Part shown: positions 1 to 64,000 of the stretch, one piece after another
Numbering within the stretch: position 1 is the stretch's first letter
Layout of the letters: each line of letters starts with the position of its first letter
Assembly (NCBI GenBank): GCA_963717365.1
Contig: OY970327.1
Coordinates: 139,599-203,598 of the forward strand
DNA: 64,000 nucleotides
Direction: 5' to 3'
Origin: Candidatus Saccharimonadia bacterium
GTDB taxonomy: Bacteria > Patescibacteriota > Saccharimonadia > Saccharimonadales > 2-12-FULL-41-12
The notes under the pieces: model-generated
Database searches by the model: none
What the model was told of the DNA's origin: nothing
Seen by the model: only the letters and a program-made list of their open reading frames with translations
Position numbers and translations under genes: made by a program

Positions 1-28
1 CCCAGTTCGAGTCTGGGAGGAGCCACCA
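1..28 (+). tRNA. 3' fragment of a tRNA (T-arm, acceptor 3' strand, CCA), cut by the window edge
   Basis: cccag-ttcgagt-ctggg T-arm followed by aggagcc-acca. Confidence 0.6.
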
Positions 29-50
29 AGTTACAAATTAGTTTGTCGAG

Positions 51-115
51 GCGGGTGTAGCTCAGTTGCGCAGCTCTGCTGCAAAGTAATACATTTGCTC
101 TATCAACTGAGCGTG
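51..115. repeat. Duplicate of the first 18 nt of tRNA-Gly plus an inverted copy of its D-arm; not a foldable tRNA
   Basis: 51-68 gcgggtgtagctcagttg is identical to 143-160. 99-114 gctctatcaactgagc is the reverse complement of the tRNA D-arm. Confidence 0.5.
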
Positions 116-142
116 AACCTTAACAGTCAAGAATATGCACAT

Positions 143-218
143 GCGGGTGTAGCTCAGTTGATAGAGCGCATCCTTGCCAAGGATGAGGCCACGAGTTTGA
201 GTCTCGTCACCCGCACCA
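143..218 (+). tRNA. tRNA-Gly(GCC)
   Basis: Cloverleaf by eye: acceptor gcgggtg/cacccgc, D-arm gctc..gagc, anticodon stem catcc/ggatg with loop ttGCCaa, T-arm acgag-tttgagt-ctcgt, CCA. Confidence 0.9.
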
Positions 219-323
219 AATAAATTGCAGAACATGACCTCAAGAAAACGTCGAGTAAATCGGCGTTTTTTGCTTTCACCCAAACTAGGACTCTAACTAA
301 TATTATTTGATACACTTAAAGTA

Positions 324-680
324 ATGAAATTTATGTTAGCTATGTTCACTATTCCTGATGACGGCTCTGGCTTATCAGAGGCAGAAATTAAGGCTATTGA
401 AGACAAACATGCAATATTCCGTGATAAGCATGAAAAACAGAATATTTTGATTAACGGCTCTGGACTTGTGTATAGAAATATGAGCAAATCCGTAGAAATA
501 ATCGAAGGCAGCGTACATACCAATAGAGCGAGTGATGATGGAAGCAAACCGGAAATGACTGCATATTATATTGTTGAATGTATAGACCAAGAGCAAGCTG
601 AAACTATAGCTAAAGAATTATTAGATGACCATGTAATCCGCGTTGAGGTAAGAGAGATTCATCACTCAACCGGATTTTGA
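324..680 (+). CDS. Small protein, possibly YCII-related domain
   Basis: 118-aa ORF. The C-terminal pattern AYYIVEC..EQAETIAKEL...IRVEVREIH resembles YciI-like proteins. Confidence 0.4.
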   Translation: MKFMLAMFTIPDDGSGLSEAEIKAIEDKHAIFRDKHEKQNILINGSGLVYRNMSKSVEIIEGSVHTNRASDDGSKPEMTAYYIVECIDQEQAETIAKELLDDHVIRVEVREIHHSTGF

Positions 681-988
681 TAATAAGCTGTCGGATAAAT
701 TGAACTGATTTACGAGTTCTTTAAGTTTATAAACGTCTACTCCATCATCAGTGTTGGTTAGAAATATGCCAGCTATCCGGCACCATTCGCAACTTTGAGC
801 CCATTCAGGGCTCTTTTTTTTCTGTTAGTTTTCGGGTTTTAACATCTCCAATTCCTGAAAAAAGGAGATGAGACTAAAAAGCTAGAAAGCTAGCCATTTA
901 ACGGAGAGGTTAATTCTAATATGAATAGGTTTTAACATGCTTAGAAGCATTCAACCACCTCGTTTTAAGAGAATGTTATTATTGGGCT

Positions 989-1546
989 ATGCAAATTCTC
1001 ATATACGGCGCTCCTGGCGCAGGCAAAACTACTGCTAGCAAATTACTTAACAGTAAAACTGGCATTGAACTGTACGAGGGCGATTATTTGAGAGAGGTCA
1101 AACGACCAAACGAAGTTGGTGATTCCAAAGACCCGTTTTTATATATCGGTACAAAACAAGCATGGCGACTATTTGGCGGGCTGAATAGTGAGAATGCAGC
1201 CAAAGGTCTACGAGCCGTGCGTAAAAGCATGTGCCCGTATATAGACAAAGAGCTTGCAGAACGACCTAATGTGATTTTTGAAGCAGCCTTTTTAGACCCT
1301 AATGTACAACAAAATAGTGAATTATATCTTGTGGTTACAGATGATGAGTATAAACATCGGGAGCAGTTTTTTCGTGATAGGAAGTTTTTCCACCCACAAT
1401 ATGGGAGCACTGAACTTGAAGAAGGTTTCAGAGCAAGCAGGTTAATTCAAGACTATCTCATTGATGAATCAAAAAGACTTAAAGTGACGCTTATTTATAA
1501 TGACAAGAACCAGGAGGGGCTACTTAGCCAGTTTAAGAATCTCTAA
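989..1546 (+). CDS. P-loop NTPase / small-molecule kinase-like protein
   Basis: Walker A GAPGAGKTT at the N-terminus, 185 aa. Confidence 0.5.
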   Translation: MQILIYGAPGAGKTTASKLLNSKTGIELYEGDYLREVKRPNEVGDSKDPFLYIGTKQAWRLFGGLNSENAAKGLRAVRKSMCPYIDKELAERPNVIFEAAFLDPNVQQNSELYLVVTDDEYKHREQFFRDRKFFHPQYGSTELEEGFRASRLIQDYLIDESKRLKVTLIYNDKNQEGLLSQFKNL

Positions 1547-1547
1547 G

Positions 1548-1583
1548 AAGTAGCGTTTTAATTTCGTAGCTTAAAGCGCACCA
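1548..1583 (+). repeat. About 36-bp intergenic direct repeat, copy 1
   Basis: aagtagcgttttaatttcgtagcttaaagcgcacca differs from copy 2 at one position. Confidence 0.8.
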
Positions 1584-1596
1584 CGCTGAAACCAAA

Positions 1597-1621
1597 GAGA
1601 CGCTTATACGGCGTCTTTTTC
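1597..1621 (+). terminator. Intrinsic terminator
   Basis: gagacgc-ttatacg-gcgtctt hairpin followed by a T-run. Confidence 0.6.
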
Positions 1622-1721
1622 AATATATAACTATTTTTAACTACCTAACCACACAGGAATAATATAAATTGACATAAATATACAACGGTAGTATAATATA
1701 CCTAAATGTTTAGGAGATTTA

Positions 1722-1985
1722 ATGTTTGATGTTCTAAAAGACTCGCTTAATAGCTGGAATGTTCAAAAGAGCGAACGACAAAAGCTACAGCATGTTTATT
1801 TAGCTTTGACTGTATTTGTAGTATTGCTTGCAGGAACTATAAGCCTATTTGATGGTGAGTTGGGTCATAATATAGTACTTATAGCACTCGTTGCTATTGC
1901 AGCTTTTTTTATCAATTCGATTGTTTGGAATCTTTTACAGTCTTCACTCCTTGATAAGCTATCTACCAAGCCAAAAAGAAAATAA
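1722..1985 (+). CDS. Small membrane protein (2 predicted TM segments)
   Basis: 87-aa ORF with hydrophobic stretches, preceded by taggag. Confidence 0.4.
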   Translation: MFDVLKDSLNSWNVQKSERQKLQHVYLALTVFVVLLAGTISLFDGELGHNIVLIALVAIAAFFINSIVWNLLQSSLLDKLSTKPKRK

Positions 1986-2050
1986 GCTTACGCAGCTAAA
2001 TAGGAACGCAGGTGTTTTTATATTTCTGCAGATTTCTGGTATTTTCTAAT

Positions 2051-2086
2051 AAGTAGCGTTTTAATTTCGTAGCTTATAGCGCACCA
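2051..2086 (+). repeat. About 36-bp intergenic direct repeat, copy 2
   Basis: aagtagcgttttaatttcgtagcttatagcgcacca. Confidence 0.8.
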
Positions 2087-2112
2087 AAATTGTTCAAGAG
2101 AACCACTTCTGT

Positions 2113-2139
2113 AAAACGCTGAGAAAATCAGCGTTTTTT
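2113..2139 (+). terminator. Intrinsic terminator
   Basis: aaaacgctga-gaaaa-tcagcgtttttt. Confidence 0.6.
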
Positions 2140-2195
2140 CTTTATACACTAAGGAGGACGCTAACCCCAAGGTATTAAGTGATAATATAAAGCAT

Positions 2196-2654
2196 ATGAA
2201 ATCAAAAAAATCTAATCTAATAAGGATGGATAACGTCGGCATTGTGGTGGAATCCCTTGATGACGCCATTTCTTTTTTCACTGAGCTTGGCTTAAAGCTT
2301 GAAGGTCGTGCAATGATAGAAGGGGAATGGGCTGGACGTGTCACAGGATTAGGCGACCAGAAAGTGGAGATTGCTATGATGGTTACCCCCGATGGACATA
2401 GCAAATTGGAACTATCCCGTTTCATTAGTCCATCCGTTGTTGCCGACCATCGCAATGCTCACGTGAATGCTCTTGGCTATTTACGCACCATGTTTACCGT
2501 AGAAGACATTGACAACACGGTCTCCAGGTTACATAAGTACGGCGCAAAGCTTGTCGGTGAGATAGTTCAGTATGAGAACTCATATCGTCTGTGTTATATC
2601 CGTGGTCCTGAACAAATCCTGATTGGACTAGCAGAAGAACTAAGCGGGAAATAG
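2196..2654 (+). CDS. VOC (glyoxalase/bleomycin-resistance) family protein
   Basis: The N-terminal MDNVGIVVESLDDAISFFTELGL pattern is typical of VOC domains. Confidence 0.65.
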   Translation: MKSKKSNLIRMDNVGIVVESLDDAISFFTELGLKLEGRAMIEGEWAGRVTGLGDQKVEIAMMVTPDGHSKLELSRFISPSVVADHRNAHVNALGYLRTMFTVEDIDNTVSRLHKYGAKLVGEIVQYENSYRLCYIRGPEQILIGLAEELSGK

Positions 2655-2774
2655 GGATACGTAGGCTATTAATCAACCAATAAGGTTTTATACTCATCAA
2701 TAATGCTGCACCAAGCAAAAGCATCATCAACGAACTTTGTACCTTGTCCATTTTCTTCTGATATTATTAGTAGT

Positions 2775-3506
2775 ATGAAAACTCGGTCAACTGGAATAAG
2801 CGTAGAATCGTTTCTTGAGAGTGTAAGTGACAAAAGGCGTGAAGAAGCTCACACTTTAATTGATATGATGCAAAAAATATCCAATGAAAAACCGTATATG
2901 TGGGGGTCAAGTATAATTGGTTTTGGCTCAATGCATTATAAATATGACACAGGGCGTGAGGGAGATATGCCCCAGCTTGCTTTTAGCCCACGCAAAGCTA
3001 GCATAACGGTTTATTTTGAGGGATTTGATAGATATGCTGATGAGCTGGCAGCTTTAGGCAAACACAAGCATAGCGTATCGTGTTTATATATAAATAAGCT
3101 TGCTGATGTTAATCTCGATATTTTGCGCAAAATGCTCGAGCAATCATTTGCCCTTGCCACTAAGTCATCTATCAAACCGACAACTGTCGATCAATATATT
3201 GTTAGTGTTCCTGTGGCCTCGCGCCCAAAATTTGATGAACTGCGTCAGATAGTTAGAGATGCTGTGCCGAATGCAAAAGAGGTCTTAAGTTATGGAATAG
3301 TCGGTTACAAAATCGATGACAAACGAGCCCGTGTATTCATTTCAGGCTGGAAAGATCATGTGGCTATGTACCCCGTTCCTCGTGGCAAAGAGCTGCAAAC
3401 AACGCTAGCTCCTTACATAAAAGGCAAAGGTACTTTGTGGTTTAGACTAGATGAGCCTTTGCCAAAATCACTTGTAAAAAAGGCAGTTGAAGCGTTGGTA
3501 TCTTAA
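2775..3506 (+). CDS. Tandem DUF1801 (YdhG-like) domain protein
   Basis: MWGSSIIGFGSMHYKYDTGREGDMPQLAFSPRKASITVYF, plus a second DUF1801-like half. ATG at 2775 chosen over the upstream in-frame start. Confidence 0.55.
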   Translation: MKTRSTGISVESFLESVSDKRREEAHTLIDMMQKISNEKPYMWGSSIIGFGSMHYKYDTGREGDMPQLAFSPRKASITVYFEGFDRYADELAALGKHKHSVSCLYINKLADVNLDILRKMLEQSFALATKSSIKPTTVDQYIVSVPVASRPKFDELRQIVRDAVPNAKEVLSYGIVGYKIDDKRARVFISGWKDHVAMYPVPRGKELQTTLAPYIKGKGTLWFRLDEPLPKSLVKKAVEALVS

Positions 3507-3836
3507 ACAAATACATTTGGCTTGCGGGCTTATTAATAGAGCTAATTGTGTCTAGACATTTATTTCTATCTGTTTAATTATAAAAGATCCGGCGAGGTCA
3601 AAACCGGTTCGTTCGCTTGATGTAACTTTCTCCATCTTTAATTAGTTGTTGCATCTGTTATTGTATGCTTAAATACAGGTAAAGCGGTCGTCCCACTGCA
3701 ACCATGCGCTGCTCATTCGGCGAACAACATGGACGGACACACGGGACCACCGAAGACGAATGGGTAGGCTTGCGCCGCTCAGGGTATCGTCGAACCCAAG
3801 CGGCGACAGGCTCTTATCAATTAACAAAGGGACACT

Positions 3837-4025
3837 ATGCAAAAACAAGGCAAAAGTACCCAAGACTACGAAAAGGACTACGACTACAGTCACGAGAATA
3901 GCCTGAAACACTGGCGCTCGTGGGGTTCGTGGTTTAGCTGGGGCAGCCCAGTTGGTCTAGGCCTGTTCTTCATTTCCATCGCGGTAACGCTCTGGATTCT
4001 AAGCCAGGCCTTCGGTTGGAAGTAA
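3837..4025 (+). CDS. Small Trp-rich single-TM protein
   Basis: 62-aa ORF with aaggga RBS and a C-terminal TM segment, followed by a terminator at 4043-4075. Confidence 0.35.
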   Translation: MQKQGKSTQDYEKDYDYSHENSLKHWRSWGSWFSWGSPVGLGLFFISIAVTLWILSQAFGWK

Positions 4026-4042
4026 TACTTCCCAGAAGTCAA

Positions 4043-4075
4043 ACAGCACTGTCACCAAAGGCGGTGCTGTTTTTA
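4043..4075 (+). terminator. Intrinsic terminator
   Basis: acagcac-(14 nt)-gtgctgt followed by ttttt. Confidence 0.6.
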
Positions 4076-4160
4076 ATTATGTCAGAGCCCCATCCTTAGT
4101 TTAGCGTAAATATCCCCAACCTTCTTACGATAAACAGCTGTTAGCAAAAAGCGCAGATCA

Positions 4161-4952
4161 CTAAGCTTTATATTGGTGCATAGTAAGGCAAGCTTCGCCG
4201 AGTGCTACCGTCAGACCTCTAGTTTCAGCTAGTGATGCCAAACCATGTTGCAGCGCTTCGATAGGTGGTTCAGCCGGCTCTCCAGGAGCTAGGGTTCCTA
4301 CGGAGATATGGACTTGGTAGTTTAGTAGTCTTGATCTTTGTTTACCGAGCGCGGCTTGCAGATCGACAGTTTCAAATTCGGCGATATCGGCGTCTGTTCC
4401 TTGCAACTGGATGGCTAAAAATCTTTTACGCTTGGTGGCTTCATCATCTACGCCAAAGGTTATAACTTCACCAAGTGTAGGGTATAACACTGAACGATGT
4501 TCGTTAATGGCTTGCTGGTGGGCTGTCACAATATGATTAAATTGTGTCTCCTTACCAGCTGGCCGGTTAGCGTAGTTGCGCAGATAAAGCCACTCGGATT
4601 GCGAAGCTGTTAACAACGACGCACCTAGGTCAATATCGCGGGGCATGGCTCTGCGGCCATAGGGCGACAGAGCTTTCTTTGCTAATGCGGCCAGTACTAC
4701 GCTATCCTCTCTTCTTAAGCGACGCCTAAGAGAAGCAAACTCAAATGACCCTCTGCTGTGAGGCGTTGACGGTACGATGGATTGGCGTTTTCGTGAGCGC
4801 AATTCCTTCTTGGTTAGTTTGCCTGTATGGCGCTTTGCCGGATTTAAACCGTGCCTAGGATTTTGACTCGGGACAAATTTTTCATCTGGATCAAAACCCA
4901 TCTCCCCATAGTCGTTATCGTAACGGCTATCCAAATTTTCGTAATGAGCCAT
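4161..4952 (-). CDS. Hypothetical protein
   Basis: 263-aa ORF of intermediate GC. No motif recognised with confidence. Confidence 0.5.
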   Translation of the reverse strand: MAHYENLDSRYDNDYGEMGFDPDEKFVPSQNPRHGLNPAKRHTGKLTKKELRSRKRQSIVPSTPHSRGSFEFASLRRRLRREDSVVLAALAKKALSPYGRRAMPRDIDLGASLLTASQSEWLYLRNYANRPAGKETQFNHIVTAHQQAINEHRSVLYPTLGEVITFGVDDEATKRKRFLAIQLQGTDADIAEFETVDLQAALGKQRSRLLNYQVHISVGTLAPGEPAEPPIEALQHGLASLAETRGLTVALGEACLTMHQYKA

Positions 4953-5121
4953 ATTTATTCTGTCCTATAGTTTTACTTCACTGTTAAATCGATAAATAAT
5001 TATGAACTGCTGTCGCATAAAAGTCAAAATCTATTATAAGATATTATATTCTGTGGGTTAAACATAGATGTCTGCTTTAGAAAAAGAGGTTATTTGACCT
5101 TTCTTTGCTACCATTTAATAA

Positions 5122-5694
5122 ATGAATTTTGATCAAATTGTTAAAGCAATTGCGCAGCAGCCGGTTTCACACCGACCAATCATTATTGGCATAGATGGAT
5201 TTGGTGGGTCAGGTAAATCAACCTTTGCTGAAAAATTAAAAGTTGCTTTGGGCGACGCGTACGTCGTTCCTATTGATGATTTTTTCATTAAAGATAAGGC
5301 TACTGACGCTGATAAGTCTAATTTTGACAGAGACAGGCTGGAGCGCCAGGTGCTAATGCCTATCAGAGATGGCCAGCGCGCAGTGTATCATAAGCATAGC
5401 TCTAAAACAGACACGCCAGGTGAGTCTATTTCTGTTCCAGCTGCTACATATGTAATTATTGAAGGTGTGTCATCTTATCACCCAAACATTGAACATTATT
5501 ACGACTATAAGATCTTCATTGATACCCCAGCGGAGACCGCTAAACAAAGAGGCAGCTACCGCGATAAGAAGTTGGGGGATGGTAATGATACATTATGGCC
5601 TGTCTGGACTGCAACCTACGCAGAGTATAAAGAAATATATAAACCAGATGAAAGAGCTGACTTCATTTTAGATAACAAAAAGTCTGCAGCGTAA
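5122..5694 (+). CDS. Uridine kinase / PRK-family P-loop kinase-like protein
   Basis: IIIGIDGFGGSGKSTFAEKL P-loop, 190 aa. Confidence 0.55.
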   Translation: MNFDQIVKAIAQQPVSHRPIIIGIDGFGGSGKSTFAEKLKVALGDAYVVPIDDFFIKDKATDADKSNFDRDRLERQVLMPIRDGQRAVYHKHSSKTDTPGESISVPAATYVIIEGVSSYHPNIEHYYDYKIFIDTPAETAKQRGSYRDKKLGDGNDTLWPVWTATYAEYKEIYKPDERADFILDNKKSAA

Positions 5695-5864
5695 TCTCCT
5701 GTTCCTTACGTCGCCAGAAATACTCTTAACATAGACAGCTTCGGGTATTTTTCTATGCCAACTCACTACATCTCTAGCAGTACGATATTTTAAGAGCACT
5801 ATAATTGTAGTATTGTTAAATTAGTGATATAAATAACACTAGTTTTATTTTGGAGATTATTGGT

Positions 5865-6200
5865 ATGACCTACCTAGACATAAAAGGAAACGTAACAGCA
5901 GAATTTATACCTGAAAACCCAGGCACAGAGTTAAGTGCTGGCCGTCTAATTTTTAGATCACTTAGCTCCGAAGATAATACCTTTGCACATTTTGATCTGT
6001 TTTTTAAGGTAATGGCACGATATGCTTTAAACTGCGAGCCGCCAATTAGACTAGATCGTGGCGATACCAGACTGGTGTACTATGATGCCGATCAATCCGA
6101 AATGCACCCTAATACATTTGGGATCGAAGCCACCATTCCCGAGGGTCACTTAGTAAGCGCTGATTTTTATCGCCGCCAGCCAGAACCAAGTTTACGCTAA
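5865..6200 (+). CDS. Hypothetical protein
   Basis: ORF with ggag 9 nt upstream of the ATG at 5865. Confidence 0.4.
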   Translation: MTYLDIKGNVTAEFIPENPGTELSAGRLIFRSLSSEDNTFAHFDLFFKVMARYALNCEPPIRLDRGDTRLVYYDADQSEMHPNTFGIEATIPEGHLVSADFYRRQPEPSLR

Positions 6201-6219
6201 TTAGGAGACAAGTGAAACA

Positions 6220-7056
6220 ATGAAAGAATTAACGTCATTTTACGGTTTTCCAGAAAGAGAACGAGTCTTTGAATTTGTTAATCCCGACACATTTATTCGC
6301 AGAGCTTATGCGGAAACTGATTTAGCTGCTCTAGAACCAGATCCTGATACCTCAAAGTTTGTACTGTATGCTTCCCAACTAGCAATTGCAGTCCATCGCT
6401 CCCAAGAAGTTAGAGACCTAGAAGAAGTTAACGATGAAGACGAGACAGTACAGGATAGCGGAATACCCGAGGATACCGTAGACGTTGGAAACTTAAAAAT
6501 GCCTGTTTCTATATGGAGCCAACTTAACGAAGCCATGACCTGGCTTGACTCTATGCCTGTTATTGAAGACGATGTTCCCCAGGAGAAGCGGCCTGAGTGG
6601 TATAGAAACTCTAGTGGACGCCTCGTTTTAAATAACCCGGCGGTGTCTGCTCAAATTGCGGCCTGGGATAAAGAACCGGAGCCCTACCACCCATACAAAG
6701 GTTATTACCTGAGCATTGAACTTGAACACCTTGCAGCAGCAATTGCTGGTGATCCAAGAATGATTCAAAGCTGGGATGAAGGATTTGCATCCAGGCGAGC
6801 AACGCCCGATTACAGAGCTCGTTACGACGATTTTTTCGCTCCAGACTTTTACTTAAAAACTGCTGACGCCGACCTCCGACTAGACATGACGCAGTACGGC
6901 GAACAACGTCGTCGCATCGGACATCATGCGCTGACAGGGATTCTTGAGCAATATGGCCCCGGAACAAGGCAGAGACTGGCACGAGAAATACCCCGGCAGA
7001 TTAAAGCAGATGCTGAGCTAGCCCAACGAATTATATTTAGATCGCTTGATCCTTAA
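6220..7056 (+). CDS. Hypothetical protein
   Basis: 278-aa ORF with ggagac RBS. Confidence 0.5.
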   Translation: MKELTSFYGFPERERVFEFVNPDTFIRRAYAETDLAALEPDPDTSKFVLYASQLAIAVHRSQEVRDLEEVNDEDETVQDSGIPEDTVDVGNLKMPVSIWSQLNEAMTWLDSMPVIEDDVPQEKRPEWYRNSSGRLVLNNPAVSAQIAAWDKEPEPYHPYKGYYLSIELEHLAAAIAGDPRMIQSWDEGFASRRATPDYRARYDDFFAPDFYLKTADADLRLDMTQYGEQRRRIGHHALTGILEQYGPGTRQRLAREIPRQIKADAELAQRIIFRSLDP

Positions 7057-7179
7057 GAGTTTCGTACCATACCCATTGACTTCAATATTATCCGGCCAGA
7101 AGACTTTTTCTAGGTAAAGCCGTTAAGCTTTTTGCTTATGCTTGCAAATGCCTATAGTGTTCTTTATATTTGCTAGTCT

Positions 7180-7689
7180 ATGGCTGAAGCAAAAGAAGCT
7201 AGAAGGGGTAACATAATTATCCCAGACTTAATCGATGATTTTCGAGAACTCACAGAGCTCAATGCCTTTATGGAGGGTCATAATTTTAACGGTGCGACGG
7301 AGTTTAAGCGCAATGAATTATCAGACGCAATAGGAGCAAAAATAGTAGGGCGCACGATTGAAGTGGTTGAACTTCCTATTGCAAGAGAAACTAATGAACG
7401 AGCTATAGAACATATAACATTAGCTAATACATTACAGATTGAATCGTTAGCTAAAGCTGTAGGAAACTATAACTCCAGCAGACGCTTACACCCTGCCACG
7501 GGCAGAGAGTACGTCTGCCATGATTTTTTCAGATATCGACGGCATAGCCGCCAAAATAAAGTGGAAGCAATTGATAAAGTTCGAAGTAATATAGTGGCCC
7601 GGCCTCGAATAGCTTTGTTTGATAGGGCATGGATAAGACTGGTTAACGCTGATGGCGAACAGCTGGTCGACATAACAATTACGGATTAG
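7180..7689 (+). CDS. Hypothetical protein
   Basis: 169-aa ORF. Confidence 0.45.
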   Translation: MAEAKEARRGNIIIPDLIDDFRELTELNAFMEGHNFNGATEFKRNELSDAIGAKIVGRTIEVVELPIARETNERAIEHITLANTLQIESLAKAVGNYNSSRRLHPATGREYVCHDFFRYRRHSRQNKVEAIDKVRSNIVARPRIALFDRAWIRLVNADGEQLVDITITD

Positions 7690-7760
7690 GATTAGTCATC
7701 TCTTTACCTCACTACCACGAAATATAAAGGCTCTACCACCTCTTTTGTTACCATTAGATT

Positions 7761-8288
7761 ATGAAACCTTCCATTTACAACATTTCTATTCCCAAATATA
7801 AACCTGGCGAAGTCCCTGATCATACCGCTGTGGGTGCAAAACTGGATAGCTTGCTTGTACAACACTATATTGGCAGAGAAGTAGTGATCCGATGCATTGG
7901 TAGCCAAGATCACTCTGGCTTAACCTTGGATCAATTAACGGAAATCGTGGTTGAAACCGGAACCGATAAATACGATGTCTCGCTCATGGGAGTTGGCTAT
8001 GAGGAGTTTGTAAAGAGAGGCATCCACGTAGATTTTTACGGTGAAGAGGTAAAAATAACCGAAAATCTTAACTTTATGCCTCAACAAATCTGGGAAATGC
8101 ACCATAGCGCTATTGGTGACCGAGGCTATGGCGTGCATGTGGACCTTATCTTAATTTATGACGAAGCTCAACTTGATATGGTAATGAATTTATATACGCA
8201 TCATGAAACAAGTGACGGATATACGTTTAAAGACCCTGCTAATAAACCAGCTGCCTTGCTTGGGGTAATTAAAGTATCAACTGATTAA
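7761..8288 (+). CDS. Hypothetical protein
   Basis: 175-aa ORF. Confidence 0.45.
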   Translation: MKPSIYNISIPKYKPGEVPDHTAVGAKLDSLLVQHYIGREVVIRCIGSQDHSGLTLDQLTEIVVETGTDKYDVSLMGVGYEEFVKRGIHVDFYGEEVKITENLNFMPQQIWEMHHSAIGDRGYGVHVDLILIYDEAQLDMVMNLYTHHETSDGYTFKDPANKPAALLGVIKVSTD

Positions 8289-9147
8289 TACGCGCCAGGG
8301 TTTCGGCTGCTTCTTTTACTTCACCAGATTCTAGCTCCTCTACATAGTCGCTTAGTTCTTCAACGGCTCGCCACATTATGGCTTGGGCTATATCAACATG
8401 AATACCGGTCCTTTGCTCGTATAAGCCAGTAGCTTGGTGAAGCAAATTCCTTTGCATCAACTCGCTGGTTGCAAATTCACGAGCTAACGGAGCAATACAG
8501 ACGTCTGTCCAGTCAATAATCCCGCTAATCCTCTTTGAATCTGGGTCAACCAATAAATTATGAAACTGCAAATCGTTATGAATAAAGCGCTCCTGTAGTT
8601 TGATCTTATCAAGTGACTTAACTTGCTGGATTGTTGCTTGAGCGAAATCTAATATCTTCTGGTCAATACCCTTAAGTAATAATATTTTTTCAGCTGCACT
8701 GGTATCAAAACCATCAAAATCAGGCACGCCAAGCCGACGTGCTTCGTCAACAGTTATTGCCGTATGGATGGTGCTCGCGGCAGTAATCCAATCTTCTAGC
8801 AGATGCTCCCAATCATCCTTTTCAAAGTTTGCCGCTGCTTTCTCTAAGATTATGCCGTTAAGTTTTGGATAACCAAAGTAGGATTTATCTGGAGCAATAT
8901 ACTGTGGATCAGGAATAGTAATAGACAACTTGTTTTGCAGGCGGCGCAGTATCCCGGTTTCGTAGTGAACAGTGCTCGATAAGTCTTTAACATGTACTTC
9001 TCGCGGCAGCCTGAAAATAATAGTATCATTTACTTCCAGAGCTACATGGTGCCAGCCAACACCAATGAGTTGAATCGATTTTATATTAAGCGTAGAAAAA
9101 TCTGCCGCCAATTTTGATTTATATTTTTGAATTTGATCCTCATTCAT
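8269..9147 (-). CDS. Aminoglycoside/choline-kinase-type phosphotransferase (APH family)
   Basis: Catalytic motif HNDLQFHNLLV and IIDWTD. Confidence 0.7.
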   Translation of the reverse strand: MNEDQIQKYKSKLAADFSTLNIKSIQLIGVGWHHVALEVNDTIIFRLPREVHVKDLSSTVHYETGILRRLQNKLSITIPDPQYIAPDKSYFGYPKLNGIILEKAAANFEKDDWEHLLEDWITAASTIHTAITVDEARRLGVPDFDGFDTSAAEKILLLKGIDQKILDFAQATIQQVKSLDKIKLQERFIHNDLQFHNLLVDPDSKRISGIIDWTDVCIAPLAREFATSELMQRNLLHQATGLYEQRTGIHVDIAQAIMWRAVEELSDYVEELESGEVKEAAETLARINQLIL

Positions 9148-9369
9148 CGCCTACCATCATAGCAGGCGACTTGTGATATTTTGTATGTAAAAACGGACAG
9201 CTAGTACTTGTTCCTACTAGCCATATGAATAAACAAAGGCACTTATACCATGAGTGTATGTAAACTGATTAGCATCCCCCTGTTATTACCTGTAAGTATC
9301 TCGTAACCTTCCTACGATTCATACTTGGGTATTTACATTTCATTTCTACTGTGATAAAATTAAAATATT

Positions 9370-9828
9370 ATGAATAACATGATGTCGAGGGAAGCAGCTG
9401 AAGAAAATCTAAGGATGTTCTTTAAAAATACGTCAGCAAACGAAGTATCCGTAGAAGATGTCTATGCTGCCGCAGACCGACTTCAGTATCCCGAAGCCCA
9501 GAATAAGTCATGGTTGGGTAATAAGCTATGGTCAATGGGTTCTTATAACTTTATAAAGAGAAACTACGGCCTACGAAACAGTAAAAAGCAGCTTAAGAGC
9601 CTCTCATTGACTGAGGAAGGCATGAAAGTACTTCGACGACCTGGAACACCACAAGAGCTTTTCCCACCTGTAAATAACTTTAGAACTGTCCCTAGCGGTA
9701 ATTCTCAACCTGTAACTCTTCAGACTGTAACAGATATAGCAGATGAATTTCATAAGCAGAATCCTAGCTGGGTGATTAGAGTAATACCTGAGAGAGTTAA
9801 AGAGGAGGCGCCTAGATTAACAGAGTGA
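9370..9828 (+). CDS. Hypothetical protein
   Basis: 152-aa ORF. Confidence 0.4.
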   Translation: MNNMMSREAAEENLRMFFKNTSANEVSVEDVYAAADRLQYPEAQNKSWLGNKLWSMGSYNFIKRNYGLRNSKKQLKSLSLTEEGMKVLRRPGTPQELFPPVNNFRTVPSGNSQPVTLQTVTDIADEFHKQNPSWVIRVIPERVKEEAPRLTE

Positions 9829-10093
9829 TAATGTGCCTGTAAGTGCTGACGGGAGTGCTAGCCGGAATCTCTAGAGTGGCTACACGATGTTGCGCAACTG
9901 AGAACCGTCAGTACTTATAGATACATTATCAAGATACTCCTCTTATTATATATCATCTGATGTTATTTGTCAAAGTACGCTACTGATGTTGTAGCTAGCT
10001 GTTATAATGTGGTTATGAATAAGAAGGATAAACCTATTCCTCCTGTAACAAAAAATGAATTCTTTAGAGTGTTGAAGAAAGTTAGTCGTAAAA

Positions 10094-10948
10094 CTAAGAA
10101 GTCTTAGCTACTCTATTCATCAGTGACCAAAACATAGATTGACTTTTACGGTGAGAATACCTAAATGCATATTCATCAGCGTAAGCTTGTAGGTATTTAG
10201 CGTCAACATGCCTGTAAACACCTTTAATTCCACGCTTCATATTTGACCAGAGGTTCTCAACGTTCTGTGTATGAATATCACCGTGTACGTACTCTCTGTA
10301 TGAATGACGGATTTTACCATGTGTGTAGCCATGTTCTGAAAGTTTGCGGTATGAGCGATGTTCATCACTGTAGATCGTAGATTTTTCTTTTACTCCTGCC
10401 CAAATTAGAGGAGTTAAGACTTTTTCTTTAGCACTTTCTACATGTCGTACTTTAGCCTTACCCTCACGCTGTACCATTCCAAAAACAACTTGGTTATTTC
10501 CTGCTTTAACAGTACTCCGCCTAGAAGTATCGCCACCTATATACATCTCATCGACCTCAACCTCACCGAAAAGGCTATCACTATCATCGCTCATCATAGA
10601 GCGTATCTGGTGAAACATTCTCCAAGCAGTCTTATAAGTAACTCCTAGTGTTCTCTCAAGCTGCTTAGCGCTAACACCCGAGCGTGTGGCCGACATAATG
10701 AATATTGCTTCAAACCACAGCGTGAGTGGCGTAGAGGACTTATGGAAGATTGTGCTAGCTGTAGGATGGACATGGTGACCGCATATTTCACAAGAATAGC
10801 TTTTGCGTGTCTTCATAGCGTGGTGCGGGGTTATTTTTTTACATTTAACACATTCTATTCCTTCGGGATATATATAGTTAACAAGCCACTCTAAACAAGC
10901 TTCATCACTAGGGAAGTCGGTTCCTAGGTCTTTAATCGTATACTTCAT
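10094..10948 (-). CDS. IS1595-family (ISXO2-like) transposase
   Basis: N-terminal zinc ribbon CVKCKK...CEICGH, then the DDE region with EVDEMYIGG, 284 aa. Terminal inverted repeats were not identified. Confidence 0.7.
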   Translation of the reverse strand: MKYTIKDLGTDFPSDEACLEWLVNYIYPEGIECVKCKKITPHHAMKTRKSYSCEICGHHVHPTASTIFHKSSTPLTLWFEAIFIMSATRSGVSAKQLERTLGVTYKTAWRMFHQIRSMMSDDSDSLFGEVEVDEMYIGGDTSRRSTVKAGNNQVVFGMVQREGKAKVRHVESAKEKVLTPLIWAGVKEKSTIYSDEHRSYRKLSEHGYTHGKIRHSYREYVHGDIHTQNVENLWSNMKRGIKGVYRHVDAKYLQAYADEYAFRYSHRKSQSMFWSLMNRVAKTS

Positions 10949-11077
10949 ATTTACAGTATATACCCCTGATTACCTACTGTCAAGGGATAATTGCCTAAAC
11001 AAACAATATAAATATATTGTAAAACAATAAATAGTGTGCTAATAATAAAATCAACAATAAATACGAAAGGCACCCAA

Positions 11078-11548
11078 ATGAAACACGGATCAACACTTAT
11101 CTTACGGGTAGCTGTTATGCTTTTGGGACTTATAGTGTTGGCTATGTGTATTTTTGGTTTGCCGCATTTGATCAGTTCAGAGTTAAAAGGGGATTTTGAT
11201 TATGGCCCTATATTCCTAGGTTTATATGTAACGGCGATACCGTTTTTCTTTGCTCTGCATCAAACACTTAAACTACTGAGCTATATCGACAACAATAAAG
11301 CCTTTTCTGAAGTTTCAATAAAAGCTCTAAAGCATATAAAATATTGCGCACTCCTAATTAGTGGCCTATTTACAACTGGCATGCCATATATATTTTACGT
11401 AGCGGATAGAGACGATGCCCCTGGCGCCGCAGCGATCGGGTTTGTTATTATTGGTACTTCTTTTGTAATTGCAACTTCTGCTGCTGTGCTGCAAAAGCTG
11501 GTACAACATGCTGTTGATATAAAATCAGAAAACGAATTAACGGTTTAA
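11078..11548 (+). CDS. DUF2975-like multi-TM membrane protein
   Basis: 4-TM profile and synteny with the following short YozG-type HTH gene. Confidence 0.45.
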   Translation: MKHGSTLILRVAVMLLGLIVLAMCIFGLPHLISSELKGDFDYGPIFLGLYVTAIPFFFALHQTLKLLSYIDNNKAFSEVSIKALKHIKYCALLISGLFTTGMPYIFYVADRDDAPGAAAIGFVIIGTSFVIATSAAVLQKLVQHAVDIKSENELTV

Positions 11549-11555
11549 AGTTACT

Positions 11556-11777
11556 ATGGCAATAATCATCAACATTGACGTGATGCTGGCCAAGCGCAAA
11601 ATGAGCGTCACGGAACTAACAGAAAAGATTGGCATAACTATGGCTAATCTTTCCATACTGAAAAATGGGAAGGCTAAAGCGGTGCGATTATCAACGCTAG
11701 AAGCAATCTGTAAGGCTTTAGATTGCCAGCCTGGAGATATTTTGGAATATAAAAATGATAAAGTTCCGCGAAATTAA
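11556..11777 (+). CDS. XRE/YozG-type helix-turn-helix transcriptional regulator
   Basis: MLAKRKMSVTELTEKIGITMANLSILKNGKAKAVRLSTLEAICKALDCQPGDIL. Confidence 0.75.
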   Translation: MAIIINIDVMLAKRKMSVTELTEKIGITMANLSILKNGKAKAVRLSTLEAICKALDCQPGDILEYKNDKVPRN

Positions 11778-11779
11778 TT

Positions 11780-13276
11780 ATGTTTAAAAAGTCAAAAACA
11801 GCTCCGATTGTATTAGTTTCAGTATTTTTGGGATTAGGATTCGACTGGCTATTTTACGGTAAATTACCGGGTGTTTCTGTTTTTATATACACTTCCTTGA
11901 TTCTTGGCTTTATGTTTTATTTTGCTTATCGGTTTAAACAATCTCTTAATAAATCCATATTTTGGCTGGTTCCGGTCATTTTATTCTTTTCATTGATGGT
12001 CTTTGTCAGGGCAAATCCATTTTTGGCTTTCATAAATATTGTCCTGATAATCTATTTACTGATGCTAGTCGCGCGCTTGGCATATCAACCCAGCACCAAG
12101 CTAAGTCGGTATGAGGTGACTCAATATCTCAGCCCGATTAGCGGAGTGCCGTTGAGTGTCTGTAAAAAATTTCTTCAGGTCATCCAAAGCGTCTTTCGCA
12201 GTCGCAGTAAAAGCCAATCAAAATCGTCCTACCTGCCAATTATCCGAGGACTTATTCTCAGCCTACCTGTCTTATTCATTTTTTTAATACTTTTATCTTC
12301 GGCCGATTTAGTCTTTAAGGAGTATTTGGGCTCGCTAATTAACTTAAGTGTTAACCCCGAAACAGTCTTTAGGTGGGGACTTATTGGCTTTGTGGCCAGT
12401 TTGTTCACTGGCGCCTACGCTTTGATTTTTATGCCACCTTCAGTCTCTAAAACCCCAGTAAAAAGCAGTAAAAAATTTGATCTAGGGACAACCGAGTCGT
12501 CGATTATTTTAGGGTCAGTAAGTGTGTTGTTTTTAGCTTTTGTGCTGGTGCAGCTTACCTATCTTTTTGGAGGTTCGCAGCAGTTAGAGTCCACCGACTT
12601 TACCTACGCGGAATATGCCCGCAAAGGCTTTTTTGAGCTGATAGCGGTAGCTACTATCTCATTATTACTTATATGGATCATCAAGAAATGTACAAACTTT
12701 AAAACCCTCACCCAGACTACGATATTTAAATTGTTAAGCGGAGTGCTTCTAGTAGAGGTTATGCTCATTATGTTATCAGCTCACCTGAGACTAAATTTGT
12801 ATGAAGACACCTATGGTTTCACCACACTCAGGCTCATGAGTCATCTTTTCATTATCTGGTTGTCGGTCGCGTTTGTTTTACTTCTAATAAATATAGTAAA
12901 GGAAAAAAACGAAAATCAGTTTGCACTCCATATATTTGTAAGTGTTATAAGCTTTTTTGCGCTGTTTAATCTTATAAATCCAGACGCCTTTATCGCACAG
13001 CAAAATATTAATCGTTTTAATGACTCAGGTAAGCTTGATATTCATTATCTACGTAACTTATCGGAAGACGCCACTCCTAACCTGTCTAAGCTGCTTGATC
13101 ACCCCGATAAAGAAATACAAAGAAGCACCGCAGGTATTTTGTATGAGCAAAAAGAATTCTCGACCAATCAGTCATCACATTGGCAATCAGTTAACCTGGG
13201 AAGACACCAAGCCAACCAAATATTTCGTGATAAGTGGACCCAAATTGAGACCGGCAAGTTGTACATAGAATACTAA
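11780..13276 (+). CDS. Large polytopic membrane protein (DUF4153/DUF4173-like)
   Basis: 498 aa with many TM segments, third gene of the DUF2975-HTH operon. Confidence 0.45.
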   Translation: MFKKSKTAPIVLVSVFLGLGFDWLFYGKLPGVSVFIYTSLILGFMFYFAYRFKQSLNKSIFWLVPVILFFSLMVFVRANPFLAFINIVLIIYLLMLVARLAYQPSTKLSRYEVTQYLSPISGVPLSVCKKFLQVIQSVFRSRSKSQSKSSYLPIIRGLILSLPVLFIFLILLSSADLVFKEYLGSLINLSVNPETVFRWGLIGFVASLFTGAYALIFMPPSVSKTPVKSSKKFDLGTTESSIILGSVSVLFLAFVLVQLTYLFGGSQQLESTDFTYAEYARKGFFELIAVATISLLLIWIIKKCTNFKTLTQTTIFKLLSGVLLVEVMLIMLSAHLRLNLYEDTYGFTTLRLMSHLFIIWLSVAFVLLLINIVKEKNENQFALHIFVSVISFFALFNLINPDAFIAQQNINRFNDSGKLDIHYLRNLSEDATPNLSKLLDHPDKEIQRSTAGILYEQKEFSTNQSSHWQSVNLGRHQANQIFRDKWTQIETGKLYIEY

Positions 13277-13372
13277 TGCAATAATCTCCACATGACTGAA
13301 AAACTACTATAAAACTGGTAGATGATTGGGCAATATTTATTACCCTTCGTCTCTATTTGGTATAGTTGAGAT

Positions 13373-13615
13373 ATGAATACTCCTGATCCAGATTACGTAC
13401 CCACGCGTGCCTACTTCCTCCTTGGAGTTAAGGTAATAGTCGTAAATACGGAAAATAAGATACTACTGCTTCAACGCTCAGACAAGATTAGCAGGCCTCA
13501 CGGCTGGGAACATGAAAGTTTCCGCTGGGTAACCATAGTTGAACTAAAAAAGGTTAAGTTGCCGTCTGAACATACTGCTATTCTTGAAGCCTATGAACGT
13601 ATAGTAAGGACCTAA
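13373..13615 (+). pseudogene. NUDIX hydrolase remnant lacking the Nudix box
   Basis: The N-terminal VIVVNTENKILLLQRSDK...GW is followed directly by a C-terminal-like segment. No GX5EX7REUXEEXGU motif is present. Confidence 0.4.
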
Positions 13616-13654
13616 GAGACATGCCTTTGGGTTCTTTTGTTATGATAGTGAGAC

Positions 13655-14524
13655 ATGCCGGATAAAATAAGCAATCTTAAAATCGCCCTACTGCAAATTT
13701 TGCCGCCGATAATTGGTGATGAAGCGCATTTTATTGCTAAAGGTGAAGAATATTGCCGCAAGGCCGCTGAAGCGGGTGCTGATATTGTGCTGTTCCCGGA
13801 ACTTTGGAATATCGGGTATGAATTTCCAGCCGAAAAATCTAGAGATGCTATTAAGGTCTGGAATGATCGGGCCGTTACAAAAGATAGTAGTTTTGTTGCG
13901 GCATTCGCTGATCTTGCAAAAGAACTTGAAGTTGCAATCGCAATCACATATCTAGAAGACTTTGAGACAGGTCATCGACCGCGCAACTCTGTTACGATGT
14001 TTGATAGACATGGTATTGAGCGTTTGCACTATTCCAAGGTGCATATCTGTGATTTTACTGATGAAATTTTAACAGAACCTGGCGATACGTTTTCTGTTGG
14101 TACGTTGTCAACAAAGCATGGAGATATTGATATTGGCTTAATGATTTGTTTTGATAGAGAAATGCCCGAGAGTGCCCGAATTCTTGCGCTTAAGGGTGCC
14201 GAAATAGTATTAACGCCAAATGCTAGCAACTTGACCAAGCCTGCCACTGAGCAGTTCTCTACACGGGCGTTTGAAAATATGATGGGAGTCGCAATGGCTA
14301 ATTATCCAGCGCCAAAAAATAATGGCCGATCAATTGCCTTTAGCCCTATTGTCTTAGCTGAAGATAATTCCTCCCTTGATAACTGCCTAGTTGAAGCGGA
14401 TGACTCTGAAGGCGTGTTTATGTGTGAACTTGACTTGGACGCAATACGCACTTGGCGTAAAAAGATGATTTGGGGCAATAAATATCGTAAAGTATATACA
14501 TATGGCGAACTAACAAAGGATTAA
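13655..14524 (+). CDS. Carbon-nitrogen hydrolase (nitrilase superfamily)
   Basis: LFPELW, and the catalytic Cys context GLMICFDREMPE. Confidence 0.75.
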   Translation: MPDKISNLKIALLQILPPIIGDEAHFIAKGEEYCRKAAEAGADIVLFPELWNIGYEFPAEKSRDAIKVWNDRAVTKDSSFVAAFADLAKELEVAIAITYLEDFETGHRPRNSVTMFDRHGIERLHYSKVHICDFTDEILTEPGDTFSVGTLSTKHGDIDIGLMICFDREMPESARILALKGAEIVLTPNASNLTKPATEQFSTRAFENMMGVAMANYPAPKNNGRSIAFSPIVLAEDNSSLDNCLVEADDSEGVFMCELDLDAIRTWRKKMIWGNKYRKVYTYGELTKD

Positions 14525-14536
14525 ATAGTAAAACCT

Positions 14537-15121
14537 ATGAATGAAGCCACCATGCCAAAACAAGAATTTGATAAAAATCTAGTTACCATCGAACGGGCAG
14601 TACCGGCAGACGCCGAAACAATCTGCGATATTCGAGACAGAGCTTGGGTTGAAACTTATCCAAATGTTGAACTTGGTATTACAGCCGAAGACATTAAGTT
14701 GAACGCCCAGGGCCGCGACGGTGTGTTTGTCCCAAATAGAGTCGCTTACCTTAAGGAACAGTTAACAAAAGATGACGGCACAGGACTAACTACTTTTGTT
14801 GCAATATTAGACGACGAGACAATAGGTTATATTGAGCCAAAGATTGACGACGATAATCGACGTTGGATCAGTGCGCTCTACCTGTCACCGGACTGGCAGG
14901 GCATGGGCGTTGGTGGTAAGCTCATGAACTGTGCTTTAGACCAATTAGGTCGTGACCACGATATTTTTCTTGAAGTAGTCAGTTATAACCAAAACGCCAT
15001 AGATTTCTACAAACATTTTGGTTTTGAAAAAACTGATGCGGTTGTTCCGATTGACGACGATGCCCCAGATTACTTTAAGCATTTGCCACAAGTAGAAATG
15101 GTACTTAGGGCGCAAGAGTAA
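14537..15121 (+). CDS. GNAT family N-acetyltransferase
   Basis: YLSPDWQGMGVGGKLM acetyl-CoA binding motif. Confidence 0.7.
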   Translation: MNEATMPKQEFDKNLVTIERAVPADAETICDIRDRAWVETYPNVELGITAEDIKLNAQGRDGVFVPNRVAYLKEQLTKDDGTGLTTFVAILDDETIGYIEPKIDDDNRRWISALYLSPDWQGMGVGGKLMNCALDQLGRDHDIFLEVVSYNQNAIDFYKHFGFEKTDAVVPIDDDAPDYFKHLPQVEMVLRAQE

Positions 15122-15234
15122 AACAATAAAATTAATTAAGGTTTTCCGATTATCTTGTGGTGTTATGTAAAATCTATTTCCTATAATTGTGTCTGTTTTA
15201 GCTTTATGCTGGTTGTGTAACAAAAGGAGCCATC

Positions 15235-15567
15235 ATGGCACAAGGACACAATCCATAAGTATCAGTCGCACCAATTTCCCCAGAAGAAGTAACAAAGCTG
15301 CAAAAGGAATTACTACCAACTGAAGTCATAGAGACTTTCAATAGATTTATAGGCGAGACTGCCCTGAATGGCTACGCCGTAATACGGCAGGATGATGTAG
15401 TAAAAGAATTGGTCAAAAAAGGATTAAATCGGGGTGAAATTTATAAGAAGGGCTGGCTGAATATTGAAGAATTGTACATAGAAGCCGGCTGGAACGTAGA
15501 GTATGACAAGCCGGGCTATAACGAAACTTACCCCGCTACCTTCACCTTTAAAGCTCCTAGAAAATAG
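15235..15567 (+). pseudogene. Gene interrupted by an in-frame TAA at codon 8
   Basis: aaggag RBS, ATG at 15235, TAA at 15256-15258, then about 102 open codons in the same frame to TAG at 15565-15567. Confidence 0.5.
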
Positions 15568-15810
15568 CAAATGGAAATATATTGTATCCAATTTCTTACT
15601 TACAATAACAGTTAAGTCTGACTTACACTTTTACTCTGTTATATACTTGCAATATTATCCAATTTATGCTATCCTATATACTGCTTTGTAGCTTTTGCTT
15701 CAAATGCAACTTAAAAAGTAGGTAATCCAAGTTTTTTGCGCACTGATACCCGCGTACAACCCCCAACTTCGTAGTGCTCGCGCACCCAACGGCAACGTTA
15801 GGAGAAAGTG

Positions 15811-16368
15811 ATGGACGTACCGGAAGTACCGAAGTGGACGAAACGGCTGGCAGTCAAGATCGCCAAGTTCTTCATCCATATGACCATGAAGGTCAAGTGG
15901 CTGATCCTGGCGCTCTTTGTGACTCGCTTCGCCGCGGTCGTCATCTACCAGCCCATCGAGGACTGGAGCATGATCGACGCCTGGTGGTGGACGGAGGCTG
16001 CTTCGCAGACCATCGGCTACGGCGACGAAGCTCCTGCAACTGACCTCGGTCGCTTGCTGGCTGCTCCGTTCCACTACTTCTGGGTGTACTACACCGCACC
16101 GGCTCTGGTAGCCCACGTGGTGGCATACGTCTGGAAGAACAAGAACGAGTTCACCCATAACGAACAGGAGTGGTTGTTCAACACGATTGGCCGCATCTTC
16201 GAGTGGGTCCGCTGGCTGGTTCACGCCGTCCAGAAGATCGCCGAAGAGCGTGGCATCGTGCTTGACCCGCCGCCCAACGTCACGTCGGATGGCAGTCTCG
16301 AGACTCTCGCAGACCAAGCGCCCGACACTGACGACGGCAACCTCAACTTGCCGTATCCCGCCAAGTAG
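15811..16368 (+). CDS. Small potassium-channel protein (2-TM pore type), GC-rich block A
   Basis: Selectivity filter TIGYGD in WWWTEAASQTIGYGDEAP flanked by hydrophobic helices. aggaga RBS 5 nt before the ATG. Confidence 0.7.
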   Translation: MDVPEVPKWTKRLAVKIAKFFIHMTMKVKWLILALFVTRFAAVVIYQPIEDWSMIDAWWWTEAASQTIGYGDEAPATDLGRLLAAPFHYFWVYYTAPALVAHVVAYVWKNKNEFTHNEQEWLFNTIGRIFEWVRWLVHAVQKIAEERGIVLDPPPNVTSDGSLETLADQAPDTDDGNLNLPYPAK

Positions 16369-16426
16369 TTCCCCTCTCGTAACCACACCATCTACCCGGT
16401 TCATCTGAACCAGGAGGAGCACAAAC

Positions 16427-16768
16427 ATGCGTAAGTTCGGCATTTTCCTCGGCATCATCGTCATCCTGGCCATCATCGCCGCCATCGCTCTCGCCGCCAT
16501 GTCCAGTGGCATCAAGGGCACCGTCGTGGGCAAGACGTCCTCCAAGGGCACCGCCGTCTACAAGCAGAAGTGCAACAAGATGAAGGTCACGACGACCAAG
16601 AACGGCAAGAGGTCGACCAAGACCAAGAAGGTTTGCGGACCCAAGTCCTTCGCCGGCTACAAGACGAACTACCGGCTCCGCGTCAAGAACAAGAGCAAGG
16701 TCTCTACCGTCTCGGTCAGCCGCAGCACGTTCAACAAGAACCGCGTCGGGAGGAAGTACAAGAAGTAG
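16427..16768 (+). CDS. Small N-terminally membrane-anchored, Lys-rich protein, block A
   Basis: aggagg RBS, N-terminal TM segment, K-rich tail, G/C-ending codons. Confidence 0.5.
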   Translation: MRKFGIFLGIIVILAIIAAIALAAMSSGIKGTVVGKTSSKGTAVYKQKCNKMKVTTTKNGKRSTKTKKVCGPKSFAGYKTNYRLRVKNKSKVSTVSVSRSTFNKNRVGRKYKK

Positions 16769-16935
16769 CAACGCAGCAAGCTGGATCGCCAACTAAGTAG
16801 TCCTGACACAATCGGTGTCGGGCCGGCAGAGTGTCACAACATGAGCCCACGGACTCAAAGACACTCTGCCGAGGCAGGACTTTGTTAATTTGTTGATCCC
16901 CTGGATCCAAACCCAACTTACAAATTCCTGCCGCA

Positions 16936-16990
16936 TTTACCTACATAAATGTGTATTTATGCTGATGAGTCCAAAAGGACGAAAGGTAAA
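16936..16990 (+). ncRNA. Type III hammerhead ribozyme HHR1
   Basis: UUUACC-UA|CAUAAAU-GUGU-AUUUAUG-CUGAUGA-GUCC-AAAA-GGAC-GAA-A-GGUAAA. Predicted cleavage after 16943. Confidence 0.85.
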
Positions 16991-17028
16991 ATTACCAACA
17001 GAGTGTTCAATAAGGGGTTTATTTTTAT

Positions 17029-17080
17029 ACACTTTCGCCGTTTACGGCTCATCAGCATAGCTATAGTATCTATGGAGTGT
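17029..17080 (-). ncRNA. Type III hammerhead ribozyme HHR2 (divergent stems)
   Basis: Minus strand: ACAC-UC|CAUAGAUACUAUAGCUAUG-CUGAUGA-GCCG-UAAA-CGGC-GAA-A-GUGU. Stem I has one internal mismatch. Confidence 0.75.
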
Positions 17081-17260
17081 TGTACGGAAGAGCTGCATGT
17101 GTTTTTGTTGGTGGGTCGCTGGAATGCGATCCAAACACATGAGCCCTTCCGCAGGAGTTGATGGCTAACCTCCGAGCCAGTGTGATTTGTCTACTTCTCA
17201 GTAGAGAAGGACCTACTCACACGGTAGAATTTGTTGTACGTTATCCCGACTCAGACTGGA

Positions 17261-18340
17261 TCAGTCGAGGATGCGCGCTGCGTACAGGCCAGCCGGGACA
17301 TCCGGGTCATCCGCGTCGGGGACGAGCAGGACATCGATGCATCCCAGCGTGTGGTTGTACCGCGCGTCGACACCTTCGAGCTTGATGGACTGATCCTCAA
17401 GCGGTAGAAGCTTCACGAGGTTGCCCTCAGCGTCGATGACACCAACGATGCTGCCGGCGATCTGGCCCTTGATGGGTTCGAAATTCGCTTCGGCAGCTCC
17501 GGTGATGACCATGCGACCCTTGGGGTCCTCGTGCACCGAGTCGACATCGGTGAAATCCAGTTTCACCAAGTGACCTTCGTAGTCGGCGGAGCCGAGGTCG
17601 TACTGGCCGAGTTCTTCGAGCTCCAGCTGATCGATCTTGAGATCGGTGCAGAGACTCCACAGGAACTTGTCCAATGCGAGTCGGATCAGCATGTTCGGGG
17701 CAGGTGCACCGTCCTGGTCGAAGCTGTTGCCGCGCTGGGCGAGAACAAGCTGCGAGCCATGCACGGTGACTCCTTCGATGTTCAGCTCGCCGATGACGAT
17801 GTGCTCATCGAGGAACGTGTGCAGGCCTTCGAACGAGATCTTGGCGGGCAGGCCCCTGATGAGTCCGTTCTCGCCGAGCGAGTAGACCACACCAATCGAC
17901 CGGCGGACACCGCCCCAACTCATGCCACCCGATCCGACGATCAGGAGAAGGCCGTTCGGGAAACGTCTGGTCATCTCCATGCGAAGATTGCCATCGCTGA
18001 GGCGATTGATGTCGTCTCGCGTGATGATGGTCAGGGCCTCAAAATCGGCCTTGGCTTCGCTGCGTTCCCGGCCGCCAAGCGGCAGCACTTCGGGGATGAT
18101 GCGCTGCGCCGTGCCTGGCGACAGGATGTCGCGGTCTTCGCCGAGTCGCAATGCCTCTTGGACCTCTGTCCAGGCAATTGAAAACTCGGCCACCGCTGCC
18201 TGATCGTCACCGACCGAACGCAGAAGGCCCGATCGCGGCGACCATGCCACACCCGAGGCGGCTGACAGAAACGGCGGTTCGCCCGGATCCGGGTTAAGGA
18301 TGCGGTGCGTACCGAGTTGGATGAGTTTCAGCGATTGCAA
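17261..18340 (-). CDS. Hypothetical 359-aa protein, GC-rich block B
   Basis: TTG start preceded by aaggag-cacagc. G/C-ending codons. No family recognised. Confidence 0.6.
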   Translation of the reverse strand: MQSLKLIQLGTHRILNPDPGEPPFLSAASGVAWSPRSGLLRSVGDDQAAVAEFSIAWTEVQEALRLGEDRDILSPGTAQRIIPEVLPLGGRERSEAKADFEALTIITRDDINRLSDGNLRMEMTRRFPNGLLLIVGSGGMSWGGVRRSIGVVYSLGENGLIRGLPAKISFEGLHTFLDEHIVIGELNIEGVTVHGSQLVLAQRGNSFDQDGAPAPNMLIRLALDKFLWSLCTDLKIDQLELEELGQYDLGSADYEGHLVKLDFTDVDSVHEDPKGRMVITGAAEANFEPIKGQIAGSIVGVIDAEGNLVKLLPLEDQSIKLEGVDARYNHTLGCIDVLLVPDADDPDVPAGLYAARILD

Positions 18341-18403
18341 GCTGTGCTCCTTGATTGAGCGGGATAGGTACAGGAACTCTGCTTAGTGCAGCTCCATGAG
18401 AAA

Positions 18404-18432
18404 ATTATATAATTAAAGTGACTAAATATCAA
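18404..18432 (-). promoter_or_regulatory. Sigma70-like promoter facing block B
   Basis: Minus strand TTGATA, 17-nt spacer, TATAAT. Confidence 0.45.
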
Positions 18433-18469
18433 TGATGTAGTATTTATAAAAATATGGTATAATAATTTA

Positions 18470-19144
18470 ATGCACAGTAATCTTGAACATCTGCGTGTTC
18501 GCCATAGTACACCAGTCGGCGATGAATTATTGGCAAATAACGAAGTCCTGCAAACAGCAATGGGCTTATTTGCTGCCGCGCAGGAGCCGCATAAGGCCCA
18601 TGTTCCGGGCTCAAGGTTGTTAGGAGCAGGCGAGTTTGGTTTTACTTTTGAGATTGGTGGTATAGCCGTAAAAATAAGCAGCCCTACTTCTAGTCAGAAG
18701 TCTTTTGATCTAGGAAGACCACTTCCTCCAGAAGACTTACGTAAACAATTCCTAACCTTAGCCGCATTAAGAGAACACCTGCAAGGCAAAGAAGAGGGTA
18801 TTGTGACACCTGAACAATACTTTGTAGCAACAACACCATATAAAGCGTTCATACTTGCCCAGGAGTATATGAATGGCTGGGTATCGTATGAAGATCGTAC
18901 TTCTCAGGTATTTGGACCTGCTGTAGAGACAAACGCTACCGACAGGCAAGAAATCGCCCAAGTCTCAGCTGGCATACGTCAACGAATTTTCCGTGCCCTT
19001 GGTGGTTTTGCTTTAATTAATAACATAAATGATCTTGCCTTACATAAAGAATCAGGCGTTCACGGCGGCAACCTGTTAGTACCTGAAACAGCTAATTTCG
19101 ATACGAATATGCCGCTTTGCATAATTGATCAACCGGCACCCTAA
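18470..19144 (+). CDS. Protein-kinase-like protein (possibly a pseudokinase), low GC
   Basis: Gly-loop plus Lys LLGAGEFGFTFEIGGIAVKI and hinge EYMNG. The catalytic loop reads HGGNLLV, lacking the usual Asp. Confidence 0.45.
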   Translation: MHSNLEHLRVRHSTPVGDELLANNEVLQTAMGLFAAAQEPHKAHVPGSRLLGAGEFGFTFEIGGIAVKISSPTSSQKSFDLGRPLPPEDLRKQFLTLAALREHLQGKEEGIVTPEQYFVATTPYKAFILAQEYMNGWVSYEDRTSQVFGPAVETNATDRQEIAQVSAGIRQRIFRALGGFALINNINDLALHKESGVHGGNLLVPETANFDTNMPLCIIDQPAP

Positions 19145-19171
19145 AAAATAAATATAGTCTATAAAATACTA

Positions 19172-19201
19172 TTGACTAAATAGTACTAATTATGATATAA
19201 T
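19172..19201 (+). promoter_or_regulatory. Sigma70-like promoter facing block C
   Basis: TTGACT, 18-nt spacer, TATAAT, ending 4 nt before the GC-rich DNA starts. Confidence 0.45.
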
Positions 19202-19241
19202 CTTGCCGTGCACCACTGTCCAACAAACAAGGGAGAAGCAC

Positions 19242-19700
19242 ATGTCGGAGCATCAGAGGCACTGCCCAGATTGCGGCACGCCCATGCAGAAGTACAAGGA
19301 ACGCGGTGAGACGGTGGATCGCTGCCCGCGCGATGGCATCATCGTGCTGGATCACGGCGAACTGCCGCGGATCATCGCGTCCGTCGCCAGCCAGCCCGGC
19401 TTCCGCCCGCCGCCCCCGCAGCAGGTGAAGCGACGCCCGTTCCGAGGTCTCGGCGCCGGTGTGTTCCACCACAGCTCGTCCTCGGACAAGCACTCGAGTG
19501 GCCATCACGCGCAGGTGTTCCACCACCACAGCTCGTCGGGCCACCAGGTCCATCACGCGCCGGTGTTCCACCACGTCACCTCGGACCACCACGGTCACCA
19601 CGGCTCGCACCACCACAAGTCCCACGACAGCATCTTCGAGGACATCTTCGAGGGCTCGGAGGACGACGGCGGCGGCTGGGAGGACTCGGGCGACGAGTAG
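19242..19700 (+). CDS. Zinc-ribbon (zf-TFIIB-like) protein with His-rich, acidic C-terminus, block C
   Basis: CPDCGTPM...DRCPRDGIIVLDHGEL, then repeated VFHH/HHxxSS/HGHHGSHHHKSH. gggaga RBS. Confidence 0.6.
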   Translation: MSEHQRHCPDCGTPMQKYKERGETVDRCPRDGIIVLDHGELPRIIASVASQPGFRPPPPQQVKRRPFRGLGAGVFHHSSSSDKHSSGHHAQVFHHHSSSGHQVHHAPVFHHVTSDHHGHHGSHHHKSHDSIFEDIFEGSEDDGGGWEDSGDE

Positions 19701-19731
19701 CGACGCAGGCAACAGCCTGATACTCCGCGCA

Positions 19732-19771
19732 GGGGGCACCAGATTGAGTGGTAACACTCGCTGGTGCCCCC
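19732..19771 (+). terminator. GC-rich hairpin without U-tract (high-GC-style terminator)
   Basis: gggggcaccag-(18 nt)-ctggtgccccc. Confidence 0.5.
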
Positions 19772-19848
19772 ATCGGAGGTAAGAAAAGTAAAATTTGTTG
19801 TCCTAAATTGACTCCCAACACATTTTTTACAATTCTTACCTCCACATA

Positions 19849-19899
19849 TGCCTTCATGAATGTGTATTCATGCTGATGAGTCCTAAAGGACGAAAGGCA
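19849..19899 (+). ncRNA. Type III hammerhead ribozyme HHR3
   Basis: UGCC-UU|CAUGAAU-GUGU-AUUCAUG-CUGAUGA-GUCC-UAAA-GGAC-GAA-A-GGCA. Predicted cleavage after 19854. Confidence 0.85.
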
Positions 19900-20011
19900 A
19901 TGTAAAAACTTTTTAAAACATGCTACTACATCAAATTGATTTAATCCGCTCATGCTTGCAATCTATACAAGCCAGGTGTTAAATATTCTTTTAAAAGGGA
20001 CAGCTACACGT

Positions 20012-20440
20012 ATGGCAAATTATGAAGTAACTGATTGTAAATCGATATATAAAATCGTGGAAGTGGCATATACCGATGGACTCGAAGGTAGCTACGAAAC
20101 ACCCCAAGAGACAACCGTATACAAAGTGGAGCCACCGTTTAATCCTGGCGAAGGTTTTACAAAACTGGCACTCGGTGCGTTCTCGTTAGTAACTACATAC
20201 CGTGGGTGCCCTGAGTTCACTCATCTGGCCACAACAGACGAGGCAACCTATTTTGTCTATCGAAACACCGAAGATAGGCCGACACTTCGGATCCTAAGCG
20301 ATAGTTTTCATCTGCAATTAAGTGAATTGCTCGGAAAAGTTAGCAATGATGACCATAAAATGAATACCCTTAGTCTTGCTACGATCGCCGCAAGCAGTGA
20401 AGTTAGTAACGGACGTCCACATATCTCTAGACGTTTCTAA
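20012..20440 (+). CDS. Hypothetical protein (low GC)
   Basis: ORF. ATG at 20012 preferred over the upstream start. Confidence 0.4.
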   Translation: MANYEVTDCKSIYKIVEVAYTDGLEGSYETPQETTVYKVEPPFNPGEGFTKLALGAFSLVTTYRGCPEFTHLATTDEATYFVYRNTEDRPTLRILSDSFHLQLSELLGKVSNDDHKMNTLSLATIAASSEVSNGRPHISRRF

Positions 20441-20506
20441 GTAACAATTCTATATTGACCGTAACAGTTAATAACTTATACTTTATGGTAACTAATAAGG
20501 ATTATT

Positions 20507-21133
20507 ATGGATCAAGATTTTAATAGACAAAAAGCAACGCCTTCAAGCGATGAACCGCCGAAGTATACTCCAGAATCTGCAGTAACCCCTTCCGTACCGC
20601 CCTCAAAGTCAAAATTTTCTGCAACACCAAAATCTAGTCGGCGAAAGGTTTTTGCAATAGTTATAAGCATAACGGTCCTTCTGGCATTAGTTGTTGCAGT
20701 CGCAAGTCTTGTTATGGCAAATAATAAAGCTGACAAGGCTCTCCTGACTGCACAGACAACTAAGTCAGAAGACTTGGAAAAACGCTTGTTGGCCATTGAG
20801 GAAGCAGAAGCCTATAGCGAGAAACAGATCAACCAGAACCAGAATCAGGCGGTATTCCTAGAAGGCGGCCAGGTTTACTTTGGCAAAATTACCGAAATTA
20901 CCAAAGATACCATGAAACTCAAGGATATTTACTATCTTAAAACCGGATCGGTTGATAAAACTGGAAATGTAGTTGGTGGCGCTGATGTCAGCTTAGTAAA
21001 ACTAGGCAATGAATTACATGGACCGGAAGATGCTATGATTATCGAGCGTAAAAATGTGACATTTTGGGAGAATTTGAAGGACGACGGGGAAGTATCCAAG
21101 GCGATTGCTGAATATAAAAAAGCCGGTAGGTAA
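20507..21133 (+). CDS. Membrane-anchored hypothetical protein (low GC)
   Basis: 208 aa with a single TM segment after a Pro/Ser-rich N-terminus. Confidence 0.5.
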   Translation: MDQDFNRQKATPSSDEPPKYTPESAVTPSVPPSKSKFSATPKSSRRKVFAIVISITVLLALVVAVASLVMANNKADKALLTAQTTKSEDLEKRLLAIEEAEAYSEKQINQNQNQAVFLEGGQVYFGKITEITKDTMKLKDIYYLKTGSVDKTGNVVGGADVSLVKLGNELHGPEDAMIIERKNVTFWENLKDDGEVSKAIAEYKKAGR

Positions 21134-21382
21134 TTCGTTAAAATATTTCAAGAATTTTTACAATAATAATTACTTTCACATAAGCATTTTACCCTTGTTA
21201 ACCTATATTTTATTAGCATATAAACATTTCATGTAATTATGTAGCTTTAACAACAAAAAACTGTTAAAATTTTATTAGCTCTCAGAAGCTAGAGGTGAGA
21301 CCTAGTTAACTCCTTGGTTTGTAATTCCTTGAGTGGAAGTATCTGAGTGCACATTAACACTCTAGTCGATTGGAGATCGACG

Positions 21383-22417
21383 ATGATGGCTAACGCCAAC
21401 ATTCCGCAGTTCCCGGTGAACGTGTTCACCCAGCGTGGCGAAACGGTCTACTCGCTCGTCATGAGCGCAAGCGACCTGGCGAAGTACGCCCGAGTCGAGC
21501 GGTACGAAGACACGTCTGACGGCGTCAATCGCAAGCTTGACGAGCGGCACGCCATGAGGATCGCCGAGTACATGCTCGAGCCCAAGGCTGTCATGTTGGA
21601 CGCCATCTGCGGCGACCTGCGTGGCGACTGGCAGATCATCAACAACATGCTGGTCGGCGACGAGGACTCCTACCTGTCGATCGACGATGGCCAGCACCGG
21701 TGGTGGGCAGTAACCAACCTGTTGGTCCCGGAAGAGCGTTCGCGGTGGTCATTCCCGACCGTTGCGACGATGGGTCTCGACTACGAGACTCGCATGGCCA
21801 TCTTCCTGCAGCAGTCGCAGCGGAAGTCGGTCGACAGCAAGCTCAGCCTGGCCATGAAGCACGAACTGGGTCGCTGGAACAACGATGCCGAGCGCGAGTC
21901 CTACACCCTCCTGCTGGCGCTGAACTCCGAGACTGGCTCGCCCCTCCAGGGCAAGATCATCCTCGGAGAGACGCTCCGGCGTTCCTACGAGTCCAGGTAC
22001 CGTCCCGAGGGCATTAACGCCAACGGACTGTGGAACACGCTTCGGTCCGTCATGGGCTCGAAGTCGCCACTGGCGCAGCTGTCCATGGAGAAGCGGATCG
22101 AAGTCGTCCGCAACATCATCTGGGTGGCAAAGGAGACGTGGCCAAAGGACTGGGAGTCTGACCACAGCATCCTGACGACAGCACGGGGGATCAACTCGAT
22201 CATCACGATGATCAGACGGAGGCCGTCGGAGTTCCAGGTCGCCATCAACAACGACTTCAGCATCGACAACCTGCGTCGCGTGTTCCGCTACGCCAAGTCG
22301 TTCAAGTGGCACGCCAACGAGCACAAGAACGCCAGCGACAAGACCATCACCGAGGCGCTCGACAAGGCCATCGGTGCCGGTATGAGGCGTGACAGAAGCG
22401 TTCAGCTCGTCGCGTAA
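21383..22417 (+). CDS. DGQHR-domain (DndB-like, ParB/Srx-fold) protein, block D
   Basis: Literal DGQHRWWA motif. ggaga RBS before ATGATG. Confidence 0.7.
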   Translation: MMANANIPQFPVNVFTQRGETVYSLVMSASDLAKYARVERYEDTSDGVNRKLDERHAMRIAEYMLEPKAVMLDAICGDLRGDWQIINNMLVGDEDSYLSIDDGQHRWWAVTNLLVPEERSRWSFPTVATMGLDYETRMAIFLQQSQRKSVDSKLSLAMKHELGRWNNDAERESYTLLLALNSETGSPLQGKIILGETLRRSYESRYRPEGINANGLWNTLRSVMGSKSPLAQLSMEKRIEVVRNIIWVAKETWPKDWESDHSILTTARGINSIITMIRRRPSEFQVAINNDFSIDNLRRVFRYAKSFKWHANEHKNASDKTITEALDKAIGAGMRRDRSVQLVA

Positions 22418-22495
22418 TCCCAAACGCACTAGTACGGCACCTTCCTTCACGGATGAAGTAAGGTGTCTGTACTAGGGCATGAAAGAGGTAACTCT

Positions 22496-23800
22496 ATGGA
22501 GGAAACCAACGGAAAGGTGATGGCACGAAACTGGTTCTACCAGGATTACCTGCCATCCATCTTGAGCCCGCGGTCGCTTCGCGCGAGTAACTACCTCGTT
22601 CTACTTGGGGAAGACTTTCGCGAACTGCCGCTCTTTGAAGAGCTGGAGGTCCCACTGTACCGGATTTTCTCGGTAGAGAATGACCAAAAGATCTTCGCTC
22701 GTCAGCGTGCTCACGCTCGCCGCGAGGAACTGGATGTAGTCCTGCATCACGGTGCGCTCTCTGAGTACATCCAGGACTACCTCATGACCGACCACCGGAT
22801 CTCGGTGTTCAACCTAGATATCTGTGGCTCATACTTGAAGGGGATTGACCCAGTTCTTGGGAAACTCCTGCTGTTTGCCCGGCGCAATCCGAGCACAATT
22901 ATGGCCACCTACTCGAGCGCCGCCCGAGATCGTCCGCAGCTCATGGAAGGGCTGAAATCACTCGTGGTACTTCTCTGGCTTGCTCCGGAGGTGATCGACC
23001 GCTTGGTACGGCATCTGTACAGCCAGTATCGGACGGCGTCACTTTCGGATAGAGAACGGAGCAGGGACGAAGTCAGCGTCAATATGCTGCTTCGGCACCT
23101 GTTCTGGATGAGAAGTCACATGGAACACATCCTTGTCGGATCGTATACGTTGGGCATGACGTCCTACGAAACGCTCTGCCGGGTGATGACAGACCAGAAT
23201 AAGGTCTGGGAGGAGTTCCTGGCGGACGCCACATTCCCGTTGACGTACGAAGCGGTTGTGGAATGGATCCTGAGAAAGAAAGAACCCGATCTCAGGAAGG
23301 TCAGGATGGATGTCTCCTTCGGGGACGTGCAATTCCTGACCTATGCCGCCAATAGCGGTTTCTACCAGAACTGCTACTTCGCCACCTACGAGCATGACGG
23401 GTCAACCCTGTCGCTCAGTAACTGGCTGGTCGAATCGGCCAAGAACCTCCGTACCAACCGCATTGTCATCGTTGACACTAACGGTGAGCAGTACCCGACG
23501 ACCTTTGGTCGGATTGCGGTTGACACCGACAAAGCGGTGCTCTGGAGCAAGAATGATCTGACATCCGACCTACGTAATGTGGCAATTCCGCCTTCCTCCG
23601 TTCAGGAGCGCGTGGCAGATGAGTCACAAAACGGAGTGTCGAATGACATCATGGAGCTGACACCCGAAACGATCGAGCAGATTCATAAGCTCGCCCGTCT
23701 TGGACTGAACTCCAGGGAAATTAGCGAGAAACTCTCGCTGAAGCTTCCGATGCCACGGATCACTGCCCAGGTCGCTCTGGCCCGGAGAAAATCTCCATAG
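22496..23800 (+). CDS. Hypothetical partner protein with C-terminal HTH, block D
   Basis: About 434 aa. C-terminus IEQIHKLARLGLNSREISEKLSL resembles an HTH. The start could instead be 22463. Confidence 0.55.
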   Translation: MEETNGKVMARNWFYQDYLPSILSPRSLRASNYLVLLGEDFRELPLFEELEVPLYRIFSVENDQKIFARQRAHARREELDVVLHHGALSEYIQDYLMTDHRISVFNLDICGSYLKGIDPVLGKLLLFARRNPSTIMATYSSAARDRPQLMEGLKSLVVLLWLAPEVIDRLVRHLYSQYRTASLSDRERSRDEVSVNMLLRHLFWMRSHMEHILVGSYTLGMTSYETLCRVMTDQNKVWEEFLADATFPLTYEAVVEWILRKKEPDLRKVRMDVSFGDVQFLTYAANSGFYQNCYFATYEHDGSTLSLSNWLVESAKNLRTNRIVIVDTNGEQYPTTFGRIAVDTDKAVLWSKNDLTSDLRNVAIPPSSVQERVADESQNGVSNDIMELTPETIEQIHKLARLGLNSREISEKLSLKLPMPRITAQVALARRKSP

Positions 23801-23930
23801 ACAGGAGGTGTTAAGAAAACCCGCTACCCGTAACGGAAGCAACAAGGCACAAAGGGGCAAATGAGGACATGCCTACAACCTCCCGGGTGGAACAAGTTGA
23901 GCTATACGCTCCTTTTCCATCCGGTCCCTC

Positions 23931-23983
23931 GAATTTCGTAAAGTGTGTACTTTACCTGATGAGTCCAAAAGGACGAAAAATTC
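23931..23983 (+). ncRNA. Type III hammerhead ribozyme HHR4
   Basis: GAAUU-UC|GUAAAGU-GUGU-ACUUUAC-CUGAUGA-GUCC-AAAA-GGAC-GAA-A-AAUUC. Predicted cleavage after 23937. Confidence 0.85.
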
Positions 23984-24023
23984 CGCCCCAAGAAGCTTTT
24001 ACTATTACATCTATACTATACTA

Positions 24024-24052
24024 TTGACAATATAACTAAAATTTGCTATAAT
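24024..24052 (+). promoter_or_regulatory. Consensus sigma70 promoter
   Basis: TTGACA, 17-nt spacer, TATAAT, 40 nt after HHR4. Confidence 0.55.
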
Positions 24053-24159
24053 TATCAAATAAATCGCTCATGTTTATAGCGGGGCCTTTTAATGCAAGTT
24101 ATAATACATAGCGAAGGTATATATGAAATATAAATCCTTCAACAGAGTAAAACACCTAA

Positions 24160-26961
24160 ATGAATTTTGATCGTACCATTATGACCAACAGGGGTAAACC
24201 AGAACCAACCAATCGTGACGAAGAAATGGTGGTTCTTTTGTTGCAAGTCCCTCGTACGAACGACAAGAAAGAGCTGGCAGCCGAACAAATGTTTGCGTCG
24301 CTCCACGGCCTGTTAATGTTTCCGCCGCAAAAAAGATTCCAGGGTGCTAAGCGGGTACGTATTAGTTTTGAAATTGCCGTGCTACAAAAACGAATCGGCT
24401 TTTATGTTTGCGTTCCACAGTATCTTAAAGGCTTTGTAGAAGAGCAAATTTATGCGCAGTATCCAACCGTTCAAATTTCTGAAGTTATAGACTACTCTGT
24501 ACCAAACCAAGCCCACCAAAGCCGAACGCTTATGTCCGAGATGCGCCTGTCTAATAACGACGCTCTCCCAATAAAAACCTTCCAGAGTTTTGAAGTTGAC
24601 CCGCTTGCAGCCATCACTGCCACCTTGGCAAAATTTGAAGCCGGCGAAGAAGCCTGGATTCAATTAGTAATCCAGCCAGCTTCGAAGAACTGGCATAAAA
24701 AAAGCGAACGCTACATTGGTGGCTTACGCGAATCATCCGGCGGTACATCTTCCAAGGGACTTATTGCTGCACTATGGGCTCCACCGGAATACACTGCTTC
24801 TGGTTCAACAGCTGCAAAGCTAACCGAATATGAACAGTCACGAGCTAAAGGCGCCGAAGATAAAAGCCATAAACTATCGTTTGAAGCATCACTACGAATT
24901 GTCTATAAAGGTAACGTATCTCCGGATGAAGCTCGGTTGCGTCTTCAATCAATTGCGGCCAGCTTTAAGCAGTTCAATACCACTTATTTGAACGGTTTTG
25001 AACAAGGACGAATTAGCGAAGACTCAGCGGCATTATTACAGTATCAGGAACGCAAGTTAAACAAACGTCCTAACATCCTTAATATTGAAGAAATTGCTAC
25101 CTTATATCACTTACCCCACACTACCGTGGAAACCCCGTATATCTTATGGGCCTTGAGCCAGACGGCTGAGCCGCCGGCCAACCTGCCAATAGTGACAGAA
25201 AGCAATAAGGCCGACATTAGCCCTATTGCAGTTGCTAATTTCCGCGGCCATAACACCGCTTTTGGCATGCCGCGGTCTGATAGGGGACGTCACTTGTATA
25301 TCCTTGGACAGACCGGTGTTGGTAAGTCGGGTATGTTGGAACTACTGACTATTGCCGATATCGATAGTCCGTACGGCTTTGCCGTTATTGACCCTCACGG
25401 CGACTACGCTATTAATATTTTAAAACGCATTCCAGCGTCTCGTGCTAAAGATGTAATTTATTTCAACCCGTCTGATATGGACTTTCCAATTGCCTTTAAC
25501 CCAATGGAAGTATCAGATCCCAAGTTGCGCACTCACACCGTATCTGAGCTGATTGGCGTTTTAAAGCGTATGTTTGAGTCATGGGGACCACGCCTAGAAT
25601 ACATCCTGCGTTATAGTCTCTTGGCACTGCTCGAATATCCAAATGCTACTATGCTGGACATCACTAAGATCCTAACTGATAAAAACTTCCGCAAAGAAGT
25701 CCTAACTTACGTAAAAGATCCCGTAGTATATAACTTCTGGACGGTAGAGTTTGCCTCATGGAATGATAAGTTTGCCGCTGAAGCAGTTGCGCCAGTTTTG
25801 AATAAAGTCGGTGCCTTTACGGCCAACCCGATTATCCGCAATATTATCGGTCAGCCAAAAAGTAGCTTTAATATCCGTCAAATTATGGATGAACGCAAAA
25901 TCTTGATTGTAAACTTAAGCAGAGGACTGATTGGCGAAGACAATGCAGGACTACTGGGAGCACTACTTGTTACCAAGATCCAACTAGCAGCCATGAGCCG
26001 AGCCGATATCCCGGTAGAGGAACGTACCCCGTTCTACTTATATGTGGACGAATTTCAACATTTTGCTACCGACAGCTTTGCCACTATTTTGAGCGAGGCC
26101 CGAAAATACGGTCTTAACTTAACCGTGGCAAACCAATATATTGCCCAGATGTCCCAAGAAGTTAAAGATGCCGTCTTTGGCAACGTCGGCTCGATGATTG
26201 CCTTCCGTATGGGCGCCGATGATGCCCGCGGCATGCTGAAATACTTCGAACCAAAATTCCTGGAATACGACCTAGTACACATGCACAACCGCCACTTTGT
26301 TATTAATATGACCATTAATGGTGAAAAAACCCAAGCGTTCTCAGCCTTGAGTATTGACCTGCCCGACCGGCAGTTTGATGAAACGCTTACTATTATTGAT
26401 CATTCTCGCTCACAATACGCCCTGCATCGTGGTTCAGTAGAAGATCATATTGGCGGCCGCTATCTGCTTGAAAATAAACCTGCACCTGCCAAAATTACCG
26501 CGCAAGCTGGCACACCTGCGCCTAAGTCGGCGGCAACACGTAAAACGGTCGCCGCACAAAGCGAAGTTGCGCGTAAACCGGAAAGTCCTCAATCCGCTGC
26601 GCCGAAACTCGCCGAAACAAGTAAACCTCAAAAATCGTTAACAAACACCATCACCCTCAAAATGAAAGGCGCTGTTGCCAGTATGGGTCATGCCGCCTTA
26701 ATGAAGCCGACCGCCCTAAAACCTGCTATTAAGCCCAATCCCGTGATTGACGTTGTATCGGCTGAAACGGCAGTTGCAGAAGTTGCCGCCAAGCCGACCG
26801 ACATTGTTAAGCCGGAAATTCCAGTTCAAAAAGCAGCAACTCAACCCATCTCTGACGCCGAGCCAGCTCCTGAGAAAAAAAAGCGCAAACGAACCAGGCG
26901 AAAGAAAAAGAACTTTCAAAGTCTGGAAAATGACACTGAACATGTCATCTTCACAAGATAA
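24160..26961 (+). CDS. VirD4/TraD-like (type IV secretion coupling / DUF87-type) P-loop ATPase
   Basis: Walker A GQTGVGKSG, Walker B LYVDEFQHF, ARKYGLNLTVANQ. Low-complexity Ala/Pro/Lys tail. Confidence 0.6.
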   Translation: MNFDRTIMTNRGKPEPTNRDEEMVVLLLQVPRTNDKKELAAEQMFASLHGLLMFPPQKRFQGAKRVRISFEIAVLQKRIGFYVCVPQYLKGFVEEQIYAQYPTVQISEVIDYSVPNQAHQSRTLMSEMRLSNNDALPIKTFQSFEVDPLAAITATLAKFEAGEEAWIQLVIQPASKNWHKKSERYIGGLRESSGGTSSKGLIAALWAPPEYTASGSTAAKLTEYEQSRAKGAEDKSHKLSFEASLRIVYKGNVSPDEARLRLQSIAASFKQFNTTYLNGFEQGRISEDSAALLQYQERKLNKRPNILNIEEIATLYHLPHTTVETPYILWALSQTAEPPANLPIVTESNKADISPIAVANFRGHNTAFGMPRSDRGRHLYILGQTGVGKSGMLELLTIADIDSPYGFAVIDPHGDYAINILKRIPASRAKDVIYFNPSDMDFPIAFNPMEVSDPKLRTHTVSELIGVLKRMFESWGPRLEYILRYSLLALLEYPNATMLDITKILTDKNFRKEVLTYVKDPVVYNFWTVEFASWNDKFAAEAVAPVLNKVGAFTANPIIRNIIGQPKSSFNIRQIMDERKILIVNLSRGLIGEDNAGLLGALLVTKIQLAAMSRADIPVEERTPFYLYVDEFQHFATDSFATILSEARKYGLNLTVANQYIAQMSQEVKDAVFGNVGSMIAFRMGADDARGMLKYFEPKFLEYDLVHMHNRHFVINMTINGEKTQAFSALSIDLPDRQFDETLTIIDHSRSQYALHRGSVEDHIGGRYLLENKPAPAKITAQAGTPAPKSAATRKTVAAQSEVARKPESPQSAAPKLAETSKPQKSLTNTITLKMKGAVASMGHAALMKPTALKPAIKPNPVIDVVSAETAVAEVAAKPTDIVKPEIPVQKAATQPISDAEPAPEKKKRKRTRRKKKNFQSLENDTEHVIFTR

Positions 26962-27012
26962 CTCCATTGAAGTAATTGCGTTATAAAATTATATATGGTA
27001 TAATACACTTCT

Positions 27013-28218
27013 ATGCTTAGTAAATACTTTGACCGCGACCGGCGACCAGAAATTAACCGCGAACTTGAGCCCTATACAAATATGGCGGCCGATGCTGAAG
27101 TTGAGCAGAGACTTGATGCTATGCAGCAGGATCTAGAGCTATCAAACCGTAATTTATTAACTTCAAACGACCGCTATCAAGCCAGTGCCTGTTATCTGTC
27201 ATTAGCTCGTAATAAACATATCTTGATGGCTACTATTGCTGGGCGCGTTACTACCGAAGACGGTAATAAAGAACTCCGCAGCGAACCCCACAAAAAACAA
27301 ACAATAATTCAGTTTATGACCCAAGGCTTTCAATCAAGCCGTGACAGCTTGGAATTTGTAGATGAAATAGAAGGGCAGCCCGGTTTTAAGTTTAATGACG
27401 GTCACATGCAGGGAATTAGGACGGTTGCTTCATTGCAGTGGCCACCTGCCGAACAGATGCCCAAACAGGCTATCATTGGCATCGCCGAGGCAGCCGATAT
27501 TATTACCGCTCACGTCGCCACTCAATTTGGTGAACTTACTAAATCAAACTCTGTGCCAAACGACTTTAGAATGGCACTCAGAAAGCAAGTAGACCCGCTG
27601 CTGGCGCAGGTTAATGCCAAAGCCAAAGCTATTGAACGATCAACTGGCGGTATGCTTGACCGGATTGATTCCGCCGCGATACTCAAAGGTATATATGATG
27701 ATGCAAAACAAGCAATTATAAAATTAGATGAAATTACCGTTTGGGCCACCGCTCCAAAACTATATGACCGCCGCTTTGAACTTAGAAATCCGCTTGATGA
27801 AGTGAACCCTAATAAAAAATCGTTTGACGCGTCAGCTCTTGGCGGCCCGGTAGTACGTCAGCATACGCATCTATACATTACACCTAACCCAGTACCGGCG
27901 GCCCCGCCAAAGCCCAAAGCCAGGCCATTTAATGCCGCTGCGCTGCAGGCTGCCACACCGCTAACACCGCCAATTGAAACACGGGTTACCCGGCCATTTA
28001 ATCCTAGCATTCTCTCCACTCCTCCAACACCAAAAGCGCCCGTTTCTCAAAAAACAGCCGGTAGGCAGTTCAGTCTTGATAGTTTAGCTCCCAAACCACC
28101 GAAAGCTTCGCCGCCAAAACCGGTAAGACGCGAATTTAGTAACGAAGACCTAGGTCCAGCACAGCCGCCAAAGCCTGCCAGAAAAACATTTGATCCTGAG
28201 CATCTGAACAAGAACTAA
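27013..28218 (+). CDS. Hypothetical protein with Pro-rich C-terminal repeats
   Basis: 401 aa. Repeated PPKP...[RK]xF motifs. Confidence 0.5.
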   Translation: MLSKYFDRDRRPEINRELEPYTNMAADAEVEQRLDAMQQDLELSNRNLLTSNDRYQASACYLSLARNKHILMATIAGRVTTEDGNKELRSEPHKKQTIIQFMTQGFQSSRDSLEFVDEIEGQPGFKFNDGHMQGIRTVASLQWPPAEQMPKQAIIGIAEAADIITAHVATQFGELTKSNSVPNDFRMALRKQVDPLLAQVNAKAKAIERSTGGMLDRIDSAAILKGIYDDAKQAIIKLDEITVWATAPKLYDRRFELRNPLDEVNPNKKSFDASALGGPVVRQHTHLYITPNPVPAAPPKPKARPFNAAALQAATPLTPPIETRVTRPFNPSILSTPPTPKAPVSQKTAGRQFSLDSLAPKPPKASPPKPVRREFSNEDLGPAQPPKPARKTFDPEHLNKN

Positions 28219-28238
28219 GAATCTAAGCAATAAAAAAT

Positions 28239-28270
28239 AAATGACAGACTACATATGTCTGTCATTTTTA
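28239..28270 (+). terminator. Intrinsic terminator
   Basis: aatgacagac-tacatat-gtctgtcatt followed by ttt. Confidence 0.7.
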
Positions 28271-28282
28271 ATTATCAGGTTT

Positions 28283-28350
28283 TAAATTCGGGGGTTACTG
28301 GGGGATGACTTAATTTGGTGGCTGGATTGCCAGAAAAAAAGTCACCCCCC
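28283..28350 (-). repeat. Conserved hairpin element, copy 1 (3' of the vWA gene); left arm of an inverted pair
   Basis: Minus strand GGGGGGUGACUU...AAGUCAUCCCCC-AGUAACCCCCGAAUUUA, which aligns with 30110-30181. Confidence 0.6.
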
Positions 28351-28402
28351 ATGGGTTGTTGTTGGGACCCCGTGAGGGATCTCGTAATGCTGTTGTGCCT
28401 GG

Positions 28403-29224
28403 TTAGGCGGCGATGAGACCCTTCTGCTTGGCCGCCGCGAGATACGTTGGTACCTCGTCGAGCATGGCCTCGTAGAAGGCATTGTCCGACGTGCCGCCGA
28501 GCGATGCGAGCTGCTTGGCATCGACGTTGTCGATCAGGCGTCCGCCCTTGTCGTAGTCGACTCCGACCGGAATGTCGTCGTCGAGCGACTCCAGGTAGGC
28601 CCAGCCGCCGCGGTCGTTGCCGACGAAGATGAACTTCAGGAAGACCGCTCGGTAGCTGAGACGACGGATGACGTCGGTGGCTGCGTTCCGATCGTTGGGA
28701 GAGCCATCGGTGACGATGGTCACGAACGCCGGCGTCTGCATCGGTTTGATGGAGGGCTTGGGAGCTCCGCCACCGCGCTTCATGAAGCCACCGCCGCCGT
28801 TGGCGAAGAGGTCGCCGTTGCCGGTGATCTCCGCGACATGCTTCAGGGCGAGGGCCAGATCGGTCGAGCCGCGGGCGGTGATGCCGCTGCGCTTGACGTA
28901 CTGGTGGAAGTCGGTCAGCTTGACCAGCTTCTCCTCGATCTGATGGTCGAAGAAGATCGTTGGTACCTCGCCGTCGTCATCGACGATGACGGAGAAACCG
29001 AGCGTCCGGTCGACCGCGTCCTGTACGCTGCCGTCGCGGTACTCGTGGCTCATGGAGCCCGAGCGGTCGACGACGAGGATGCACTGCCACGCCTGGTTCG
29101 GGTTGACCTTGTTGGTCAGCATCACCTGGATGGCTGCGTTGACCTTCTTGGTCATCAAACCGCCGGTGTTCTGCTGGGCGTCAGCCGCGGCTGCCTTCTC
29201 TTTGATCGTCTTCATGTTGGCCAT
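28403..29224 (-). CDS. vWA-domain protein, TerY-like, block E
   Basis: MIDAS motif VVDRSGSMS. gaggag RBS before the ATG at 29224. Confidence 0.7.
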   Translation of the reverse strand: MANMKTIKEKAAAADAQQNTGGLMTKKVNAAIQVMLTNKVNPNQAWQCILVVDRSGSMSHEYRDGSVQDAVDRTLGFSVIVDDDGEVPTIFFDHQIEEKLVKLTDFHQYVKRSGITARGSTDLALALKHVAEITGNGDLFANGGGGFMKRGGGAPKPSIKPMQTPAFVTIVTDGSPNDRNAATDVIRRLSYRAVFLKFIFVGNDRGGWAYLESLDDDIPVGVDYDKGGRLIDNVDAKQLASLGGTSDNAFYEAMLDEVPTYLAAAKQKGLIAA

Positions 29225-29414
29225 GTGAATGGCTCCTCTCGACTTGGGAAACAGGTACAATTGTATGGATATTACCAACAACAATCTGTAAAATAACATA
29301 AACTAAGATAAATTACAATAATGTGTGAAAATGCTTGTAAAATATATAAAATAGTGTAAAATACCATTTGTATTCAGCATCCCGCTGCTTACAAAACAAA
29401 GGGGACAGATCTAC

Positions 29415-30041
29415 ATGTCACTCCAGACGAAGAAGATCCCGCTCGCCCAGGGCGACACCAAGGCACTCCCGACCAACAAGGGTCAGGTCTTCACCGCCGG
29501 TGTCGGCTGGGATCCCGCCGCGGGCCAGGACACGGTCGACCTCGACCTCTGGCTGATCCGGACGCAGAGCGACGGCAACGTCGAGTGCGCCTTCTGGGGC
29601 AACCAGAAGTGGCAGCGTCCCGATCTGGGCACCAACGGCTCCGGCAGCCCCTACATCGCGTCCCCCGAGGGAGACGTGGTCCACAAGGGCGACGACCTGA
29701 CCGGTGCCGAGTCGGACACGGGTTACGACGAGACCATCGCCCTCGACCTGTCGAAGGCGCCGGCCACCGTGACTCAGTACGCGCTGTTCGCCACGATCTA
29801 CAGCGACGCGAACGACAAGACGCTCGGCATGGCCACCAACGTCATCTGCGGCGTCAAGGAGGAGAACTCGGGCAACGAGTACACCACCGAGCTCGCCGAC
29901 GATCACGGCTTCGACCTCTCGGTCCTCATCTGCACCATCGACAACGTCGACGGCAAGTGGAAGATGACCAACAAGGACGAGGGCTACGACGACCCGATGC
30001 CGGAGATCGCCAAGAAGCTGGGCGTGGTCGGCTTCCCGTAG
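29415..30041 (+). CDS. terD: TerD-domain stress protein, block E
   Basis: GVGWD, DLDLWL, HKGDDLTGAESDTGYDETIALDL, GKWKM...GYDD. Collinear with the TerD family pattern. Confidence 0.8.
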   Translation: MSLQTKKIPLAQGDTKALPTNKGQVFTAGVGWDPAAGQDTVDLDLWLIRTQSDGNVECAFWGNQKWQRPDLGTNGSGSPYIASPEGDVVHKGDDLTGAESDTGYDETIALDLSKAPATVTQYALFATIYSDANDKTLGMATNVICGVKEENSGNEYTTELADDHGFDLSVLICTIDNVDGKWKMTNKDEGYDDPMPEIAKKLGVVGFP

Positions 30042-30109
30042 GGACGCAAGCGCTTCAGGTCTCCTGAAGAACTGCGGCGCCCTCGGTAGCTGACAAGTTC
30101 TGTCTCCTA

Positions 30110-30181
30110 GGGGGATGACTTATTTTTTTGGCCTTTCAGCCACCAATCTAAGTCATCCCCCGCTACCACCCCACGAATTTA
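30110..30181 (+). repeat. Conserved hairpin element, copy 2 (3' of terD); right arm of the inverted pair
   Basis: GGGGGAUGACUUA-(26 nt containing UGGC-N6-GCCA)-UAAGUCAUCCCCC-GCUACCACCCCACGAAUUUA. Confidence 0.6.
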
Positions 30182-30401
30182 TTCATTAATATTGATAATA
30201 TTACAAAAATACGGTACAATATCTCATGTGTGCCGTATTTTTTATGTGCACGTACCTTAACAGTGTGAGTAATAAACTACGTTTGTTGAGGAGGGTAAGC
30301 ACTTGCTATTGAGTAATATCAACTGCTTACCCTTTCCAAACTAGACAAATCTTTCTCTGACTTTCCATCTGAAGCAACGACCCAAAAGGAGCGCAGTTCC
30401 T

Positions 30402-31481
30402 GTGAGAAGCACCCTTTGGAAGTACTACAAGTACGACGTGCTGTTTGCCCTCGTGGTCACGATCGCGATCGGCTGGCAGTATGGCCTCCTGGCTGTACTC
30501 ACGTTGGGACTCGTTTCCGCCTTGGAGATCACTCTCTCTGGTGACAACGCGGTCGTCAACGCCCGAGTACTGGCCAAGATGAGCCCGTTCTGGCAGAAGA
30601 TGTTCATCACCATCGGCTACCTCATCGCCGTCGTTGGCATGCGGTTCGTCTTCCCAATCCTGATCGTGTCGCTGACCGCCGGACTTGGCTTCACCGAAGT
30701 CATCAACCTGGCATTCACCGACGTCGACACGTACGGAGACAAGCTGCATGACGCGCACGGCGAGATCGCCATGCTCGGCGGCATCTTCCTGTTGCTGGTC
30801 TTCCTGAACTACATGTTCGAAGAGAAGGAGACCACGTGGCTGGGACCGCTTGAGCGTCTGCTCGCACGCGGCGGCAAGCACGACAGTCTGTCGTACTTGA
30901 TCGCTGCGGTAGCGATTCTGGTGCTCAGCGCAACGCTCGGTGCAGACAAGCAGTATCCCGTGATGTTCGCTGGTTTCATCAGCTTGGCCGCCTTCATGGC
31001 AGTCAACATCTTCGCCGCGGCTTTCGAGCCAGAAGACGACGACGATGACATCGAGACGGTCAAGAGCAAGGTCGTTCAGAGGACGGGCATGGCGGCTTTC
31101 GGGCTGTTCATGTACCTGGAGTTTCAGGATGCTTCGTTCTCGTTCGACGGCGTGTCTGGCGCGTTCGCCATCACCGACAACATCGTCCTGATCACCGCTG
31201 GCCTGGCCATCGGCGCTCTGGCGGTTCGCTCGATGACGCTGCACCTGCTGCACACCAACAAGCTGGCCGAGTTCAAGTACCTCGAGCACGGCGCGCACTG
31301 GGCCATCGGCTCACTCGCCGTTTGTCAGCTGCTGACGATCCATTACCCGATCCCCGAGCCCCTCACCGGACTCATCGGCATCGTGTTCATCGGTCTCGCC
31401 ATCTGGTGGAGCAAGCGGGAAGAGAAGAAGGAAGCAGCCGAGCTGGCAGCAACTCCCGACCTGATGGTCGAGAAGGACTAG
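30402..31481 (+). CDS. DUF475 / TerC-like integral membrane protein, block F
   Basis: LEITLSGDNAVVNA and LEFQDASFSFDGVSGAFAIT paired motifs, multi-TM. Confidence 0.7.
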   Translation: MRSTLWKYYKYDVLFALVVTIAIGWQYGLLAVLTLGLVSALEITLSGDNAVVNARVLAKMSPFWQKMFITIGYLIAVVGMRFVFPILIVSLTAGLGFTEVINLAFTDVDTYGDKLHDAHGEIAMLGGIFLLLVFLNYMFEEKETTWLGPLERLLARGGKHDSLSYLIAAVAILVLSATLGADKQYPVMFAGFISLAAFMAVNIFAAAFEPEDDDDDIETVKSKVVQRTGMAAFGLFMYLEFQDASFSFDGVSGAFAITDNIVLITAGLAIGALAVRSMTLHLLHTNKLAEFKYLEHGAHWAIGSLAVCQLLTIHYPIPEPLTGLIGIVFIGLAIWWSKREEKKEAAELAATPDLMVEKD

Positions 31482-31508
31482 CCAGCCGCGGCTGACGAAA
31501 AGTGATGA

Positions 31509-31547
31509 GGGTGTGGTCTCTAATGCTCCGCAAAGGAGACCACACCC
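31509..31547 (+). terminator. GC-rich hairpin terminator
   Basis: gggtgtggtctc-(15 nt)-gagaccacaccc, flanked by gaaaag/cttttc. Confidence 0.5.
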
Positions 31548-31610
31548 CGCGCTTTTCGCCTTCTCAATTTTACTCACACTGTTATCTACCACCTTATTAC
31601 AACTAGTATC

Positions 31611-31652
31611 TAAACAAAAAAGAAGCCGTGCTGTATAGCCCGGCTTCTTTTT
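31611..31652. terminator. Bidirectional intrinsic terminator
   Basis: aaaaaa-agaagccg-(12 nt)-cggcttct-tttt. Confidence 0.6.
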
Positions 31653-31665
31653 AAGTCTGAGTATT

Positions 31666-31941
31666 TTACTCTTCTGTGTGTGGTTGGGGAACATCCGCAA
31701 CTAAGTACAATGTCTGTCTTCCTAGTTGATGAGTACCTCCGCCCATACTGTTTGTGCCCAGATTATTAATCTCTACTAGTGCGTGACTGCCAACTATTTT
31801 ACCGTCCTTGGCTGCTGCGTCTTCATAAGCTGCCTTAATATCAGCAGCTACATCTTCCGTGCTGCGTTCATCTATAGAATCATTTTCATCCCACTCTGCG
31901 AATAAGTGGGGACTCTTAATAACGTGTACTTCAAATGGCAT
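31666..31941 (-). CDS. Hypothetical small protein
   Basis: aggag RBS before the ATG at 31941. Confidence 0.4.
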   Translation of the reverse strand: MPFEVHVIKSPHLFAEWDENDSIDERSTEDVAADIKAAYEDAAAKDGKIVGSHALVEINNLGTNSMGGGTHQLGRQTLYLVADVPQPHTEE

Positions 31942-32130
31942 AGTAAATAAACTCCTAAAATTATGACTATAATTATAGCACATTGATATGATAGTGTCAA
32001 TATCAATATCATTATCGTCTAGGTTAGTCAAGCAGAAAAAACACGTAATAACTACTTGTATAGGAAAGAATATAATTTAGAAAACTATAATTGACAAATA
32101 TACAATACAATAATATAATGTAAGTTGATT

Positions 32131-32856
32131 ATGACTGAAAAATTAGTATCACCTCCAGAAGTGATGTTACGTTCACCCGACGTAGCAACGGTGAGTTTTG
32201 ACCTATGGCTGACCTTATTATCGTATCCTGATACAACTTTTCGGGATTGTCGTAATAAATTAGTGCAAGATATACTTGCGCCTGAGATGTCACCTGAAGA
32301 ATTTACCGCCACACTGCATACCCAAGATAAAATAGCCGATAATCTTGCTGAAGACCGAGAGTCAGACGTAACGTTTAACGAGCGCATCAATCGACTAGCC
32401 GCCGCGCTTGGAAAACCAGAACCAACACACGAAGAGCTAATATACTTATATTCTGAACAGGGTAAATTACTTGAAGAACATCCGCCGGTGCTGATTGAGC
32501 CGGAATTGCCGGATTATTTGGATGAGCTGGGTGAGAATCATGGTTTGGCTGTAATTAGCAACACGGGATTCTTACATGGTGACCAGATGAGAAAAGCACT
32601 TGGACAACTAGGTATTAGGGATATGTTTTCTGCTATTATCTTCTCTAATGAAGTTGGAAAGGCAAAACCGCATCCAGCAATTTTCCAAGAACTTACTAGC
32701 CTGAGTAACCAATCTCCTGAAAAAATTGTCCATATTGGCGATAATCGTAAAGCCGATTACCAAGGCGCCTTAGCGGCTGGCATGTCGGCAATACATATTC
32801 CTAGGCGCAGCGGAGTAATTACTGTTTTAAGGGAAACATTGCAACAGGAACACTAA
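32131..32856 (+). CDS. HAD-superfamily hydrolase-like protein
   Basis: VSFDLWLTLL (variant motif I), VISNTG, K...IGDNRKAD. Confidence 0.6.
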   Translation: MTEKLVSPPEVMLRSPDVATVSFDLWLTLLSYPDTTFRDCRNKLVQDILAPEMSPEEFTATLHTQDKIADNLAEDRESDVTFNERINRLAAALGKPEPTHEELIYLYSEQGKLLEEHPPVLIEPELPDYLDELGENHGLAVISNTGFLHGDQMRKALGQLGIRDMFSAIIFSNEVGKAKPHPAIFQELTSLSNQSPEKIVHIGDNRKADYQGALAAGMSAIHIPRRSGVITVLRETLQQEH

Positions 32857-32858
32857 TC

Positions 32859-33722
32859 ATGGATATTTATAAAGTTTCAACACATACCATAATCCCGCAA
32901 GAGGACGGTAGTCTTAGGCTGGAAAATGGCGATCCGTTTGATGCCGAAGCCTACAGTCTCATGAAATATGGCGATAGTCGGAGCGCCCAAATATATGGCA
33001 GTGAGCTCGGGCAAACTTTAATCGATGAAGTGACTGATTCGGTGAGCGGTGACCGCGCCGTATTTACTGTCCCTGCATTTACGTATGCTCCTAAACCAGC
33101 TCTAGCAATTGCCAGAGCAGCCTTAACTCATGTGAATGAATATCGTACCAGTAAGGGTCTAGAACCAGCCAGAATGATGCGTATGCATACCGATCAAATG
33201 GGAACTACAGCTTATGCACAGTCAAGTCTTGAAATGCGCGAAGCAGAAGTTAAGAAATGGCCTACCCAGCACCATATCCCCGCAAGTCTGGTAGAAGATG
33301 CCATTGTCTTTGCGGTTGACGACTGCGTTATTACAGGAGCAACAGAAAAAAAGCTTATTAACAGATTGTCCGCCTATAATCCTGGAACTATTGTGTGTGC
33401 ATATGCGCTCAAAGTCGACCCGGAAAAAGCACTCGAATTTCCGGGAATCGAGCATGTTTTAAATGTGGCTGCCAAGCCTGATCTTGGAACAGTGCTGGAG
33501 CTTATTAATGAGCGTCACTTTACCCTAAACTCACGCGTGCTTGACATGATTCTTGACACTGAGGATATAGATGAACTTAATACGTTTCTTAGAGATTGCC
33601 CGCAAGATATTAGAGCTGATATGTACGAAGCAACGATAAATAGCAGTCTTGAATTTATCGGACGATACCCTGACGCCATAGCCCTCCTCTCGCGGTATGT
33701 GTATGCAGCTGTAACAAACTAA
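32859..33722 (+). CDS. Phosphoribosyltransferase-like protein
   Basis: PRPP-loop-like AIVFAVDDCVITGAT. Confidence 0.5.
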   Translation: MDIYKVSTHTIIPQEDGSLRLENGDPFDAEAYSLMKYGDSRSAQIYGSELGQTLIDEVTDSVSGDRAVFTVPAFTYAPKPALAIARAALTHVNEYRTSKGLEPARMMRMHTDQMGTTAYAQSSLEMREAEVKKWPTQHHIPASLVEDAIVFAVDDCVITGATEKKLINRLSAYNPGTIVCAYALKVDPEKALEFPGIEHVLNVAAKPDLGTVLELINERHFTLNSRVLDMILDTEDIDELNTFLRDCPQDIRADMYEATINSSLEFIGRYPDAIALLSRYVYAAVTN

Positions 33723-33770
33723 CTATCCCAGTCTCATAACAAAAGGAGAGGCCAAGCTAGAGGTCAGTAT

Positions 33771-34754
33771 TTATAATACGGCCCTATCAAGTACTAAGTG
33801 AGTGGGTGCCAATTTTTCGGCAACTTGTTGGATGCGCCTTTGTCTGACTGATTGCTGCAAAGCGGTAAAGTTTTCAAAATATTCAGGTCGGGTATGATGG
33901 CCATCGCTAACTACACCGGCTAAGATAGCTCGTGCGTTAGCATAAGGGACGTTAGCAACGAATTCATGGATTTGCTCAGGAGTATGAGCTGCGTCCATGA
34001 TAAAACGACAGATACGGGCATTAACTTCAAAATCAGACCGTTTGGCAATGATTTCTAGTTCACTAAGGCCCGTAACATATACTTGGTTTAAATCTGACTC
34101 AATCTTTGGATAGCGGGCTGCCAGTTCCGGGTCAATTACCGCAGCGTAACAAAATACCATGCGTCCGACACCGGCGTCTGTGAGCGCTGCTGCAAATGAT
34201 CGCTCGTTGCTACCGGTGTTTCTAACGTCATCAAAGACAATAACCGTTTTATTTGCCACATCTTTGGCGTATACCGTCGGAACATGAACGTTATTATCTT
34301 CAATGTACGTTTTTCGGTCCGCTTCGGACATCGTGCTGTAATCGCCGCTTTTTATAACTGAGCGATCTATTCTAACTAGCCCCTTTGGTGGAAAGCCAGC
34401 TGATGCAAGCTCGCCTACCATCCGTCTGGTTACATAATACGCAGCAGTAGGAACGTGTTTGTAGGCAGAAGAGGTAATGTAGTAATCATCTAAAATATCT
34501 TCACCTTCACTTTCAAGGATGTTATCTCTCTCCACTAAAAGCTTGTCGGTTACCGAAAGAGCCATATCGTTAGCCGCTTCGCCACAACCGTATTTATATA
34601 AGCTGTAAGCATGGCCGTCAAAGGGTTGGCCTGACTCAAGATCCATTACCCGTTCATTAATAATTGCTAATTTAGCTACCGTGATTTCGCTATGTCTGGA
34701 ATTTTGGGCTGTACGTTCATACATAAAATTTATCCTTGTAATTTGGTGAAACAC
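33771..34754 (-). CDS. Phosphoribosyltransferase-like protein
   Basis: PRPP-loop-like TVIVFDDVRNTGSN. Confidence 0.55.
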   Translation of the reverse strand: MFHQITRINFMYERTAQNSRHSEITVAKLAIINERVMDLESGQPFDGHAYSLYKYGCGEAANDMALSVTDKLLVERDNILESEGEDILDDYYITSSAYKHVPTAAYYVTRRMVGELASAGFPPKGLVRIDRSVIKSGDYSTMSEADRKTYIEDNNVHVPTVYAKDVANKTVIVFDDVRNTGSNERSFAAALTDAGVGRMVFCYAAVIDPELAARYPKIESDLNQVYVTGLSELEIIAKRSDFEVNARICRFIMDAAHTPEQIHEFVANVPYANARAILAGVVSDGHHTRPEYFENFTALQQSVRQRRIQQVAEKLAPTHLVLDRAVL

Positions 34755-34813
34755 GAGTTTTTTTAATCAGGAGGGCCTGAAAGGAGAAAAACTCGCAAAA
34801 ACCTAATTCTGCC

Positions 34814-35488
34814 TTACTTCTTCGCCCTCAGGGTGAACTCATGCCAGTGCACGGAGTCGCCTTCGACGCCGGCGGTGTTCGTGACGCACTGGGCGTAGTC
34901 GATCACCTGGAAGCCGGCGGCTCGGAACAGTCGTTCGATGTCGGCGCGCTGCCAGAACACGAACAAACGTGTGCTCTCCATGCCGAGTGACCGCTTGTCC
35001 CACATGAGGCGGGAGCAGAAGGGGTTGTTCTCGGGATGGTGAGCGACCGTGCAGAACGCATGGGCGTCCGGCTCGAGCACCCGGTGGGTCTCGGTCATGA
35101 CGGCAGGCAGATGCTGGCGCTCGATGTGCTGAAGCACGTTGAGGGCAAGCCAGCCGCCGAAGCTCTCGTCTGCGAAGTCGAGGGCGTCTGCAGTCATGTT
35201 CAGGATCTCGAGACTGGGGTCTCGTTCCTGCGCGAGTTCCACGAAGTGGCTGCTGATGTCGGTGCCGACGTACGAGAAACCACGAGTGTGGAGCAGGTCA
35301 GCCGGATAGGCCTCGCCGCAGCCGATCTCGAGCACGCGTGCGCCAGGCGACAGGTACCTCATGAAACGCTTGACCCAGGGGTCCCAGTACCCAGGGGGGC
35401 GCTTCCAGTCCGTGTTGTTGTAGTACTCCACGGTCTGTGCTTCGTCTGCGGACAGCTGTGTGCCTACCGCTGGCGGAAGTATTGTCAT
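34814..35488 (-). CDS. Class I SAM-dependent methyltransferase, block G
   Basis: Motif I VLEIGCGEAY. gaggagagag RBS. Confidence 0.7.
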   Translation of the reverse strand: MTILPPAVGTQLSADEAQTVEYYNNTDWKRPPGYWDPWVKRFMRYLSPGARVLEIGCGEAYPADLLHTRGFSYVGTDISSHFVELAQERDPSLEILNMTADALDFADESFGGWLALNVLQHIERQHLPAVMTETHRVLEPDAHAFCTVAHHPENNPFCSRLMWDKRSLGMESTRLFVFWQRADIERLFRAAGFQVIDYAQCVTNTAGVEGDSVHWHEFTLRAKK

Positions 35489-35520
35489 CTCTCTCCTCTG
35501 TGGGGAAAAATACCTTTAAT

Positions 35521-35549
35521 ATCATACCAAATAATTGTAAAAAATACAA
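35521..35549 (-). promoter_or_regulatory. Sigma70-like promoter facing block G
   Basis: Minus strand TTGTAT, 17-nt spacer, TATGAT, 33 nt downstream of HHR5. Confidence 0.45.
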
Positions 35550-35582
35550 GTAAGTATAATATTATATTTTTTAGCCATTATT

Positions 35583-35635
35583 TTCACTTTCGTCCTTTTG
35601 GACTCATCAGCATAAATACGCATTTATGGAGTGAA
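35583..35635 (-). ncRNA. Type III hammerhead ribozyme HHR5
   Basis: Minus strand UUCAC-UC|CAUAAAU-GCGU-AUUUAUG-CUGAUGA-GUCC-AAAA-GGAC-GAA-A-GUGAA. Confidence 0.85.
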
Positions 35636-35983
35636 GAGAGGGTAGAAAAGAAAGATTAGGGAGTCAAAAAGACTCAGTAAAAATTAATTTCTACCCCTTA
35701 TCGGTAGAGTTAGGAAGAGGTAAGAGTCAAAAAAGACCCAAAACTATCCTGTCTCAACGGCCGGGTGACAACATGCGAGCATAGCTCACGAAGTTGACAA
35801 CCCGTGCCGGCCTGGGAACCCAGGGCTTTATCTAATCTAGGCATAGACTGCCTTGTTGCGGTCAGAACCACAGACCTTCGAGTAGAACGCTGATCACGAT
35901 CGAAATCCACCTTGACGGCAGAGATCAGCTGGCACTCGCTGACGTACAGTTCGCGTGAAGCGAGTCGACGTTAGCGTTTGTGC

Positions 35984-36691
35984 TTACCGCTCCTTACCAA
36001 CCGTGTATGACTGCATGGCCTTGATGATCTCCATGTAGGTGATGAGCGACATGTCGACTTCGTCAGCACTGCGAGGTGCCGGCGGATTGTCATCCGTGTC
36101 GTCATCCATCCACGCGTCGATGAACAGGTACATCAGGAACGGGTTGTTGCCCGGTCCGTAGAACCCGAAGTACTGGGGCCCGTAGGGATCCCGGTACAGG
36201 TACGTCGTTCCGCCGTGGCGGTACGAGCCCTTGCTCATCTTCCGGTAGTCCCGGTTGTAGTTCGCACCGCGAGGCACGTACTTCGGTCGGGTCTTCGGGT
36301 TGTTGTATCGCGCGATCTTTACCGGTGAGGCCTTGGGCACGAGCTTCGTGATTGGGGCCTTCAACGACGTGGGACCGCTGGTTGAGGTAGGAGTCCTGCT
36401 GGCACTCCGCGAGGGCGTGCTGGGACTGTTGCTCTTGCCGGAGCCACTGCTCTTGGTCGCGCTGCTGGGTGGGGTGCTGCTCTTGCCACCGAAACTGGCC
36501 GGCGGGGGAGTGACCTTCGTCGGATTCGAAGCCGGCGGCGGTGGGGGAGTGACTCTCACCGGCGGTGGCGGTGGCGGCGGACTGATCCTGACCGGCGGTG
36601 GCGGTGGCGGGCTGAACGCACCGAAGCTGACACCAGGGAATGCCACCAGTACTGCGATGAGCGACACTGCGAATGCACTACCGTGTCTCAT
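35984..36691 (-). CDS. Secreted proline-rich protein, block H
   Basis: Signal-peptide-like N-terminus, PPPPPPVRISPPPPPPPVRVTPPPPP repeats. gaggtg RBS overlaps the upstream stop. Confidence 0.55.
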   Translation of the reverse strand: MRHGSAFAVSLIAVLVAFPGVSFGAFSPPPPPPVRISPPPPPPPVRVTPPPPPASNPTKVTPPPASFGGKSSTPPSSATKSSGSGKSNSPSTPSRSASRTPTSTSGPTSLKAPITKLVPKASPVKIARYNNPKTRPKYVPRGANYNRDYRKMSKGSYRHGGTTYLYRDPYGPQYFGFYGPGNNPFLMYLFIDAWMDDDTDDNPPAPRSADEVDMSLITYMEIIKAMQSYTVGKER

Positions 36692-36701
36692 GTGTGTCAC
36701 C

Positions 36702-37145
36702 TCAGTACGCGTTGATGTTCCTGATGTGGCCGGCGATGGTCGTCTGGAGAGACTTGGTCGCGCGGGCGTAACCCTCGGGATCATCTCCGGGCGACTTCTG
36801 AACGAGGTCGGCGTAGTTCTTGATCGCCTGGCTCAGCTGCGCGGCCTCCGTCTCGAGCTCGGGCTCCGGCGCCTTGAGGGCGTCGATGTTCCGTGCTGTC
36901 TGGCGGAGGTTGTTGGCCACGGCCTGCATCGTCGAGACGTCTTCGCTGGACGAGGACGAGTCATTGGTGAGGGGGGCGAGCTTGGCGAGCTGAAGGCCGA
37001 ACTTGGCGTTCTGCTGGTTGATCTGCACCTTGAAGGTTCGCACCGGGTCGACGGCCGAGGCCACGTCCCTGACGGTGTCGCCACAGGCCGCGAGGCTTGC
37101 GGTGAGGGTGAAGATCAAAGCGGTGATGATGGTTCGACGGATCAT
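36702..37145 (-). CDS. Lipoprotein, block H
   Basis: Lipobox LTASLAAC, aggaga RBS. Confidence 0.6.
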   Translation of the reverse strand: MIRRTIITALIFTLTASLAACGDTVRDVASAVDPVRTFKVQINQQNAKFGLQLAKLAPLTNDSSSSSEDVSTMQAVANNLRQTARNIDALKAPEPELETEAAQLSQAIKNYADLVQKSPGDDPEGYARATKSLQTTIAGHIRNINAY

Positions 37146-37640
37146 TGGTTGTGTCTCCTGGTTCTATTTGAGCCGTGTATGGATGCACTGACGTCTTGCC
37201 GTATCGTCGTTGAACGATACAAAAAATCGATGGAAAGCGTGTTGCTAGGGGAGTTTACAAAGGCGTTGCCTTGTTACTCTCCTTTCTACTCTTGGGTTGT
37301 TAATGTTCAAGCTTATCAGTTTGAAAACTGACCGCTATACTCCTTTGTCGAGGTAATCGAATTACTGCTTCAGACAAAAAGCTATAAAATATTAACATAA
37401 AATTGATAAAAATGCAAGTATAAGCACTACTTTTTACATATTATTTGTATATCGATGAAGGCCGCCTGATTCTGCTAACCGTATGATACTAGTATGGCGA
37501 TATAACAGATGAAACGATAAATGTAATAGCGTAGACTAGTAGCTATGTAACGATACAAGATAATAAAAAACAAGCCAGATTAGTTCGAGCTTGATATACT
37601 CAGATTGAACCAGGGAATACACGTTAAATATTGCAATATC

Positions 37641-38435
37641 ATGCCAACTGATCCAAGAACCATTCAAGCCTACAATCAGCACGCTGAAGTCTATAATGCG
37701 CATGTACTGGATCCAGCAGATTCAATATTTCATGCTTACTATGAGAAACCTGCCTTACGGGCTGAACTACCCGACTTGCAAGGTCTAGATGTACTAAGTC
37801 TTGGCTGTGGCAGCGGCGTGGACGCACAATGGTTAGCTGATAACGACGCGGCGAACGTAACTGGCATAGATATATCAAGTGGCTTAATTGACATAGCCAA
37901 ACGCGAGCATACCGGTATAAATTTTCAGGTAATGGATATGGAAACGCTTGACTTGGCAAATAATAGCTTTGATGTTGCCTGTTCCAGTTTAGCCATCCAC
38001 TACCTGGACGATATGACCAAATCGCTCAAAGAAACATACCGAGTGCTAAAACCAAGCGGCTTATATGTATTTTCGTGTGGCCACCCGCTTAATACTGCTG
38101 TCGAGTATTATGACAACAACCAATCAAACGGTACCAGGCTAGGCAGAATAGTTATAAAGGAAACTGGTGAGCGGATTATTCACGGCGACTATATGGCTAC
38201 CACAGGCGGTGGAACAAGAATAGTTGAGGGTCATCTGGGTGATTTGGACGTGCAGGTGTACCACCGTACCTTCAGTGTTATGCTGGATCAGATCCAAGCT
38301 TCAGGTTTTACAATCGAAAAAATGGTGGAACCCCAACCAACCGAAGACATGAAACAAGCTAACATTGCGGTGTATGACCAGCTCATTAAAATTCCCAGCT
38401 TTATGATTTGGGTATTGCGCAAACAGCAAATATAA
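37641..38435 (+). CDS. Class I SAM-dependent methyltransferase
   Basis: VLSLGCGSGVDA motif I. Confidence 0.7.
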   Translation: MPTDPRTIQAYNQHAEVYNAHVLDPADSIFHAYYEKPALRAELPDLQGLDVLSLGCGSGVDAQWLADNDAANVTGIDISSGLIDIAKREHTGINFQVMDMETLDLANNSFDVACSSLAIHYLDDMTKSLKETYRVLKPSGLYVFSCGHPLNTAVEYYDNNQSNGTRLGRIVIKETGERIIHGDYMATTGGGTRIVEGHLGDLDVQVYHRTFSVMLDQIQASGFTIEKMVEPQPTEDMKQANIAVYDQLIKIPSFMIWVLRKQQI

Positions 38436-38483
38436 ATACATTAATTTCGCACGTCAACAATTGTAGTTTATAATCATCAGTAT

Positions 38484-39227
38484 ATGATGCCAAAAGAAGC
38501 TCGTTACTCCGCGGAAGTCTATCCAGCCTATAAAAGGGCAACAGAAACCCGTTTGCTAGTGGAAACCGACCCTGTTGCTTCACTGCTTATTAATCTGGCA
38601 ATAGAGACAATTGAAACTAAGTATGGCCCTGAAAGTCCAAACCCAAAACCCTACCATAATACTGAGCACACCATAGGTGTCATAAATGCTGCCAGCCATC
38701 TGGCAGACGCGGCATTACGTAAAAACATGATCCGTCCCCACGACAAAAATTTGCTACTTATCGCTGCTGCTTACCATGACACTGAGCAGGACAAAGGTAG
38801 TGGAGATAATGAACATGCCAGTGCTAAACTGGCCCTAGGGAGTATGAAGGAATTTGGAGATTTCTTGGCAGAAGACTGCCATCTTGTAAGAACGGCAATC
38901 ATGGGTACACAAGTTTATAGCGACGGCGCAGGCGTGATGCATCAGATGGCGAAATCTGGCAACTATCTTTCGCAGTTGTTAGCAGACGCAGATCTTGCCG
39001 CAATAGGACAGCCAACAGAAATATATCAAGCCACCGCTATCAACCTTTTTCGCGAATTGCATCCCGACGAGCTACTCGGTGGCGAAAGTTATAACCAATT
39101 TTTAGTTGGTCAATCTAACTTTCTAGCTAATCATAACTTTTTTACATCGATTGCCGACGAGCTGTTTCCTAATAAGTATGCCAATCAAACCACAGCTTTC
39201 CCAAACGTCTCAAACTTTGTAAACTAA
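38484..39227 (+). CDS. HD-domain phosphohydrolase
   Basis: YHNTEHT ... AAAYHDTEQ. Confidence 0.65.
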   Translation: MMPKEARYSAEVYPAYKRATETRLLVETDPVASLLINLAIETIETKYGPESPNPKPYHNTEHTIGVINAASHLADAALRKNMIRPHDKNLLLIAAAYHDTEQDKGSGDNEHASAKLALGSMKEFGDFLAEDCHLVRTAIMGTQVYSDGAGVMHQMAKSGNYLSQLLADADLAAIGQPTEIYQATAINLFRELHPDELLGGESYNQFLVGQSNFLANHNFFTSIADELFPNKYANQTTAFPNVSNFVN

Positions 39228-39250
39228 GCGTAGTAACTATAAGGAATACC

Positions 39251-39631
39251 ATGTCTGATTATACGATTATTAATTTGCGGGAACTCGAAAATATGGCGCT
39301 TCGCTATGGTCATGGTACAGATATGGAAGCTCGCTTCGCCACTAAGCCGTTACAGTTGAAAGAATCCGGACTTGGCTTTCAGAAGATTCATCCCGGCCGC
39401 ACTATCCCGTTCAAGCATAAACATGCCCATCAAGAAGAAGTATTTATTGTAGTAGCAGGCAGCGGCAAAATTCACCTGGACGATGAACCAGTTGAGCTGA
39501 AAGCCTGGGATGCTGTGCGCGTTCCGCCAGAAGTTGTCCGCACAATTGAAGCAGGGCCGGATGGACTTGAAATGATTATAGTCGGTGCGCCTTATGATGG
39601 TACCAACGACGCCATTATGATAAAGCAATAA
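39251..39631 (+). CDS. Cupin-domain protein
   Basis: HKHAHQEEVFIVVAGSG...WDAVRVPP. Confidence 0.65.
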   Translation: MSDYTIINLRELENMALRYGHGTDMEARFATKPLQLKESGLGFQKIHPGRTIPFKHKHAHQEEVFIVVAGSGKIHLDDEPVELKAWDAVRVPPEVVRTIEAGPDGLEMIIVGAPYDGTNDAIMIKQ

Positions 39632-39636
39632 ACTTT

Positions 39637-40470
39637 TTACGAGGTTTTTAGAGGAAGACGCTCAACAATAGTAACGGGTGTGTTCAGTTTAAAGGGCACG
39701 ATATAGCGCACCATGGTGCGGCCTTCGGTGCGGATGCAGCCATGGCTATCGCGGCCATTCGGATCAACCAGACCGGTATGAATAGCAATACCTGATTTAT
39801 GATTAATAAAATGTGCGTATGGCATGGCACCCAGAGGAGCTTGATAATTTTTTGGCTCTTCCCTTACGATCCTAAAGTTGCCGGTAGGAGTATCGCCGAC
39901 TTCACCGTCATCGCCATAAGGCAGTTCGGTACCGGTTGAGACCTTGAAGACATGAGTCGTTTTACCTTTATGCAAGGTGTACATTACCTGGTCTTCTTTA
40001 TCAACCAGTATCTTTTTCTTTTTCGTCCCGCTAGTATCTGGTGAAGGAACGTCAAGGCCAACCCCAAGTAAGACGCTTTTAGCAGTTCTAGGACCAACCA
40101 CGCCGTCAACACCACCGGGGACATTAGTAACCGCCTGATAAGCAGCCACACGAAGGGTCGTATCAGCATCATCAAATACAGAGTAATCAGTCAGTACGTT
40201 CATTACCAAGCCGCGACAGGTTGAGGTAAGGTTTTTACTGGTAATTTTATCGGGTTTTGGGCAAATCCCTTTTTTATCAATTACTGGAGTAGTTTCAGCA
40301 GTAACTGGGGCAACAGCAGAATTAGGTACGGCAGGTGCTGTAACGGGGGCAGGAGCATTATCAAAGGTTGCGCCGCCAGTTTGGGCTTCTGCAGTGCTGC
40401 TCATTACCAATGTCGCAACGAGGGCGCCAGCAGTAGCTATATGCCGATAGCGAGGTGTTCTTTCATACAT
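39637..40470 (-). CDS. L,D-transpeptidase (YkuD domain)
   Basis: IAIHTG...SHGCIRT catalytic motif, signal peptide. Confidence 0.75.
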   Translation of the reverse strand: MYERTPRYRHIATAGALVATLVMSSTAEAQTGGATFDNAPAPVTAPAVPNSAVAPVTAETTPVIDKKGICPKPDKITSKNLTSTCRGLVMNVLTDYSVFDDADTTLRVAAYQAVTNVPGGVDGVVGPRTAKSVLLGVGLDVPSPDTSGTKKKKILVDKEDQVMYTLHKGKTTHVFKVSTGTELPYGDDGEVGDTPTGNFRIVREEPKNYQAPLGAMPYAHFINHKSGIAIHTGLVDPNGRDSHGCIRTEGRTMVRYIVPFKLNTPVTIVERLPLKTS

Positions 40471-40548
40471 AACTATACACTATAGCATAAAATGTAAAAA
40501 AATGCAATAGCTACCGAATTCAAACAGGAAAATACTATATTCACATTA

Positions 40549-42240
40549 TCATTTAGTTGGCGCTTGTTTAACGCGGCCAAACTTCATGATGCTGGTAGAC
40601 GGATGGGTTTTGTAGTTAAAGTGTTTCATACCAACAGTGTCGCCGTTATAGTTCTGGCTATTGTCATCGCTAGTATTGCCCTCAATGGTTGTGATTATGT
40701 CACCGTCAACTTTAACTACTACACCGGTGTGGTTACCGCCGTACATAATGACGTCGCCAGCCTTAGGGCTGAATTCCTCTGACTGGGCGGTAAAATGTAT
40801 GCCGTTTTGGTCGAACCAAGCTGAAAGATTGTCAGTATGCGAGATGGTGCCATCTGGTCGAGCTAAATTACTACCTTCAAATGATAAACCGGCTTGATCA
40901 TATACATAGCTCACAAACCAGGCGCACCACGGAGCTCCCGGACCACTCTCGCCGTTAGTATATTTCTGCACCTGCGGTCCAGTATTTTCGCCGCCTGTTT
41001 CAAGGAACTTGCCGCCATTTTTGGCGTATTCTTTTTTAGCTGCTTCTACGATGTTGTCAGCAAAATTTTCACGAGCTTTAATCCTTGCTTCCTTGGCTTC
41101 CTTTTCAGCTTGTTTTTTCTCTTCAGCTTGAATACGCTTGGCTTCTGCTTCAGCCTTTTTCTTGATTTCAACAAAGGTACTCATTGCATTAACTAGCGGC
41201 TCCTCGGCAGTTGGGAGAATAGGCGATGTATCAGCTACAACCGGTAGCTGGTTATCAATATAATCCTCAATTTTAAATTCGCCATCGGCATCCCTGGTAA
41301 TAACGGTAGATAAGCCCTGGCTATGTCTTTGGCGTGCTATTTCCTGAATCTCATTGAGACTTAATTTTTTCTCAGGAGCTGCAACCGCTTCAGCCGGAAT
41401 TATCTCAGTATCAGCGACCGGTGTGGCTACTAATTCTGGCTGCTTTACAGTTTTAGTTTCAGTTTGGGGTTGTGTTGCTGGTGTCTGAAGATCGGAAATC
41501 AACTCTTTAAAAGTAAATTTATTGACCCTGTTTGCTCCTGTGGTGGGTGCTTCTGTTATTTTTTTAGTAGCGGAGGTCTGTTTCTGCTTACTCTCGGCTT
41601 TGGGACGAGTCGCATGCTTGGTTGATGAGGGCTTTTGTAAGGTAACTTTCTGGCCAGGTTTAATTTGATTCGGTTTATCACGGAACTGCGGGTTTAGTTT
41701 GAGTACTTTAGCCAGTGTTGTTTTATTGGTCTCGGCAATACCAATTAATGAGTCGCCATTCTTGACGATATATCGCTTTGGAGTTTGAGTTTTATCACTA
41801 TTTTTACTCCCAGCAGTATTTCTAACTGATAATACTATGCCTTTTTCAATGACATTAGGTGTAACTCGTTGCTTAGGATTCTTCTTAAGAAGCTGATTTA
41901 GGCTCATATCATGGCTCTCAGCAATCTGAGTTAGATTGTCACCACTGCGCACCTTATATGTGTCAGTGTCGGCTGAAGCGGTTGCAGTGAAAGCAAGGCT
42001 TCCAACTAATGCGGCTACTCCAATTACGCGACGACTTTTGTCTTTAATAATCTCTGCTGCGCTGCTAGCATAGGCAATTGCTGCTGCGACACGAGAAAAG
42101 CGGGCAGCTTCCTTCTCCGCTCGTTCTACATATTCTGTTGAAGCCACATTGCTAGATTGATGATTTGCGGCTAATTCATCATGCGCTGGTAATTGTCCAA
42201 TGGGGGGCATATTAGATGGGGATAAGCGATTCATTTTCAT
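40549..42240 (-). CDS. Peptidoglycan hydrolase with 2 LysM domains and a C-terminal CHAP domain
   Basis: YKVRSGDNLTQIA..., YIVKNGDSLIGIA..., CHAP Cys context PWCAWFVSYVY and HTGVVV. Confidence 0.75.
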   Translation of the reverse strand: MKMNRLSPSNMPPIGQLPAHDELAANHQSSNVASTEYVERAEKEAARFSRVAAAIAYASSAAEIIKDKSRRVIGVAALVGSLAFTATASADTDTYKVRSGDNLTQIAESHDMSLNQLLKKNPKQRVTPNVIEKGIVLSVRNTAGSKNSDKTQTPKRYIVKNGDSLIGIAETNKTTLAKVLKLNPQFRDKPNQIKPGQKVTLQKPSSTKHATRPKAESKQKQTSATKKITEAPTTGANRVNKFTFKELISDLQTPATQPQTETKTVKQPELVATPVADTEIIPAEAVAAPEKKLSLNEIQEIARQRHSQGLSTVITRDADGEFKIEDYIDNQLPVVADTSPILPTAEEPLVNAMSTFVEIKKKAEAEAKRIQAEEKKQAEKEAKEARIKARENFADNIVEAAKKEYAKNGGKFLETGGENTGPQVQKYTNGESGPGAPWCAWFVSYVYDQAGLSFEGSNLARPDGTISHTDNLSAWFDQNGIHFTAQSEEFSPKAGDVIMYGGNHTGVVVKVDGDIITTIEGNTSDDNSQNYNGDTVGMKHFNYKTHPSTSIMKFGRVKQAPTK

Positions 42241-42454
42241 AAGATATTTCCAACTAGTTATGCAAAAGCAGTATTTGCATTCTAGATGGAATTATAGCAT
42301 AATAAAGTATATTAGTCAATATAATAATGTATTTATAAAATATATTATATAAAATAATAACTAACTGGGGTAATAAGACGAACTGAATTTAAGTTACGTA
42401 TATTTAGAGAAATAGAACTAATCTGTTAAAATACGCAAGATACGGTGCCATTAA

Positions 42455-42541
42455 GCCGCGGTGGCGGAATTGGTAGACGCGCTAGTTTCAGGTACTAGTT
42501 GGGGCAACTCAGTGGAGGTTCAAGTCCTCTCCGCGGCACCA
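42455..42541 (+). tRNA. tRNA-Leu(CAG)
   Basis: Acceptor gccgcgg/ccgcggc, anticodon loop ttCAGgt, long variable arm, CCA. Confidence 0.9.
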
Positions 42542-42590
42542 TTGTTAGAATAATTATGAAATACATTAACTTATTAGGTAAAAACTTCTC

Positions 42591-43529
42591 ATGAATGAAC
42601 TAACTCCTTCTTGCGCAATTCTTTTTCCGGGCCAAGGGTCGCAGTATGCGGGTATGGCGGATAGCTGGGCTGAACACCCGGTGGGAAGAGCTGTTTTTGA
42701 AGAAGCTTCAGACATTATCGGTTACGATATTGAATTGGGTTGCCACGAAGAAACGCGGCTGGCAACCACGGATTTTGCACAACCGGCTATACTGGCATGT
42801 GAAGTAGCGGCTTTTCGAATTTTAGACGGCTTGGATATACCGTGCAAAGCTGTGGCCGGCCATTCGTTGGGCCAATTTAGTGCTCTGGTAGCAGCAGGCG
42901 TAATAACGTTGTCAGAGGCGTTAAACGTGGTCGGCATACGAGGTCTGGCTATGCAGCAGGCAGGCAAAGAACAGCCTGGAACCATGGCTGCGCTGCTGAG
43001 AGTAAATACAGAAGAGGCCAGAGAACTATGTAACGCGGCAGCCGATGATGACGTATTAATTGTTGCTAACGAAAATTCACCGACGCAAGTAGTAATTAGC
43101 GGATCCATTCCCGCAATTGAACGGGCTGAAGCTCTAGCACATAATAGAAACATTCGTGCCATTAGGCTGAATGTAGCGGGAGCCTTTCATTCGGTACTGA
43201 TGCAACCTGCAGTTCAGCCAATTATCGAAGCATTAAACAAGATAGAACTAAAAGAGCCGCGTTTTCCTATTGCCGAGAACGTAGCAGGCGTTTTAGTTAA
43301 TAATACTGTGAACATACGCTCGTTATTAGAGCGGCATGTTGTTTCGCCAGTTAAGTGGGAAGCATCCGTGAGGGCACTCGGTGCAATTGGGATTACTACA
43401 TTTATCGAAGCCGGACCAGGCAAAGCGTTAACTGGGCTTACTAAGCGCATACTTACCGATGTTCGACTATTAAATGTCGATTCGCCGCAAGCGGCTGTAT
43501 CGGTTGCTGCCGCTATCCGTGAGGGCTGA
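42591..43529 (+). CDS. fabD: Malonyl-CoA:ACP transacylase
   Basis: FPGQGSQ and GHSLGQFSA. Confidence 0.85.
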   Translation: MNELTPSCAILFPGQGSQYAGMADSWAEHPVGRAVFEEASDIIGYDIELGCHEETRLATTDFAQPAILACEVAAFRILDGLDIPCKAVAGHSLGQFSALVAAGVITLSEALNVVGIRGLAMQQAGKEQPGTMAALLRVNTEEARELCNAAADDDVLIVANENSPTQVVISGSIPAIERAEALAHNRNIRAIRLNVAGAFHSVLMQPAVQPIIEALNKIELKEPRFPIAENVAGVLVNNTVNIRSLLERHVVSPVKWEASVRALGAIGITTFIEAGPGKALTGLTKRILTDVRLLNVDSPQAAVSVAAAIREG

Positions 43530-43579
43530 GCCGGTATTGATCTGAGTTGATATAGTTCGTAATGGTAGGTGATCAAATA

Positions 43580-43653
43580 TGGAGGCGCGGACGAGATTCG
43601 CACTCGTGTACAAAGTTTTGCAGACTTTTGCCTAACTCCTCGGCCACCGCGCC
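43580..43653 (-). tRNA. tRNA-Cys(GCA)
   Basis: Minus strand ggcgcgg...ctGCAaa...acgag-tgcgaat-ctcgt-ccgcgcc-tcca. Confidence 0.9.
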
Positions 43654-43810
43654 GTTTCGATACCATTTAAACTGTTCAGCTGTTCTTATTTTGTGACAGT
43701 TGGCACATACTATTCTACACTTTTTTATCCCTTCTCGTAACCGATTAAAATATGTACACTTTCGTGCTAGATTTAATGATTCGTTAATCTTTAAGTTTTA
43801 TAATTTAAAT

Positions 43811-44296
43811 ATGGCAAAACTGAGATCATGGACCAACGAAGAACTGATAGATGCAGTCAAATATTCGCATAGCGTGCGAGCTGTAATCCAGAAGCTTAGG
43901 TTAGTCCCCGCAGGAGGGAATTACCGACATATTAACGAGACAATCAAGCGTCTGGGAGTAAGTACTGAGCATTTTTCAGGAAAAGGCTGGAATAGTGGGT
44001 GGTCGTTTGATCCGCGTGTTCCACGTAAGGAACTAGTTGAAATTTTAGTAAAAGATAGACTAACCCAAAGCCATAAACTTAGATTACGGCTTATTGCGGA
44101 AGGTTTAAAAAAGCCAGAATGCGAGTTTTGCTGCTGGCAAAAACTTTCGGCTGATGGTCGTTTACCGCTCGAGCTTGATCACATTAATGGTGATCATCGC
44201 GATAATCGTATCGAGAATTTACGTATATTATGTCCAAACTGTCATAGTTTGCAGCCAACTCACCGTGGTAAAAATAAGCGAATACGGTTAAAATAG
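43811..44296 (+). CDS. Free-standing HNH endonuclease
   Basis: LELDHINGDHRDNRIENLRILCPNCH. Confidence 0.75.
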   Translation: MAKLRSWTNEELIDAVKYSHSVRAVIQKLRLVPAGGNYRHINETIKRLGVSTEHFSGKGWNSGWSFDPRVPRKELVEILVKDRLTQSHKLRLRLIAEGLKKPECEFCCWQKLSADGRLPLELDHINGDHRDNRIENLRILCPNCHSLQPTHRGKNKRIRLK

Positions 44297-44303
44297 ATTA
44301 AAT

Positions 44304-44389
44304 GCGCGAGTGTTGGAACTGGTAGACAATCGACACTTAAAATGTCGTGCCCACAAGGCGTGCGGGTTCGAGTCCCGCCTCGCGCACCA
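44304..44389 (+). tRNA. tRNA-Leu(UAA)
   Basis: Acceptor gcgcgag/ctcgcgc, anticodon loop ctTAAaa, long variable arm, CCA. Confidence 0.9.
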
Positions 44390-44398
44390 TTTATGAAC

Positions 44399-45220
44399 TT
44401 AGACTACCTGATTTAGCTCTGGCAAGGGATAGTCGTGCTTTTTGCTTAATTCTTCTCGATAGAACTGCAGATACTTAAGCATATCATCGGCGGCTTTCTC
44501 GACTACATCGTTTTTACCCAGCACTTCGCCTATTTGAGATTCACTAATAAATTTATATAACACTGCGCCATCAGCCTTACACAATGCTAAATCGTAAATG
44601 TAAAATTCTGGCTGTGCACCGGGATTACCGGGAGGGGGTTGAACTAGTTCTGTAGCTTCAATAATGTACTTTTGTTCTCGATGAGCTGTTAATAGAGCAT
44701 CTAGCAACACAAAAATATTATGGCTCGCATATGTATTTACAGTAGCCCTAAATTCAGAAATGTCTTTATAGTCATTCAAGAAGGTGTTAATTTTTTCAAA
44801 TTCTACGATACAGCCAACAGAGTAGTTGTAGTCAAGTTTATCTGTGAATCGCTTTCCAAGTATTGTGCTTGGTAATACGTCTTTCCACGATGAAACATAT
44901 CGATTAACGGTGACTATTCGTGATGACATTTCTTGCGCAACTGCTTCATTTTGGAAGAGACCACTATATGAAGTGTCTCGTAGATACCAAGACGTATCAA
45001 AAGTGCCCAGATATTGCCCAGTAATAAAACCGACATTACTATTAAAATCTTCATTTTTAGCTAAAATTTTCTTGGCATCACTTACTAATCTCTGAAGAAA
45101 TTCATCTCTGTCGTTAAATTCTTGTGGCCGAGCCGAAATATCCCTCACAGAAAGAATTTTATTAGCTAAAGTATCAATATCGTGCTTGCTTGCGAGACCA
45201 AGCGTAATGTCATATCCCAT
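44399..45220 (-). CDS. Hypothetical protein
   Basis: 273-aa ORF. Confidence 0.5.
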   Translation of the reverse strand: MGYDITLGLASKHDIDTLANKILSVRDISARPQEFNDRDEFLQRLVSDAKKILAKNEDFNSNVGFITGQYLGTFDTSWYLRDTSYSGLFQNEAVAQEMSSRIVTVNRYVSSWKDVLPSTILGKRFTDKLDYNYSVGCIVEFEKINTFLNDYKDISEFRATVNTYASHNIFVLLDALLTAHREQKYIIEATELVQPPPGNPGAQPEFYIYDLALCKADGAVLYKFISESQIGEVLGKNDVVEKAADDMLKYLQFYREELSKKHDYPLPELNQVV

Positions 45221-45358
45221 ATATCTACAGAGTATATCGTAAAGCGCTTAATTTGTATTATCAGCTGGTTTTGATGCCGCATTTTACTTTGGCCATAATC
45301 GTATTCAAACCTGGTTATTACTGCTATAATATAGGGAATAACTAACGAGGAAAGACAT

Positions 45359-45925
45359 ATGACAGGTTTATTTATACTACTGGGAATTGTGGCGCTTATC
45401 GTCATTTTTGGAATTGTAATCTACAACAGCTTAGTACAAAGTAAAGTACGAGTTGAAGAAGCCTGGAGCGATATTACGGTTCAGCTTAAGCGCCGGTATG
45501 ATTTGATCCCTAATCTTATCAACACCGTAAAAGGCTATGCGGTGCATGAAAAAGATACATTGCAAAATGTGACTGAAGCTCGCACGAATGCCATGAACAC
45601 TCAGGGCAACCCCAAAGAGCAAGCTCAGGCTGAAAATGTTTTCCAAGACACGCTTAAAAGCTTGTTTGCTGTCAGTGAAAATTACCCAGACCTAAAAGCC
45701 GATGCAAACTTTAAGGCATTACAAGACGAACTGGTTGATACTGAAGACAAGATTCAAGCTGCTCGACGCTTCTATAACGGTTCTGCTCGTGATCTAAATA
45801 TTAAGATCAAGACATTTCCTAACATCCTTTTTGCTGGCCCGCTCGGCTTTAAAACTCGTGAATTCTTTGAAGTTGATGACTCAGAAACAGCTGCTATTGC
45901 CAAGCCAACTGAAGTAAAATTCTAG
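45359..45925 (+). CDS. lemA: LemA family protein
   Basis: N-terminal TM segment plus YNSLV...EAWSDI...QLKRRYDLIPNL pattern. Confidence 0.8.
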   Translation: MTGLFILLGIVALIVIFGIVIYNSLVQSKVRVEEAWSDITVQLKRRYDLIPNLINTVKGYAVHEKDTLQNVTEARTNAMNTQGNPKEQAQAENVFQDTLKSLFAVSENYPDLKADANFKALQDELVDTEDKIQAARRFYNGSARDLNIKIKTFPNILFAGPLGFKTREFFEVDDSETAAIAKPTEVKF

Positions 45926-45951
45926 TAACGAACAGGGAAGGCAAGTAGTAC

Positions 45952-46824
45952 ATGTACTCAAACATAGCCGCGAATAAACGCAAAACCGTATATATTTTCA
46001 TATTTTTTATCCTGCTGGTTGGCGGTCTTGGCTACCTTGTTGCTGCTTATTTAGGACATCCGGTAATTACGCCGTTTATTCTGGTAGGTGCCTTAATTTA
46101 TGCGATGGTTACCTACTACTCAGGGGCCAAGATGGCCTTGGCTGTGAATGGTGCCCAAGAAATACAGAAAAAAGACAACCCGCGTCTGTACCGAATTGTT
46201 GAAAACTTAGCTATTACTAACGGTTTGCCTATGCCTAAGGTATATATCATGCAAGACCCGGCACCAAACGCGTTTGCAACTGGCCGCGATCCTAAGCATT
46301 CAGCCGTTTGTGCCACCACTGGCTTGCTAGATATTATGACCGATACTGAACTAGAGGGCGTTATGGCCCACGAGCTAGGTCATGTTAAAAACTATGATAT
46401 CCGCGTATCAATGTATGCTTTCGCGTTGGTAGCAGTTATTTCACTTTTAGCTGACGTCATTTTACACATGACTTTCTTTAGTAATAACGATAATCGCAAT
46501 CCTTACGTCTTGGTGTTGGCCATAGTCGCTATTATTATCGCTCCGATAGCCGCTGGCTTAACTCAGGCCGCTATTTCACGTAAACGGGAATATCTTGCTG
46601 ACGCTACCGGTGCCTTAACTACCCGCTATCCGGAAGGTCTGGCCAGCGCACTTGAGAAGATTGGCCAGTACGGCGGTGGGACGTTGAAAAAGCAAAATTC
46701 TTCGACTGCTCACTTATTTTTTGCTAATCCGCTTAAAAAAGGTTCGTTCACTGCTATGTTCAGCACACATCCACCGCTTGAAGAGCGGGTACGTGTCTTA
46801 AGAGATATGGGCAGAAGCGAATAA
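45952..46824 (+). CDS. htpX: M48 zinc metalloprotease HtpX-like
   Basis: HELGHVKNYD, 4 TM segments. Confidence 0.8.
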   Translation: MYSNIAANKRKTVYIFIFFILLVGGLGYLVAAYLGHPVITPFILVGALIYAMVTYYSGAKMALAVNGAQEIQKKDNPRLYRIVENLAITNGLPMPKVYIMQDPAPNAFATGRDPKHSAVCATTGLLDIMTDTELEGVMAHELGHVKNYDIRVSMYAFALVAVISLLADVILHMTFFSNNDNRNPYVLVLAIVAIIIAPIAAGLTQAAISRKREYLADATGALTTRYPEGLASALEKIGQYGGGTLKKQNSSTAHLFFANPLKKGSFTAMFSTHPPLEERVRVLRDMGRSE

Positions 46825-46841
46825 GTCGTACTGAATAAGCA

Positions 46842-49813
<2,972 letters not shown>

Positions 49814-49837
49814 TTTAATGATTCGTTAATCTTTTGT

Positions 49838-50554
49838 TTGTACCTTGGGGGTATGTACACGCTAGCATTAAAGAAAAAAATCAGAAACCTCAGATCTAGC
49901 GGCTTTATGTATGCTGAAATTCAGCTTGAAGTTAATAGAAAAATCCCCAGAAGTTCACTGAATTATATCTGTAAAGGCATAGTCCTTTCCGATGAACAAA
50001 AAATACGCGTTGACGGTGTGGCCAAAGCTGGTCTGGTACGAGCTAGAAAAAAAGCACTAATCGTTAATAAGGCAATTTTCGATGCAAAAATTGCACAATA
50101 CAGAAAAAATAATCAAAATTTAAGGATCTTTATGCAGTCTCGAGAGGCTAAACTTGTTGCGCTTGCTATTCTTTATCTTGGAGAAGGGGCAAAATGGCAA
50201 GGTCATAGAGGTTTACATTTGGGTAGTACCAGCCCGCAGATTATACAACTTTATATACGGCTGCTGAATGATTACTTTGGGGTTGAAGTAAATAGTATGA
50301 AAGGTCGTATCCAGCATAGAGCCGACCAGAATCCCAATGAACTACTTAATTATTGGTCAAAAATAACAGGTATTAACGGAAGTAATTTTTATCCTTCTTA
50401 TTTCGATAAACGTACCGTAGGCAAGCCTACAGAAAAAGCTAACTACATGGGAGTATGTAAGATTAGTTGTGCTGGTGCTCATTTCCAACTTGAGCTAGCA
50501 GAAATTGCTGATATCATATATGAGTCGGTTTGGGGCATTGGCGCAGCTGGCTAG
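49838..50554 (+). CDS. LAGLIDADG-type homing-endonuclease-like protein
   Basis: LAILYLGEGAK motif. The 3' end overlaps tRNA-Ala by 23 nt. Confidence 0.5.
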   Translation: MYLGGMYTLALKKKIRNLRSSGFMYAEIQLEVNRKIPRSSLNYICKGIVLSDEQKIRVDGVAKAGLVRARKKALIVNKAIFDAKIAQYRKNNQNLRIFMQSREAKLVALAILYLGEGAKWQGHRGLHLGSTSPQIIQLYIRLLNDYFGVEVNSMKGRIQHRADQNPNELLNYWSKITGINGSNFYPSYFDKRTVGKPTEKANYMGVCKISCAGAHFQLELAEIADIIYESVWGIGAAG

Positions 50555-50608
50555 CGCGCTTCCGTGGCACGGAAGAGGTCATCGGTTCGAGTCCGATATG
50601 CTCCACCA
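50532..50608 (+). tRNA. tRNA-Ala(GGC)
   Basis: Acceptor ggggcat/atgctcc with G3:U70, anticodon loop gtGGCac, CCA. Confidence 0.85.
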
Positions 50609-50638
50609 TTTGTAGTAAATAGTTGTATAATACGCCCG

Positions 50639-52000
50639 ATGACTGAGTTGAGTTCTGATTGGTGGATGTCTGAGGCAACGGCCTTACGGGCACCGAAACA
50701 AGAGATAGGTGACTATGTAGAGTCGCAAGGCTTTGATGTGCCTCGACGTTTTGGCACGTTAGACGAAGCCCTTGACGTAGTTCGAGCTGATGGAGGCATT
50801 GTCATTCGTAGCGAACACCGCGAAGAGTATGATGGTCCGAGCGGCCTCTTGCAGACATATGTTATAGACGAACGCTCAGCAGATGATAGCACACGGGTAT
50901 TTGAGCAATATGGCAATTTTGATATTGATGAAGAAGTCTACGCCTCTCAAAATCGTTGTGCGGTTACCGCCTGGAGACAAGGCGACGGCCCAGGCTATCG
51001 CACGATGGCAGATGTTGTTTTAGGAGTAGCACTAAACACCCCGACAGACCTCACTATCCAGAGACTTATGCAGCTTACCAGTCAAGAATATATGGTGCGC
51101 CGCTATGCCCATCTGACAGACCGTGAGGTGCCAGAACTTATGCAAGAAGCTCAATTTTCGTTCTGGGAACATATACCAGGTAGTAATGTGACTGTTATTG
51201 CAGATAGCGCCATTGATGACCGTTACCATGTTTTAGCTAACAGCCCGAAACGGAAAAATATGCCGAGCTATTGCGGATGGCAAATTGCCGACGAGAGAGG
51301 TAACTCCATGATAGGCACAGAGAATGACAATGTCTTGACCCCCGAAGCTACAGAAAACTTAATAAAGACTTATGAAGCCATCCGGAATTTGCCACGCTTC
51401 GCTTCCGAACATTGCCCAATTATGGAGTTACAGTTAGACGAAAAAGGTCAAATCTGGTTTTTACAGTACCATAGAGCTCGAGACTTCCAAGCGGCAGGCG
51501 CTCCTCTCAATCCTGATGATTTTTCAGCCAAGGAAGGCTGGCAAAAAGTTGATGGTGTTCGGGGCGCTATCGATACTCCTAGCACGCTCAAGACAGCGCT
51601 TTGGTATCCTGACCATTATGGCTCCCGAAGGCGTGTGGCTAGACAGCTTCCTGAAGTTGAAGAGGGCTCAGCCGACTGGCATTATGACTGGTCATTAAGT
51701 GAAATATTATCCCGTCGTCGTCTAGGTTATATTGCTCAAGATAGCTATGCGAGGCACTACGACACAATGGCTGCCGCTCATGCTGCCCGTAGCAAATGGT
51801 TTAAGCCACTCGTAGCTGTTGCCTGCAACGATAGAGGCTTAGAAAATCTTATTCCAAAGATGGTCAAGAAAGAAATACTAAATACTGTTTATAGAGAAGG
51901 TGATTTCTCCCAAGTAGTTATAGACCTGGCCGCCGATGGTAATACTGGATATGTACGCCTCAATCCCGACAGCGAACAGCCATATTACGAGGCGTACTAG
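50639..52000 (+). CDS. Hypothetical protein
   Basis: ATG at 50639 chosen because the longer ORF start lies inside the tRNA. Confidence 0.5.
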   Translation: MTELSSDWWMSEATALRAPKQEIGDYVESQGFDVPRRFGTLDEALDVVRADGGIVIRSEHREEYDGPSGLLQTYVIDERSADDSTRVFEQYGNFDIDEEVYASQNRCAVTAWRQGDGPGYRTMADVVLGVALNTPTDLTIQRLMQLTSQEYMVRRYAHLTDREVPELMQEAQFSFWEHIPGSNVTVIADSAIDDRYHVLANSPKRKNMPSYCGWQIADERGNSMIGTENDNVLTPEATENLIKTYEAIRNLPRFASEHCPIMELQLDEKGQIWFLQYHRARDFQAAGAPLNPDDFSAKEGWQKVDGVRGAIDTPSTLKTALWYPDHYGSRRRVARQLPEVEEGSADWHYDWSLSEILSRRRLGYIAQDSYARHYDTMAAAHAARSKWFKPLVAVACNDRGLENLIPKMVKKEILNTVYREGDFSQVVIDLAADGNTGYVRLNPDSEQPYYEAY

Positions 52001-52113
52001 TCCGAGAGCTAGACTGTGGGTAGGCTCAGTTTTAAAAATATCCATCAAGTTCATTATATTTGCAAATTGATTACGGGAACCGCTGAGCGGTTCTTTTTGC
52101 TATAGTATCGGTA

Positions 52114-53229
52114 ATGAACAAGTCAAAACAAATAGTGGAGCAATTGTTAGCGTCGGGCGGCATAACAGTTAACGGTAACCAACCATTTGATATCCAGGTT
52201 CATGATGATCGATTTTACAAACGAGCGCTCGCCGACCGTGAAGTCGGTATCGGCGAATCCTATATGGATGGTTGGTGGACCAGTCGGCAGCTGGACGAGA
52301 CAGTCTCACGGTTACTCAGCGTCAATGTTCGTGAAGCCTTAAAACTTTCACCTTCTCTGGCTAAGACAGTTATTCTAGCAAATTTAACAAATCCTCAAAA
52401 TACCAACAAGGCATACAAAAACGCCTCAGCTCATTACGACATAGGAAATGATCTGTACGAACGTATGCTCGATCCCCTCATGATCTATAGCTGTGGTTAC
52501 TGGCAAAATGCTCAAACACTCGAAGATTCCCAGACTGCAAAACTTGACCGGATTTGCAAAAAACTACATCTCGAAAAAGGCATGACACTTCTGGATATTG
52601 GCTGTGGGTGGGGTGGGTTTAGTAAGTTCGCGGCAGAAAATTACGACGTCAAAGTAACCGGTATATCACCTGCCGCAGAACAAGTTAAGCTTGCTAAACA
52701 ACGCACAAAACATCTTGAAATAGAAATTTTGCAAAAGGATTTTAGGGAAATTACCGGAAAGTATGACCGCATCGTTTCAATTGGAATGCTGGAGCATGTT
52801 GGTCCTAAGAATTATCAAAAATTCTTTGAACTTTGCAACCAACATTTGAACGATGACGGTAGTATGCTCCATCATACGATTGGAAATATTCGCTCAACAA
52901 AGGCTGTAGACCCATGGACAAACAAATATATTTTTCCTGGCGGCGTAATTCCCTCCCTTACACAAATTTCTCAAGCCATAGAGGGTCTTCTTATCATAGA
53001 AGATTTGGAAAATTTTGGACCCGACTACGATAAAACACTTGTTGCCTGGTATGAAAACTTCAAAAGACATTACCCTGAAATCAAGGATAAATATGATCAA
53101 AGATTTTATCGAATGTGGGAATATTATTTGCTATCGTGCGCCGGAGCATTTAGAGCTAGAAAACTACAGTTGTGGCAGATAGTATTTACCAAGATAAGAC
53201 CTTCAGAAAAATATATTCCATATCGTTAA
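52114..53229 (+). CDS. cfa: Cyclopropane-fatty-acyl-phospholipid synthase family methyltransferase
   Basis: HYDIGNDLY, LLDIGCGWGGF, SIGMLEHVG. Confidence 0.8.
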   Translation: MNKSKQIVEQLLASGGITVNGNQPFDIQVHDDRFYKRALADREVGIGESYMDGWWTSRQLDETVSRLLSVNVREALKLSPSLAKTVILANLTNPQNTNKAYKNASAHYDIGNDLYERMLDPLMIYSCGYWQNAQTLEDSQTAKLDRICKKLHLEKGMTLLDIGCGWGGFSKFAAENYDVKVTGISPAAEQVKLAKQRTKHLEIEILQKDFREITGKYDRIVSIGMLEHVGPKNYQKFFELCNQHLNDDGSMLHHTIGNIRSTKAVDPWTNKYIFPGGVIPSLTQISQAIEGLLIIEDLENFGPDYDKTLVAWYENFKRHYPEIKDKYDQRFYRMWEYYLLSCAGAFRARKLQLWQIVFTKIRPSEKYIPYR

Positions 53230-53278
53230 AGACGGGCAGCTATATTCGTTGCACGTCGAAGCGTAGTACAATACATCT

Positions 53279-54235
53279 ATGAAAAATTCCATTTCCCGAT
53301 CCGGTGCCAAAATCAAAAGTGTAAATACACAAAAAACAGGCGCAAAACTAAGTTTTGGTCAATCAATCTTTTTATTGGTGGTTGCCAGCGTTGGCTTACT
53401 TGGCGGTAGTGGTTGGTACTGGTACCAGAGTGTCTTTACTGACCCTCAGCGAATTTTGAGCGATATGCTGGATAAAAGTATGCAAACTTCTAGTGTCTAT
53501 CGGACGGTCAGCCAGGCGAGTGACGATAGCAGAGTCAATCAATCAGTTTATTTGGCATTCACTCCTGTTACCGCCGCACAATCAAGTACTAAACTTGAAG
53601 AAAGATCTAACGATGGGGCGATTACCTCTGTGACCACCGAAACTATCGGTACAGCATCAACTGACTTCGTGCGGTATTCCGCCGTTAATATATCCGGAAA
53701 GAATGCTGACCAAAATTTTGAAAGTGTCCTGAACACTTGGGGCAAGCGGGAAACAGATCTGGAAACGGGCCAGCAAGTTTCCTTTCTAAATGACGCACTT
53801 TTTGTGGTTGTACCGTTTGGTAACCTTAACTCGCAGCAACGGGCTGATCTGAAACAAGAAATTCGTAACGTAAAGCTTTACGATAATTCTCAAGTTCAGA
53901 CAGATTTCAAAAACGGCCGCCCAACAACTAGCTATGATATTAATTTGGAGCCCAGTGCCTTGGTACGAGTACTGGCAAAGTACGTTAAATTAACAGGGGC
54001 GGGCGCTATGTCAGAACTTAACCCAGAGCAATATGAAGGTGCCCCTCCGATTCAGGTAAAAATTGAAGTTGATATGTTATCGCGACACATTAATTCAATA
54101 GCCTTTTCAGGTAGTGGTCGTCTAGAAACTTACAAAGGCTATAACGCAAAGCGTGAAATAACACTTCCTGCCCAAACCATCAGCGTAGATGAGTTGCAGG
54201 AACGTTTGACCAAAGTTGAAGAACAGCTGCAGTAA
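53279..54235 (+). CDS. Membrane-anchored hypothetical protein
   Basis: 318-aa ORF with one N-terminal TM segment. Confidence 0.5.
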   Translation: MKNSISRSGAKIKSVNTQKTGAKLSFGQSIFLLVVASVGLLGGSGWYWYQSVFTDPQRILSDMLDKSMQTSSVYRTVSQASDDSRVNQSVYLAFTPVTAAQSSTKLEERSNDGAITSVTTETIGTASTDFVRYSAVNISGKNADQNFESVLNTWGKRETDLETGQQVSFLNDALFVVVPFGNLNSQQRADLKQEIRNVKLYDNSQVQTDFKNGRPTTSYDINLEPSALVRVLAKYVKLTGAGAMSELNPEQYEGAPPIQVKIEVDMLSRHINSIAFSGSGRLETYKGYNAKREITLPAQTISVDELQERLTKVEEQLQ

Positions 54236-54295
54236 AATAACCACGGTAGTCCGATGTTTAGAAACCGTTAAACTCCTATATACTGATATATATCT

Positions 54296-55066
54296 ATGCA
54301 AATTATCGTTGAGAAACTTCTCACCAATTACTCACTCGTTGGGAGCGGCCCCAAAACCATTCTTTTTTTACATGGATGGGCTGATAATGCGCAGTCGTTT
54401 CAAGAGCTGGCAACAGAGTTAAATAAAACGGGGGATTACCAGGCCATATTGATTGATTTGCCCGGCTTTGGCGGTACACAAACACCAGATACAGCTTGGG
54501 ATCTACCGGATTATGCTGTTTTCTTGGCAGGTTTTTTAAAAAAAATAAACAAACGACCATCGATAATTATTGCCCATTCTAATGGCGGAGCTATTGCAAT
54601 CAATGGATTGGCAAATAATGTCATAAGCACAGATAAGCTAATTTTAATCGGCTCAGCCGGTATTAGAAGTAGCAGCTCAAAAAAACAAGCGCTGCGCCTG
54701 CTTGCTAAACCAGCTAAATTGGCGATCAAAGCAGCACCAAAGGCAACCCAAAAACGAATCAAACAAAAACTTTACTCAGCAATCGGGTCGGATTATTTAA
54801 TTGCCGACCACATGCTGGATACATTTAAGCGCATCGTCGCTTACGACGTCCGCACAGAAGCAGCTCACGTTACTGTGCCGGTTTGCTTAATTTATGGAGA
54901 AGATGATCAGTCTACGCCGCTGTCTTACGGCAAGGCGTTTGCGGAAATAATGCCGCATGCAACACTGCACATCATTCCCTTGGCCGCCCATTTTGTTCAC
55001 CATGAACAGCTCTACAAAGTGGCGCGCATAAGTAGTAAATTTATGGCTGAAACGGATGGTTCATGA
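54296..55066 (+). CDS. Alpha/beta hydrolase
   Basis: LHGW, nucleophile elbow AHSNGG. Confidence 0.7.
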   Translation: MQIIVEKLLTNYSLVGSGPKTILFLHGWADNAQSFQELATELNKTGDYQAILIDLPGFGGTQTPDTAWDLPDYAVFLAGFLKKINKRPSIIIAHSNGGAIAINGLANNVISTDKLILIGSAGIRSSSSKKQALRLLAKPAKLAIKAAPKATQKRIKQKLYSAIGSDYLIADHMLDTFKRIVAYDVRTEAAHVTVPVCLIYGEDDQSTPLSYGKAFAEIMPHATLHIIPLAAHFVHHEQLYKVARISSKFMAETDGS

Positions 55067-56475
55067 AACGCTACCTGACTTTTTTTCATCCCAAGTTGCC
55101 TATATTTCTTGTTTACATGTTGCAGCAAGTTGAATATAACCCTCACAAATTCTTACGTTGGGTAATGAGGGTATCAGATATTAGTAAGGTCATGCATCGC
55201 CAAAAACTGGTCTGGACGCTGAAAGCCCGCCTACTGGTACTAGTAATTGGTTTTCTGTGGTTAATTTATATTGCGTTAAGCGTCATAAATCTTATCCTGA
55301 ATCCATTGGCTGGCCTGTTGACCGCGCTGGTGTCGCCATTTATTCTGGCGCTGCTTACTTACTTGATGGTCTTAACGGCTTGGCTGTATATTGAAGAGCC
55401 GCGCCGTAGCAGCTTAATCAGGCGTGCTACAAAGGATTTTAAAGCCCATCCGGCCATAAAAATTGCCATCACTGGTAGTTACGGAAAAACTACAATGAAG
55501 GAATTGCTCCATATCGTACTGTCCGAAGGGCGGAATGTGGCCGCCACGCCAGGTAACCGAAATGTGCCAATTAGTCATGCGGCCTGGATTCAGAAGCTGA
55601 GCGGTGAAGAAGATATTTTATTGGTTGAATACGGCGAAGGTGCCCCTGGCGATATCAAAAAACTGGCTAAATTGAGTCAGCCGAAATTCGGCATTATTAC
55701 TGGTTTGGCTCCAAATCACCTGGGTGAATACAAGAGCTTGGACGCAGTTGCCAAAGATTTGCTAACATTAACTGATTTTGTTGAGGACGGTAGACTGTTT
55801 ATTAATGCTGATTCGGCGGCTTTTAAGAAATATGATACTCACGATACGACACCATATTCCAGTACTGCTGCACTTGGCTGGTCAATTAGCCGCGCCGCCG
55901 TAAATTATGAAGGTACTTCCTTTGTAATGAAAAAAGGAAACCTGACCATCAAAGTTATCAGTGGCTTACTGGGGGCGCATCAAGTAGGCCCGCTAGCCTT
56001 ATCTGCTGCCCTGGCTGACCGCCTTGGTCTGTCAATAAAGCAAATTGAAGCTGGTTTAGCTAAAACCAAAGCCTTTGAGCATCGCATGCAGGCTCGTCAC
56101 CTGCACGGTGCTTGGATCATTGACGATACTTACAACGGCAGCCTAGAAGGCTTGAGGGCAGGTCTAGAGTTGATGCAGGCACTTCCTGCAAAGCGCAAAA
56201 TCTATGTCACGCCAGGACTGGTTGACCAAGGTCATGAAACCGAGCGGGTTCATTTAGAAATTGGCGAACTGATTGGCAAAGCTAATCCTGAGCGAGCGGT
56301 ATTGATGCAAAATTCGACCACCCAATACATTATCAAAGGTATTGAAAATACCAATTATCAAGGCGATCTCCAGATCCAAGCCGATCCGCTGGCATTTTAT
56401 ACAAATCTAGAACACGTGGTCGCCGCCGGTGATTTAGTGGTGATGCAAAATGACTGGACCGATAATTATAGTTAA
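55063..56475 (+). CDS. Mur ligase family protein (MurF-like)
   Basis: ITGSYGKTTMKE P-loop, adjacent to ddl. Confidence 0.6.
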   Translation: MKRYLTFFHPKLPIFLVYMLQQVEYNPHKFLRWVMRVSDISKVMHRQKLVWTLKARLLVLVIGFLWLIYIALSVINLILNPLAGLLTALVSPFILALLTYLMVLTAWLYIEEPRRSSLIRRATKDFKAHPAIKIAITGSYGKTTMKELLHIVLSEGRNVAATPGNRNVPISHAAWIQKLSGEEDILLVEYGEGAPGDIKKLAKLSQPKFGIITGLAPNHLGEYKSLDAVAKDLLTLTDFVEDGRLFINADSAAFKKYDTHDTTPYSSTAALGWSISRAAVNYEGTSFVMKKGNLTIKVISGLLGAHQVGPLALSAALADRLGLSIKQIEAGLAKTKAFEHRMQARHLHGAWIIDDTYNGSLEGLRAGLELMQALPAKRKIYVTPGLVDQGHETERVHLEIGELIGKANPERAVLMQNSTTQYIIKGIENTNYQGDLQIQADPLAFYTNLEHVVAAGDLVVMQNDWTDNYS

Positions 56476-56531
56476 TTGTATGCCTTAATTGTATTATTGA
56501 ATTGTAATGCAGTTAATGATACGCTTATGGC

Positions 56532-57702
56532 ATGAAAACAATCGCAGTTATTTTTGGAGGACGCTCAACCGAGCACGATGTATCAGTTGTTACAGCGCTT
56601 GCGAGTATTGTCAAGCCGCTCGAACTTACCAAACAATATAAAGTCGAGGCGGTTTACATTGCAAAAGACGGTGCCTGGTATTGGGATGACAAATTAAAAG
56701 ATATTTTACTGTTCAGCTCTGGCCAGATTCAGGACTTTCTACATAAGACGCAGCCAGTCAGTGTGCAGTTTGACGGCGGTATGACACTGGTTAAAGCCAG
56801 CGGTATCGCCGGCCGCAAAACTGCCCGTCAGGTCGATATTGTATTCCCGGCCACCCATGGTACCTATGGAGAAGACGGCAGCTTAATGGGCTTGCTTAGA
56901 ATGGCCAACGTGCCGTTTGTTGGCTGCGATATGGATGCCAGCGTACTGGCAATGGATAAAGTCCTCGCCAAGTTAATTGTTGAGTCGCATGGCATTGCAA
57001 CACCAACCATGCAATTTGCCATCAAATCAGAATACTCGCGTCAGCCGCATCATTTTATAAAAGCCATCGAAGATAAGCTCGCCTACCCGTTATTTGTAAA
57101 ACCTGCCCACCTAGGTTCCAGTATCGGAATTGCTCAAGTAACAAATGCAAAAGATTTGGAAAATGCTCTGGAAGTAGCCTTTCACTACGACCAAAAAGTG
57201 TTAGTAGAAGAAGGCGGTCGGCAACTTGATTGAGGTGACCTTGCCCATTTTAGGCAATGACCAGCCCCGGCCGGCACTGCTAGAGCGTCCCATGACACAG
57301 CCAGAAGACTTCTTTGATTTTGAAACTAAATATATGCAGGGTGGTAAAAAAGGCGGCAAGAAGGGCGGTGGCATTAAGGGTGCTCAAGGCTACAGCGAAT
57401 TACCGGCTGATTTAGATGAAGATTTATATAAAAAAGCCGAACAAATCGGCCTTGATGTCTATAAGGCGTTGGGCTGCAGCGGTACAGCAAGAGTCGACTT
57501 GCTGATAGATAGCAGTACCAAAACTATATACTTTAACGAGGTAAACCCATTGCCTGGTAGTCTCTACGCCCATAATTGGCGCGCTGCGGGCGTGTCAAGT
57601 GTCGAGCTGGTGGAAACCCTGGTTCGGCTGGCAGAAGAGCGCTGGCAGCACCAGCAGCGTCAGAATACGGTCTTTTCTACCAACTATTTGCAGCAATTCT
57701 AG
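56532..57702 (+). pseudogene. ddl: D-alanine--D-alanine ligase split by a 1-nt frameshift near 57212-57233
   Basis: N-terminal part (56532-57233) ends VLVEEGGRQLD*. The continuation LIEVTLPILGN... (to 57702) is in another frame. Confidence 0.7.
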
Positions 57703-57705
57703 ATT

Positions 57706-58641
57706 ATGAAGCTGGAATTAGAAAAGACAGAAGTCTTTTTCAGAACTGATTTCGTGCCCTTTAATCAAGCTAATGTAAGCGTAGCTAGCTCGCCAGTATT
57801 GTATGGTCTGTCGGTTTATACCGTGTTTCCAGTTTGCTGGGATGTTCAGGCTCAAAAACTGTACATGTACCGTCTAAAAGATCATTATAAACGGCTGATA
57901 AGTTCCGCCAAGATTATGGACTTTCATAGCTTTGCTGAAGAGTGGAGCTATGAAAAATTTGAAAAGACGATGAACCAGCTGCTAACGCGTAACAATGTAC
58001 AGGAGGACGCGCTAGTACGCGTAACAATTTTTATTGATGAACTATGCGCTGGTACTAAAATCCATGGGCTAAATAATTCTGTGAGCGCTTATGTCTACCC
58101 ACTGGGCGAAATTTTGCCGCGCTCTGGCATACATGCTTGCGTTTCCAGCTGGCAGCGGACGCCTGACAATAGCCTGCCTTCACGGGCTAAAATCAACGGC
58201 AGCTACGTTAATGCCAGTTTAATGAAAAACGAGGCGCTGCTCAATGGTTATGACGAAGCAATTGCCCTCGATCAGCACGGGCATGTCAGCGAGGGCACAG
58301 TCGCCAATCTATTTATTGTAAGAGATGGCATGCTCGTAACTCCGGCCGATTCAAGTGATGTGTTAGAGGGAATTACCAGGCGCAGTGTATTGGAGATAGC
58401 CGGCTCGCTGGAGTTAACGTGTGATAGACGAAGTATTGACCGCAGCGAACTCTATATGGCGGACGAAGTCTTTATGTGCGGTAGCAGTGCTTGCATTACA
58501 CCAGTCTTATCAATTGATAAACGGCCGGTAGGTGATGGCCAAGCCGGGGAGTTGACAAAGCGACTATTAAAAGTCTACGAATCAATTCAATATGGTCATA
58601 ATCCAGACTTTAAGCACTGGTTACAGGAAGTTGACTGGTAG
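57706..58641 (+). CDS. Class IV aminotransferase (D-amino-acid/branched-chain type)
   Basis: EGTVANLFIV and the overall class IV pattern. Confidence 0.7.
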   Translation: MKLELEKTEVFFRTDFVPFNQANVSVASSPVLYGLSVYTVFPVCWDVQAQKLYMYRLKDHYKRLISSAKIMDFHSFAEEWSYEKFEKTMNQLLTRNNVQEDALVRVTIFIDELCAGTKIHGLNNSVSAYVYPLGEILPRSGIHACVSSWQRTPDNSLPSRAKINGSYVNASLMKNEALLNGYDEAIALDQHGHVSEGTVANLFIVRDGMLVTPADSSDVLEGITRRSVLEIAGSLELTCDRRSIDRSELYMADEVFMCGSSACITPVLSIDKRPVGDGQAGELTKRLLKVYESIQYGHNPDFKHWLQEVDW

Positions 58642-58813
58642 CGTTTGTGCTTTTCTGGCAAAGGGTGCTATAGTTTATGACTATGAAACGTGCCACGGCC
58701 CTAGCAGCCCTCACCACACTTATTCTACTCGCCCAGTAGGGCACTTTTACGTATACTAGATATATCTCTACTAATTTTTCCGCATATCCTATTGCAAAAG
58801 GACCTTTATTTCA

Positions 58814-61276
58814 ATGAAACGCTACAATCCAAAGGAAATCGAGCCGAAGTGGCAGAAGATTTGGGACGAACAAAAATTATTCCAGGCGGTTAATGATTCC
58901 AATAAGCCTAAGAAATATATAACCGATATGTTTCCGTACCCGTCAGGGGCGGCAATGCATGTTGGCCATGTCCGTAACTTCACAATAAGTGATGTACTGA
59001 GTCAGTACCACCGACAAAAGGGCTATAATGTGCTGCATACCATGGGCTGGGACACCTTTGGGTTACCTGCTGAAAACTTTGCCATAAAAACGGGGGTACC
59101 ACCTGCGATTTCTACCAAGCAAAACGTAGCCATGTTTAAATCCCAATTACAACGTTTAGGTATGAGCTACGACTGGGACCGTGAAATTAACACGAGTGAC
59201 CCAGAATATTATCGCTGGACCCAGTGGATATTTGCAAAATTGTTTGAAAACGGACTGGCCTATCAAAAAGAAAGTGGGCAGTGGTGGTGCGAAGAATGTA
59301 AGACAGTGCTCGCTAACGAGCAGGTAGTAAACGGCTGCTGTTGGCGCCACGAAGACCTACCGGTTATTAAAAAGAGTTTAAATCAGTGGTTCTTCAAGAT
59401 CACCGATTATGCCGACCGTTTGCTTGACGGCATAGATGCCCTTGATTGGCCTGAAAAAATTAAGACCATGCAGCGCAACTGGATCGGACGCAGCGAGGGC
59501 GTGGTTTATAAAAATAAAGTTCGTGATACTGGTCATGAGATAGAGTCATTTTCAGCTCACTTTGAAGCTTTTACCGCCAATACATTTGTAGTTATCGCAC
59601 CCGATCATCCGCGTCTGGCAGAATTGCTCGATGGTTTAAATAACAAAGATGATATTTTGACTCAGGCTCATGAAATGCTGATGCGCCGCGATGCTCTGGG
59701 GCAAAAAGGCTCAGATACACTGGAAGGCATTTTTACCGACCGCTATGCCATCGATGCGTTTGGTGATGAAGATTTACCGATCTGGATTGCTAGCTACGCC
59801 TTGGCAGATTATGGAACTGGCATTGTGTTATGTTCGGCGCATGATGACCGAGACTTTGCCTTTGCAAAAAAATACAACATTCGATTGAAGCCAACCATGG
59901 TGCCACCAGATCCAGTTGAAGCAGAAAAAGTAAAAAACCTTGAATACTGCTATAACGACATGAAACATGGTGTTTTGATTGAGCCAGCCGAGTTTGCAGG
60001 AAAGAACGCCCACGATAATCGTCAGATAATAGCCAACTACATGTTTGAACATAGCTTTGCTAGTCCTCAGGTCAGCTATAAAATTCATGACTGGCTGATA
60101 AGCCGTCAGCGTTACTGGGGCGCGCCGATACCTATTATTCATTGTCCTGATCATGGTGCGGTGGTTGTTGCGGAAGACCAGCTGCCCGTAATTTTGCCAG
60201 AAGTTGAAAACTATCAACCAAAAGGCGGCAGCGTATTAGCTAGTGTCACCGATTGGGTTAATACAACTTGTCCCACTTGCGGCGGTCCGGCTAAGCGTGA
60301 AACTGATACCATGGACGGCTACGCCTGCAGCAGTTGGTACTTCTTGCGCTATACTGATCCGCATAATAATAAACAAGCCTGGGATCCTGAGATTGCCAAT
60401 AAGTGGATGCCAATTGACTATTACTGCGGCGGTGATCATGCCGTCTCACATCTGCTATATGCTCGATTTTGGAGTTATTTCTTCGCCGACCAAGGCTGGA
60501 TAGCTGAAAAGGCGAAAGAACCAGTTAATAAACTTGTTTATAACGGCTATATTCTGGCGCCAGACGGCAATAAAATGAGCAAAAGCAAGGGCAACGTGGT
60601 TAACCCTGATGAACTCATTAGCCAAGGTTACGGTGCTGATGCGCTGCGCGTTTATGAAATGTTTATCGCTCCCTATGAACAGGGAACAAGCTGGAATACC
60701 ACCGGCGTACCCGGCTGCTATCGATTCTTGAACCGGTTGTGGACGTTAACTCAGGAATATCTGGAGCCCGCGGCCGACATGTCAACAAGCAACAACGATG
60801 TAATGCGCACCGCGCACAAAGCCATAAAGAAAGTAAGCAGCGATCTTGATAAACTGCAGTTTAATACGGCAGTATCAGCACTCATGGAAGCAGTTAATGA
60901 GCTCTATAAAATCAAGGCCAGTGATGGCTATGGCGCTCGCCAAGATTGGCTTTTTGCTCTATCAAGTTTAACGCAGCTGACAGCGCCATTCGCGCCGCAT
61001 ATTAGCGAGGAATTATGGCATGATCTGGGCAATGAAAGTTCGGTTCACGTTGCAAAATGGCCACAGTATGACGAAAAGCACCTAATATCAGATGAAATTA
61101 TAATCGTAGTCCAAGTAAATGGAAAAGTCAGAGCTAATTTAAAAGTTGCGGTTGATGCTGATAAAGATACGATTATAAATGCCGCTCAGACTGATGAAAA
61201 CGTTGCATCGTATTTAGTAAATGGCGCAAAGAAAACAGTGTATGTGCCGGGCAAATTAGTTAACTTTGTCGCATAG
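58814..61276 (+). CDS. leuS: Leucine--tRNA ligase
   Basis: HVGH and KMSKS signatures, 820 aa. Confidence 0.95.
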   Translation: MKRYNPKEIEPKWQKIWDEQKLFQAVNDSNKPKKYITDMFPYPSGAAMHVGHVRNFTISDVLSQYHRQKGYNVLHTMGWDTFGLPAENFAIKTGVPPAISTKQNVAMFKSQLQRLGMSYDWDREINTSDPEYYRWTQWIFAKLFENGLAYQKESGQWWCEECKTVLANEQVVNGCCWRHEDLPVIKKSLNQWFFKITDYADRLLDGIDALDWPEKIKTMQRNWIGRSEGVVYKNKVRDTGHEIESFSAHFEAFTANTFVVIAPDHPRLAELLDGLNNKDDILTQAHEMLMRRDALGQKGSDTLEGIFTDRYAIDAFGDEDLPIWIASYALADYGTGIVLCSAHDDRDFAFAKKYNIRLKPTMVPPDPVEAEKVKNLEYCYNDMKHGVLIEPAEFAGKNAHDNRQIIANYMFEHSFASPQVSYKIHDWLISRQRYWGAPIPIIHCPDHGAVVVAEDQLPVILPEVENYQPKGGSVLASVTDWVNTTCPTCGGPAKRETDTMDGYACSSWYFLRYTDPHNNKQAWDPEIANKWMPIDYYCGGDHAVSHLLYARFWSYFFADQGWIAEKAKEPVNKLVYNGYILAPDGNKMSKSKGNVVNPDELISQGYGADALRVYEMFIAPYEQGTSWNTTGVPGCYRFLNRLWTLTQEYLEPAADMSTSNNDVMRTAHKAIKKVSSDLDKLQFNTAVSALMEAVNELYKIKASDGYGARQDWLFALSSLTQLTAPFAPHISEELWHDLGNESSVHVAKWPQYDEKHLISDEIIIVVQVNGKVRANLKVAVDADKDTIINAAQTDENVASYLVNGAKKTVYVPGKLVNFVA

Positions 61277-61376
61277 GAGTAATACCTATTGCCTTGAGAA
61301 AAACTCTAAAATTTGCTATACTCAGAGCCAACTGTAAGTTTAGAGTAATTTTAATATCCAGAGAGGATGTATTTGT

Positions 61377-61532
61377 ATGGGTAAACCCAAGAAACAAACC
61401 AGTCATCGCCGGACAGGTGCGCGGCGTAGCCATTTAGTGCTAAAGCTGGCACGGGCGGTTAATGGAAAAAGTCCGGTTAAGGTGTATACCACGCGCCGAG
61501 AATCGGGCGCTATAAAAGTAGCCGCAAAGTAA
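61377..61532 (+). CDS. rpmF: 50S ribosomal protein L32
   Basis: MGKPKKQTSHRRTGARRSH..., 51 aa (below the ORF-track cutoff), gagagg RBS. Confidence 0.8.
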   Translation: MGKPKKQTSHRRTGARRSHLVLKLARAVNGKSPVKVYTTRRESGAIKVAAK

Positions 61533-61628
61533 ATTGCGGTAATTTTAAAAACCTGTCAGGGAATCATACGAAAGTACGATATACTTTGAGACAGGATTAC
61601 TAACTTTATCACTTAACAATATAGACAT

Positions 61629-62153
61629 ATGGCATCAAATCGACACCTAGGACGCATAGTAGTACTGCAAACGCTGTATGAATTAACCTTCCGTGAGGAA
61701 TGCGGCGATACAACGGTTCAAATTAGCGACATAATGCACCGTAATATCGGGCGCTATAAGGCGACGCTGGATGATATTACCTTCGTTGAATCTCTAGCTA
61801 ACGGTGTTGTTGCAAAATCAAAGGAACTTGATGACGCTATTCGGCCGCTGGCACCAGAGTGGCCACTTGAACAAATTGCTCGAATTGACCACTTGCTGTT
61901 AAAAATCGGTGCTTACGAATTGATGAACCATGACGATGTTCCACCAAAGGTAGTGATCAATGAGGCCGTAGAGTTGGCTAAGAATTTTGGTAACGATAAC
62001 TCCTCGAAATTTGTAAATGGTGTTTTGGGAACGCTTCTTCGTAAGCTCCACCCAGAACAGGCAGCCGCTCTAGATGCCGCACATAATCTTAAAAAGTCCC
62101 AAGCACAGAACGAAACAGATGAATCTCCAAAGAAAGAAGCAGCCAAAGAATGA
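61629..62153 (+). CDS. nusB: Transcription antitermination factor NusB
   Basis: RIVVLQTLYE..., ...NEAVELAKNFG..SSKFVNGVLG. Confidence 0.8.
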   Translation: MASNRHLGRIVVLQTLYELTFREECGDTTVQISDIMHRNIGRYKATLDDITFVESLANGVVAKSKELDDAIRPLAPEWPLEQIARIDHLLLKIGAYELMNHDDVPPKVVINEAVELAKNFGNDNSSKFVNGVLGTLLRKLHPEQAAALDAAHNLKKSQAQNETDESPKKEAAKE

Positions 62154-62650
62154 AAAAACCTAAACCAATCCAGGGCTTTAAGAAGTTTCTGCCTCGCCGT
62201 AAGCCAACAATAAGCGAGGTTGTTCGCGAACCTACCAGTGGTGGTATGGTATTTCGGCGTAATGTTAAGACCAAGCAGATTGAAATCCTATTAATTCAAG
62301 ACGCTAAAGACCGCTGGACTATTCCCAAAGGCCACATTGAAGAGGGTGAAACCGCTAAAGAAACTGCCGAGCGTGAAATTCGCGAAGAAACCGGCCTGCA
62401 AGAAATGTCCGTTATGAACTGGCTCGGTAAAATCAATTTCCGTTACCGTCGTGCCACTAGTCTGGTGCTAATGACTACTGAGATATTCTTGGTACAAGCT
62501 AAAGGTGATACCGATAAGCTACAGCCCGAAGATTGGATGAACGGTATTAAGTGGTTTAGTGCCAATGAAGCGCTTGATAAGATTGAGTATGAAGATATAG
62601 GTAAAATAATTCTGTTAGGACTCAAAAAAATCCGCCACGCCGGTCTGTAA
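62150..62650 (+). CDS. NUDIX hydrolase
   Basis: Nudix box GHIEEGETAKETAEREIREETGL. Confidence 0.75.
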   Translation: MKKPKPIQGFKKFLPRRKPTISEVVREPTSGGMVFRRNVKTKQIEILLIQDAKDRWTIPKGHIEEGETAKETAEREIREETGLQEMSVMNWLGKINFRYRRATSLVLMTTEIFLVQAKGDTDKLQPEDWMNGIKWFSANEALDKIEYEDIGKIILLGLKKIRHAGL

Positions 62651-62654
62651 CTAT

Positions 62655-63377
62655 ATGCAAGACGTATCAAAATACCAGCTATTTGCTAAAGAAGTACTAG
62701 GCGTAGAGTTCAACGATATTACCCTGCTAGTGACCGCCTTTACACATCGTTCCTATGTAAACGAACACAAAAAGACCGTTCGGGTTCATAACGAGCGTAT
62801 GGAGTTCTTGGGAGATGCTGTCCTTGAGCTGGCAGTGACCGAGTATCTGTACGCGACCTATGACGAACAAGAGGGCATACTAACAAACTGGCGCAGCGCC
62901 TTAGTGCGCACCGAAAGTATTGGCGCAGCTGCCGCTAAACACAACTTTGAACCGTTATTACGGCTAAGTCGCGGTGAAAAACACGGCACCCAACGTGCTC
63001 GCCTGCAGATTTTGGCTAACTGCTATGAGGCAGTTATTGGTGCTCTTTTTCTTGATCAAGGCTTTGAAGCGGCCCGCGATTTTATTAAGCAAAGCTTGCT
63101 TAGTACCTTACCTGAAATTTTAGAAACCGGTTCATGGATGGATCCAAAGAGCCATTTACAAGAATTGGCACAAAGTATAGAAGGTTTTACCCCCATCTAT
63201 AAAGTTCTGGAAGAAGACGGTCCAGACCACGACAAGATGTTTGTGATCGGTGCATTTGTAAATGGGGTTTTACGAGGCAAAGGCGAAGGCCCAAGTAAAC
63301 AAATTGGTCAACAGCAAGCCGCCGAACGGGCTTTAGCGTACTATAAAGCCCAATCAATTGAAAAGCTTGCTCAATAG
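62655..63377 (+). CDS. rnc: Ribonuclease III
   Basis: ERMEFLGDAVL signature, C-terminal dsRBD. Confidence 0.9.
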   Translation: MQDVSKYQLFAKEVLGVEFNDITLLVTAFTHRSYVNEHKKTVRVHNERMEFLGDAVLELAVTEYLYATYDEQEGILTNWRSALVRTESIGAAAAKHNFEPLLRLSRGEKHGTQRARLQILANCYEAVIGALFLDQGFEAARDFIKQSLLSTLPEILETGSWMDPKSHLQELAQSIEGFTPIYKVLEEDGPDHDKMFVIGAFVNGVLRGKGEGPSKQIGQQQAAERALAYYKAQSIEKLAQ

Positions 63378-63488
63378 AGTCCAGATTGACAACAGGGATG
63401 GCTGTACGTTATAATAAGTTCAAATTAAGTCAAAAAGACTATATTAATTGTAAAAATTTGGTTTTAAGAAAGTGAGAGTTATTTATAT

Positions 63489-64000
63489 ATGTTAGCAATT
63501 CGTATGCAGCGCTTAGGCCGTAAGGGCCACCCAACTTACCGTGTTGTAGTTCAAGATGTGCGTCAGACGCCAACCAGCGGTAAATACGTTGCTATGCTAG
63601 GAAGCTATGATCCTCACTCTAAGGCCACTACATTAGTCAAAGACAAGGCTGAATTCTATCTCACACATGGCGCTCAACCATCAGAGCGAGTAGCTCGTCT
63701 GTTTACAAGCGAGGGTATCACTTTACCATCATGGGTTAAACAGCCAAGCGACCATACGCGAACTATTCGTACACCAGATAAGTTGCGTAAAAATCGTCCG
63801 GCTGAAGAAAAGCCTGCTGAAGAACCGGCCGCAGAAACTACCGAGGAACCGGCAGCAGTTGAAAGTGCTGAAACAGAAACAGCTGTGGAAGAACCAGCTG
63901 AAGTCGCTGAATCCAACTCAGAAACAGACATAAGTTCTAATCCAACCGAAGAAACAGCTGCCGAAGTGCCATCAGAAGAATCAGCCGAAGTTGGTCCTGA
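63489..64000 (+). CDS. rpsP: 30S ribosomal protein S16 with an acidic C-terminal extension (runs off the window)
   Basis: MLAIRMQRLGRKGHPTYRVVVQD. A TTGACA / 18-nt spacer / TATAAT promoter lies upstream. Confidence 0.85.
   Translation, partial: MLAIRMQRLGRKGHPTYRVVVQDVRQTPTSGKYVAMLGSYDPHSKATTLVKDKAEFYLTHGAQPSERVARLFTSEGITLPSWVKQPSDHTRTIRTPDKLRKNRPAEEKPAEEPAAETTEEPAAVESAETETAVEEPAEVAESNSETDISSNPTEETAAEVPSEESAEVGP

Follow-up and report, generated by a model that had tools for sequence, protein, structure and literature searches.

Family-specific GC-ending codons in a Ter-type locus of a Saccharimonadales bacterium

Genes and elements at the locus

The window (i.e. the whole stretch of 64,000 nt that was analysed) contains a Ter-type gene cluster. 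A check of its open reading frames located all seven genes that had been noted in a preliminary description, and each assignment is supported by a Pfam match above the curated cut-off. The calls of TerD, vWA, DUF475/TerC, HAD, PRTase and SAM methyltransferase thus stand, except that the vWA protein is TerF-type and not, as it had been labelled, TerY-like. The genes, with the conserved X401 and a small ORF, are:

27013-28218, plus strand: X401, conserved partner of the cluster; GC3 0.40, the native (background) class
28403-29224, minus strand: vWA-TerF-like protein (PF10138, 111 bits, 9e-32), MIDAS motif DRSGS; GC3 0.87
29415-30041, plus strand: TerD (PF02342, 64 bits); GC3 0.94
30402-31481, plus strand: DUF475 (TerC-family) membrane protein (PF04332, 344 bits, 9e-103; also a TerC match); GC3 0.83
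31666-31941, minus strand: small ORF of 91 aa with low GC3; perfect consensus promoter at 32000-31972
32125/32131-32856, plus strand: HAD-superfamily hydrolase (Pfam HAD_2/Hydrolase); GC3 0.35
32859-33722, plus strand: PRTase_3 (a), PRTa (PF15610, 92 bits), PRPP loop VDDCVITGAT; GC3 0.38
33771-34754, minus strand: PRTase_3 (b), PRTb (PF15610, 85 bits), loop FDDVRNTGSN; GC3 0.38
34814-35488, minus strand: SAM-dependent methyltransferase, MTase (Pfam Methyltransf_23/11/25); GC3 0.82

The acidic columns of the Ca-site type are invariant in the alignment of TerD. An exhaustive search of 1.84 billion representatives gave only 21 representative clusters at E <= 1e-10; the nearest relatives, all on Saccharimonadales-type contigs, are at most 62% identical, and outside the clade identity does not exceed 36%. 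TerD is evidently a member of a small, isolated clade specific to Saccharimonadales. X401 has no match in Pfam or PDB, and its homologues adjoin vWA in five related loci (L001, as X334; L005, as X380; L008, L011 and L013; blastp 1e-50 or better).

The presence of a Ter-specific PRTase_3/HAD arm beside the Ter genes, proposed earlier, is borne out by Pfam. PRTb is a paralogue of PRTa (28% identical), and motif I of the HAD protein is DxWxT, in which an invariant Trp replaces the second Asp. L011 encodes a PRTase_3-MTase fusion protein whose C-terminal half aligns with the whole of the window's MTase at 33% identity (E 3e-32). This fusion ties the MTase to the metabolite module and places it in the biosynthetic arm. 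ATPgrasp_Ter, C-C_Bond_Lyase, TelA and a second TerD-like gene, X205, occur in the Ter loci of relatives. By tblastn none has a homologue anywhere in the 64 kb, in agreement with the earlier remark that the ATP-grasp and TIM-barrel lyase components are missing.

The non-coding elements are as follows; promoters and hairpins are predicted.

28239-28267: terminator-like bidirectional hairpin between X401 and vWA
28300-28350, minus strand: long hairpin 3' of vWA, homologous to the TerD 3' hairpin (repeat I3)
29335-29362, plus strand: TerD promoter, TTGTAA-16-TAAAAT with TG in front, in the divergent spacer (GC 0.33)
30110-30161, plus strand: long hairpin 3' of TerD, partner of that at 28300-28350
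30192-30220, plus strand: promoter-like site of DUF475, TTGATA-17-TACAAT
30256-30270, plus strand: left copy of a conserved leader motif, CTTAACAGTGTGAGT, upstream of DUF475
30291-30334, plus strand: long leader hairpin after the left motif copy
31509-31548: post-DUF475 hairpin, coming after the right motif copy on the minus strand
31572-31586, minus strand: right motif copy, inverted, GATAACAGTGTGAGT
32091-32119, plus strand: HAD promoter, a perfect TTGACA-17-TATAAT directly 5' of HAD
35586-35632, minus strand: hammerhead type III-like ribozyme, some 350 nt 3' of the GC-rich gene 35984-36784 (minus strand) and roughly 100 nt 5' of the start of the MTase

The AT-rich spacers of the GC-rich genes bear a predicted sigma-70-type extended -10 promoter that is conserved in position; that of TerD is kept in relatives as TTGCAC-N17-TGTATAAT. 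The 3' hairpins of vWA and TerD form a 49-nt inverted repeat (I3, 80% complementary) that brackets the gene pair. The leader motif, for which 0.09 occurrences would be expected by chance in the window, is found as an identical 15-mer 5' of DUF475 in L003, L005, L007, L009 and L011. An inverted copy lies 65-91 nt 3' of the DUF475 stop codon in five independent loci, and inverted 14-mers flank the gene (five loci). The leader hairpin is variable in sequence while its architecture is kept in L005, L009 and L011, as is the core of the post-DUF475 hairpin, GGTCTCC..TGCGGGAGCAT..GGAGACC. The HAD promoter directly precedes its gene, so that a near-leaderless transcript is predicted. It is a perfect consensus yet the gene has low GC3; promoter strength therefore fails to predict compositional class.

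Five hammerhead-like ribozymes lie in the window downstream of GC-rich genes other than TerD, vWA and DUF475, in modules that are near-identical (86-92%). Five of nine GC3-rich transcription units are followed by one, whereas all of some 55 GC3-poor genes lack it (Fisher p 1.7e-5).

Composition in the window and in related loci

The split in composition that had been described is real. GC3 is 0.82-0.94 in vWA, TerD, DUF475 and the MTase vs 0.35-0.38 in HAD and the two PRTases, a difference that is extreme and far beyond chance; the genome background is about 0.40, and housekeeping genes at 42-64 kb are at about 0.38-0.48. Only the third codon position is elevated, GC1 (about 0.58) and GC2 (about 0.40) being alike in both classes, and TerD retains the native Lys/Arg balance (14 Lys, 2 Arg). 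The excess ends at start and stop codons, and the spacers between GC3-rich genes are AT-rich (GC 0.33 and 0.43 in the window, 0.32-0.58 in relatives). The fraction of AAG, CAG and GAG is 0.87-1.00 in the GC3-rich genes vs 0.28-0.47 in the low-GC3 genes. GGC and GGT are preferred over GGG, and C over G, and the shift touches every codon family, including choices between C and T that are read by one tRNA. We note that the region 1-42 kb is accessory DNA, including an IS1595 transposase. Several further GC3-rich genes of the window encode Arg-rich proteins and could be genuine imports.

The same pattern is found in nine independent Saccharimonadales loci. GC3 exceeds the local background by 0.17 to 0.54 for TerD (which ranks first in six of the eight loci with a measured TerD excess), 0.19 to 0.47 for vWA and 0.16 to 0.47 for DUF475. 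The X401 family is at background in every locus (-0.05 to +0.11) and lies between GC3-rich genes in several differing gene orders. At four-fold sites of identical residues orthologues match at the rate expected from composition, so synonymous sites are saturated between them. The GC-ending codon set is shared by six lineages, and unlike that of Actinobacteria it keeps GGT (0.17-0.37) and CGT (0.09-0.26). In the pooled loci conserved residues show a slight excess of G/C-ending codons (Mantel-Haenszel OR 1.33, p 0.008), although this Akashi-type signal is weak and does not reach significance in the window by itself. The ribosomal-protein and EF-Ts genes of relatives are not GC3-rich, so the regime is not the translational selection ordinarily tied to high expression.

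In L001 and L011 the island lies at one and the same chromosomal position, with S2/EF-Ts/RRF on one side and L31/RF1/PrmC on the other. Between the two, housekeeping proteins are 54-91% identical, vWA 76%, TerD 87%, X205 74% and X334 63%, and GC3 has been held at 0.88-0.98 vs 0.38-0.41. Identity falls to 32-36% for DUF475 and for the PRTase and HAD genes. In these two loci the metabolite arm, too, has high GC3 (0.71-0.83), which shows that not every family keeps to one class.

The nearest relatives of vWA, TerD and X401 of the window are in the L001, L005, L011 and L014 loci, while those of DUF475 and PRTa are in L003. The cluster is, as judged by these relationships, a phylogenetic mosaic of modules, and the mosaic does not follow the composition classes. 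Modules are exchanged between lineages, and horizontal movement within the group may contribute.

Origin of the GC-ending codons

We think it probable (about 0.6) that the locus is a native Ter system of Saccharimonadales (CPR/Patescibacteria) in which a family-specific excess of GC-ending codons is maintained by selection on the coding sequence or mRNA, because the regime has been held across the order for longer than synonymous sites take to saturate. The Ter arm would comprise X401, the TerF-type vWA protein, TerD with its putative Ca site and the TerC-family DUF475 membrane protein. A reduced metabolite arm (HAD, two PRTase_3 and one SAM methyltransferase) would make a small compound, possibly methylated, ribosylated or nucleoside-like. 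The excess, which is limited to synonymous sites, affects TerD, vWA and DUF475, joined in relatives by TelA and X205. The metabolite-arm enzymes and X401 lie outside the regime in most lineages, which would account for the apparent split. As to the exact mechanism behind the codon set, we infer that its purpose is most likely related to expression. Robust stress transcripts might combine a hairpin at the 5' end and a stable hairpin or self-cleaving ribozyme at the 3' end with a GC-rich body in which A/U-ending codons are scarce, and might be read with the G34/C34 tRNA set. Such mRNAs could still be made, or could persist, at times when the AT-rich bulk of messages fails, e.g. in starvation or on loss of the host. 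A gene-specific GC3 regime in Ter genes is not known to have been described previously.

The preliminary description held that a single transfer event cannot account for the split, and we agree. Its implication that the two classes came from different donors is not supported, given the restriction of the excess to synonymous sites, the AT-rich spacers and the Saccharimonadales-specific protein clades, and given also the recurrence of GC3-rich members of the same families with a GC3-poor X401 in nine divergent, synonymous-saturated genomes.

Movement could be invoked in another form, which we consider unlikely, though less so than the explanations that follow. TerD/vWA, DUF475, the MTase and other GC-rich genes would belong to a mobile GC3-rich pool of cassettes that repeatedly replace resident alleles, circulating among Saccharimonadales or stemming from an unsampled high-GC lineage or element, and their composition would mirror their usual residence. 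The differing nearest relatives of the modules, the replacement of DUF475 and the metabolite arm between L001 and L011, the inverted repeats around vWA-TerD and DUF475, the accessory character of 1-42 kb and the near-identical hammerhead modules, whose clustering resembles that of mobile regions (PMC3088659), all fit this. Yet no high-GC donor was found among 15 billion proteins, the supposed cassettes contain AT-rich spacers with conserved native promoters, and their amino-acid composition is native. Moreover low-GC3 X401 genes are embedded among the GC3-rich ones in several gene orders, and vWA, TerD and X205 have co-diverged with housekeeping genes at the fixed L001/L011 site while keeping GC3 at about 0.9.

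GC-biased gene conversion, or another mutational bias linked to recombination at a hot spot, is disfavoured and seems to us quite improbable. The region is recombinogenic and modular, and these bacteria are naturally competent. However, the bias halts at start and stop codons and spares the spacers, codon positions 1 and 2, the Lys/Arg balance and an X401 that lies between affected genes; and what is favoured is particular codons (GGC/GGT over GGG, C over G) rather than GC itself.

Actinobacteria are the usual hosts of Saccharibacteria, and an ancient acquisition of the Ter cluster from these high-GC bacteria, with some genes incompletely ameliorated, might be envisaged. DUF475 is 44-50% identical to actinobacterial DUF475, which its Saccharimonadales-rich clade adjoins in the tree; the codon set is broadly actinobacteria-like; and TerD-DUF475-lyase-PRTase clusters are present in Actinobacteria. 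An ancient actinobacterial origin of the genes themselves is possible. As the source of the present composition it is largely refuted, and very improbable: given synonymous saturation an inherited composition should long since have vanished, neighbours of equal age should have ameliorated equally yet differ by 0.5 in GC3, the spacers are AT-rich, and TerD is so distant from anything beyond its clade.

A chimera of two organisms' reads in assembly or binning can be dismissed almost entirely. One Logan contig does break within the 3' part of DUF475 (about 31281-31308), but single Logan contigs run through genes of either class, from high (DndB-like) to low (T4CP, X401) and back to high (vWA, TerD). 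The same DNA was assembled independently from ERR12037361 (Logan) and as part of a 1.19 Mb contig at NCBI, ORFs are intact over the junctions, and other genomes show the pattern in assemblies from JGI, ENA, NCBI and Logan.

Comparison with known systems

Ter-dependent stress response systems that include a module for a nucleoside-like metabolite were reportedly described by Anantharaman, Iyer and Aravind in 2012 (Mol Biosyst 8:3142). The window shares with them TerD, TerC-family DUF475 and TerF-type vWA beside Ter-specific PRTase_3 and HAD. It differs in having no ATP-grasp, lyase, TelA, TRSP or PELOTA, in its additional SAM methyltransferase, whose tie to the module is a gene fusion in a relative, in the DxWxT motif of HAD, in the constant presence of the unannotated X401 family, in its small isolated TerD clade and in the gene-specific GC3 regime. 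The actinobacterial Ter locus of Allostreptomyces psammosilenae (L018) has the order TerD, TerD, DUF475, then C-C lyase and PRTase genes; its DUF475 is 49% identical to that of the window, and the GC3 of its Ter genes is 0.94-0.96. Unlike the window it is GC-rich throughout (spacers 0.63-0.84, GC1 0.63-0.79), with Arg exceeding Lys (Lys/Arg 6/8 and 4/12 in the TerD copies and 4/15 in DUF475, against 14/2 in the window TerD), and its PRTase is a PRTase_2-TRSP-StiP-PELOTA fusion, not PRTase_3.

The predicted structured leader of DUF475 recalls the yybP-ykoY Mn riboswitch, which also lies 5' of a TerC-family gene. What is conserved here is a single-stranded motif of 15 nt, set between hairpins that vary and repeated in inverted orientation after the gene, and the leader has no match in Rfam.

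Hammerheads that are clustered and flank single genes typically occur in prophage or mobile regions (Perreault et al. 2011, PMC3088659), and in the window too several type III-like copies lie within 19 kb, each beside a single gene or short block. Unlike those, the copies in this CPR bacterium score below the Rfam gathering threshold, have minimal stems and lie 3' of GC3-rich genes in particular; neither integrase nor phage genes were found near them.

The window's stress set resembles known codon-biased stress genes in its use of codons seldom found in the bulk of the genome, while its shift extends to every codon family and is far more extreme. Selective charging of tRNA isoacceptors under starvation was reportedly treated by Elf et al. 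in 2003, and modification-tunable transcripts were reportedly described by the Dedon laboratory. Hildebrand (2010) and Raghavan, Kelkar and Ochman (2012) reportedly found that selection raises GC at bacterial synonymous sites. As in those cases, synonymous GC in the window is well above the apparent mutational equilibrium, which points to selection or biased fixation. Those effects are genome-wide and modest, whereas neighbouring genes of the window differ by 0.5 in GC3 according to gene family.

The Ter cluster and its relatives

The Ter assignment of the cluster is right, with corrections. All of the ORFs claimed in the preliminary description are present, and in HMM searches their Pfam assignments pass the curated cut-offs. 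The product of the gene beside TerD, taken there to be TerY-like, is indeed a vWA protein, but it matches PF10138 and is thus of the TerF type.

Genes of the Ter cluster in the window
27013-28218 (+) X401, partner gene beside the vWA gene
28403-29224 (-) TerF-like vWA protein; PF10138, 111 bits; MIDAS motif DRSGS
29415-30041 (+) TerD; PF02342, 64 bits against a cut-off of 25
30402-31481 (+) DUF475/TerC membrane protein; PF04332, 344 bits, and PF03741, 59 bits
32131-32856 (+) HAD protein; HAD_2/Hydrolase matches
32859-33722 (+) and 33771-34754 (-) PRTase_3 pair; PF15610, 92 and 85 bits; PRPP loops intact in the translations
34814-35488 (-) class I SAM methyltransferase (Pfam)

TerD domains bind Ca, and proteins of the TerC family are exporters of metals such as Mn. 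The acidic motif columns are invariant in the TerD clade. PRTase_3 (PF15610) is the Ter-associated ComF-like PRTase. Motif I of the HAD protein is DxWxT in seven of seven orthologues (the window and six loci), with an invariant Trp replacing the second catalytic Asp (i.e. the general acid/base); phosphatase chemistry is therefore not assured.

The window shares TerD, the adjacent TerC-family DUF475 and the TerF-type vWA protein with the Ter-dependent stress response system, but lacks TelA, for which tblastn using the protein of a relative gave no match in the 64 kb. From the Ter-associated metabolite module it has the Ter-specific PRTase (as two PRTase_3 genes), but neither ATPgrasp_Ter nor the TIM-barrel C-C lyase. 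The absence of these two from the cluster had been noted before, and it extends to the whole 64 kb, where tblastn with the proteins of the related locus L001 found no match.

The window is from a genome of 1.19 Mb. The nearest relatives of TerD, DUF475 and the PRTase are on contigs that carry the label Candidatus Saccharimonadales or Saccharimonadia, or are of such type. The usual order in these loci is an unannotated gene of 334-401 aa, a vWA gene of opposite orientation, TerD, in many cases a second gene with weak likeness to TerD (X205), DUF475, and then HAD and PRTase_3. The order X401, vWA, TerD, (X205), DUF475, HAD/PRTase is kept in loci L001, L005, L011 and L008. Homologues of X401 are X334 in L001 and X380 in L005 (1e-50), and the family has no match in Pfam or among PDB sequences. 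X205 is very divergent and has a GC3 of 0.85-0.95, lying between TerD and DUF475 in the relatives. In the window tblastn found no trace of it, and there is only the 360-nt spacer 30042-30401 between TerD and DUF475.

The metabolite arm is full in L001, comprising HAD, PRTase_3, C-C_Bond_Lyase, PRTase_3 and ATPgrasp_Ter. In L005 and L008 it consists of HAD and two PRTases only, as in the window, and L003 has three PRTases. The C-C lyase is also found in L009 and in the P0045 locus of a distant relative, ATP-grasp in L007, and TelA in L003, L005, L014 and L020. A PRTase_3-methyltransferase fusion of 520 aa is encoded at 13385-14947 of L011, and also in L012. The window methyltransferase is 33% identical over its full length to the C-terminal half of the L011 fusion (E 3e-32), and therefore belongs to the metabolite arm. 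Together, PRTase, HAD and methyltransferase would make a small metabolite that is ribosylated and possibly methylated. For CPR bacteria the picture of the Ter system is refined by a reduced PRTase/HAD arm with an extra methyltransferase, by a partner family that is new and constant, and by a new conserved motif in the leader and flank of DUF475.

We note that a family of small genes (~145 aa, no Pfam match) adjoins TelA or DUF475 in a second type of Saccharimonadales Ter cluster (L003 8146-8592, L014 10872-11321 and L020 9349-9780; also L016 and L019). In the window the whole of 1-42 kb is accessory DNA, including APH, GNAT, CN hydrolase and methyltransferase genes, with housekeeping genes from ~42 kb. 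The accessory stretch contains an IS1595-family transposase gene at 10094-10948 (-). A T4SS coupling-protein-like gene (DUF8128 + DUF87 + TrwB; 24160-26961) adjoins the Ter cluster, as it also does in the P0045 locus.

Composition at silent sites

The sharp difference in composition inside the cluster that was described previously is real, and the composition per gene is bimodal. GC3 is 0.87 for vWA, 0.94 for TerD, 0.83 for DUF475 and 0.82 for the methyltransferase, but 0.35 for HAD and 0.38 for each of the two PRTases; for the housekeeping genes of 42-64 kb, such as LigA and LeuRS, it is 0.38-0.48. Both classes are alike in GC1 (~0.58) and GC2 (~0.40), the excess being limited to GC3. The balance of Lys to Arg is native, at 14/2 in TerD and 16/8 in DUF475. 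The GC content of the spacers is 0.33 (vWA to TerD) and 0.43 (TerD to DUF475), and 0.32-0.58 in relatives; that between vWA and TerD carries an extended -10 promoter at a conserved position. By contrast, in the actinobacterial control (L018, from Allostreptomyces) the spacers are 0.63-0.84 GC, GC1 is 0.63-0.79, and Arg exceeds Lys in both TerD and DUF475.

The codons of the GC3-rich class almost all end in G or C (AAG 0.96, CAG 1.00, ATC 0.96, TTC 0.95, CTG plus CTC 0.90), with GGC at 0.70 and GGG at 0.01. This G/C-ending set is common to six lineages, and it keeps GGT and CGT, unlike the actinobacterial control. No consistent pattern of a GC3 'ramp' was found at gene starts. Within the window GC3-rich genes are confined to ~15.7-37.3 kb, alternating singly with GC3-poor genes.

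Other GC3-rich genes of the window (GC3 0.68-0.94)
15808-16368 K-channel-like protein
16427-16768 Lys-rich small membrane protein
17261-18340 (-) DUF6910/DUF6929 protein
19203-19700 His-rich Zn-ribbon protein
21347-22417 DndB-like protein
22463-23800 445-aa partner of the DndB-like protein
35984-36784 (-) Pro-rich protein
36702-37145 (-) lipoprotein-like ORF

Homologues of the K-channel-like, DUF6910, Zn-ribbon and DndB-like proteins and of the 22463 gene were not found in the related loci compared. PADLOC assigned none of the GC-rich genes to a defence system, its sole match being a generic methyltransferase. Several members of this set are rich in Arg and could be true imports.

The excess, i.e. 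the GC3 of a gene minus the local GC3 background, was obtained for nine independent loci. It is +0.17 to +0.54 for TerD, +0.19 to +0.47 for vWA and +0.16 to +0.47 for DUF475, and is largest for TerD in six of the eight loci measured. The X401 family lies -0.05 to +0.11 from local background. HAD and the PRTases occur in seven loci; they sit at the background value in five of these and above it in L001 and L011.

At four-fold sites of identical residues, matches are no commoner than base composition predicts; for TerD of the window and L001, 35 matches were observed and 34.5 expected at 63 such sites. The island occupies a single, shared chromosomal slot in L001 and L011. Housekeeping proteins of the two are 54-91% identical, with saturation of silent sites. 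Between these two loci the identity is 76% for vWA, 87% for TerD, 74% for X205 and 63% for X334, values that fit vertical descent. The GC3 of their Ter genes is 0.88-0.98, and that of X334 0.38-0.41.

Transcript ends and RNA structures

Hammerhead type III-like motifs in the window, each with an intact CUGAUGA...GAAA core
16931-16989 (+)
17031-17078 (-)
19847-19901 (+)
23925-23983 (+)
35586-35632 (-)

A sixth is found 3' of TelA in L003 (6681-6703 (-)). All six have an NUH cleavage site and a three-stem junction, with a stem II of 4-5 bp, stem I closed and stem III open. In every case there is a GC3-rich gene 90-350 nt upstream on that strand. The motifs trail five of nine GC3-rich transcription units, compared with none of ~55 GC3-poor genes (Fisher p 1.7e-5). 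The window copies are mutually 64-92% identical. They do not reach the RF00008 gathering score of 48.5, three scoring 34.3, 27.8 and 26.9 bits and two being unreported at E<=0.5. Clusters of hammerheads that flank single genes occur in prophage-like regions (PMC3088659), and the window motifs similarly adjoin individual genes.

In five independent loci, inverted copies of a conserved motif of 12-15 nt, AACAGTGTGAGT, lie on either side of DUF475.

Copies of AACAGTGTGAGT flanking DUF475
window: left 30256-30270 (+), right 31572-31586 (-) (14-mers at 30257-30270 and 31585-31572)
L003: left 8793, right 9964
L005: left 7309, right 8786
L009: left 1557, right 2892
L011: left 11844, right 13192

The left copy lies in the DUF475 leader, with a variable 5' hairpin on one side and a long hairpin on the other. 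After the right copy comes a conserved hairpin, GGTCTCC..TGCGGGAGCAT..GGAGACC. The two copies might be paired operators, an RNA-protein site or a site of recombination. Rfam searches of the TerD leader, the DUF475 leader and the DUF475 trailer gave no riboswitch, and in the DUF475 leader the covariance model of the yybP-ykoY (Mn) riboswitch matched neither at the gathering threshold nor with the limit relaxed to E<=1.

The divergent vWA-TerD pair is bracketed by a 49-nt inverted repeat (28290-28338 and 30123-30171; 80% complementary). Each arm is part of a long hairpin with a 13-bp stem immediately 3' of a stop codon, and the 3' hairpins of vWA and TerD are homologous. There are also 5' hairpins in the leaders of TerD and DUF475. 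That in the TerD 5' UTR exhibits compensatory changes between L001 (UGCGUAAC..GUUACGCA, upstream of 10001) and L011 (UGCGCGACC..GGUCACGCA, upstream of 10016), and window TerD has an analogous 5' hairpin at ~29368-29395.

We also note that near-identical strong promoter modules recur at 24010-24055, 31969-32002 (-), 32091-32119, 18404-18428 and 19158-19182. Two of these modules are perfect TTGACA-17-TATAAT promoters, which diverge before HAD and a small ORF at 31666-31941.

Origin of the composition difference

Selection, and not transfer, probably maintains the composition split (a probability of about 0.6). Selection on the coding sequence or the mRNA best explains the bias because it affects silent sites only and ends at gene ends, and because particular codons are preferred (rather than GC as such), an embedded neighbour is skipped and the bias has survived synonymous saturation. 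Adjacent genes of one conserved cluster are ~0.5 apart in GC3, and this difference is purely synonymous, tied to gene family and present past saturation in many lineages.

In an Akashi test of preferred codons at conserved residues the pooled OR was 1.33 (p 0.008), and that of the window alone 1.53 (p 0.23). The weak pooled enrichment, together with the largest excess falling on TerD in 6/8 loci, hints at a translational component. With the structured 5' and 3' transcript ends of the affected genes also in view, we favour an expression-related regime, in which stress messages would be unusually stable or selectively translatable. As a tentative proposal, one that may well prove wrong, a second, GC-ending 'codon dialect' could mark a post-transcriptionally co-regulated stress/accessory regulon in epibiotic Saccharimonadia, with transcripts bounded by hairpins or ribozymes. 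Its messages would be selectively stable or translatable via G34/C34 tRNAs on starvation or on detachment from the high-GC actinobacterial host, and the dialect would be kept gene by gene by selection over deep time.

The gene-specific synonymous GC3 regime appears to be new to the literature; the Ter cluster itself represents a variant form of a system already known. Nothing relevant on TerD, tellurium, GC3 or hammerheads was found in the literature on Saccharibacteria/Patescibacteria. If the selective reading is true, the cluster is an unusually clean natural example, from a reduced genome, of synonymous sites under strong selection that is specific to certain genes. Atypical GC content is routinely taken as evidence for horizontal transfer, and a caution would then apply to composition-based HGT calls in CPR genomes. 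The cluster would also point to a layer of regulation, made up of codon or GC content and of RNA end structures, in bacteria with poorly understood stress responses and reliance on a host.

The main rival to selection is a mobile pool of GC3-rich genes. We consider this unlikely. A family-tied, purely synonymous difference that outlasts saturation is hard to get without selection on silent sites.

The split had earlier been called hard to explain by a single transfer, with different donors as the implied reading. What is found instead of the footprint of multiple donors is a conserved, gene-specific synonymous regime. DNA from a high-GC donor should look foreign at each codon position and outside coding sequence too. 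This is not seen, GC3 alone being raised. Nor is the presence of the genes patchy and without synteny, the order being conserved in four related loci (L001, L005, L011 and L008). No close homologue in a high-GC donor was found in word-indexed searches with TerD, PRTase and DUF475, or by exhaustive phmmer with TerD. The best relatives of TerD are <=62% identical and of Saccharimonadales type. The exhaustive search of 1.84 billion representatives gave only 21 clusters at E<=1e-10, with identity <=36% beyond, and contig scans gave three loci on genome contigs and seven on metagenome contigs, all of Saccharimonadales type. The identity of DUF475 falls from 60% within Saccharimonadales-type sequences to 44-50% in Actinobacteria, and a neighbour-joining tree places window DUF475 in a Saccharimonadales-rich clade, beside an actinobacterial clade. 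An ancient actinobacterial origin of the genes themselves is possible, but cannot account for their composition today. P0107, an Arg-rich DUF475 protein whose place in the tree suggested a possible donor, is encoded on a Saccharimonadales-like contig of 53% GC.

Exchange of modules does happen, because nearest relatives differ between genes and there have been replacements between L001 and L011. Window vWA, TerD and X401 have their nearest relatives in L014, L005, L011 and L001 (vWA and TerD 52-61%, X401 32-36%), and window DUF475 (61%) and the first PRTase (49%) have theirs in L003. The TerD and vWA of L003 show only ~30% identity to the window proteins. Between L001 and L011 the DUF475 and HAD/PRTase genes have been replaced (32-36% identity). 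Such exchange does not sort the genes by GC class, and the mosaic so delineated is not the composition split.

S2, EF-Ts, RRF and L31 of L001 and L011 do not share the codon set expected under classical translational selection (GC3 0.40-0.50); ordinary high-expression bias is excluded because the ribosomal-protein and EF-Ts genes are unaffected. An assembly chimera is ruled out because Logan contigs and a 1.19 Mb NCBI contig are independent assemblies of the window DNA. The Logan short-read contigs of ERR12037361 break at ~31281-31308, within the 3' part of DUF475; the cause may be variation among strains or a branching of the graph there.
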